A DNA stretch of 33,585 nucleotides. It comes from Coriobacteriia bacterium. Lineage in GTDB: Bacteria; Actinomycetota; Coriobacteriia; Coriobacteriales; UBA8131. Shown here piece by piece: positions 1 to 33,585 of the stretch. A program made the position numbers and the translations under genes. The notes below the pieces were generated by a model. It searched no databases. It saw nothing but the letters and a program-made list of their open reading frames with translations, and was not told the origin of the DNA. The DNA lies in NCBI GenBank assembly GCA_009781525.1, contig WQXZ01000001.1:1-33585 (forward strand). The letters are read 5' to 3'. The first letter of the stretch is position 1; each line of letters begins with the position of its first letter.

Positions 1-3000
1 ATCGGTTGGACCACCTTTGACATGAAAGGTGATGTCATAGGACTCACCAGAAATCGGTCGAGCAGGTATACCTATCAGATAAACCTCGACATTTGCAGCC
101 AGATAGTCAGCATCCAGAGAAAGACGCCCTTTGGCTTCCGCTAAGGTTATCAGTTGGCTATCCCGCTCTATAGCAGGCAGCGTCATCAGCCTTATGGCAT
201 TGTTAACCGATATCTCGAAGTCAAATGCACCTATGAAGGCAGTCTGGTATCCAACAGTAATCTTAGCCACCCGATAGATAGTCGGGTCAGCGATAGACTC
301 ATAGACAAGCAGATACTCTTTGCCATTCGGATTCTCAGCATAAAACGTGTTCTTATCCAGATAAAAATCTGGATCATCCCAGGCTGGAGTGATGCTTCGA
401 ATGCGTAGCTCGGTGCTCATGGGGGGTGCGCCGGCGCGGATGGTAGCCTGGGCATTGATGGTTGCCATCAATGCATCGTTTTGGGCGGTGGGCGACATTC
501 TGGCGATTGCCTCTGCCTGGTCAAGCGTTATCCAGGCATCCTGGTGGGTCAGAATCAGGTCGGGCTGCGACACCAGCAAGCCAGGTGCAGCCAGGAGCAT
601 GGTGTCGTGGCATGGGGTGTCGACCAGCGGGTTTGCGTTGCCCTGGGCATCTGCAAGGACGAAGTAGATGGTGTCGCCTTCGCGCAGTGTCGAGCTGTAG
701 TTGTCGGGGATGTCAAAGCTCCAGGTGCCATTGGCGTTCAGCTGGCCTTGGATGGGTGCACCGGTGCTGTCTGTCATGAAGTTGCCTGGAGTGTTGACGA
801 CGGCATAGAGTCTGACTGCCGGATCGGGGTTGTGCGGCTCAAAGGCAGCCTGCTCGGCTGCCGGTGACCAGGTACCTGTGATATGGGATATCAGGTTTAT
901 CCAGAATTTGCCGTTGCTGGGCATGGTTACAGTAGCCGGTTTTGGCGGCAGGATATCTGTGACTGTAACAACCTGGTTGGTGATAGAGGTTGCCAGGTGA
1001 ACGGAGGCAGACGGGTTGTCGACCAGACCGCGCCAGGCTGAGTCGACCCGATAACTGTCGCCAGGCATCAGGTAGCTGCCATTGGTGTAGCGAACCACGC
1101 CGCTTATGGACGCGACATCGGTCTGAACCGTGTAGATGTTATCGGGATTGATTGAGGTAACCTGACCTGCGATTGATTGTTGCCAGGTGGTCTCGCCGGC
1201 AGGCAGAATGCCAAAGCGACCGTAGACTTCGTCTGTCCAGATCGGGCGACCTGCGAAGTTGAGTCCTTCCGGTACCACACCAGTGGCGCGAACATAGAGA
1301 TCGGCATTGGTTGCCGGTAGCAGGCTTTGGATTATCGGGTTGGCGTTATTGCCGGAGATACGGCGATAGGGAGTCATTCCCTGGCTGCCGAAGCTTGATG
1401 CTGTTGTGTTGAACGTCGGGTCGGTTGAGCTGACAAAGGTATTGAAGTTTGTTCCTTTGAGCTGGTAGGTATTAAGCGTCCATGATCTATAGGGGTTTCC
1501 GCTTACCGCGTTGTCTGAGCTATTGGTTGCATTGGCATTACCGCCAACGCGGCTGGTGCCGTTGCCCCAGACCGCAACATCGGAGTAGCTTGATGTGAAG
1601 GTATTGTTTGAGCCGTTCGCGTCAAAAACACGGGCGCCAACTCGGGGGTTCGTGTTCATGAAGTTGTAGTAAAGCGGGCTGTAGCATTCAAAGCTGAAGT
1701 TATTGCCAGCTGAGAAGATTCCCTGAGAGTTACTGTTCAGATTGCCTTCAGCTAAAAATATCGCGCCTGGACCAACGTAGATTGTTCCGTAGGTGCGCGT
1801 TCCTGCAGCAACAGCGGCTCCCTGAGTGGATATCAGGTTGATGTTGGAGTATAAGCCGTCAACATGGAAGGTGAAGTAGTTGGCATCGAACTCGACTGCT
1901 GCCTTGTTCTGGTCGGCACCACTGGTTGCTGGAGTAGCGTAATTTCCGGTTTGCCCGTAGTTGATGATGCTGACTGAAGCACCGCCAGTGACATAGAAGC
2001 TGTTGCGGGCTCCGGTACCAAAGCGCACGGCTGCTGGAGAATACGACCCACCAGATGCATGCTTGGTGATGTTGACGGTAGCCTGATTGGTTACGGTGAA
2101 GGTCTGGTTACCGACACTGCGAAAGCGAATAGTACCGCCAAGATTGTTGTTGCAGCCAAAGGACTCCAGGTTCATCAGCGTACCTGGACCATCAACTATG
2201 AAGTTGCCACCGTCAATCTGTTGAACAATGCAGGGCATGCCCACATTGTTACCCGAGCGCAGGCTTAAGACGTTCAGTGTTGCACCGTTGGTAATCTGAA
2301 AGCCACCACCACCAGTACCATTGCTCACGTTATATGCCTGGGCTGTCATGGTGATGGTTCCGCCTGAAACACCGGTTCCACTGCCATTGCCGCGCACGTC
2401 AAGCAAACTGCCTGGACCGTCAACAATGATAAATGCAGTGGTTCCGCTGCCGGTTCCTGCCTGCATGTTGATTGCCTGAGTCGCTCCGGTACCGCGGCTA
2501 TAGATGAATACTTTGGCGCCGCCGACGACTGATAAGGCATTGCGCCTGCCTGCTACGTTTGCGTTAATAGGATCGTTACCACCAGAGAAAGTGACAACAG
2601 TATCAGCTCCGTAATAATTCTGAATCGGAGCATCGATGATGGTTGAGTTGTTGGTGCCGACATCCCAGCTGGTAATACCGCTGACGTTGACTGCGACAGC
2701 TCGTGGAGTCCAAACCAAACCGGCAACTGGAGCAGGTGTGCCAGCCCTCAGGTTATGCAGGTTAATCGTCCAGTTTGTTGAGTTTGCTGCGGTTGAGTAG
2801 ATAAGCGAGCTGCCGTCAGCCGCTCCAGAATTGGGTCTGACAATTGCCAAGTCTCTAAGTGTGAACGCAGTGTTTGCTGGAGCGGAGTTCAGTACGAAAG
2901 CTACTGCGATATTGGTATTCGGTGACGCTGCATCGCGGAAGTCCAGATAAAATCCTTGGCCGTTGATAGTCAATGTGCGTGAGATTGCTGGCAGATTGTT

Positions 3001-3693
3001 GCCTGCACCAGTGCCACCACTGCGCTGGATATTGTTCATCAGGCGAATCTCGTAAATGCTGGTGTTGCTGATTGCGGCGCGCAGGTCGTTCCAGTTCTCG
3101 ACACCGACAACACCAGGCGAGATATCGATGAGCGCCAGCGGCATGATGCCTTCAAAGTCGGGGTCGGGGTCGCTGCCAGGCCAGTCGATGCCGCCGTCAC
3201 CGTCGCGGTCGGGGTTGGAGGCGGTGCCGCTGCCACTGCCAAGCCAGTCGATGCCGCCGTCACCGTCGCGGTCGGTGTCGCTGTCAAGCCAGTCGGGACC
3301 GGACCCGTATCCGAGCCCGATCCCGCCAGTTTCGCTGGGTCCGTCAAGCCCGAATCCGTCAGTTCCGAGCCCCCCTGAGCCAGACCCATTGTCGTATCCC
3401 CCTGGTAAAGCAGATCCATTACCAGGACTGACAGCATCTACGCTACCTGCCCAGTCTGGTAGGTCTGGTTGGCTATTGCTGCCTGGAGAGGTGTCCGTTG
3501 AGTTCCCATATTCGACCAGTGTATCTTGAGGAGCAATTATCTGGTCTGCAAACAATGCCAGCGGCATCAAAGCCACCAGCACCATATTGATAGTCAGAAG
3601 AATAATCAGTATCTTGGACAAGCCCTCTCTTCTACTGGTCCGGTAACGATTACCCCGATGGTGCCTGACCGATTTGTTTTGCCCCATACTCAT
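1..3693 (-). CDS. Large secreted/surface adhesin-like protein, N-terminal 1231 aa only (C-terminus lies beyond the left window edge). Signal-anchor, two Ca-binding thrombospondin-type-3-like repeats, then a long Gly/Asn/Thr-rich beta-helix (pectate-lyase-like adhesive) region.
   Basis: Hand translation of the minus strand from ATG 3691-3693 (MSMGQNKSVRHHRGNRYRTSRREGLSKILIILLTINMVLVALMPLALFA...) stays open for all 1231 codons and ends exactly in frame at base 1. It is absent from the supplied ORF track, presumably because there is no in-window stop. GGAAGGGGA Shine-Dalgarno ends 5 nt before the ATG. DSDTDRDGDGGIDW / NPDRDGDGGIDW repeats. The segment WNDLRAAISNTSIYEIRLMNNIQ...TLTINGQGFYLDF is typical of the start of beta-helix adhesive domains. 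Product call is by-eye motif recognition only. Confidence 0.8.
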   Translation of the reverse strand, partial: MSMGQNKSVRHHRGNRYRTSRREGLSKILIILLTINMVLVALMPLALFADQIIAPQDTLVEYGNSTDTSPGSNSQPDLPDWAGSVDAVSPGNGSALPGGYDNGSGSGGLGTDGFGLDGPSETGGIGLGYGSGPDWLDSDTDRDGDGGIDWLGSGSGTASNPDRDGDGGIDWPGSDPDPDFEGIMPLALIDISPGVVGVENWNDLRAAISNTSIYEIRLMNNIQRSGGTGAGNNLPAISRTLTINGQGFYLDFRDAASPNTNIAVAFVLNSAPANTAFTLRDLAIVRPNSGAADGSSLIYSTAANSTNWTINLHNLRAGTPAPVAGLVWTPRAVAVNVSGITSWDVGTNNSTIIDAPIQNYYGADTVVTFSGGNDPINANVAGRRNALSVVGGAKVFIYSRGTGATQAINMQAGTGSGTTAFIIVDGPGSLLDVRGNGSGTGVSGGTITMTAQAYNVSNGTGGGGFQITNGATLNVLSLRSGNNVGMPCIVQQIDGGNFIVDGPGTLMNLESFGCNNNLGGTIRFRSVGNQTFTVTNQATVNITKHASGGSYSPAAVRFGTGARNSFYVTGGASVSIINYGQTGNYATPATSGADQNKAAVEFDANYFTFHVDGLYSNINLISTQGAAVAAGTRTYGTIYVGPGAIFLAEGNLNSNSQGIFSAGNNFSFECYSPLYYNFMNTNPRVGARVFDANGSNNTFTSSYSDVAVWGNGTSRVGGNANATNSSDNAVSGNPYRSWTLNTYQLKGTNFNTFVSSTDPTFNTTASSFGSQGMTPYRRISGNNANPIIQSLLPATNADLYVRATGVVPEGLNFAGRPIWTDEVYGRFGILPAGETTWQQSIAGQVTSINPDNIYTVQTDVASISGVVRYTNGSYLMPGDSYRVDSAWRGLVDNPSASVHLATSITNQVVTVTDILPPKPATVTMPSNGKFWINLISHITGTWSPAAEQAAFEPHNPDPAVRLYAVVNTPGNFMTDSTGAPIQGQLNANGTWSFDIPDNYSSTLREGDTIYFVLADAQGNANPLVDTPCHDTMLLAAPGLLVSQPDLILTHQDAWITLDQAEAIARMSPTAQNDALMATINAQATIRAGAPPMSTELRIRSITPAWDDPDFYLDKNTFYAENPNGKEYLLVYESIADPTIYRVAKITVGYQTAFIGAFDFEISVNNAIRLMTLPAIERDSQLITLAEAKGRLSLDADYLAANVEVYLIGIPARPISGESYDITFHVKGGPTD
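3180..3275 (-). repeat. 33-bp perfect direct repeat with 63-bp period inside the adhesin gene
   Basis: GCCAGTCGATGCCGCCGTCACCGTCGCGGTCGG occurs at 3180-3212 and 3243-3275. On the minus strand it encodes the two PDRDGDGGIDW calcium-binding-like repeats. Confidence 0.85.
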
Positions 3694-3718
3694 TGTGTCC
3701 CCTTCCTGCACGTACTTC

Positions 3719-4513
3719 TTAAGAATCAGCAGCTTCATACATAGCAACCGGTTCAATACTGCTCAGCACCAGGCTGCTACTCTGCCTGACAAAACCAAAC
3801 AGACAGGCATCATTGACCGTAATCGCCTGTCCATTCAAAACCAATGTGTAGTGCGGACGCGCCAATATATAGACCGTTGACCTATCAACGGTTATCTCTC
3901 CGATAGTCAGACTGTGATAGGCAATCGAGTAACCGCTGTATGAAGTCAAAAACCTTTCTGCGTTGCTCCCAGTAATAATCACGTTATAAACAGCATCACT
4001 ATCACTGTTCAGATAAGCCACCCAATCAGAGTTGACGGCTAAAAGCACTGCTATAGCGGTCGCATCGATTAAAACCGTCTGACGCTGCTCACCACTGCCG
4101 ATGCTATATAGATAGTTATCAGAAAGAGGCTTCAAATCTGCCAGGTTGACCGAAGTCGACGCTTGGTCGATCCGACTGACGGTTAAGGATGGGTCATAGT
4201 AAATCTCAGCAATAGCTGCATTATGATTATGCTCAAGTTGGGACAATATCAAGGCTACTTGATCAGCATTCGCGTTTATCTGCTCAGCTGGCTTACCTGA
4301 GAAAACCAACGCCCCAACCAGCAGAACATCGACTGCACAGATAAATGCGATTAGCCATAAAACGCGTCGCTGCCACATGACGCGAGCATCAGAGCTTGCC
4401 TGCAGCACACGAGTTACTGTAGAAAGCCTCGTCACATCTGCAGACATAGCAAGTGCACTTGCCCTTTTGATATCCCCAACCGTCCTCTCCAATACGACAA
4501 ACAACCAGCCCAA
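3719..4513 (-). CDS. Hypothetical single-pass membrane protein, first gene of the adhesin operon
   Basis: 264-aa ORF ending 25 nt upstream of the adhesin ATG. One hydrophobic helix (VLWLIAFICAVDVLLVGALVF) is followed by a ~190-aa soluble domain with no motif I recognise. Start is uncertain: TTG at 4513, ATG at 4447 or ATG at 4378, none with a strong SD. Confidence 0.6.
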   Translation of the reverse strand: MGWLFVVLERTVGDIKRASALAMSADVTRLSTVTRVLQASSDARVMWQRRVLWLIAFICAVDVLLVGALVFSGKPAEQINANADQVALILSQLEHNHNAAIAEIYYDPSLTVSRIDQASTSVNLADLKPLSDNYLYSIGSGEQRQTVLIDATAIAVLLAVNSDWVAYLNSDSDAVYNVIITGSNAERFLTSYSGYSIAYHSLTIGEITVDRSTVYILARPHYTLVLNGQAITVNDACLFGFVRQSSSLVLSSIEPVAMYEAADS

Positions 4514-4527
4514 GCCTCGCGACCATT

Positions 4528-4710
4528 CACTTTCAACCCTCGCGAGCCTTCAGTATCACCTCGCTCGCTTGCGGTTTCAAGCATCGCAAGGTTACAGACT
4601 CTAGCCTTTCCCACAAACGGCTTCAAAACCTACGAGGTTTCTACTTCAAGCCTTGACCGTCAGCAGCCTTAGGGCCCACGAGGTTACGATTTCAAACCCT
4701 ACGAACTCGA
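4528..4710. repeat. Array of five degenerate ~23-bp direct repeats (TTCAAnnCCTnCGAGGTTnC-like) in the region upstream of the adhesin operon
   Basis: TTCAA cores at 4532, 4576, 4622, 4645 and 4691, giving spacings of 44, 46, 23 and 46 bp (multiples of ~23). Examples: TTCAAGCATCGCAAGGTTACAG, TTCAAAACCTACGAGGTTTCTAC, TTCAAACCCTACGAACTCGAC. Confidence 0.5.
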
Positions 4711-4842
4711 CAGGATTTGACCTCCCTCACAAATAAAGACTGTTTTGGCTGAAGATTCACAACAACAACAGCACTTTTTATTTTTCTATGGAATTCTTAG
4801 TGTGGTAGCAAAATGTATGTTTGCGAAGCTTTTGTGATTGGT

Positions 4843-5559
4843 TTACCACAAGCGAGTAAACGCATCACAAATCCGCTTAGTTGCCGTTGATGTCTCTTCA
4901 CTGGATCCAGAACCAATCGGTAGAAAGCCGAACTCGTCTGTGATCAGAAAGGCTTGGTTCATCTGGGCAGCTTTTTGTACTTGCTCTGGTGTCTGCAGCT
5001 CTGTCTGCACTTCAATACCTAATGTCGTTGCCAGATCTCGACAAAGTGTGGATGTCGCAGTATATATTTCGCAAACGCTGGCAATCAGTATATCGTCGCG
5101 CTCTATCCAGACATCGCCAGCAAGTATGGGCTCTGGCGGACGGGTAGGCTGGTCGCTCTCGGCGGGAAGAGCCTTCGCCTCGCCTGCGCCCTGGTCGCTC
5201 TCGGCACAGGCGAGCGAGGTCTTATCCACAAAAATATTTGTGTCAGTCAGGTCAAGGTAACTTCTGTTGAGGCCAACTACGAAGCCTTGTTCGGTTCGCA
5301 GGTCGCTCGGAGACAGCGGAGGCGGCTGGCGCGGCTCGTCCATGGTCAAGCGTACCTCGCTGGCTGGATCGATGTGCAGCACGAGGACTGCCTCCTGGCC
5401 TTTGCGGAGCATGCTGAGCATTGCCCATTCGAGGCGCTCGTGAATCCAACCGATTAGGGCATCGGGGAGCTCGAGTTTGGCTAGCGCGCGCATGTGGCGC
5501 TGGCGCAGCGGTAGTTTGCCGTCATGGATGCGCCAGCGCAGGATGGTTTGCTGTGTCAT
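4843..5559 (-). CDS. Hypothetical protein (only a weak by-eye resemblance to class-IV aminotransferase / aminodeoxychorismate-lyase fold proteins)
   Basis: 238-aa ORF with ATG start, 75 nt downstream of purH on the same strand. The centre is Pro/Ala/Glu-rich and low complexity. The C-terminal segment ...CRDLATTLGIEVQTELQTPEQVQKAAQMNQAFLITDEFGFLPIG loosely resembles the class-IV aminotransferase C-terminal pattern. Not verified. Confidence 0.55.
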   Translation of the reverse strand: MTQQTILRWRIHDGKLPLRQRHMRALAKLELPDALIGWIHERLEWAMLSMLRKGQEAVLVLHIDPASEVRLTMDEPRQPPPLSPSDLRTEQGFVVGLNRSYLDLTDTNIFVDKTSLACAESDQGAGEAKALPAESDQPTRPPEPILAGDVWIERDDILIASVCEIYTATSTLCRDLATTLGIEVQTELQTPEQVQKAAQMNQAFLITDEFGFLPIGSGSSEETSTATKRICDAFTRLW

Positions 5560-5634
5560 GCTTGCTTTCGGTCGCTGCAGCGGCTGCTTCGGCTGCCTTG
5601 TGGGCTGCCAGTGGGCTTGCCGGGGTACGCGTTT

Positions 5635-7365
5635 CTAGTGGCGAAAGTGGCGGGCGCCGGTGAATACCAGGGCAACACCAGCGGCGTTGGCTGCGGCGAT
5701 GACCTCATCGTCGCGGACCGATCCGCCTGGCTGAATAACCGCTTTGACTCCCGCGGTGATTAGCACTTCCATCGAGTCAGCGAAGGGCATAAAGGCATCC
5801 GATGCGGCAACTGCGCCGATTGCGGCTTCGCCAGCTTGCTCAGCAGCGATGCGGGCTGAATTGACCCGGTTGGGCTGACCTGCTCCGGCTCCGACCATGC
5901 AGAAGTCGTTAGCGATGACAATGGCGTTGCTTTTGACGCTTTTCACGCACTTCCAGGCAAAGAGCAGCTGATCGTACTCGTCCGGCGTTGGTTGGCGTTC
6001 GGAGGCGATGGTGTAGGCTGACTGGTCGGTCTCGACAGCATCTGCCTGCATAACCAGCAATCCGCCTTCAACACTCTTGTAGTCAAGCTGCCAGCCGGCG
6101 GGGTTGAGTCCGCTGGTTGCCAGCACGCGAATCGATGGCTTTTCGCTGAGCAACTCGGCTGCGGTTACATCAACACTGGGGGCGATGATAGCCTCGACGA
6201 ATTGGTCGTTTGCGTAGATTGCCTGTACCATTGCGGCGCTGACTGGGCGATTGAAAGCCATAACGCCACCGTAGGCGCTGGTTGGATCGACATCATGAGC
6301 GCGTTGGTAGGCGGTCACGATGTCAGCGTGTTGGGCGATTCCACAGGGAGTCAAGTGCTTGACAATCACAGCGGCTGGTCCATCGAACTCGCGAACAGCT
6401 GCCCAAGCGGCATCTATGTCAAGGAAGTTGTTGTAGGAAAGCTCTTTGCCTTGGACAAAGGCTGCATAGCCTAAAGTGAAGTCGCGATTAACCCCTTCTG
6501 GTAGGCTGCCTTCTGGCATTACCTGACGATAGAAAGCAGCGTTTTGGTGCGGGTTTTCACCATAGCGGAGTGTAGCCTGCCTGGGCAGACTGAGGTTGAG
6601 CTTCAGCGGAAACACCAGGTTGTCATCAGCATTTGGAGTGAGGTCGACTTCCGGAAGACTGATCTGAGCGTTCATCCATTTAAAAATCGCCTCGTCGTAG
6701 GTGCTTGTCAGCCCGAAGGCAAGATAGGCCAGACGCTGACGGGTGGCAAAGGTAGTCGCACCGGCGTTGGTACGGAGTTCATCAATGATTGCGTCATATT
6801 GGTCGGGAGAAGTGACGACAGTGACCGAGTCGTGGTTCTTAGCGGCTGAGCGAATCATTGCTGGTCCGCCGATGTCGATGTTCTCGATTGCGGTTTCGTA
6901 GCTGGTTCCCGGAGTTGCGATTGTTGCTGAGAAGGCGTAGAGGTTGACCACGATCATGTCGATCGGCTCGATGCCGTGCTCTGCAGCTTGCTCCAGGTGC
7001 TCAGGCACGTCACGGCGTGCCAATAATCCGCCGTGGACGCGAGGATGCAGGGTTTTGACCCTGCCGTCCATCATCTCGGGAAAGCCAGTGACATCCTCGA
7101 TCGGAGTGACCTCGACTTCAGCTTCGGTCAACGTCCGGGCTGTTCCGCCGGTTGAGATGATCTGGATGCCGAACTCCTGCGACAGGGTGCGGGCGAACTC
7201 CGCCACACCGGACTTGTCGGTGACCGAAATCAGCGCGCGCTTGATTGGCAGGTCGGTGGGGGCAGCGGGGGCAGGGGCGGCGGCCTCGGCGGGGGTGGCG
7301 GGGGCAGCAGCTGCCTCTTTGACGCCGGAATTGTCTTGTGGTACTTCTGGTTCTCTATTGTTCAT
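5635..7365 (-). CDS. purH: Bifunctional AICAR transformylase / IMP cyclohydrolase PurH, with a ~40-aa Ala/Pro-rich N-terminal extension
   Basis: 576-aa [21 protein letters not shown] (MGS-like IMP cyclohydrolase start), ...[13 protein letters not shown]..., C-terminal ...[10 protein letters not shown], all typical of PurH. GAGGGGAG SD ends 4 nt before the ATG at 7365, which supports the extension being translated. Confidence 0.95.
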
Positions 7366-7434
7366 GGGTGCTCCCCTCGTAGAAAGATAAGTGATTTGCT
7401 TGCTTGAAATAATAACAGGTTGGTATTTATTCAG

Positions 7435-8508
7435 CTAGCCAGTTACTGAAAACAGGATGCTTCGAAGATTGCTCTGTTTTAGCATGAACATGGTGTTCTC
7501 ATACCTAAGCCTCTTCCCAAGCCTTATCGCCAGAAGTTTTGCAACCTTCTCAAGTTCTTTGTAACTATAAATCTGTTTGCTGGTAACAGTGTAGACAGTG
7601 ATGCCTATCGCATTCAGCACATTCCTTCGTTTCGAGTCACTGGCTATTCGCTCTGCTCCGGTGTGGTATTGATTACTGTCGTACTCCACTGCTAGATTCG
7701 CGTCGCGCCAAAGCAGATCACAGGAATAAAATGATTTACTTGAGTTGCTGCGGATCTCCTTGACCGGAGTTATCCGGCTGTTTAGCTCGGGAACTGGTAG
7801 TCCATAGCCACCTAACCTATACGGTAAAATCATCAGCATTACCAGGATGGTCTCCATTGGGGACGCAGACCCGTCAGCAATGTAATTCAGCGCTTTCCTT
7901 GCATTTTTGACTCCATCTGCTCCCTCCATTCTATCAACGAAAGCAGACAGCTTACTCACGCTAGTCAGCTGCGGACGACTGTAGAACCCGCTCAAAGCAC
8001 TGGTGGTAAGAGTGGCAGAAGCCGCGATAGCAGCGGCACCTGTAGCACCCTCTGTTCCAGCAGCATCTCTGTTGCCATCAACTCCCGAGTTCTTATACAC
8101 ATAGGTGTTGTTAGTTCCAGCAAATCCTGACAGCGAATAGGTTCCACAAAGCTCGAAACCAAGCATGATCAGCTTAATTAATGGCAGTTCGCTTGCCATT
8201 TGAACAAAACACAGTTCTGGCGAGGATATAAACACTCCATCGCCAAGATCGATCAGGCTTTTATCAGGCAACAGACTATTGCACACAATTGAGTGAAACT
8301 GGCGTGACCTTCGTTTTAGAGCGTTTCGATTCACCAGAATACTTAGCGGTAGAGGCAAGCCAAGATTGCTTGCTGTACCGAGAGTCGTTTCAGCAGGCAG
8401 AGTGTCAGGGGTTCTTCTACTGCGAGCATGTTTATTACTTCCCAACATGCCGCCCCCATGGATACGCCAGTATTGTTGTGCAGATTGGTGTGAGATACAT
8501 ATTTCCAT
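7435..8508 (-). CDS. DUF559 / restriction-endonuclease-like fold protein with AbiEi-like N-terminal region
   Basis: 357-aa ORF. The C-terminal block DLLWRDANLAVEYDSNQYHTGAERIASDSKRRNVLNAIGITVYTVT matches the DUF559 (Vsr-like endonuclease fold) pattern. N-terminus reads ISHQSAQQYWRIHG. There is an internal Ala/Thr/Gly low-complexity insert. The gene and its flanks are visibly AT-richer than neighbouring genes. Confidence 0.7.
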   Translation of the reverse strand: MEICISHQSAQQYWRIHGGGMLGSNKHARSRRTPDTLPAETTLGTASNLGLPLPLSILVNRNALKRRSRQFHSIVCNSLLPDKSLIDLGDGVFISSPELCFVQMASELPLIKLIMLGFELCGTYSLSGFAGTNNTYVYKNSGVDGNRDAAGTEGATGAAAIAASATLTTSALSGFYSRPQLTSVSKLSAFVDRMEGADGVKNARKALNYIADGSASPMETILVMLMILPYRLGGYGLPVPELNSRITPVKEIRSNSSKSFYSCDLLWRDANLAVEYDSNQYHTGAERIASDSKRRNVLNAIGITVYTVTSKQIYSYKELEKVAKLLAIRLGKRLRYENTMFMLKQSNLRSILFSVTG

Positions 8509-8514
8509 AATGCT

Positions 8515-8520
8515 ATTATA
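8515..8520 (-). promoter_or_regulatory. Candidate -10 box (TATAAT) placed for a leaderless transcript of the DUF559 gene
   Basis: Minus strand reads GCTAGTATAATAGCATTATG. A perfect TATAAT lies 6 nt before the ATG at 8508 and there is no SD. The -35 is poor. Confidence 0.3.
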
Positions 8521-8667
8521 CTAGCATGTTCCGCTCAGATTATGGTCTCTTCTTCTCTTTTGTTTTCACCTTAATCACATATTCTCGTGTTATTACCTGT
8601 TAAACAACTCGTTTAGGAGGTGCGGACGGATGGCAATCAACCCCGATGAGATCACTGAGAATGCTCC

Positions 8668-8880
8668 GCGTCAAAAAATCCTAGTTGACGGCAGAGATTG
8701 ACGATTGTGGCGATTTTGGCTCTTATGTGAAGCTGCTTTCTTTGTGATGTCACAAGCATATAATGCAAACATGCAGGTCAGAGCCTTGTTCTTCGAACTC
8801 GTTATTATTTTGAATGTCGCCATTTACACTCAAATCGCCACAATCGTCAATCTCTGCCGTCAACTAGGATTTTTTGACGC
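8668..8880. repeat. Long inverted-repeat element E1: 49-bp perfect arms (8668-8716 / 8832-8880) around a 115-bp spacer, with imperfect arm extension to ~8629 and ~8919
   Basis: GCGTCAAAAAATCCTAGTTGACGGCAGAGATTGACGATTGTGGCGATTT and its exact reverse complement. The flanks GGCAATCAACCCCGATGAG (left) and CTCGATTCGGTGGTTGATTCC (right) are imperfectly complementary. Intergenic, between the DUF559 gene start and the rubrerythrin-operon end. Confidence 0.9.
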
Positions 8881-9010
8881 ACGCAACGCATTGGGCTCGA
8901 TTCGGTGGTTGATTCCGTGAGCGTAGCGCTGGCTTCTGTTCGAATCTTGCCCGCCCGCTCAGCCTTTATATCTGGATAAGACCTCGCTCCTTAAGCTTGC
9001 CTCAAACGCG

Positions 9011-9056
9011 AACCAGCCGGCTAACTTTCGTGCAACCGGCTGGTTGATTTTATTTT
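9011..9056 (+). terminator. Intrinsic-terminator-like hairpin with its T-tract on the plus strand
   Basis: AACCAGCCGG (9011-9020) pairs with CCGGCTGGTT (9036-9045), a 10-bp GC-rich stem with a 15-nt loop, followed by GATTTTATTTT. On the minus strand the trailing sequence is only CGCGTTTGAGG, so it is at best a weak bidirectional terminator for the 5x rubrerythrin gene. Confidence 0.5.
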
Positions 9057-9077
9057 GGTGGATTAACCGCTCAGAAG

Positions 9078-9127
9078 GGACAAGAGTGGGACAAAAGTGC
9101 CCGTCCCCTTTGTCCCCCCTTTGTCCC
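9078..9127 (-). terminator. Nested hairpin immediately downstream of the 5x rubrerythrin stop codon (possible terminator or mRNA stabiliser)
   Basis: GGGACAAGAG and GGGACAAAAG (9078-9097) are followed by CCTTTGTCCC and CTTTGTCCC (9107-9127). It starts 5 nt after the TAG at 9132-9134. No clear U-tract. Confidence 0.35.
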
Positions 9128-9131
9128 AGCG

Positions 9132-12100
9132 CTAGCCAGCCATTAGCTGCCTTTTGCGGCTGGTCAGCACCAGGTAGCATCCAACCAGCAGCATTGATAT
9201 TGAGCCTGCTCCGGCAAAGAGCACCCCTGGGCTCTCGCCGGTCTTCGGTGTAGTGGAAGACCTGAGCGCAGTGTGCAGAATAAAGCTACTGACTGAAGCT
9301 CTGCAGATCGGGCAGGTGGTGAAGTCGATGCTGTTCGCAGGGAATACTGCACCACAGATCGGACAGCGATAGACAATCTCGTATGTATCCCTAAGATATT
9401 GAGCATCGCTGATGTTTGCTAAAGCGTCAGCAAAGATACCAGCATGTACATTTTCAGCTGCTCCAGCTCGGTTGAACATGCTTCTTGCAGCGGAGTATCC
9501 TTCAGCATCAGCGTCAGCACCGAAATCCGGATACATCACCGAATACTCATAGGTCTCGCTATCGATAGCCGCTTGGAGGTTCTCTGCGGTAGTGCCGACT
9601 GTTGGAGTTGCAGCTATCGGGCGAGATGCTGGGTCTGCTCCCATCGCAAGTAACAATATCCACTCGTCATCAGCATGTTTCTGCTCTGCTGCTGCTGTTG
9701 CTCTGAACAGGTTAGCTATATCGGGATACCCCTCTGCCTGTGCTTTCACTGCAAAAGCAAGGTAAGCAGCAGCAGCATTGGACTCGCCTTGAACCGAAGA
9801 CATCAGGTTGCTAAAGGTGTCTGACGAGAGCACTGAGATATAGGATGCAAAGCTGGCTACACCTGCACCACAGATCGGGCAGTTGGAAGCTGGAACGCTG
9901 TCTCCGGTAAACACTGCTCCGCAGACCGGGCAGCGCCAGACCTGACCAAATGTATCTGCCAGATAGCCAGCATCATCCAGGTTGGCTAATGCATCGGCAA
10001 AGTTGCCTGCGTGTACCTCTTCAGCGGCACCGGCTCGATTGAACATGTTTCTTGCAGAAGTTCTGCCTTCAGCATTTGCATCAGCAGCAAAACCTGGGTA
10101 CATCACAGAGTATTCATAGGTCTCACCGTCGATAGCCGCTTGGAGGTTCTCTGCGGTAGTGCCGACTACCGGGGTTGCAGCTATCGGGCGAGATGCTGGG
10201 TCTGCTCCAATCGCCAACAATAGCGCCCACTCATCATCTGCATGCTTCTGTTCTGCAGCAGCTGTTGCTCTGAACAGGTTTGCTATATCGGGATACCCCT
10301 CTGCCTCTGCCTTCGCAGCAAAAGCAAGGTAAGCAGCAGCAGCATTGGACTCGCCTTGAACCGAAGCCATCAGGTCCATGAATGTGTTCGAGGAGAAAAC
10401 AGCAATATATGGCACAAACCCTGCAGCAGCCGCACCACAGATCGGGCAGTTGGAAACCGGTATGGTGTCTCCGGTAAACACAGCTCCGCAGACCGGGCAG
10501 CGCCAGACCTGACCATATGCATCTGCCAGATAGCCAGCATCATCCAGGTTGGCTAATACATCGGCAAAGTTGCCTGCGTGCACCTCTTCAACCGCACCAG
10601 TTCTATTGAACATATTTCTCGCTGCAGTAAAGCCTTCAAGCTGTGCGTAAGCAGCAAAACCTGGATACATCACGATGTATTCATAGGTCTCACCGTCAAT
10701 AGACGCTTGGAGGTTCTCTGCGGTAGTGCCGACTGTTGGAGCTGCAGCAAGAGGGCGAGTCGCAGGGTCAGCGCCCATCGCCAGTAACAACGCCCACTCA
10801 TCATCTGCATGCTTCTGTTCTGCAGCAGCTGTTGCTCTATACAGATTGGCGATACCAGAATACCCTTCGGCTTCAGCCTTTGCCGCAAATGCAAGATAGG
10901 CAGCAACGGCGTTGGTCTCACCTTGAATCGAATCAATAAGAGCAGCAAAGGTATCTGAAGAGAGGATGGCGTTGTATGAGACAAAACTGCTTATTCCTGC
11001 ATTACAGATCGGGCAGCGGGAACCCGGTATGGTGGCTCCAGTAAACACTGCACCACAGACCGGGCAGCGCCAGACCTGGTTAAAGCTCTCTGCCATGAAA
11101 CTTGCATCAGCAAGATTATTCAGTGCTGTTGTAAAGTTACCAGCATGCATCTGTTCAGCTTGAAGCGTTCTTGTAAACAGGTTCCTGGCTGCTGTATACC
11201 CCTCATCAAGCGCATCTTGAGCAAAAACAGGATACATAACAGTGAACTCATAGGTTTCGCCGTCGATCGCAGCCTGTAGGTTCTCAGCGGTTGTACCTAC
11301 AGCAGGCACCGCTGCAGTAGGTCGGCTAGCAGGATCAGCACCTAAACTTAAAAGAATCGCCCATTCGTCATCAGCATGCTTTGCTTCAGCAGCAGCAGTA
11401 GCAGTGAACAGATTGGCGATATATAAGTACCCGTCAGCTTTCGCTTTTGCCGCAAATGCTGTATAGGCTGCAGCTGCATTGGTCTCACCCTGCACAGCAT
11501 CCATTAGGTTTGAATAGGTATCAGTGAATCTGAAAGAGATCGTCGTTCTGAACATCGGCTTTTCAACACCACAGATCGGGCAAACATTCGGCACAGAGTC
11601 ATCTGTATATACCGCCCCACAGGTTGGGCATCGATAAACGGTGCCGAAAGCATAGATCAGCTCATCAACATCACCCAGGTTTGCCAGGGCGAAGGAGAAG
11701 TTCTGAGCATGCACCTCTTCAACCTGCCTGGTTCTGTTAAAGGTGTTCCGAGCTAAAACGTTACCGTCTAGTTCCGCATCATTAAAAAACCCTGGATACA
11801 TTACAGTGAACTCATATGTCTCGCCGTCAATAGCAGCTTGCAGGTTCTCAGCAGTGGTGCCAACGGTTGGAGTTGCAGCAACTGGGCGATCTGCAGCGTC
11901 AGCGCCCAGGCTAACGAGTAAAGCCCATTCGTCATCGGCATGCTTTGCCTCAGCAGCAGCGGTTGCGCGGAACAGGTTGGCAATATCTGGGTGTCCTTCA
12001 CTTTCTGCTTTTATCGCAAAAGCTGTGTAGGCAGCAGCGGCATTGGTCTCGCCTTGAACAGCATCCATCAGATTGTTATAGGTGTCACCAGCCGCAGCAT

Positions 12101-12209
12101 ATACCCTTGGAGGAACAAACACCCCAGCTAAAACCAGTATTAACGACAACGTTGTTGCCAAGACTCTCTTTGCTAACCTCGCATGGATGGCGGTCGACGT
12201 AAGCTCCAT
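9132..12209 (-). CDS. Exported, cell-wall/membrane-anchored protein made of five tandem complete rubrerythrin modules (diiron four-helix bundle plus rubredoxin-like Cys4 domain)
   Basis: 1025-aa ORF with GGAGGGG SD ending 5 nt before the ATG. N-terminal signal-like segment MELTSTAIHARLAKRVLATTLSLILVLAGVFVPPRVYAAAGD. Five ~189-aa repeats start at about aa 42, 230, 419, 608 and 797. Each has QGE[TS]NA, AAAE[AQ]KH, TAENLQAxIDxETYE, an ExxH (EEVHA/EQMHA/ENVHA) and [YW]RCPxCGAV...CPIC. The C-terminus TTPKTGESPGVLFAGAGSISMLLVGCYLVLTSRKRQLMAG is an LPXTG-like sorting signal. Confidence 0.9.
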   Translation of the reverse strand: MELTSTAIHARLAKRVLATTLSLILVLAGVFVPPRVYAAAGDTYNNLMDAVQGETNAAAAYTAFAIKAESEGHPDIANLFRATAAAEAKHADDEWALLVSLGADAADRPVAATPTVGTTAENLQAAIDGETYEFTVMYPGFFNDAELDGNVLARNTFNRTRQVEEVHAQNFSFALANLGDVDELIYAFGTVYRCPTCGAVYTDDSVPNVCPICGVEKPMFRTTISFRFTDTYSNLMDAVQGETNAAAAYTAFAAKAKADGYLYIANLFTATAAAEAKHADDEWAILLSLGADPASRPTAAVPAVGTTAENLQAAIDGETYEFTVMYPVFAQDALDEGYTAARNLFTRTLQAEQMHAGNFTTALNNLADASFMAESFNQVWRCPVCGAVFTGATIPGSRCPICNAGISSFVSYNAILSSDTFAALIDSIQGETNAVAAYLAFAAKAEAEGYSGIANLYRATAAAEQKHADDEWALLLAMGADPATRPLAAAPTVGTTAENLQASIDGETYEYIVMYPGFAAYAQLEGFTAARNMFNRTGAVEEVHAGNFADVLANLDDAGYLADAYGQVWRCPVCGAVFTGDTIPVSNCPICGAAAAGFVPYIAVFSSNTFMDLMASVQGESNAAAAYLAFAAKAEAEGYPDIANLFRATAAAEQKHADDEWALLLAIGADPASRPIAATPVVGTTAENLQAAIDGETYEYSVMYPGFAADANAEGRTSARNMFNRAGAAEEVHAGNFADALANLDDAGYLADTFGQVWRCPVCGAVFTGDSVPASNCPICGAGVASFASYISVLSSDTFSNLMSSVQGESNAAAAYLAFAVKAQAEGYPDIANLFRATAAAEQKHADDEWILLLAMGADPASRPIAATPTVGTTAENLQAAIDSETYEYSVMYPDFGADADAEGYSAARSMFNRAGAAENVHAGIFADALANISDAQYLRDTYEIVYRCPICGAVFPANSIDFTTCPICRASVSSFILHTALRSSTTPKTGESPGVLFAGAGSISMLLVGCYLVLTSRKRQLMAG
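9254..12086 (-). repeat. Five in-frame tandem repeats of ~567 bp, one rubrerythrin module each
   Basis: Module boundaries at about 12086, 11522, 10955, 10388, 9821 and 9254. Long near-identical DNA stretches link modules 3-5, e.g. CATCGGCAAAGTTGCCTGCGTG[TC]ACCTCTTCA near 9990 and 10560. Similar plus-strand shadow ORFs recur at 9444, 10011 and 10578 with 567-bp spacing. Confidence 0.9.
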
Positions 12210-12422
12210 GGTTTCCCCTCCATTTGCTAAATCACACTGCTATAGCTTGAATCTCATTTTCTGCTCGAAAACATAATATACCGTCGCCTAATAGGAATAC
12301 AGCAGAATAGAAATATTCTTGCATGATGAATTAAGAACAACTTGAGCGAATACATGCTAGCTCTCATTCATTACAGCTAACCGCAGTATTCTATTTGCGA
12401 AATGATGGCAGCACCTAAAAGC

Positions 12423-13805
12423 CTACGAACGTCTGCGCGAGTCCCCGAATCCTCTGGATACGATAATCATGCCGGCAGCCAATAAGGTCAAAGCTATCAC
12501 TTTCACTCGCTGGCTGAATACCCCTTCAGCTTCAGCCTCATCGACCTGATGCTCCAGAAAATCATCAACAGACGCTCGGCAGATCGAGCAGTTATCCCCA
12601 GGTAAGGGCACCACTGTGCCGGTATCTCCTGCCGAGAACACTGCGCCACAAACCGGACAGCGATAGAGCGTCCCAAAGGCTTCAGCCAGATACTCGGCAT
12701 CGTCAAGCCTTGCCAGTGCATACTCAAAGTTGATGCCATGCACAGCCTCAACTGCGCTTAACTGGAAGAACAACCGGCTTGCATCGGCGCTTCTACTACC
12801 GGCACCGCGTGCTGTAGTAAAATTTGGATACATCGTGATGTACTCATAAGTCTCGCCGTCTATTGCAGCCTGCAGGTTCTCAGCCGTTGACCCAACAACC
12901 GGCACTGCGGCTTTCGGACGATCAGCAGGCTTAGCCCCCATCGCAGTCAGGATCACCCATAGCTCGTCCGCGTGCTGCTGCTCAGCAGCTGCAGTTGCTA
13001 AGAACAGATTAGCGACATCTAAATAGCCTTCATCCTCAGCCTGTTCAGCATAGGCAGTATAGGCAGCTACCGCGTTAGTCTCACCCTGAACGGCCGTCAT
13101 CAGATTCTCGTAGGTATCGACCACTGATGTCGCAATATACCGAACAAATCTCACAGTAGCCGTTCCGCAAACCGGACAATTCGAAGTCGGCACCGTAGCA
13201 GCGCTGAATACCGCCCCGCAAACCGGACAGCGATAAACAGTGCTATAAGTATCCACCATATAATTACGAGCCTGTATGTTTTCTAAAGCATCCGCGTAGT
13301 TTCCGGCATGAATCTGCTCAGCTTTCATAGCCCTGTTGAACACCGAGATAGCATCACTCGCATACTCAGCCCGCGCCTCCTCAATAAACGATGGATACAT
13401 CACCGTGTACTCATAGATCTCGCCATCGATTGCCGCCTGCAGGTTCTCAGCTGTGGTTCCCACCGACAACTCGCCAACCGCCGGACGGGTCACGCTCCGG
13501 TCAAGGTCAATCAACGCGTACCATTCATCTTCAGAATGCTTTTTCTCTGCATCAGAAGTCGCTCTGAACAGATTCGCCACCTCGTAATAACCTTCTGCCT
13601 CTGCCACATCGGCAAAGGCGGAATAAGCTGCAGAGGCGTTGGTCTCGCCTTGAATCGCACTCATCAGATTGCGCTCAGTATTCTCAGTTGCTGCAAAGAC
13701 CCCAACAGGTAAAGTCATCCCAAATAGCATAAACACCAGAGCTATCGCGGCAACAGTAACCAGTCTGGAGCGTTTTTTATTTGTGGATAAAATCGACGTC
13801 TTCAT
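12423..13805 (-). CDS. Exported, C-terminally membrane-anchored protein with two tandem rubrerythrin modules
   Basis: 460-aa ORF. Signal-like N-terminus MKTSILSTNKKRSRLVTVAAIALVFMLFGMTLPVGVFAATEN. Both modules carry QGETNA, ExxH (DAEKKH / AAEQQH), TAENLQAAIDGE, ExxH (AEQIHA / VEAVHG) and CPVCG...C[PS][VI]C. C-terminal hydrophobic helix VIALTLLAAGMIIV plus basic tail SRGFGDSRRRS, with no obvious xPxTG motif. Confidence 0.9.
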   Translation of the reverse strand: MKTSILSTNKKRSRLVTVAAIALVFMLFGMTLPVGVFAATENTERNLMSAIQGETNASAAYSAFADVAEAEGYYEVANLFRATSDAEKKHSEDEWYALIDLDRSVTRPAVGELSVGTTAENLQAAIDGEIYEYTVMYPSFIEEARAEYASDAISVFNRAMKAEQIHAGNYADALENIQARNYMVDTYSTVYRCPVCGAVFSAATVPTSNCPVCGTATVRFVRYIATSVVDTYENLMTAVQGETNAVAAYTAYAEQAEDEGYLDVANLFLATAAAEQQHADELWVILTAMGAKPADRPKAAVPVVGSTAENLQAAIDGETYEYITMYPNFTTARGAGSRSADASRLFFQLSAVEAVHGINFEYALARLDDAEYLAEAFGTLYRCPVCGAVFSAGDTGTVVPLPGDNCSICRASVDDFLEHQVDEAEAEGVFSQRVKVIALTLLAAGMIIVSRGFGDSRRRS

Positions 13806-13884
13806 TCCCGGTCTCCCATTTCACTCCGATGTTTGTATCTTTATCTGCATTTTACATGGTCTACTCCCAAAACACTGTCAAAAG

Positions 13885-16005
13885 CTAAAAGCTGTATGAG
13901 CGGGATCGGAATACTCCTATCTTCAGACGACGATGCACAACAAGTATTGCCACGCCAAGCCCACATGTAAGCGAAGCAAGTAGTGCTGCTGCAACGCCGC
14001 TGTCACCAGTCTTTGGTGTCTCAGTGTTGTCAGATGGTGGAGGTGGCGTGGTGTTTTTCGTCCAAGTCGCTGTCACAGTAACATTCTTTACTGGCATGGT
14101 GAAATAGGTACTGGCACGCCCCGCATCTGCAAAAACCACATCGTCACTTGTTACCCAGCCCGCAAATGTATATCCTGGCCGGCTCCCAGCACCAATCGTG
14201 ACTACTTCATCCTCAAAATAGAGACTTTCTCCACTGTTTAATGCAAAGCTATCTACAACTGTGACTCTGTACTCGGGTGGGTCTGACAAGGTCAGGTATC
14301 TGAAGTCGGCATCGTCTATGCCGGGTACTGGTAGGGTTTTCGTGCTCATTTCATAACCATCTGGATAAGTAACCAGGCTATCGTCGTTGAAAATGATGTC
14401 GTTGCCGGCAAGGTATCTGCCGTCGCCCTTGCTTGCGGTGATGTCTGGCTCGAGAATCAGCGGGTGCGCGAGGCGGAAAGTGTCAGAATACTTTGCCCAG
14501 AATGCGCCGCCGGTTATCAGATTCAGTCGTCCTGCGGGCGCGTTCAGGCAGTCTATGGCGTGGCTGTCGCCAATGATCACGCCGCCAGAGATGTGCTCGA
14601 TCAGGCCATTGTTTAGAATGCCACAACCGAGCAGACTGCTTTCGTTGGTAGCTATCAAGCCACCGCTTATTTCGCCGATGCTGCCGTTTTCGTAGACCCA
14701 GATTCCAGCTCTGCCGCCGATGATCTCTGCTTGTCCAGAAATCGACTTGACACTGCCGGCGGCAAAGATCCCGTAGCTGCGACCGTAAATCTCTCCGCCT
14801 GTGATTGATTTGATAACGCTGCCAGGCTCGTTTTGGATGCCGATGCCGCCGACGAAAGAGCCGCCAGAAATCGAGTCGATTCTCGAGCCTTCGCCGAACA
14901 TCCAGATACCGATTCTACCCCCGCTGACCTGGCAGTTTGTTATGGAGTTGATGCCGCCGGCTGGATAGTCCTCAGAGTAGATCACGATCACGCCATTGGT
15001 ACTGGCGTTCAGCGACACAAACTCGCCGCCGGATATCAACTCGACCCAGCTGCCGCGCACAACGCCCAGCGCGCTGGTTTTAGATGACTGAAAGTAGCCA
15101 CCAGAAATCGTGCCGATCCGCCCTTGATTCTGCACAAAGACTGCCTGGCCATTCAGTGTCACTGACGCGTTTGTCTGATAGATTGAGCCCCCCGAGATCT
15201 CGTCTACCCTTGAGCCGTTGCCACTGACCAGCAGTCCGATGTTTGACGCATAGATTTCTCCACCGGTAATCGATATAACTCTGGCTCCCCCCATTACCTC
15301 CAGTCCATGGTCGGAGCCTCTGATTATGCCACCACTGACGCTGCAGGTAACATTAGCGCCATTCAGCAAGACAATGCCTCTCAGAGTCACGCCAGCTCTG
15401 ATGTGAACAGCGCCATTTGTAGCATTAACCGATGGCGAAATGGTTGAGATTGTCAGTTGGTTTTCGCCAATGCCGTCACCAAGAGTCAAAGTGCCACCGC
15501 TTTGCACCCGCAGACAGTAGGCTGCCAAAGTCACGATGTGATTACCTTCAGCAGCGACCAGTGTCACATCTGACGTGATAAGAACGTCGCCTGCCTCAGT
15601 CACATTGTCGATGACCTCAAGAGTGAATGCCGAGATGCCTTCTGCGTTGGCTGCCGTGATTGCCTCCGTCATGGTGTCGTACAGCTCACCAGTCTCAACC
15701 AGCCGAACCGGATGTTCAGGCGAATCTTCCAGTGAAAAAATGCCCTCGACTGCTCCAGCTGGCTCGCGTTCCGCGTCTGCCCCGGCTACCTCATTTCCAG
15801 GCTTCGCTTCCTCGCTTGCTTCGCGCTCCGCGACCTCGCTACCTTCGGCATCGTCTGCATCGTTTACCAGTTCATGCAAGCTACTGTCACCTTCCGTGTC
15901 AGTTGCGTAGACCGGTGTTGGCAATAACTGCAGATAAGCCGAAAACAGGAAAGCCGTTAACAGCAGCTTCATTACCCTTTTTGAGTTGGTTTTGGATTGA
16001 ATCAT
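13885..16005 (-). CDS. Cell-wall-anchored surface protein: signal peptide, acidic linker, about a dozen I-[ST]-G-G beta-helix-type repeats, one Listeria-Bacteroides (Flg_new) repeat domain, and a TPKTG sorting signal
   Basis: 706-aa ORF with AAGGGGG SD. N-terminus MIQSKTNSKRVMKLLLTAFLFSAYLQLLPTPVYATD. Repeats of ~22-24 aa (ISITGGEIY, EISGGSIY, TISGGYF, LISGGEF, SISGGSF, SITGGEIY, EISGGLI, HISGGVI, LITGGAF and others). YRVTVVDS...RPGYTFAGWVTSDDVVF...VTVTATW matches the Flg_new pattern. C-terminus ETPKTGDSGVAAALLASLTCGLGVAILVVHRRLK. Confidence 0.85.
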   Translation of the reverse strand: MIQSKTNSKRVMKLLLTAFLFSAYLQLLPTPVYATDTEGDSSLHELVNDADDAEGSEVAEREASEEAKPGNEVAGADAEREPAGAVEGIFSLEDSPEHPVRLVETGELYDTMTEAITAANAEGISAFTLEVIDNVTEAGDVLITSDVTLVAAEGNHIVTLAAYCLRVQSGGTLTLGDGIGENQLTISTISPSVNATNGAVHIRAGVTLRGIVLLNGANVTCSVSGGIIRGSDHGLEVMGGARVISITGGEIYASNIGLLVSGNGSRVDEISGGSIYQTNASVTLNGQAVFVQNQGRIGTISGGYFQSSKTSALGVVRGSWVELISGGEFVSLNASTNGVIVIYSEDYPAGGINSITNCQVSGGRIGIWMFGEGSRIDSISGGSFVGGIGIQNEPGSVIKSITGGEIYGRSYGIFAAGSVKSISGQAEIIGGRAGIWVYENGSIGEISGGLIATNESSLLGCGILNNGLIEHISGGVIIGDSHAIDCLNAPAGRLNLITGGAFWAKYSDTFRLAHPLILEPDITASKGDGRYLAGNDIIFNDDSLVTYPDGYEMSTKTLPVPGIDDADFRYLTLSDPPEYRVTVVDSFALNSGESLYFEDEVVTIGAGSRPGYTFAGWVTSDDVVFADAGRASTYFTMPVKNVTVTATWTKNTTPPPPSDNTETPKTGDSGVAAALLASLTCGLGVAILVVHRRLKIGVFRSRSYSF

Positions 16006-16258
16006 TTTGCCCCCTTGCGTCTTGATTCTATATTCGGTTTTCTTGAAGCATTGCTATTTATATCTTGTACTAGCTATCTTCACTCAACATAAAACCATCT
16101 CTGATGCAATCTGTAAAGTGGCACGTGCAAAATAGTCCACAAAAATCAAGTTAACTGCTGGTCAAGCGCCGCACCGGTTCGCACCGTAGACAATCAACCC
16201 CAACCAGTAACCAACCCCACCGAAGGCTTGCTGCGACCTTAATCTGGCACATCAGTAT

Positions 16259-16428
16259 TTCGTAGCAGAATATTGCGGTTTAGTACACGATTCGACCTGA
16301 ACCGCACAGCTTTTCATAGGTTTGTGTACCGTTATTCGGACACTGATGCCAGTATTTGGCTCCCATACGCCAATTATCTGATGATTTACATGCCGACGCT
16401 GTACTAAACCGCAATATTCTGCTACGAA
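16259..16428. repeat. Long inverted-repeat element E3: 29-bp perfect arms (16259-16287 / 16400-16428) around a 112-bp spacer, 254 bp upstream of the surface/rubrerythrin operon start
   Basis: TTCGTAGCAGAATATTGCGGTTTAGTACA and its exact reverse complement. The flanks (~16200-16258 and 16429-16490) are weakly complementary, e.g. CCCACCGAAGG versus CCTGTCGGTGAG. Confidence 0.9.
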
Positions 16429-16560
16429 CTAGGTGTTTGCATTTGCTGTGACCTGTCGGTGAGAGTAAGGTGACCCAGTAGTTAGTTGCAGGTTGTATTA
16501 GGTTGCGTGTTGCGAAGCTTGTGCAGCTTGGATGGGTAATGACATCGCAATACTTTCAGA

Positions 16561-17580
16561 CTACCTGCTGGCAGCGATACCCCATTCGACAATCTGCGTA
16601 TAAAGCTCGCTATTCTGAATGCCTGAGAAGCGCGCTGCTTCTGGTAACAGGGAAGTCTTAGTCATGCCGGGAATCGTATTGGTTTCGATTATCCAGGCAG
16701 TCCCCAGTGCATCCACAATAAAGTCGCTCCTGGACATACCAGCACACCCCAGTGCGGTATGGGCGATTACTGCCTGGCTTTGCACGTGCGCCAACAGATC
16801 GGCTGGCAGTCGCGCCGGTATGATATGCTCCGACCCACCGTCAGAATATTTTGCTTCGTAATCGTAGAAGTCTGACACTACGGGAACTATCTCGATAACT
16901 GGCAGCGCAGTTGGAGCATCGTTGCCGATCACCGGAACAGTTACCTCGGTACCTGCGATAAAGCGCTCTACCAGCAAAACCTTGCTGACCTCGAATCCAC
17001 GATCCAGGGCAGCTGGCAACTCATCAATTTCACGCACTATCGATACACCGATCGAAGAGCCATCAGCAGCAGGCTTGATTACAACCGGAAGACCATAGCG
17101 CTCCACAAAGCTCTCAGCGGCTTTCAAGCCAGTCATACTTTGGGTAACAGACACGCAGTCTGGAGTATGAAGTCCAGCATGCCTAAAGAAAACCTTGCTG
17201 CGCTGTTTGTCCATAGCCAGAGCACTGGCTAGAACACCGCTACCCGTATAGGGAATTCCCAATAACTCAAGCAAGCCTTGGATCTTACCATCCTCACCGC
17301 CTTGGCCGTGCAGCGCTATGAACACGACATCCGGTTTCAGGTCGATGAGCTGAGAAACAAACGCGGGGTCAATCGGGTCGACCTCAATCACCTCGTGCCC
17401 AACAGCTCTGAGTGCCTCGGCAGAGTTCGCACCACTGGCGAGCGACACATCTCTTTCAGCAGAAAACCCCCCAGCTAATAAAACAATGCGACGCTCGGGG
17501 GTTGTTATCGGAAGAGTCAACGAGGTTTTATCCACATTTATTGACTCGTCTGGTTGGGTCTGGCTTAACTCTGCACTCAT
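16561..17580 (-). CDS. ddl: D-alanine--D-alanine ligase
   Basis: ATP-grasp Ddl motifs: RIVLLAGGFSAERDVSL, ALHGQGGEDGKIQGLLELLGIPYTGSGVLASALAMDK, EINTIPGMT-like ETNTIPGMTKTS. I chose the ATG at 17578-17580 (MSAELSQ...) because GGAG lies 7 nt upstream. The track ORF begins 12 nt earlier at a TTG. Confidence 0.93.
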   Translation of the reverse strand: MSAELSQTQPDESINVDKTSLTLPITTPERRIVLLAGGFSAERDVSLASGANSAEALRAVGHEVIEVDPIDPAFVSQLIDLKPDVVFIALHGQGGEDGKIQGLLELLGIPYTGSGVLASALAMDKQRSKVFFRHAGLHTPDCVSVTQSMTGLKAAESFVERYGLPVVIKPAADGSSIGVSIVREIDELPAALDRGFEVSKVLLVERFIAGTEVTVPVIGNDAPTALPVIEIVPVVSDFYDYEAKYSDGGSEHIIPARLPADLLAHVQSQAVIAHTALGCAGMSRSDFIVDALGTAWIIETNTIPGMTKTSLLPEAARFSGIQNSELYTQIVEWGIAASR

Positions 17581-17614
17581 TATTATCTCCAATGCTTTGC
17601 TTATGAATAATGTC

Positions 17615-17641
17615 TTGACCTTCTGCTGTCGATTCTAGAAT
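17615..17641 (+). promoter_or_regulatory. Candidate sigma-70-type promoter for rlmN
   Basis: TTGACC (17615-17620), 15 nt, TAGAAT (17636-17641), ~87 nt upstream of the rlmN ATG in the ddl/rlmN divergent gap. The spacer is short. Confidence 0.3.
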
Positions 17642-17727
17642 AAAGGCACTACAATGAAAAGCACCAAAATGCGGTTGTATGCCGACTGCTAACAAGGCTT
17701 CGGCTGAGGCAGCAACGACCAAGAAGG

Positions 17728-18831
17728 ATGTCGACAACAGTGACTAACAACAGTCAGCCAACAGGCAGAAATGCAACAAAGAGGGAGCAGCCAAGTATCG
17801 CAATTCCGGCGTCGGCTGGGATCAAGCGCTACGGAATCACAGCTTTGCAGGCTTTGATGGTGTCGCTTGGCCAGCCGACTTACCGCGCTGACCAGCTGAT
17901 TGAGTGGCTTTACGGACGCTCGGCTGAAAGCTACGATCAGATGACCAATCTTCCTGCCAGCTTGCGCGATCAGCTTGAGCAGCAGCAACCGATTGCCAGA
18001 CCGGAGGTAATCGATCGGCAGATTTCGTCCGACGGAACCAGGAAGTATCTGCTGCGGTATGCCGATGGCGCCAGGATCGAGGCGGTTGGTATTCCTGATC
18101 GCTCGCGTTTGACTGTTTGTTTTTCTACTCAGGTCGGCTGCAGCATGGGCTGTACATTCTGTGCTACTGGGCGCAACGGACTGGTTCGTCAGCTTGCTCC
18201 TGGCGAGATCGTCGACCAGTTGACCGTTGTTGCCAACGATTTCGGACAAAACGTGAATAGCGCTGTAGCCATGGGTGAAGGTGAGCCTTTTGCTAATTAT
18301 TCGGCGACACTTGACGCTTTGCGCCTGATCAACCACCCCAAATCATTGAACATCGGTGCTCGCCACCTGACTATTTCGACCTCGGGAGTCATCTCTGGCC
18401 TGATGGCTTTCGCGGCTGAACCTGAGCAGTTCAGACTGGCGGTTTCGCTACACTCGGCTCGCCAGCAAACACGCAATATGCTGATGCCGAGACTGACTGG
18501 ATACAGTATAAATGCCCTGCAGCAGACCTTGCTGAACTACAATCTGGCAGTTGGCCGTAGGGTGTCACTTGAATATATCCTGATCGATGAGGTCACAGAT
18601 ACAGACGCAGAAATCGCTGCTCTGATAGCTTTTTGCACAGAGCTGAACTGCCACATCAATTTAATTCCGGTCAATGCTGCTGGAGCCGATCCTGAGTTTT
18701 TCGTGCCGACTCCCCTATCGCGTGCGCGAGCAATTCGGAGCCGCTTGCTGTCAGCCGGAATCGCAACCTCCATCCGTCGCTCGCGTGGTGCTGACATCGC
18801 GTCAGCCTGCGGGCAGCTGGCTGGTAGTTAG
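17728..18831 (+). CDS. rlmN: 23S rRNA / tRNA (adenine-C2)-methyltransferase RlmN (radical SAM)
   Basis: 367-aa ORF. TQVGCSMGCTFCATG is the radical-SAM CxxxCxxC motif. Also MGEGEPFANY, ISTSG, SLHSA and INLIPVN, typical of RlmN/Cfr-family enzymes. It is the only credible plus-strand gene. Confidence 0.92.
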   Translation: MSTTVTNNSQPTGRNATKREQPSIAIPASAGIKRYGITALQALMVSLGQPTYRADQLIEWLYGRSAESYDQMTNLPASLRDQLEQQQPIARPEVIDRQISSDGTRKYLLRYADGARIEAVGIPDRSRLTVCFSTQVGCSMGCTFCATGRNGLVRQLAPGEIVDQLTVVANDFGQNVNSAVAMGEGEPFANYSATLDALRLINHPKSLNIGARHLTISTSGVISGLMAFAAEPEQFRLAVSLHSARQQTRNMLMPRLTGYSINALQQTLLNYNLAVGRRVSLEYILIDEVTDTDAEIAALIAFCTELNCHINLIPVNAAGADPEFFVPTPLSRARAIRSRLLSAGIATSIRRSRGADIASACGQLAGS

Positions 18832-18908
18832 GTGGGGTTAGGTAGCAGCGCTGTGCGCTGGGAGAACGGGTGCCGCTCGCTGCTCGCTGCTCGCTGATTC
18901 GGCCGCCC

Positions 18909-20630
18909 CTACACCTTGATCGCAGAGACTGCCGAGCAGAATCGATCAGCAAATCTGGATAAGGTCTCGGAGTCGTTATCGGAAAGGTGCACGTGCAAGA
19001 CACGTCGTCCACGTTCTGCGAGTGCAATGAAGTCTGCTTCGGCTTGGATCTTTGCCAGTGTGCCCAGGGTATAGCTGGTGTCTGGAATAGTAATGTCATC
19101 TATCTCGTCTGACGACAGAATCATGAACACGCCATTGTTAGGCCCGCCCTTGTGGAGCTGCCCGGTCGAGTGTAGATAGCGCGGTCCGATTTCAAGGCAT
19201 GAGACAACTCCAAGCCTTGCTGCCGTTCGGTTGCGCATTCTCTCAAGCGCTTCGCGGCGACCGTATCCTCTGAATGGTAGAAAAGCGTTCAGGCAGAAAT
19301 GATCTCCCGCCTTTAAAGATCCTAAGAGAACACGCAGTAGCTTGTCTAGGCTTGGCTCTTCTTCATCAGCTTCCTTTTCACCGATCAGGGTCTTCGATGC
19401 CCGTAGTTCATAAACATAGCTATCTTGTGGAGTGAACTCGACTATCTCGCTGCAGGAGTTATTATCCTCACCTGATAATAGCCGTTTGGCAATGGTTTTC
19501 GTCAGCTCGACATCAGGCTGGTCAAAGGGATATACATCCATCAGAATGCTCAGGAAAGCAGTTGCATACTCCCAGACAATGAATCGTGAAAATGCCTGAA
19601 TCGGGTCATCTATTGTCATGTGTAATTGCGGGGTTGATGGGTCGATATTGGCTATAGACTCGGCAAAACCATCAACCTCGCCCACCGCATAGGTGATCAC
19701 GCTTCGGTCGGAATGTGGGCTGGCTAAGATGCTGGCATCTACCTCGACATTCGGCAGTATACCGACACCATTCTTGCCAAGGGATTCGGCAACCATCTGT
19801 TCAATCCAGAGACCGAACACCTGCCCTGACGGTGGCATGACCAGTGAGAATTTATCGCGTCCACTGAGATACGCGGAGTAGATGAAACATGCCAACTGTA
19901 GTGCAGGGTTGTCGGGTGAATCCTTAACGCATTGTGCTTCGGTCTGAGCAGCTGCAGCTAGAACCTCGTCGACATCGATGCCGACTAATGCTGCAGGAAA
20001 CAGTGTGCTGACTGTCAGAGCGCTGAATCTTCCGCCGACATTTTGCTCAGCAGGAACGATCAGTCGATAGTTGCGTGCTGCTGCGTGTTCAGCCAACTCC
20101 GAACCAGGTTCGGTGATCGCAACGAATCGTGAAGCTGCTTTCTGACTACCCAGGTGAGCTGCTGCGTAGCGCCAAGCGACTCGCTCCAGCATCAGTGGCT
20201 CGATTGTTGACCCGGATTTGCTTGACACTATGTAGACGGTTTTTGCTGGATCTGAAGAACCCAAGATGTGACTGACAAATACTGGTGACAGCGAGTCCAT
20301 AGTGCGAAAAGCTACAGGTTGTTGGGCGGCATTGGCGACTTCGTTCAGTTTGGTGATAGTCATTGCCGCTTGGGATGAGCCGCCTTGACCGATCAGGATC
20401 ACTGCCTCAATACCCTCAGATGTGAACTCTGAGGCCAGTTGCATGATGTCTTTCAGAGGCATTGGTGGGTTAGAAGCCAGTCTGACCCAGCCGAGATTGC
20501 TTTTTACATGCTCAATGATCTTGATATCGCCTGCGAACAGCGTCGGATCGGCAGAGCCTAGACGAGAAGCTGCCTTCAGCGACAATAGTCGTTGAAGGCA
20601 GTCGTCACCGTATTGATAATCGCTACTCAT
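18909..20630 (-). CDS. pgi: Glucose-6-phosphate isomerase (SIS-domain PGI family)
   Basis: VILIGQGGSSQA, VSSKSGSTIEP, GGRFSALT, AESLGK and IGPRYLHSTGQLHKGGP motifs. Start set at ATG 20628-20630 (MSSDYQYGDD...). The longer track ORF (to 20858) would overlap the rplQ tail in another frame and encodes only low-complexity K/R/T/P sequence. Confidence 0.8.
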   Translation of the reverse strand: MSSDYQYGDDCLQRLLSLKAASRLGSADPTLFAGDIKIIEHVKSNLGWVRLASNPPMPLKDIMQLASEFTSEGIEAVILIGQGGSSQAAMTITKLNEVANAAQQPVAFRTMDSLSPVFVSHILGSSDPAKTVYIVSSKSGSTIEPLMLERVAWRYAAAHLGSQKAASRFVAITEPGSELAEHAAARNYRLIVPAEQNVGGRFSALTVSTLFPAALVGIDVDEVLAAAAQTEAQCVKDSPDNPALQLACFIYSAYLSGRDKFSLVMPPSGQVFGLWIEQMVAESLGKNGVGILPNVEVDASILASPHSDRSVITYAVGEVDGFAESIANIDPSTPQLHMTIDDPIQAFSRFIVWEYATAFLSILMDVYPFDQPDVELTKTIAKRLLSGEDNNSCSEIVEFTPQDSYVYELRASKTLIGEKEADEEEPSLDKLLRVLLGSLKAGDHFCLNAFLPFRGYGRREALERMRNRTAARLGVVSCLEIGPRYLHSTGQLHKGGPNNGVFMILSSDEIDDITIPDTSYTLGTLAKIQAEADFIALAERGRRVLHVHLSDNDSETLSRFADRFCSAVSAIKV

Positions 20631-20652
20631 TGCTGCGAATCGGTTGTTAGTG

Positions 20653-21459
20653 CTAGTCGTCCTCTTGCTCGACGTCATCTGAAGCGGCATCTTCATCGCC
20701 TTCAGCTGCATCTGCTTCGGCTGGCTCGGCCGCTTCGTCCTCGACGGCGTCGTCAGCAGCTTCGGCTGCGTCGTCATCGACGGCGTCGTCCTCTGCCGCT
20801 TCGGCTGCGTCGTCCTCGACGGCGTCGGCTTCGTCCTCGGCAACCTCGCCCTCTTCATCCGCTACAGCTTCTGAGTCATCGCTTTCATCGACTTCATCAG
20901 CTGACTCGTCGTCGGAAACGTCTTCGTCGTCGATGTCATCTTCGAACTCGTCAAAGTCTTCGTCGTCGAAGATGTCTTCGTCGTCGGAAACGTCCACATC
21001 GTCACTGGCAGCGGCTCTATTCCTGCGGCCAAGACCTCTTAGCCCTCTTCGAGTAGATGTGGACTCCGAATCATCCTCATCGCGTCTTTTCGGAGAAACC
21101 GGCTCTTGCACCAGTTCCATGATTACTACGATAGCATCATCACCGCGACGCTTGCCGATTTTAAAGATTCTTGTATATCCGCCATTACGGCCTTCAAACA
21201 GCCCCTGCTCGACCTTGGCAAAAATCTCGGCAACCAGATCCTTATCGCCTAACTTAGCAATCGCTAGACGGCGAGAGTGTACGTCTCCACGTTTTGCCCA
21301 GGTAATCACACGGTCAACGTCGCCTCGAATCTCTTTGGCGCGCTCAAGGGTTGTTTTTATGCGGTCGTGTGTAAAAAGCGCAACAACCAGATTCTTCTTG
21401 ATGGCCTTTGTGTGGCTGGCATCAGTGCCCAGCTTACGGCCACGCTTATAATGTCTCAT
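20653..21459 (-). CDS. rplQ: 50S ribosomal protein L17 with a ~140-aa Asp/Glu/Ala-rich C-terminal extension
   Basis: MRHYKRGRKLGTDASHTKAIKKNLVVALFTHDRIKTTLERAKEIRGDVDRVITWAKRGD...GGYTRIFKIGKRRGD is canonical L17. After about aa 125 the sequence is acidic low complexity up to the stop. Confidence 0.93.
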   Translation of the reverse strand: MRHYKRGRKLGTDASHTKAIKKNLVVALFTHDRIKTTLERAKEIRGDVDRVITWAKRGDVHSRRLAIAKLGDKDLVAEIFAKVEQGLFEGRNGGYTRIFKIGKRRGDDAIVVIMELVQEPVSPKRRDEDDSESTSTRRGLRGLGRRNRAAASDDVDVSDDEDIFDDEDFDEFEDDIDDEDVSDDESADEVDESDDSEAVADEEGEVAEDEADAVEDDAAEAAEDDAVDDDAAEAADDAVEDEAAEPAEADAAEGDEDAASDDVEQEDD

Positions 21460-21473
21460 TTGTCAGGCTCCTG

Positions 21474-22427
21474 TTATTGTTTTAGATCCAGCCCCATCGA
21501 AAGAAGTTTTTCTTTGACTTCCTCAATCGACTTCTGGCCGAAGTTACGGATGTTTAGCAGGTCGTTTTCAGAAAAATCGACCAATTGTCGCACCGAATGG
21601 ATATTTGCGCGTTTCAAACAGTTGTACGAGCGCACTGACAGGTCAAGATCCTCAACCAGCTTGTCAAGATCGCTGTTGCCTTGCGAGTCTTCCGACAAGA
21701 AAATCGGAGTGCTTTCGCTCTTTTCACTACCGGCAGCCAGCATTGAGAACGCATCCATATGCTGATTGATGATGTCGGCTGAACGTACAACAGCCTCCTG
21801 CGGTGAAATAGACCCGTTTGTCTCCACCTCTAGAATCAACTTGTCATAGTCGGTCCTCTGACCAACACGATAGTCTTCTACAGCCAGGGTGCAGCGGCGG
21901 ACAGGTGAGTAGAGGGAGTCTACTGGTACCAATCCGATCGGATCGTCTGCGCTCTTGTTTTGCTCGGCGGTAATATATCCGCGGCCGACACCGATGTTGA
22001 TCTCAAGCTCAAGATGGCCACCTTCAGCCAGATTGGCAATCACGTGGTCACTATTGATCAGAGTGAACTCGGTCGGTACATGCAGGCTTCCGCCGGTGAC
22101 TACAGTCGGGCCGGTAGCTGAGACCGTAGCAACAGCCTCTTGTCTGACCCCTTCATCATCTCCGATGTGCGTGAAAACCAGACCCTTGATATTCAAGACA
22201 ATATCTGTCAGATCCTCGATAACACCTTCCAGGGATGAGAACTCGTGCAAAGCACTTTCAACTTTTATGGCCGTGGGAGCCGACCCCTCCAGTGATGAAA
22301 GCAGCACACGGCGCATGCTGTTTCCCAGCGTATGTCCATAGCCGCGTTCAAGCGGCCCGACCTCAAAACGCCCTAAATTGTCGCTGATACGCTCGTAAGT
22401 GACTTCAGGTCGAATGAAATTGGTCAT
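21474..22427 (-). CDS. rpoA: DNA-directed RNA polymerase subunit alpha
   Basis: MTNFIRPEV...FEVGPLERGYGHTLGNSMRRVLLSSLEG...RSYNCLKRANIHSVRQLV. AAGGAG SD ends 7 nt before the ATG at 22425-22427. The 50 extra N-terminal residues in the track ORF overlap rpsD and were rejected. Confidence 0.95.
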   Translation of the reverse strand: MTNFIRPEVTYERISDNLGRFEVGPLERGYGHTLGNSMRRVLLSSLEGSAPTAIKVESALHEFSSLEGVIEDLTDIVLNIKGLVFTHIGDDEGVRQEAVATVSATGPTVVTGGSLHVPTEFTLINSDHVIANLAEGGHLELEINIGVGRGYITAEQNKSADDPIGLVPVDSLYSPVRRCTLAVEDYRVGQRTDYDKLILEVETNGSISPQEAVVRSADIINQHMDAFSMLAAGSEKSESTPIFLSEDSQGNSDLDKLVEDLDLSVRSYNCLKRANIHSVRQLVDFSENDLLNIRNFGQKSIEEVKEKLLSMGLDLKQ

Positions 22428-22462
22428 CGCATTGCTCCTTAATCGCAGGTTCGAGTATCTAC

Positions 22463-23089
22463 TTATTTGGAGTAGAGCTCGACGATCAGCTGCTCGCGGA
22501 TATCCATATCGATCTGGTCGCGGGAAGGCAGGCCTAGAACCGAGCCTTGCAACTTGTCGATATCCACCTCGAGCCACTGAGGTACTTCTGTCTTCTCATT
22601 TGATATCAATGCCGACTTGATAACCAAAAGATCGCGAGCCTTGGGTGCAATAGCAACCAGGTCGCCTTCTTTAACCCTGAATGACGGGATGTCTACCCTG
22701 CGACCATTGACATGCACGTGCCCGTGCCGCACCTGTTGGCGCGCTTCAGCACGGGACTTGGCAAAGCCCAGTCTATAGACAACATTATCAAGGCGAGTCT
22801 CAAGCAGACGCAACAGGTTGTCGCCTGTAACGCCTTGCTGACGGTTAGCCAAGTCGTAATATCCACGGAACTGCTTTTCAAGCAAGCCATAGATACGCTT
22901 GGTCTTCTGCTTCTCACGAAGCTGAATGCGATATTCGCTCTCACGCGGACGCTTGCGCCCGGCATCTCCAGGAGGAAAGCTTCTGCGCTCGAATGCGCAC
23001 TTATCGGTGTAGCAGCGGTCACCCTTCAGAAAGAGCTTTGCTCCTTCACGGCGACAGAGCCTGCAGTCTGGTCCTGTATATCTTGCCAT
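22463..23089 (-). CDS. rpsD: 30S ribosomal protein S4
   Basis: [36 protein letters not shown]... is a canonical S4 N-terminus and S4 RNA-binding domain. Confidence 0.96.
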
Positions 23090-23106
23090 GTCATGATTCC
23101 TTTCGC

Positions 23107-23505
23107 CTAAACACGTCTGCGCTTGCGCGGACGAACCCCGTTATGTGGGATGGGCGTGCAATCCTGGATACTGGCTATCTCAAGACCAGCTGCCTGCAGA
23201 GTACGAAAAGCAGTATCTCTGCCTGAGCCGGGGCCTTTGATAAATACAGCAACCCTGCGTAGGCCATGCTCCATTGCAATCTTGGCAGCAGCCTCAGCAG
23301 CCATTTGCGCTGCGTATGGTGTTGACTTGCGAGAGCCTTTAAACCCAACAGTGCCAGCACTCTGCCATGTAATGACATTACCGGCGGGGTCGGTAATCGA
23401 GATTATTGTGTTATTAAAAGTTGATTTGATATGAGCCGCACCTACAGAGATATTCTTACGTTCTGAGCGCTTGATGCGGGTTCTTGACTGTTTTCTTGCA
23501 GCCAT
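23107..23505 (-). CDS. rpsK: 30S ribosomal protein S11
   Basis: ...[46 protein letters not shown]...[16 protein letters not shown]. The ATG overlaps the rpsM stop (TAATG). Confidence 0.96.
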
Positions 23506-23873
23506 TACTTCTTCTTGCCTCCGATCTGCTTACGGGGGCCTTTACGGGTTCTAGCATTGGTGTGGGTGCGCTGACCGCGTACCGGTAAGCCGCGACGATG
23601 GCGTAAGCCCCGATATGAACCGATTTCCATTAGTCGTTTGACATTTTGTGAAACCTCGCGGCGTAAGTCTCCCTCGACTTGAAGATTCTTGTCGATGTAG
23701 TCACGCAAAGCGACCTCTTCTGCTTCAGAAAGGTCTCTAACGCGAGTATCTGGGTCAATCCCAGTTGCCTGTAAGATTTTGGTAGAGGTGGTCAATCCAA
23801 TACCGTAAATGTAGGTGAGTCCGATCTCAACTCGCTTTTCACGCGGAAGATCGACTCCAGCGATACGTGCCAC
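23505..23873 (-). CDS. rpsM: 30S ribosomal protein S13
   Basis: [26 protein letters not shown]...[29 protein letters not shown]. Confidence 0.96.
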
Positions 23874-23885
23874 TTGTTATCCTCC

Positions 23886-23999
23886 TTAACCCTGGCGCTG
23901 CTTGTGTCTTGGGTTCTCGCAAATCACCAGAACCCGCCCGTGGCGCCGAATAATCTTGCACTTGTCGCACATCTTTTTGACCGAAGGGCGAACCTTCAT
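23886..23999 (-). CDS. rpmJ: 50S ribosomal protein L36
   Basis: [37 protein letters not shown] (37 aa) from ATG 23997-23999. The upstream 23 codons of the track ORF were rejected. Confidence 0.93.
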
Positions 24000-24113
24000 T
24001 TCTGTCCTTTCAGTTGTGGTTTCTTCCTCTATCTTACACGCCGCAGCCGCAAGCGCTGGTTTGCTCAAAACGACTCGTAAACGAGCCGCTTGTTCTGCCG
24101 TGTAACCTGCTTC

Positions 24114-24332
24114 TCACTTGAAGCGATAAGTTATCCGGCCACGATTTAGATCGTATGGAGACAGTTCAACAGTTACCTTATCACCAGGTAAAATACGAAT
24201 ATAGTGCATTCTCATTTTGCCTGAAATGTGCGCGAGAACCCTATGCCCGTTACCAAGCTCAACCCAAAACTGAGCATTCGGTAACGGCTCAAGGACTGTA
24301 CCTTCCATCTCAATGGCGTTTTCTTTAGCCAA
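24114..24332 (-). CDS. infA: Translation initiation factor IF-1
   Basis: (M)[75 protein letters not shown] start at 24330-24332 gives the canonical 72-aa length. ATG codons at 24350 and 24356 are alternatives, so the start is uncertain. Confidence 0.88.
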
Positions 24333-24358
24333 AAAACCGCTTTCTCTCATAAACATGT

Positions 24359-24383
24359 AAAAACAGTCGTTTCCAAAAACGAC
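24359..24383 (-). terminator. Short hairpin plus T-run just upstream of infA (weak terminator or attenuator candidate)
   Basis: Minus strand reads GTCGTTT-TTGG-AAACGAC followed by TGTTTTT. The stem is 7 bp and AT-rich, lying between the ferredoxin-like gene and infA. Confidence 0.25.
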
Positions 24384-24582
24384 AAACGGTTATGATACAG
24401 CAGCCTGTCAGCCGTTTCAAGTGCCGTTATACAAAACATTGGGCAACAAGCTGCGTTAATGCAGGCTAAGCGCAGCTTTTCATAGTCAAAATGGCAAAAC
24501 TGGCTTTACCTGCGTTAATTCAGCTCCCGATCACATCTGTTGCGTTAGTCACATCAGCTCTGGTTTATACACTTGCTGCGTC

Positions 24583-25059
24583 TTACAGGTTGCTCAACAA
24601 CAGCTCCACTGCCTGATGTGGAAAGTCTTCCGAAGCTTCCTGTTGCACTGCTTCTAACAGTTTCCTGGCCTGCTGGCTTTGCGGCAACAGGTATCCTGCT
24701 TCACGAAGAACATCTTCAGCCATTAATCGGCATGACCTGGCGATTGCTTGAGCAAATTGCTTTTCTATGTCGCTTTCTGTTGAATTGGTGACGGCGTCTG
24801 CCAACTGTTGTTGTTTGAGCTTGTTGGATGCAAGCAAGAACTGAGCAGCAACCACATCCTCTGCCTTTGCCTGCTGAGTCGGATACTTATTGGGAATCAT
24901 CGAAATCGCCCCAGAGATGCAGGCTTTTACACAAGCCATGCACTCAATGCACTTATCCACATCAATAATACTATTCTCAGTGTCAGTCGCTCCTGTTGGG
25001 CAGACGTACAGGCAAAGACAATCCTTACCGCATAGGCGGATGTTTCGAAAAGCTGGCAT
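24583..25059 (-). CDS. 4Fe-4S ferredoxin-like domain protein with a helical C-terminal extension
   Basis: MPAFRNIRLCGKDCLCLYVCPTG...DVDKCIECMACVKACISGAI contains eight Cys in two cluster-like motifs, followed by ~95 aa of helical sequence. The ATG at 25057-25059 lies 2 nt after the upstream gene's TAA, which implies translational coupling. The 16 extra residues in the track ORF were rejected. Confidence 0.75.
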   Translation of the reverse strand: MPAFRNIRLCGKDCLCLYVCPTGATDTENSIIDVDKCIECMACVKACISGAISMIPNKYPTQQAKAEDVVAAQFLLASNKLKQQQLADAVTNSTESDIEKQFAQAIARSCRLMAEDVLREAGYLLPQSQQARKLLEAVQQEASEDFPHQAVELLLSNL

Positions 25060-25061
25060 GC

Positions 25062-25805
25062 TTAGCTCCTTTCTACTTCTGTGATCTTGAAACTCGGCAC
25101 CTTGCATACCGGGCAGAGCTCGGGAGCCGAATTGCCAATGTGAATGTATCCGCAGATCTCGCAGACAAAGACTTTGGTGTCTCGCAGCATCGCTTCACCA
25201 TCGGCTGCATACAAGTCAAGCAGGGACTTCATAACCAGACTGACCTTCTCGCTCCAAACCAGGGAGCGCAGTGCCCCTCTGTCTGCTTCAGCTTCTGCAG
25301 CAGTTCTGGCAGTCGGTAATCCGCTTGAGATGTCTGTGTCTAATAGCGATTGGATGTCACTCAGGTTAGCATCCGATTCATCTTTGGCTTTCTGCCAGAA
25401 ATAGTCTGCCAGTTGATTGAAGGCATCCATCTCTGCCAGCTTGCGTTGCTTCTCACATCCTTTTGCCAGATTGGAGAAAACCGCCGAGATCTCTGCTGCT
25501 GACAGTTCCCTGTGGTTGGGAAGCGTTGTAGACTCTGGTTTTGCAGAAATCGATTCAGCAGGCTGCGCTGGCTGGGTTACTTGCGTCGACTCAGCAGGCT
25601 GCGCTGGCTGGGTTGCTTGCGTCGGCTGCCAAAGAGTCTGGCTGTCTTGAACCGGCTGAAACATTCGCTTGGCTGCTCGACAGATCGGACAGGCAAAGTC
25701 TTCAGCAATGTCTGCCCAGAGCGTTCCTGGAGCAACATCTCTATCAGGAATACCTCGCGCCTCATCATAAACAAAGCCACAAATTGAGCAACGATACTTT
25801 TGCAT
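25062..25805 (-). CDS. Rubredoxin-linker-helical domain-rubredoxin-like fusion protein (rubrerythrin-like layout, but no ExxH diiron motifs are visible)
   Basis: Start at ATG 25803-25805 (MQKYRCSICGFVYDE...FACPICRAAKRMF is a canonical rubredoxin), with GGGGAG 9 nt upstream. The Gln/Pro/Thr/Ala linker is encoded by a 36-bp tandem repeat at 25555-25626. The C-terminus VFVCEICGYIHIGNSAPELCPVCKVPSFKITE matches the rubrerythrin-type Cys4 domain. The 87 N-terminal residues of the track ORF were rejected. Confidence 0.75.
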   Translation of the reverse strand: MQKYRCSICGFVYDEARGIPDRDVAPGTLWADIAEDFACPICRAAKRMFQPVQDSQTLWQPTQATQPAQPAESTQVTQPAQPAESISAKPESTTLPNHRELSAAEISAVFSNLAKGCEKQRKLAEMDAFNQLADYFWQKAKDESDANLSDIQSLLDTDISSGLPTARTAAEAEADRGALRSLVWSEKVSLVMKSLLDLYAADGEAMLRDTKVFVCEICGYIHIGNSAPELCPVCKVPSFKITEVERS

Positions 25806-26008
25806 ACTACTCATCTCCCCACTACATCGAAAACCTATCAGGCTCACTGGTGTGAACTGCGCATTAGTATACTCCTCTCCACTCTGCCTGTGACCTATGC
25901 TGGTGTTCCGAGTGTCTGATATATACCCTGTTAACCATATGCTGCATAATCTGTGCCAGTAAACGTATAGATTTCTGGCACATGGGTATCGCATATATCG
26001 CGCAGACT

Positions 26009-26032
26009 TCGCAAACCTGCTCGCAAACCTGC
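26009..26032. repeat. Perfect 12-bp tandem duplication (TCGCAAACCTGC x2) ~200 nt upstream of the rubredoxin-fusion gene
   Basis: 26009-26020 and 26021-26032 are identical. Lies in the intergenic region between tRNA-Ala and the rubredoxin operon. Confidence 0.7.
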
Positions 26033-26137
26033 CTGATTGCATAGCTCCCAAAAAACTAGGTGGCAAGTTCTTAAGACAGGTTTTGGGGCGGCTGCAGACA
26101 TAGCCGGGGTGTTAGCGATTTTCGCCCCAATAATGCA

Positions 26138-26172
26138 AGCAAGTCAGAAAGCGTGACCAGCTCTCTGACTTG
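26138..26172 (-). terminator. Hairpin downstream of tRNA-Ala (terminator candidate)
   Basis: GCAAGTCAGA (26138-26147) pairs with TCTGACTTGC (26163-26172), a 10-bp perfect stem with a 15-nt loop. It starts 11 nt after the tRNA 3' end on the minus strand and is followed by TTGCATTATT. Confidence 0.5.
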
Positions 26173-26183
26173 CGGAAATTTCT

Positions 26184-26259
26184 TGGTGGAGATGAAGGGA
26201 CTCGAACCCTCGACATCCAGCTTGCAAAGCTGGCGCTCTCCCAGCTGAGCTACATCCCC
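26184..26259 (-). tRNA. tRNA-Ala (anticodon UGC), CCA encoded
   Basis: Minus strand reads GGGGATGTAGCTCAGCTGGGAGAGCGCCAGCTTTGCAAGCTGGATGTCGAGGGTTCGAGTCCCTTCATCTCCACCA. It folds by hand into a cloverleaf: 7-bp acceptor stem with the G3:U70 alanine identity pair, anticodon loop TTTGCAA, T-loop GGTTCGAGTCC. Confidence 0.95.
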
Positions 26260-26375
26260 ACTGAGATTCATGTGCGACTCTGCTGCAGGTCTCAAGCAGA
26301 AAAGGCGCGATGGAATACTACAGCGTAATTCTCAAAACAGGCAAGGTGACAAGGACGAAAAAGGTTTTATCCACA

Positions 26376-29345
26376 TTAACTGTTTTTGATTGTTTCAAGA
26401 ATCAGCTGGCTGGCGGTATTGATTTTGTCCTCACGAATACGGCTTGTGCTGTCATCTTTATTGTGCCAGTACAGTGGGACGCCGTTGCCCATTCCGATCA
26501 GAGAGATGGCTCTGCTTGTTTTACCGAGCACAACCGATCCGTCAGTGTCGAAAGCCGTGAAGGCTATCGGTCCCAGTGGTACGGCTATCTCCTGTGCGGC
26601 TTGAGCGAGGAGGTTTTGCAGGCGTTGGTCGGTTCGGTTGGTCCTGACTGCGCCTTCGAGTATCGTGAAGCAGAGGTCGCCGGCTCCGACTCCCAGAACT
26701 GTGATGAACAGGCTGCCTCTGAGCTGACGATCATGGCGATTCAGGAAGTATTTCACGCCGGTATGGTTGAGCTCGCTTGCACCTGTGGCAACTAACCAAA
26801 CCTCTTTATCGAGCAACTGGGTTGAGAGCGCTTCCAGGCTTTGGGCGTCGTCGTCAAAGTCTGCTCCACCGAAAGCTCCACCGCGCCAGGCGTCGTCGTC
26901 ATCGTCGTTGAAGTTCTCCCAGGAGCCGATCAGTCCGCCTTCTTTTCGAGCTTCGAAGTCGTCATCTACGCCGAGCCAGTTTGAAGGTGAGTCGGTGAGT
27001 TCATCACGCTTGCGATTGCGGCTGAATCGTCCGCCGAGTGATTCGAGGAAAGAACGGTCTTCAGCGCTGGGGCCGGATTCTGATTTCGCAGGCCTTCTTG
27101 AGGCGGGGGGCGTCGGGTCGGGCTCTGCTGCGGATGCCGCGAGCGTCGCGTCAGGCGCCGCGAGCGCAGCCGAACTAGCGCCACCCAACCTGGGAAGCAC
27201 CTCGGGAAGACCTTGCAGGCGAATCAGCGGAGACGCCGGAGAAGACGGCTCCGACGCTGGTGGTCGCAGTAGTGCATCGCTTTCAGCCTGGTCAAGCAGT
27301 GGCAACTGAATCTGTGCAGCCGCAGAGTCGAAAGTCGAATCAAAAGCAGCGTCGAAAGCCGCGTTTGCGGCATCGCGATCCAGGCTTGCGCCCTGGTCGA
27401 AAACACTTATTGCCTCAGATTGCTCGGGAGTGATAAAGCTTGCTGACTGAGTCGGTATAAAGAGAGTCGACTCAGCATTGTCGGACTGAAGAACCGTCGT
27501 AGCCATGCGGTCGATTCCGGACAGGTCAGGTGCTGGTAGTGAACCACGTGAAACGGAAGGCCTTTGCTCCACAGAACTGGATGCAAAGCTGCCGATCAGG
27601 TTGGCAGCTGAGCTGTCGCTTGTGATGTCGCCAGGTTCGCCAAACTGGCTATCCAGAGAACTGCTCCATGATGGTGACGGCAGAATCTCAGAGGTATCAT
27701 CAGCTTCCAGGCTTGCCAGGTTGTTACCTTCCGAGTAACCCTGCAGAGACGGCATAGCCATGGTTTCGAGCGAATCAGCGTCAAATGATTCGCTGATCAA
27801 CCCCTCCACACCTCGGGACGAAGCTGACAGGCTTGAGCCAACCACCTCGCTGCCAAGCGACGCTCCGCCTGGGTTTGCACCGTCGCCAGCCAAATCATCG
27901 CCATCATCAGCAGCGTCACCGCCGGCAGCGCCCCTGCCACCTTGTATCTCTTCAGCCGACATTGGAATGTCAGCGTATCGTGATCGCACAATCTCGCTCT
28001 CTCCCTCACGGCGAGCACGTTGTTCGTTTTTCTTCTCCGCATTCTTACGCGCATTGATAAACCACTCGGGCATGTCCGATTCCGGCTCAGCCTGCGCTTC
28101 CTGTGCAGGCACCTCCTGCAACCAGGCATCCGGCTGCTCCTCGTCTGCACCTTGTGCAAACTCCGCATCAGCTGCCGGTTGTCGGTCAAATACGAATGGA
28201 TTCCTCCGCTCCGTACCCACCTGAACCAGGTTTTCAGCAACCGACTGCGATCCTGCAGCGGAGCTTCCTGGGGATAAAATCCCGCCTCTCTCGGCTGTGA
28301 TCTCGGCCTCACTTGCAGCGCCCTGGCCAGTCCTCGCAGCTCCAGTCACCGCCGCGCTCGCGGCACTCGCAGCACCTGCCGCGCTCGCGCTTGCGATACC
28401 AACCTCTCCAGTCGCGCCAGCGCCCGCGCCAGCGGCGCCCGCAACCGCGGCACCAGCAACGCCCTCGCTGCCCGCAACCGCTACCGCTGCCTCGCCAGCT
28501 TGCTCTTCACGCTGCGCCTCAGGCGATGTCCTCCGGTTCGAAGCCGCTCCCAGGCTGTCGTCACCATTGGTCTGGCGGCGACTACGTCCCCTGTCGCTTG
28601 AAACATCGGCCAACGAACTCATCGCTCCCTGTGAAGAGAGCATCTCAGCCAAACGATATAGTGTTGCCACACCAGAGGCGTTATTATTCGCTCCCTTTTG
28701 CATCGGGCCAAACAAGCCAACCAACAAGCACACCAGAGCAATCGCAACGACAGCTGCAGCTGCCAATAACACATAGCCAGCAACCGTTATAACTATCTCT
28801 GGCAGTATGGTAATCATCAATAAAATCTCAGAAATCAGCACCAGCGCCAGCACCGCCCACAGTATGAAGTGAAATATCTTCTGGCGCTTGGCGATAAAGG
28901 GAAGGGCCTCAACACCACTACGCGCTGTATCGTAGTGCGCCATAACCACTACCTTGCGCGGACGATCAGAACCAATGCTCCCGGTTGGAATATACCGAGC
29001 CACCACATTCTGACTGAGCCTGGTTGGCAGCAGGCGGTGAATCGGATTCAGATTGAATAGCTCAAGCACAACGATAATCAAGCCAAGCAGCACAACTATC
29101 AGCCAGGCTATCTGCAGCTTGGGCACAAAGTGAGTGAGCAATGCTCCGGCAACTATCAGAACATAGCCAACCAAAGAAAACCACTGCGTGAAGGGATAAA
29201 CATCGAACTCCTCTACCTGCACTGGCAACCCAAGCTCCTCAAAACGAGCTGCTATCAGTTCTGATGCCTGGTATTCACCCTCAGAACCAGCTAAACGAGA
29301 GCCAATACCCTCGACCAAATCATCTACATAATCTATAACCGACAC
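26376..29345 (-). CDS. M28-peptidase-like polytopic membrane protein with a ~550-aa intrinsically disordered insert (possibly catalytically degenerate)
   Basis: Start chosen at GTG 29343-29345 (MSVIDYVDDLVEGIGSRLAGSEGEY...) because AGGAGGG lies 6 nt upstream; the track ORF begins 24 nt earlier. M28-like blocks: VVVMAHYDTARSG, GANNNASGVATLYRLAEML, and C-terminal LVATGASELNHTGVKYFL and FITVLGVGAGDL. Several hydrophobic helices lie between the blocks. From about aa 240 to 790 the sequence is Ala/Ser/Gly/Glu/Asp-rich low complexity. Confidence 0.7.
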   Translation of the reverse strand: MSVIDYVDDLVEGIGSRLAGSEGEYQASELIAARFEELGLPVQVEEFDVYPFTQWFSLVGYVLIVAGALLTHFVPKLQIAWLIVVLLGLIIVVLELFNLNPIHRLLPTRLSQNVVARYIPTGSIGSDRPRKVVVMAHYDTARSGVEALPFIAKRQKIFHFILWAVLALVLISEILLMITILPEIVITVAGYVLLAAAAVVAIALVCLLVGLFGPMQKGANNNASGVATLYRLAEMLSSQGAMSSLADVSSDRGRSRRQTNGDDSLGAASNRRTSPEAQREEQAGEAAVAVAGSEGVAGAAVAGAAGAGAGATGEVGIASASAAGAASAASAAVTGAARTGQGAASEAEITAERGGILSPGSSAAGSQSVAENLVQVGTERRNPFVFDRQPAADAEFAQGADEEQPDAWLQEVPAQEAQAEPESDMPEWFINARKNAEKKNEQRARREGESEIVRSRYADIPMSAEEIQGGRGAAGGDAADDGDDLAGDGANPGGASLGSEVVGSSLSASSRGVEGLISESFDADSLETMAMPSLQGYSEGNNLASLEADDTSEILPSPSWSSSLDSQFGEPGDITSDSSAANLIGSFASSSVEQRPSVSRGSLPAPDLSGIDRMATTVLQSDNAESTLFIPTQSASFITPEQSEAISVFDQGASLDRDAANAAFDAAFDSTFDSAAAQIQLPLLDQAESDALLRPPASEPSSPASPLIRLQGLPEVLPRLGGASSAALAAPDATLAASAAEPDPTPPASRRPAKSESGPSAEDRSFLESLGGRFSRNRKRDELTDSPSNWLGVDDDFEARKEGGLIGSWENFNDDDDDAWRGGAFGGADFDDDAQSLEALSTQLLDKEVWLVATGASELNHTGVKYFLNRHDRQLRGSLFITVLGVGAGDLCFTILEGAVRTNRTDQRLQNLLAQAAQEIAVPLGPIAFTAFDTDGSVVLGKTSRAISLIGMGNGVPLYWHNKDDSTSRIREDKINTASQLILETIKNS

Positions 29346-29559
29346 TATAATCCCTCCTGGTGGGCGCACGGTCTTCTACGACTCAGGCAAGCAATCATCC
29401 GGCTTGCATAGCAACTTTAGCGCTTTGCACCACTGCATCAGCTGATCACAGGCAATTCGTTACTTTCATTGATCTACATTATAAAGCAACAATAAGTTGC
29501 ACTACTGTCACCGTTGCTATGCAGAGGCTATGCAACAACCAACAATCGCACACCGTAAG

Positions 29560-31566
29560 CTACCGATGCCCATTGTTCTCGCGCCATTCACGCAGCATCG
29601 CATCAACGTCGACTACCTTGTCATGCAGCCGACTGTACTCATCAAACGAATCCATGATCCTCTCGTTGTAAGCATCGATAATCAACGACAGCGGATCATC
29701 CGGAATCAACAACGCCAACTCAACAACCTCCGCGTCCTTCGCACGAAACTGATTGTTTAGATCCGTAGCTGTGTTGAAGTCTCTGTCCAATAGCGCATCA
29801 TCAGAAGCAATCGCCAGCTCGCAGGACTCCTTCTTCGCAGCAAGGTAGCTAAATAATGTGGAGAAGTCCACCTCCGGAAATGTGGCACTCGCCCGCACCA
29901 GCGCATCATAGGCTTCATCCAGCTTGACCAGAGCTTCCTGGTTCAAGTCACGCGCTCGGGTGATCTGGGTTGTCCCACCACTCGTGATGGTGCTGACAGC
30001 CTCACGCATCAACGAATCAGCTGCCAGAATAGCCTCCCAAGCTGCATCCAGCTCCAGGGCACAGTTCATCGCGTCGATATCTGCCTGTATCAGCAGTATG
30101 CCGAATGCAAGCATCTGCTTCTTATATATTGCGTCATCGATGGTGTTCTGAGCCGCTTCTTGCCCCTCGATATCATCGAACATCGGCATCGCTTCTTCTG
30201 CTTTTGCTATCGCTGAATCTAAAATAAGAATAGCTCCAGTCGCCTGCACGATCAGGCTCTCCAACTCGGGAACCGAGTCAGCAGTAACCTGGCTATCCAG
30301 TGCCTTGTCCATTACCACTAGAACAGCATCCGCTTCCTGTACAAAAGCCAATGCTTCCATCAAGGTCGAGACTGCATCCTCATATTTTTGTTGAGCAACA
30401 GCTTGCAGCCTTACCTCAGTTGTACGGATATATAACGTCAACACGCCAGTCAGAACAATCAGAATAGCAAAGGCGGTCAATACCAGTGGCCAGATGAGAA
30501 TCGGTCTTTCATCCTCATCGTCATCGAGGTAGTACTCCTCCAGGTCATACCAGTCTTCTTCAATATCATCCAACCACTCGCTGTCAGCATCCTCCAGGTC
30601 GCGTTGCGAATAGTAGTCAGACCAGCCTATACCCAGGCTGCGTCTTGGTCGGGGTTCAACCAGAGCCTCTTCTTGGGCAAGTGCAAACTCTCCCAGCTCT
30701 TCTCCAGGCTCGGTGCCACGCACACTGCGCATATCGCCACCGTGCACCGCTTCGGCATCCTGTACCTCTCCGACAAAGGATGGCCACCCGCTACCTGCTT
30801 CAGTCAGAGGTTCAAAGTCACCGATGTAAGACGTCTCATACTGCAACTCATCGAACAGCAGCTCGCTGCCAAACCCGAGCGGCTCAGCATGTTCATCAGC
30901 ATAGTCATGCTGAGTGCCTGCCCAGAAAGCATCTGTTTCGGCCTCGGACAGCCTCTCTTCTCGCCTGTTCAGGCGCTCTGGCATGTCGATTTTCGACCCG
31001 CTCAACAGGCTGGATAAAATCGATGCTAACTCATCAGAACTATAGCTATCATCAGACTCGGTGCCGACCTCTGCACCTTTATCTATACCGACATCCAGCT
31101 CGACATCTGATGCAATAGCTTCAGCAAAGGCGATGTCTCGCTCGGCTGCCACCTCATCAAATGCATAGCGTCCAATAGGCAGAGCCTGCTCAACATGCTG
31201 TTCAGCACCTACCTCTGGCGACTGAGAATCGGTAACAACTGGACTAAAATCATCTGTCTCAACAAATTCGACGACTGAATAGTTAATCCGATTTGAGCTA
31301 CGTCTACCGGTTCGATTAGTCCGTGAATCCTGCCGGGATCGCGTGGATGAACCCGAACGACGGCTACGGTTCCTAGAAGACTCTTCCGTCTCTGTTCGGC
31401 TAACCCGACCAGCTGTCGAACGCGCAACCCTGCCACTACTTGCACGACGGGATCGACTGCTGCGATCCGAGCTATCAAGCTCCCCGCCAGTATTGGTTGC
31501 CGAGCCCTCATGCTCAGCCGGTTCTGTAGCTCTGCTTAAATCTGTCTTATGCGAGTCATCACTCAT
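29560..31566 (-). CDS. Hypothetical single-pass membrane protein: Ser/Arg-rich disordered N-terminus, acidic region, TM helix, ~290-aa alpha-helical C-terminal domain
   Basis: ATG at 31564-31566 (MSDDSHKTDL...) lies 13 nt after the purA TGA; the track ORF starts at a TTG 9 nt upstream. RSSRSRRASSGRVARSTAGRVSRTETEESSRNRSRRSGSSTRSRQDSRTNRTGRRS. TM helix ILIWPLVLTAFAILIVLTGVLTLYI. The C-terminal part is helical and repetitive (A/E/D/L-rich). No family recognised. Confidence 0.7.
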   Translation of the reverse strand: MSDDSHKTDLSRATEPAEHEGSATNTGGELDSSDRSSRSRRASSGRVARSTAGRVSRTETEESSRNRSRRSGSSTRSRQDSRTNRTGRRSSNRINYSVVEFVETDDFSPVVTDSQSPEVGAEQHVEQALPIGRYAFDEVAAERDIAFAEAIASDVELDVGIDKGAEVGTESDDSYSSDELASILSSLLSGSKIDMPERLNRREERLSEAETDAFWAGTQHDYADEHAEPLGFGSELLFDELQYETSYIGDFEPLTEAGSGWPSFVGEVQDAEAVHGGDMRSVRGTEPGEELGEFALAQEEALVEPRPRRSLGIGWSDYYSQRDLEDADSEWLDDIEEDWYDLEEYYLDDDEDERPILIWPLVLTAFAILIVLTGVLTLYIRTTEVRLQAVAQQKYEDAVSTLMEALAFVQEADAVLVVMDKALDSQVTADSVPELESLIVQATGAILILDSAIAKAEEAMPMFDDIEGQEAAQNTIDDAIYKKQMLAFGILLIQADIDAMNCALELDAAWEAILAADSLMREAVSTITSGGTTQITRARDLNQEALVKLDEAYDALVRASATFPEVDFSTLFSYLAAKKESCELAIASDDALLDRDFNTATDLNNQFRAKDAEVVELALLIPDDPLSLIIDAYNERIMDSFDEYSRLHDKVVDVDAMLREWRENNGHR

Positions 31567-31579
31567 AAGGCTCAATCGG

Positions 31580-32866
31580 TCAGAGCGACTGCCATCCTCG
31601 CATTATCGTTTGCCCCCGCTCCGGACCAACCGAGACAATGGTCACCGGTACGCCAGCCAGCTCTTCCAGGCGCTCCAGATAGTTGCGTGCTTCGATAGGC
31701 AGATCCTCATAACGCTTAACTGCTGAGATATCCGTTTCCCAACCTGGCATCTCCTCATAAACCGGAACCGCTCTCTCCAACAGAGACTGCGAGCCAGGCA
31801 AAGTAGTATACGATTGGCCATCTATTTCATAGGCAACACAGATCTTGATCTTATCCAGAAATCCTAAAACATCTAACTTGGTAATGCACAGATCGGTAAG
31901 GCCGTTGACCATTGCGGCGTAGCGGGTGATCACCGAATCGTGCCATCCGCAGCGGCGCATACGTCCGGTCGTGGTGCCGAACTCACCGCCGATCTCAACC
32001 ATTTTCGCACCGATGTCGTCGTCGAGCTCGGTTGGAAACGGCCCCGAGCCAACCCTGGTGATGTAGGCTTTTGCCACACCGAGGATCTTCTTGACCGCCA
32101 TCGGTCCGACTCCGGTGCCTGTGATGGCTCCGCCTGCCGTGCAGTTCGATGAGGTCACATAGGGATAGGTGCCGTGGTCGATGTCAAGCAGCGTACCCTG
32201 CGCGCCTTCGAACAGTACCTTGCGACCGGCAGCCAGCTCGCTATTCAACAGCAAAGCCGTATCAGTAATATATGGAGTAACTCTCGTTGCCATTTCCAGG
32301 TACTCTGCGCAAACCATGTCGGCATCGATGGGTTCTTCTTCATATAAGTTAGTCAAAATGGCATTGGCAGTCTCAAGTGAGGCGGCTACCTTTGCGCGGA
32401 AGAGGTTGGGATCAAGCAGGTCTTGCATGCGGATACCGTTGCGCGCTGCCTTGTGCTCATAGGTCGGGCCGATTCCGCGGCGGGTGGTTCCTATCTCGCT
32501 CGCGCCACGCTGGATCTCGCTGGCACCGTCGAGTGCTATATGCCACGGCATGATGATGTGTGCGTTGCCGCTGATCTGCAGGCGATCGGTCGAGAAGCCA
32601 GCGGCGGCGAGAGTGTCGATTTCTTTTAGCAGAACCTTGAGGTCAAGGACGCATCCATTGGCGATGACCGGAATCACCTGGGGATACATGATGCCAGAAG
32701 GTACCAGATGTAGTGCCAAGGTGATGTCACCATGCACCACTGTGTGTCCGGCGTTGTTTCCTCCCTGATAGCGAACTACGTAGTCGAAGTCCGGTGCAAT
32801 CAGGTCGGTTATCTTGCCTTTGCCCTCGTCGCCCCATTGGGCGCCAACCAAAACGGTTCCTGCCAT
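31580..32866 (-). CDS. purA: Adenylosuccinate synthetase
   Basis: MAGTVLVGAQWGDEGKGKITD (P-loop), YQGGNNAGHTV, GTTRRGIGPTYEHK, TTGRMRRCGW. Start at ATG 32864-32866 with GAGAAGG upstream. The 19 extra residues in the track ORF were rejected. Confidence 0.95.
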   Translation of the reverse strand: MAGTVLVGAQWGDEGKGKITDLIAPDFDYVVRYQGGNNAGHTVVHGDITLALHLVPSGIMYPQVIPVIANGCVLDLKVLLKEIDTLAAAGFSTDRLQISGNAHIIMPWHIALDGASEIQRGASEIGTTRRGIGPTYEHKAARNGIRMQDLLDPNLFRAKVAASLETANAILTNLYEEEPIDADMVCAEYLEMATRVTPYITDTALLLNSELAAGRKVLFEGAQGTLLDIDHGTYPYVTSSNCTAGGAITGTGVGPMAVKKILGVAKAYITRVGSGPFPTELDDDIGAKMVEIGGEFGTTTGRMRRCGWHDSVITRYAAMVNGLTDLCITKLDVLGFLDKIKICVAYEIDGQSYTTLPGSQSLLERAVPVYEEMPGWETDISAVKRYEDLPIEARNYLERLEELAGVPVTIVSVGPERGQTIMRGWQSL

Positions 32867-33031
32867 CTTAAAACCTTCTCTCGTAAAGCCATTCGCTATT
32901 TGCCTGGTGCTGCCGAAATGCAAAAGCCTGGCTTAGTTCCATTGCTCAAGACATAAATCATTATGAAAAACACCCGATAAGTATACAAGGTGTCAGCTGA
33001 TTCTAGTAGGTTGATTGCCATTTCGATTGCT

Positions 33032-33136
33032 GCGTGGGCGGAGGCGGGTGGGTAATTGGGGGCGCGAGACGTGGCGCGTGGGTGGAGGCGGGTGGGTGAT
33101 TGGGGGCGCGAGACGTGGCGCGTGGGCGGTGGGCTG
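33032..33136 (+). repeat. 44-bp G-rich tandem repeat, 2 full copies plus a partial third, each full copy carrying a canonical G-quadruplex motif
   Basis: 33032-33075 and 33076-33119 differ at 2 positions (GCGTGGG[CT]GGAGGCGGGTGGGT[AG]ATTGGGGGCGCGAGACGTGGC). A partial copy runs from 33120 to ~33136. GGG-N7-GGG-N1-GGG-N5-GGGGG sits on the plus strand, ~170-270 bp upstream of purA. Confidence 0.85.
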
Positions 33137-33421
33137 TCACTTGATTTCGTGGCATTCAGCTCATCCATCAACCTACCCTCTGCCTCCACGACTCCTCCAT
33201 TGTCAACCTCGCCACCCAGCCTCCCTTACTCTCAACCCACCTACACCAGCAGCTCAGCAGCACCCTGCAGCACTTGAACCTCGCGGCTCAGCGACCGCGA
33301 CCTTCGAAACCGCTACACCCGCAACCCCATGCTGTCTGCCCGCAGCACCCTGCAAACGCCGAAACACCGAAGACGCACCCGAAACCCCCGAAACCGCAGC
33401 CAATTTCAGCTTTCAGCCGTC

Positions 33422-33578
33422 TTCTGCAACTTTTTTACGGTTGGGCGCCAAAAAAGCGCTCCGAAAGCACCATTCTCTGTGGCATATGCAACCGTTTTGT
33501 GGCATTTACCACATTTCTGTTGCATATGCAACGTAAAATGAGGCATTTCTGGCGCCCAACCGTAAAAAAGTTGCAGAA
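33422..33578. repeat. Long inverted-repeat element E2: 29-bp perfect arms (33422-33450 / 33550-33578) around a 99-bp spacer, at the right window edge
   Basis: TTCTGCAACTTTTTTACGGTTGGGCGCCA and its exact reverse complement. The spacer holds two direct copies of GCATATGCAAC (33482 and 33522), each containing the palindrome GCATATGC, plus a small TGTGG...CCACA hairpin. Confidence 0.9.
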
Positions 33579-33585
33579 AACAGTG

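What the first reader, a model, noticed from the sequence alone, without database searches (positions are those of the whole stretch)
9132..16005. Operon encoding exported, surface-anchored poly-rubrerythrins (2 + 5 tandem modules) behind a beta-helix wall protein
Three co-directional genes lie at 13885-16005, 12423-13805 and 9132-12209, separated by 79 and 213 nt, each with its own SD. Each starts with a basic-then-hydrophobic Sec-type signal sequence and ends in a hydrophobic helix plus basic tail. Genes 2 and 3 consist almost entirely of 2 and 5 complete rubrerythrin modules. All 7 modules keep the full diiron ligand pattern (QGE[TS]NA, ExxH, TAENLQAAIDxE..E, ExxH) and both CxxC knuckles of the rubredoxin-like domain, so they do not look like decayed scaffolds. 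In established knowledge rubrerythrins are cytoplasmic, single-module peroxidases reduced by cytoplasmic rubredoxin or NAD(P)H-linked partners. Here the positive-inside rule and the sorting signals place about 21 iron sites (3 per module, by analogy with canonical rubrerythrin) outside the membrane. No twin-arginine motif is present, so folded cofactor-loaded export via Tat is not indicated. That leaves open how iron is inserted and what donates electrons. Hypotheses (inference): an extracellular H2O2/O2-scavenging shield for an anaerobe, surface ferroxidase or iron storage, or a terminal module of extracellular electron transfer. I know of no described surface-anchored multi-module rubrerythrin, but I cannot search databases from here.
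Basis: partly seen in the sequence, partly recalled or inferred. Interest (0 to 1): 0.85.

Follow-up and report, generated by a model that had tools for sequence, protein, structure and literature searches.

The report
Surface-displayed tandem rubrerythrin arrays
A gut Coriobacteriia bacterium encodes two secreted, cell-surface-tethered proteins built from two and five intact copies of rubrerythrin, an iron peroxidase described so far only inside cells. They belong to a large, apparently undescribed class of exported rubrerythrins found across many anaerobes.

Summary
There are three co-directional minus-strand genes with 79- and 213-nt gaps. Each has a Shine-Dalgarno sequence, a Sec-type signal peptide and a C-terminal hydrophobic helix with a basic tail. 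Genes 2 and 3 hold 2 and 5 complete rubrerythrin modules. All 7 modules keep the 7 diiron ligands and 4 Cys, fold like nigerythrin (TM 0.82) and are under purifying selection (dN/dS 0.10-0.36).

Extracytoplasmic location is supported independently. The closest homologues (46-63% identity per module, 1-8 modules) nearly all have signal peptides. They are fused to dockerin, SLH, T9SS, Ig-like or cohesin domains or carry C-terminal membrane anchors. More distant single-module relatives are lipoproteins, and some have Tat signals that pass TIGR01409.

All genome hits are termite-gut MAGs from bacteria and archaea. The host is a Coriobacteriia MAG, and NCBI calls all three proteins 'hypothetical'. 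I found no paper describing exported or multi-module rubrerythrins.

The most likely function is an extracellular H2O2/O2-scavenging iron array, metallated after Sec export and reduced by diffusible reductants. This is inference. No conserved redox partner or neighbour exists. Gene 1 (a beta-helix surface protein) is not conserved next to rubrerythrin genes. This is a new variant of a known kind.

The parts
13885..16005 (-). Gene 1 (706 aa; NCBI 'hypothetical protein FWD45_00040'). Signal peptide (residues 1-34), acidic disordered linker (about 28-94), beta-helix/solenoid body (about 100-540), InlB B-repeat (592-651), and an LPXTG-like sorting signal TPKTGD + TM + basic tail (663-706).
   Evidence: AF2 model: pLDDT 83.9, with regular short strands over residues 100-540. 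Foldseek found no significant hit, but every top hit is a beta-helix protein: pertactin, tailspikes, autotransporter passengers.
15904..16005 (-). Gene 1 signal peptide (MIQSKTNSKRVMK + h-region + PVYA|TD).
   Evidence: Modelled as an N-terminal helix, residues 8-27.
13888..14019 (-). Gene 1 C-terminal cell-wall sorting signal (TPKTGD, hydrophobic helix, HRRLK... tail).
   Evidence: (TIGR01167 13.9 bits, below the 15.9 cut-off). Homologues carry LPQTGD, QPSTGD, APQTGG or APRTGD at the same place.
12423..13805 (-). Gene 2 (460 aa; MCL2631474.1 'hypothetical protein FWD45_00035'). Signal peptide, 2 rubrerythrin modules, and a C-terminal TM anchor with an RRRS tail. No xPxTG motif.
   Evidence: AF2 pLDDT 92.7. 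Best PDB match is nigerythrin, TM 0.82-0.83, rmsd 1.5 A.
13122..13685 (-). Gene 2 module 1 (residues 41-228).
   Evidence: 314 bits against the window-module HMM. All 11 metal ligands are present.
12534..13121 (-). Gene 2 module 2 (residues 229-424), with a longer loop between the two CxxC knuckles.
   Evidence: 306 bits. All 11 ligands are present.
12426..12515 (-). Gene 2 C-terminal TM anchor plus basic tail (residues 431-460).
9132..12209 (-). Gene 3 (1025 aa; MCL2631473.1 'hypothetical protein FWD45_00030'). Signal peptide, 5 rubrerythrin modules, and an LPXTG-like sorting signal.
12096..12209 (-). Gene 3 signal peptide (residues 1-38, RVYA|AAG).
11526..12089 (-). Gene 3 module 1 (residues 41-228).
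   Evidence: Nigerythrin 1yuz E = 1e-28.
10959..11525 (-). Gene 3 module 2 (residues 229-417).
10392..10958 (-). Gene 3 module 3 (residues 418-606).
9825..10391 (-). Gene 3 module 4 (residues 607-795).
9258..9824 (-). Gene 3 module 5 (residues 796-984).
9135..9251 (-). Gene 3 C-terminal sorting signal (TPKTGE, hydrophobic helix, SRKRQ tail; residues 987-1025).
   Evidence: (TIGR01167 14.8 bits against a 15.9 cut-off).

Best explanation
Genes 2 and 3 encode Sec-exported rubrerythrin arrays displayed outside the cytoplasmic membrane of a monoderm Coriobacteriia bacterium. Gene 2 (2 modules) stays tethered to the membrane by a C-terminal TM helix. Gene 3 (5 modules) is probably attached to peptidoglycan by a sortase through a TPKTG signal.

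Each module is an independent nigerythrin-type unit: a four-helix-bundle diiron site plus an Fe(Cys)4 knuckle domain. The modules are exported unfolded and take up Fe(II) from the anoxic, iron-containing surroundings (inferred).

The arrays most likely act as a peri-cellular H2O2 (and possibly O2) reductase layer. The solvent-exposed Fe(Cys)4 sites would accept electrons from diffusible extracellular reductants such as Fe2+, reduced quinones/humics, flavins or thiols. They would pass them to the diiron sites, which reduce peroxide to water by two electrons before it reaches the cell or drives Fenton chemistry.

Shown here: architecture, export signals, ligand integrity, fold, purifying selection, and a recurrent extracellular context in homologues. 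Inferred: metallation route, substrate, electron donor, and sortase attachment.
For: Architecture and ligands.

Fold: nigerythrin 1yux/1yuz, TM 0.82-0.83, rmsd 1.5 A; sequence E = 1e-28.

Selection: dN/dS between modules is 0.10-0.36 with dS mostly saturated, so these are old duplicates that have been maintained. In 91 exported-clade modules the 4 Cys are invariant and each diiron ligand is kept in 85-91 of them.

Extracellular location:
- The host is a Coriobacteriia MAG.
- Signal peptides and positive-inside C-terminal anchors are present.
- 30 of 32 closest homologues have signal peptides, and many carry dockerin, SLH, T9SS, cohesin or Ig-like domains. Cytoplasmic fusions in the same list have no signal peptide.
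- The T9SS domain of P0018 scores 54 bits. TIGR01409 Tat signals pass the cut-off in P0208 and P0235. Synerg-CTERM is borderline in P0207.
- NCBI itself names the P0235 cluster 'twin-arginine translocation signal domain-containing protein'. Tat-exported relatives imply that a cofactor-loaded protein is wanted outside the cytoplasm.

Multiplicity is selected repeatedly. Module number ranges from 1 to 8, and 56 of 80 modules have their nearest relative within the same protein.

Ecology: all 7 genome loci are termite-gut MAGs from Clostridiales, Bacteroidales and Bathyarchaeia, plus Methanoplasma termitum. From my own knowledge, this is a habitat with steep O2 influx and abundant Fe(II) and humics.

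Rubrerythrin is established as an H2O2 reductase with reported ferroxidase activity (PMC3317640 introduction).
Against: No catalytic, metal or localisation data exist.

No electron donor is identified. There is no conserved neighbour or redox partner in the window or in five other loci.

The signal peptide and topology calls rest on my own heuristics, because SignalP and DeepTMHMM were not available. The sortase motif is non-canonical and just below the TIGR01167 cut-off, and no sortase gene is in the window.

Some homologues have lost diiron ligands but keep Cys4: P0009 (all 3 modules), P0011 module 1, P0017 module 3 and P0020 module 1. So at least in those, peroxide reduction cannot be the retained function.

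Cys4 and diiron sites could take up Zn or other metals outside the cell.
Confidence: 0.55

Rival explanations
1. Extracellular ferroxidase or iron-handling array. The main role would be to oxidise and capture Fe2+ at the cell surface, for iron acquisition, local storage or detoxification, with H2O2 or O2 only as the oxidant. This is analogous to Dps/ferritin chemistry or to the Tat-exported EfeB peroxidase of the EfeUOB iron uptake system.
For: The fold is ferritin-like, with bacterioferritins among the Foldseek hits. Ferroxidase activity has been reported for D. vulgaris rubrerythrin (cited in PMC3317640). About 21 iron sites lie per gene pair. A paralogue of gene 1 from the same sample sits next to a heme-binding Shp protein and a periplasmic binding protein. 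One SLH-bearing homologue (P0188) gives weak partial matches, far below cut-off, to NEAT-domain-protein and iron-uptake-porin models over its C-terminal SLH-like region.
Against: No iron transporter or siderophore genes lie beside the poly-rubrerythrin genes. Rubrerythrins do not form storage cages. The invariant Cys4 electron-entry site points to catalysis with an external reductant rather than storage. This reading overlaps mechanistically with the best explanation if Fe2+ is the donor.
Confidence: 0.2
2. Wall-spanning electron conduit or extracellular terminal reductase. The membrane-tethered 2-module protein and the wall-linked 5-module protein would form a chain of iron centres. The chain would carry respiratory electrons from the membrane to H2O2, O2 or another external acceptor and so conserve energy, comparable to periplasmic cytochrome c peroxidase respiration or Gram-positive extracellular electron transfer.
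For: One protein is membrane-anchored and one is probably wall-anchored, encoded side by side. Tandem arrays with up to 8 modules evolved repeatedly. From my own knowledge, the Fe(Cys)4 sites in rubrerythrin have high potentials, well above menaquinol.
Against: No quinol oxidase, flavin-transfer (PplA/FmnB/Ndh2-type) or cytochrome genes are in the window or in other loci. The TM anchor is a single cofactor-less helix. Many homologues hang on dockerins, SLH domains or T9SS anchors far from any membrane. AF2 inter-module geometry is only moderately defined (pTM 0.65), and I could not measure iron-iron distances.
Confidence: 0.1
3. Structural or adhesive surface scaffold. The modules would be used as rigid, metal-stabilised (for example Zn-ribbon) spacer domains in surface proteins, with no redox role.
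For: Some homologues have lost diiron ligands while keeping all four Cys (P0009, P0011 module 1, P0017 module 3, P0020 module 1). The modules are combined with adhesin-like domains (Ig-like, InlB repeat, beta-helix) and with cohesin/dockerin. The gene cluster contains other adhesin-like surface proteins.
Against: 83 of 91 exported modules, and all 7 here, keep all seven diiron ligands across archaea and four bacterial phyla. That is hard to explain for a spacer. Tat-signal variants imply a need for a folded, cofactor-loaded protein. dN/dS is 0.1-0.36.
Confidence: 0.08
4. Ordinary cytoplasmic rubrerythrins with misjudged starts and ends. The terminal hydrophobic segments would not be targeting signals.
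For: One gene caller started gene 2 at M26, which removes most of the leader (P0179). No dedicated predictor was run.
Against: The long starts have Shine-Dalgarno sequences and the short one does not. All three genes share the same n-h-c organisation and a V-[YF]-A cleavage site. Both termini are hydrophobic with a positive tail. Homologues carry unambiguous extracellular sorting domains.
Confidence: 0.02

Closest known systems
Nigerythrin (Desulfovibrio vulgaris; PDB 1yux/1yuz)
   Same: It is the best sequence match (E = 1e-28, 37-39% identity) and the best structural match (TM 0.82-0.83, rmsd 1.5 A over 181 columns). It has the same 7 diiron ligands plus a C-terminal Cys4 domain. It also shares the long loop between helices B and C.
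   Different: Nigerythrin is a single-module protein of about 200 aa with no signal peptide. Here there are 2 or 5 modules in one chain, with a Sec signal peptide and surface anchors. Each module scores only about 110 bits against NF045783, whose cut-off is 340.
Rubrerythrin (D. vulgaris 1b71/1ryt; P. furiosus 1nnq/3mps): cytoplasmic rubredoxin- or NAD(P)H-linked H2O2 reductase
   Same: Same Pfam domains, PF02915 plus PF21349. Same ligand set. The same peroxide-reducing diiron chemistry is expected by homology.
   Different: Location (extracytoplasmic), multiplicity, anchoring, and the absence of any cytoplasmic-type reductant. The canonical partner, rubredoxin, cannot reach the array.
Periplasmic di-haem cytochrome c peroxidase (Ccp) and Tat-exported DyP peroxidase EfeB/YwbN (functional analogues, from my own knowledge)
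   Same: These are extracytoplasmic peroxide-reducing metalloenzymes of bacteria. EfeB couples H2O2 reduction to Fe2+ oxidation outside Gram-positive cells.
   Different: They have unrelated folds and haem cofactors, are single-domain, and have defined electron donors or operon partners. No homology to them was found. The one weak TIGR01412 hit in P0208 runs from the Tat leader into the N-terminal part of the protein and is far below cut-off (18.7 bits against 428).
Sortase-anchored multi-NEAT haem proteins (Isd family) and cellulosomal dockerin proteins (architectural analogues, from my own knowledge)
   Same: They are tandem cofactor-binding modules displayed on the Gram-positive wall through an LPXTG-type signal. 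The homologues P0007, P0008 and P0012 use dockerins.
   Different: Different folds, different cofactors (haem against non-haem iron), and a different function (haem relay).
Exported 'erythrin-only' arrays (P0022, P0187, P0199) found here
   Same: They have a signal peptide, 4-6 tandem diiron four-helix-bundle modules and a C-terminal TM anchor.
   Different: They lack the Cys4 domain altogether, are only about 32% identical, and are also uncharacterised.

Membership tests
Rubrerythrin/nigerythrin family (PF02915 + PF21349) | Four-helix-bundle diiron site with ligands E, ExxH, ExxE, ExxH (7 ligands) | tested here: met
   All 7 modules have invariant ligands in an alignment with 1yuz and 3mps. 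Pfam PF02915 matches 5 times and 2 times.
Rubrerythrin/nigerythrin family (PF02915 + PF21349) | C-terminal rubredoxin-like Fe(Cys)4 domain (two CxxC knuckles) | tested here: met
   All 7 modules have it. PF21349 hits are found. The 4 Cys are invariant in 91 of 91 exported-clade modules.
Rubrerythrin/nigerythrin family (PF02915 + PF21349) | Three-dimensional fold matches solved rubrerythrins | tested here: met
   AF2 pLDDT 92.7. Foldseek: nigerythrin TM 0.82-0.83, rmsd 1.5 A.
Rubrerythrin/nigerythrin family (PF02915 + PF21349) | NCBIfam equivalog score per protein (RuberyRbr 200 bits, Nigrythrn 340 bits) | tested here: inconclusive
   The whole-protein sums pass for gene 3 (556 and 551 bits), but each module contributes only about 110 bits. 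Gene 2 scores 208 and 221 bits. NCBI names the proteins 'hypothetical'.
Rubrerythrin/nigerythrin family (PF02915 + PF21349) | Iron content and H2O2 reductase activity | not testable with these tools
   This needs recombinant or native protein.
Canonical (described) rubrerythrins | Cytoplasmic, single-module, no signal peptide | tested here: not met
   Signal peptides, 2 and 5 modules, and C-terminal anchors are present.
Sortase (LPXTG) cell-wall-anchored proteins (genes 1 and 3) | N-terminal Sec signal peptide | tested here: met
   There is a basic n-region, a hydrophobic h-region and a V-Y-A cleavage site. This is a heuristic call; SignalP was not available.
Sortase (LPXTG) cell-wall-anchored proteins (genes 1 and 3) | LPXTG pentapeptide followed by a hydrophobic stretch and a positively charged tail (TIGR01167) | tested here: inconclusive
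   The motif is TPKTG[DE]. TIGR01167 scores 14.8 and 13.9 bits against a cut-off of 15.9. Homologues of gene 1 show LPQTG, QPSTG, APQTG and APRTG at the same position.
Sortase (LPXTG) cell-wall-anchored proteins (genes 1 and 3) | A sortase encoded by the genome | not testable with these tools
   Only this 33.6-kb contig is available, and it has no sortase gene.
Tat substrates | Twin-arginine S/T-R-R-x-F-L-K motif in the n-region | tested here: not met
   None of the three window proteins has it. It is present in the distant relatives P0208 and P0235, where TIGR01409 scores 19.6 and 21.7 bits against a cut-off of 16.7.
Right-handed beta-helix surface proteins (gene 1) | Parallel beta-helix fold | tested here: inconclusive
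   The AF2 model has regular short strands over residues 100-540 at pLDDT above 90. Every top Foldseek hit is a beta-helix protein, but the best E-value is 0.018 and the best TM-score is 0.38 or lower.
Operon (genes 1-3 co-transcribed) | Shared promoter, no internal terminators, conserved gene order | tested here: inconclusive
   The genes are co-directional with short gaps. Promoter and terminator scans are at chance level. The order gene 1 then rubrerythrin is not conserved elsewhere.

The most novel reading that the evidence does not exclude
The membrane-tethered 2-module protein and the wall-linked 5-module protein together form a non-haem-iron 'wire' through the Gram-positive envelope. 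The wire would deliver metabolic electrons to H2O2 or O2 outside the cell. It would be an extracellular terminal peroxidase/oxidase, the first non-haem, non-flavin extracellular electron-transfer chain. Versions of it would have spread by horizontal transfer among bacteria and archaea of the termite gut.
Probability: 0.1. Interest if true: 0.92.

Novelty: new variant of a known kind. Interest (0 to 1): 0.72.

Why it matters
Rubrerythrin is the textbook peroxide scavenger of strict anaerobes, and it is always discussed as a cytoplasmic enzyme fed by rubredoxin or NAD(P)H. These genes, and the more than 100 related clusters with Sec, lipoprotein or Tat signals, indicate that many anaerobes also place this chemistry outside the membrane. 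Depending on lineage, the protein sits on the cell wall, S-layer, outer surface, cellulosome or periplasmic face.

That opens several concrete questions. How do obligate anaerobes defend their surface and their extracellular enzymes against O2 and H2O2 at oxic-anoxic interfaces such as the termite gut wall? What reduces a non-haem iron enzyme outside the cell? How are Fe(Cys)4 and diiron sites assembled after Sec export? Why is multiplicity (up to 8 modules) repeatedly selected?

The proteins are small, modular and readily expressed, so the hypotheses can be tested directly. They also flag a systematic annotation gap, since the proteins are named 'hypothetical protein' or 'ferritin family protein'.

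Tried and rejected
1. Domain-fusion link between gene 1 and rubrerythrin. The N-terminal beta-helix-like parts of P0020, P0023 and P0009 show no significant BLASTP similarity to gene 1 (best E = 0.026). Rejected.

2. Conserved synteny between gene 1 and rubrerythrin. Three neighbourhoods of gene 1 homologues contain no rubrerythrin gene. Rejected.

3. A conserved redox partner next to poly-rubrerythrin genes. None was found in five loci or in the window.

4. Promoter and terminator scans to settle operon structure gave counts at chance level. Uninformative.

5. Literature. R. flavefaciens 'extracellular' rubrerythrin (PMC3672088) and Brachyspira surface-proteome rubrerythrin (PMC4955376) concern ordinary proteins found in supernatant or surface fractions. 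The former is a 20-kDa protein that the authors themselves would expect to be intracellular; neither paper reports an export signal or a multi-module form. They are not the same thing. Searches for rubrerythrin combined with dockerin, twin-arginine, periplasmic, termite, 'extracellular rubrerythrin' and similar terms gave nothing relevant.

6. Rfam found only one tRNA in the window.

7. The 17-nt repeat upstream of genes 1 and 3 was sought in 17 other loci and not found.

8. A profile search of the PDB with the gene 1 family matched only the InlB B-repeat.

9. I could not extract coordinates from the AF2 models, so inter-module iron-iron distances and pseudo-dimer packing were not assessed.

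10. The origin of the window's own sample (ENA ERZ27264051, or the NCBI MAG with locus-tag prefix FWD45) could not be checked. The termite-gut assignment rests on the relatives only.

Full report
**1. Observation**

All are on the minus strand, with gaps of 79 and 213 nt. Each ATG is preceded by a purine-rich Shine-Dalgarno-like sequence: AAGGGGG, GGGAGA and GGAGGGG. A shorter start for gene 2 chosen by another gene caller (M26, P0179) has none.

Pfam finds five PF02915 rubrerythrin domains with PF21349 rubredoxin-like domains in gene 3, and two in gene 2. Gene 1 matches only an InlB B-repeat near its C-terminus. The gene 3 modules start at residues 43, 231, 420, 609 and 798, a period of 189 aa.

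I aligned the modules with D. vulgaris nigerythrin and P. furiosus rubrerythrin. All seven have the complete ligand set: E, ExxH, ExxE, ExxH, and two CxxC knuckles. In genes 2 and 3 the only Cys outside the knuckles is inside the C-terminal TM helix of gene 3.

Hydrophobic segments occur essentially only at the extreme N- and C-termini. The exception is one marginal 19-mer at gene 3 residues 588-606 (1.63 against a threshold of 1.6). For gene 1 the N-terminal stretch falls below the 19-mer threshold but is modelled as a helix. The leaders have basic n-regions, 18-21-residue h-regions and V-[YF]-A cleavage sites, and none has a twin arginine. The C-terminal helices are followed by basic tails.

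Genes 1 and 3 also carry TPKTG[DE]S just before the helix, which is an LPXTG-like sorting signal. TIGR01167 scores just below its cut-off. Homologues of gene 1 have LPQTG, QPSTG, APQTG or APRTG at the same position. Gene 2 has no such motif and should stay membrane-anchored.

**2. Host and context**

The RpoA encoded in the window is 100% identical to an NCBI protein of a 'MAG: Coriobacteriia bacterium' on a 33,585-bp contig, which is this window. That is a monoderm actinobacterium, so 'outside the membrane' means the wall zone or the cell surface.

NCBI names the three proteins 'hypothetical protein' FWD45_00040, FWD45_00035 and FWD45_00030. The flanking genes are housekeeping: purH, ddl, rlmN, rplQ, rpoA, rpsD/K/M and purA. 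Another large adhesin-like surface protein runs off the window start.

**3. Are the modules real enzymes or decayed scaffolds?**

- An AF2 model of the gene 2 ectodomain is confident (pLDDT 92.7). Each half superposes on nigerythrin 1yux/1yuz with TM 0.82-0.83 and rmsd 1.5 A.
- Pairwise dN/dS between the seven modules is 0.10-0.36, with synonymous sites mostly saturated. For the youngest pair, modules 3 and 4 of gene 3, dN is 0.115 and dS 0.63. These are old duplicates kept under purifying selection.
- Across 91 modules of the exported clade, the four Cys are invariant and each diiron ligand is retained in 85-91 of them.
- A few homologues (P0009, P0011 module 1, P0017 module 3, P0020 module 1) have lost diiron ligands. 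None of the window modules has.

**4. Independent evidence for export**

A search of 5.8 billion proteins returned 41 hits. The 32 best are 32-60% identical to gene 3 in the best local alignment, and most modules are 46-63% identical to a gene 3 module. They contain 1-8 modules, and 30 of the 32 begin with classical signal peptides.

Many of them also carry domains that occur only outside the cytoplasm:

- dockerin (P0007, P0008, P0012)
- SLH (P0019, P0021, P0029)
- T9SS C-terminal domain (P0018 scores 54 bits on TIGR04183)
- cohesin plus Peptidase_S15 (P0031, P0032)
- Big_2 and He_PIG

The remaining nine hits are cytoplasmic fusions to rubredoxin, glutamate-synthase-like or other redox domains. 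None has a signal peptide, which serves as an internal control. They also score far lower against the window-module HMM (88-118 bits per module, against 160-344 bits).

A profile of 29 exported modules was searched against 1.84 billion cluster representatives. It found 7,577 proteins at E < 1e-3 and 316 at E < 1e-30. Of the best 150, at least 105 have signal-peptide-like leaders by my heuristic: 79 plain, 23 with a lipobox and 3 with a strict RRxF[LMI] motif. Only 17 look like canonical leaderless proteins of 165-195 aa.

TIGR01409 confirms Tat signals in P0208 and P0235, and Synerg-CTERM is borderline in P0207. NCBI itself names members of the P0235 cluster 'twin-arginine translocation signal domain-containing protein [Lachnospiraceae]'.

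So exported rubrerythrins are a large class using Sec, lipoprotein and Tat routes. The window carries its most elaborate Gram-positive form.

**5. Ecology and evolution**

A scan of 185,579 species-representative genomes used peptide patterns from gene 3. It found relatives only in termite-gut MAGs: a Clostridiales MAG (two loci), Ca. Azobacteroides, and four Bathyarchaeia MAGs including Ca. Bathycorpusculum. Ca. Methanoplasma termitum also has one (P0020).

The patterns were narrow, so this describes the close clade only. The habitat of the window's own sample could not be verified.

Gene 3 modules are each other's nearest relatives. Overall, 56 of 80 modules in multi-module proteins have their nearest neighbour in the same protein. 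Arrays have therefore expanded independently in several lineages, which points to selection for multiplicity itself.

**6. Gene 1 and the 'operon'**

Gene 1 is modelled as follows (pLDDT 83.9):

- signal helix
- acidic disordered linker
- a long regular beta-strand solenoid (residues 100-540, pLDDT above 90)
- B-repeat
- TM helix

Foldseek gives no significant hit. Every top match is a beta-helix protein (pertactin, tailspikes, autotransporters), with a best E of 0.018. 'Beta-helix surface protein' is therefore reasonable but only weakly supported.

Its homologues form a paralogous surface-protein family. They are not found next to rubrerythrin genes, and gene 1 shows no similarity to the N-terminal parts of fused homologues. 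Poly-rubrerythrin genes elsewhere sit in unrelated housekeeping contexts without a common neighbour. Promoter and terminator scans are at chance level.

Co-transcription is possible but unproven. Functional coupling of gene 1 to the rubrerythrins is not supported.

**7. Mechanism**

Shown: export signals, anchors, intact metal sites, fold, selection, and a recurrent extracellular context.

Inferred: after Sec export the unfolded modules fold and bind Fe(II) outside the cell. From my own knowledge, apo-rubrerythrin can be reconstituted with Fe2+ in vitro, and anoxic gut fluid contains Fe2+. The existence of Tat-exported relatives shows that a cofactor-loaded protein is what is needed outside.

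Rubrerythrin's established activity is two-electron H2O2 reduction, with ferroxidase activity also reported (PMC3317640). The cytoplasmic donors (rubredoxin, NAD(P)H-linked reductases) cannot reach an external array, and no partner is encoded nearby.

The most economical model is therefore that the exposed Fe(Cys)4 sites are reduced by diffusible reductants such as Fe2+, reduced humics or quinones, flavins or thiols. The diiron sites would then remove H2O2, and perhaps O2, at the surface. The result would be a peroxide and anti-Fenton shield for the cell and, in the dockerin versions, for extracellular enzyme complexes.

I put about 0.55 on this. The rivals are:

- iron oxidation or capture as the primary purpose (0.2, mechanistically overlapping)
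- a wall-spanning electron conduit or extracellular terminal reductase (0.1)
- a structural scaffold (0.08)
- mis-assigned topology (0.02)

**8. Comparison with what is known, and novelty**

By sequence, ligands and fold these are members of the rubrerythrin/nigerythrin family. They break three descriptive features of the family as it has been characterised: cytoplasmic location, a single module, and a rubredoxin or NAD(P)H donor.

Seven full-text searches found no description of exported, periplasmic, surface or multi-module rubrerythrins. The two 'extracellular rubrerythrin' proteomics reports concern ordinary rubrerythrins found in supernatant or surface fractions, with no export signal or multi-module form reported.

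My verdict is a new variant of a known kind: a novel localisation and architecture of a well-known enzyme, and part of a large unrecognised class. Interest is 0.72.

Noticed in passing
window 16256-16287 / 16400-16431, and 12376-12392: A 32-nt inverted repeat (97% complementary, 112-nt spacer) lies 250-425 nt upstream of gene 1 and folds as a long hairpin (RNA z = -6.5). Its 17-nt core, AGAATAYTGCGGTTWAG, recurs with 2 mismatches upstream of gene 3, giving 3 matches against 0.18 expected. It could be a shared operator, a MITE or a structured leader. It is absent from 17 other fetched loci.
   Followed up: partly
window 8668-8716 / 8832-8880: A perfect 49-nt inverted repeat with a 115-nt spacer lies between the REase-like ORF (7435-8508) and the end of gene 3. 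Its geometry is similar to the repeat upstream of gene 1, so it may be a MITE-like element.
   Followed up: no
window 25062-26066 (-) and 24583-25107 (-): This protein has a rubredoxin domain, a Q/P-rich linker, a helical region without diiron motifs and a C-terminal rubrerythrin-type Cys4 knuckle. Its real start is probably near M85. It overlaps a 4Fe-4S ferredoxin-like ORF. It looks like a cytoplasmic redox pair unrelated in position to the exported arrays.
   Followed up: partly
window 1-3762 (-): An open frame of more than 1254 aa runs off the window start. It encodes a signal-anchored surface protein with a pectate-lyase-like adhesive domain (PF20585) and beta-helix-like repeats. The region is rich in surface proteins.
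   Followed up: partly
L014 9-9865 (Clostridiales MAG WRHF01000027.1); P0031, P0032: The dockerin-bearing 4-module rubrerythrin P0007 follows two Peptidase_S15 + PepX_C + cohesin + dockerin genes. The same peptidase-cohesin architecture is fused directly to a rubrerythrin module in P0031 and P0032. This suggests a functional link inside a cellulosome-like complex.
   Followed up: no
P0022, P0187, P0199 (database proteins): These exported proteins have 4-6 tandem diiron four-helix-bundle modules but no Cys4 domain. They have a signal peptide and a C-terminal TM anchor. They represent a second, more distant kind of surface poly-erythrin.
   Followed up: no
P0208, P0235 (also P0212, P0288, P0298): These are single-module nigerythrin-like proteins with a twin-arginine signal plus a lipobox. 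TIGR01409 passes its cut-off in P0208 and P0235. The P0235 cluster has 43 members, including Lachnospiraceae MAGs. They indicate folded, cofactor-loaded export in some lineages.
   Followed up: partly
P0020 (Ca. Methanoplasma termitum, 1.49-Mb contig): This archaeal surface protein has two rubrerythrin modules. Module 1 has lost four diiron ligands but keeps Cys4. Module 2 ends in what looks like a frameshifted tail. It may be a decaying copy in the only cultured (enrichment) carrier.
   Followed up: no
L011 2422-7921 (same ENA sample as the window's second copy): A paralogue of gene 1 (41% identity) sits directly after a HemeBinding_Shp gene and a Peripla_BP_2 gene. This hints that this beta-helix surface family can be associated with haem or iron uptake loci.
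   Followed up: no
window 7435-8508 (-): A 357-aa ORF with a weak REase_MTES_1575 (DUF559-like endonuclease) domain is wedged between purH and the rubrerythrin cluster. GC content dips to 0.46 over 8001-9000. This may mark an insertion boundary.
   Followed up: no
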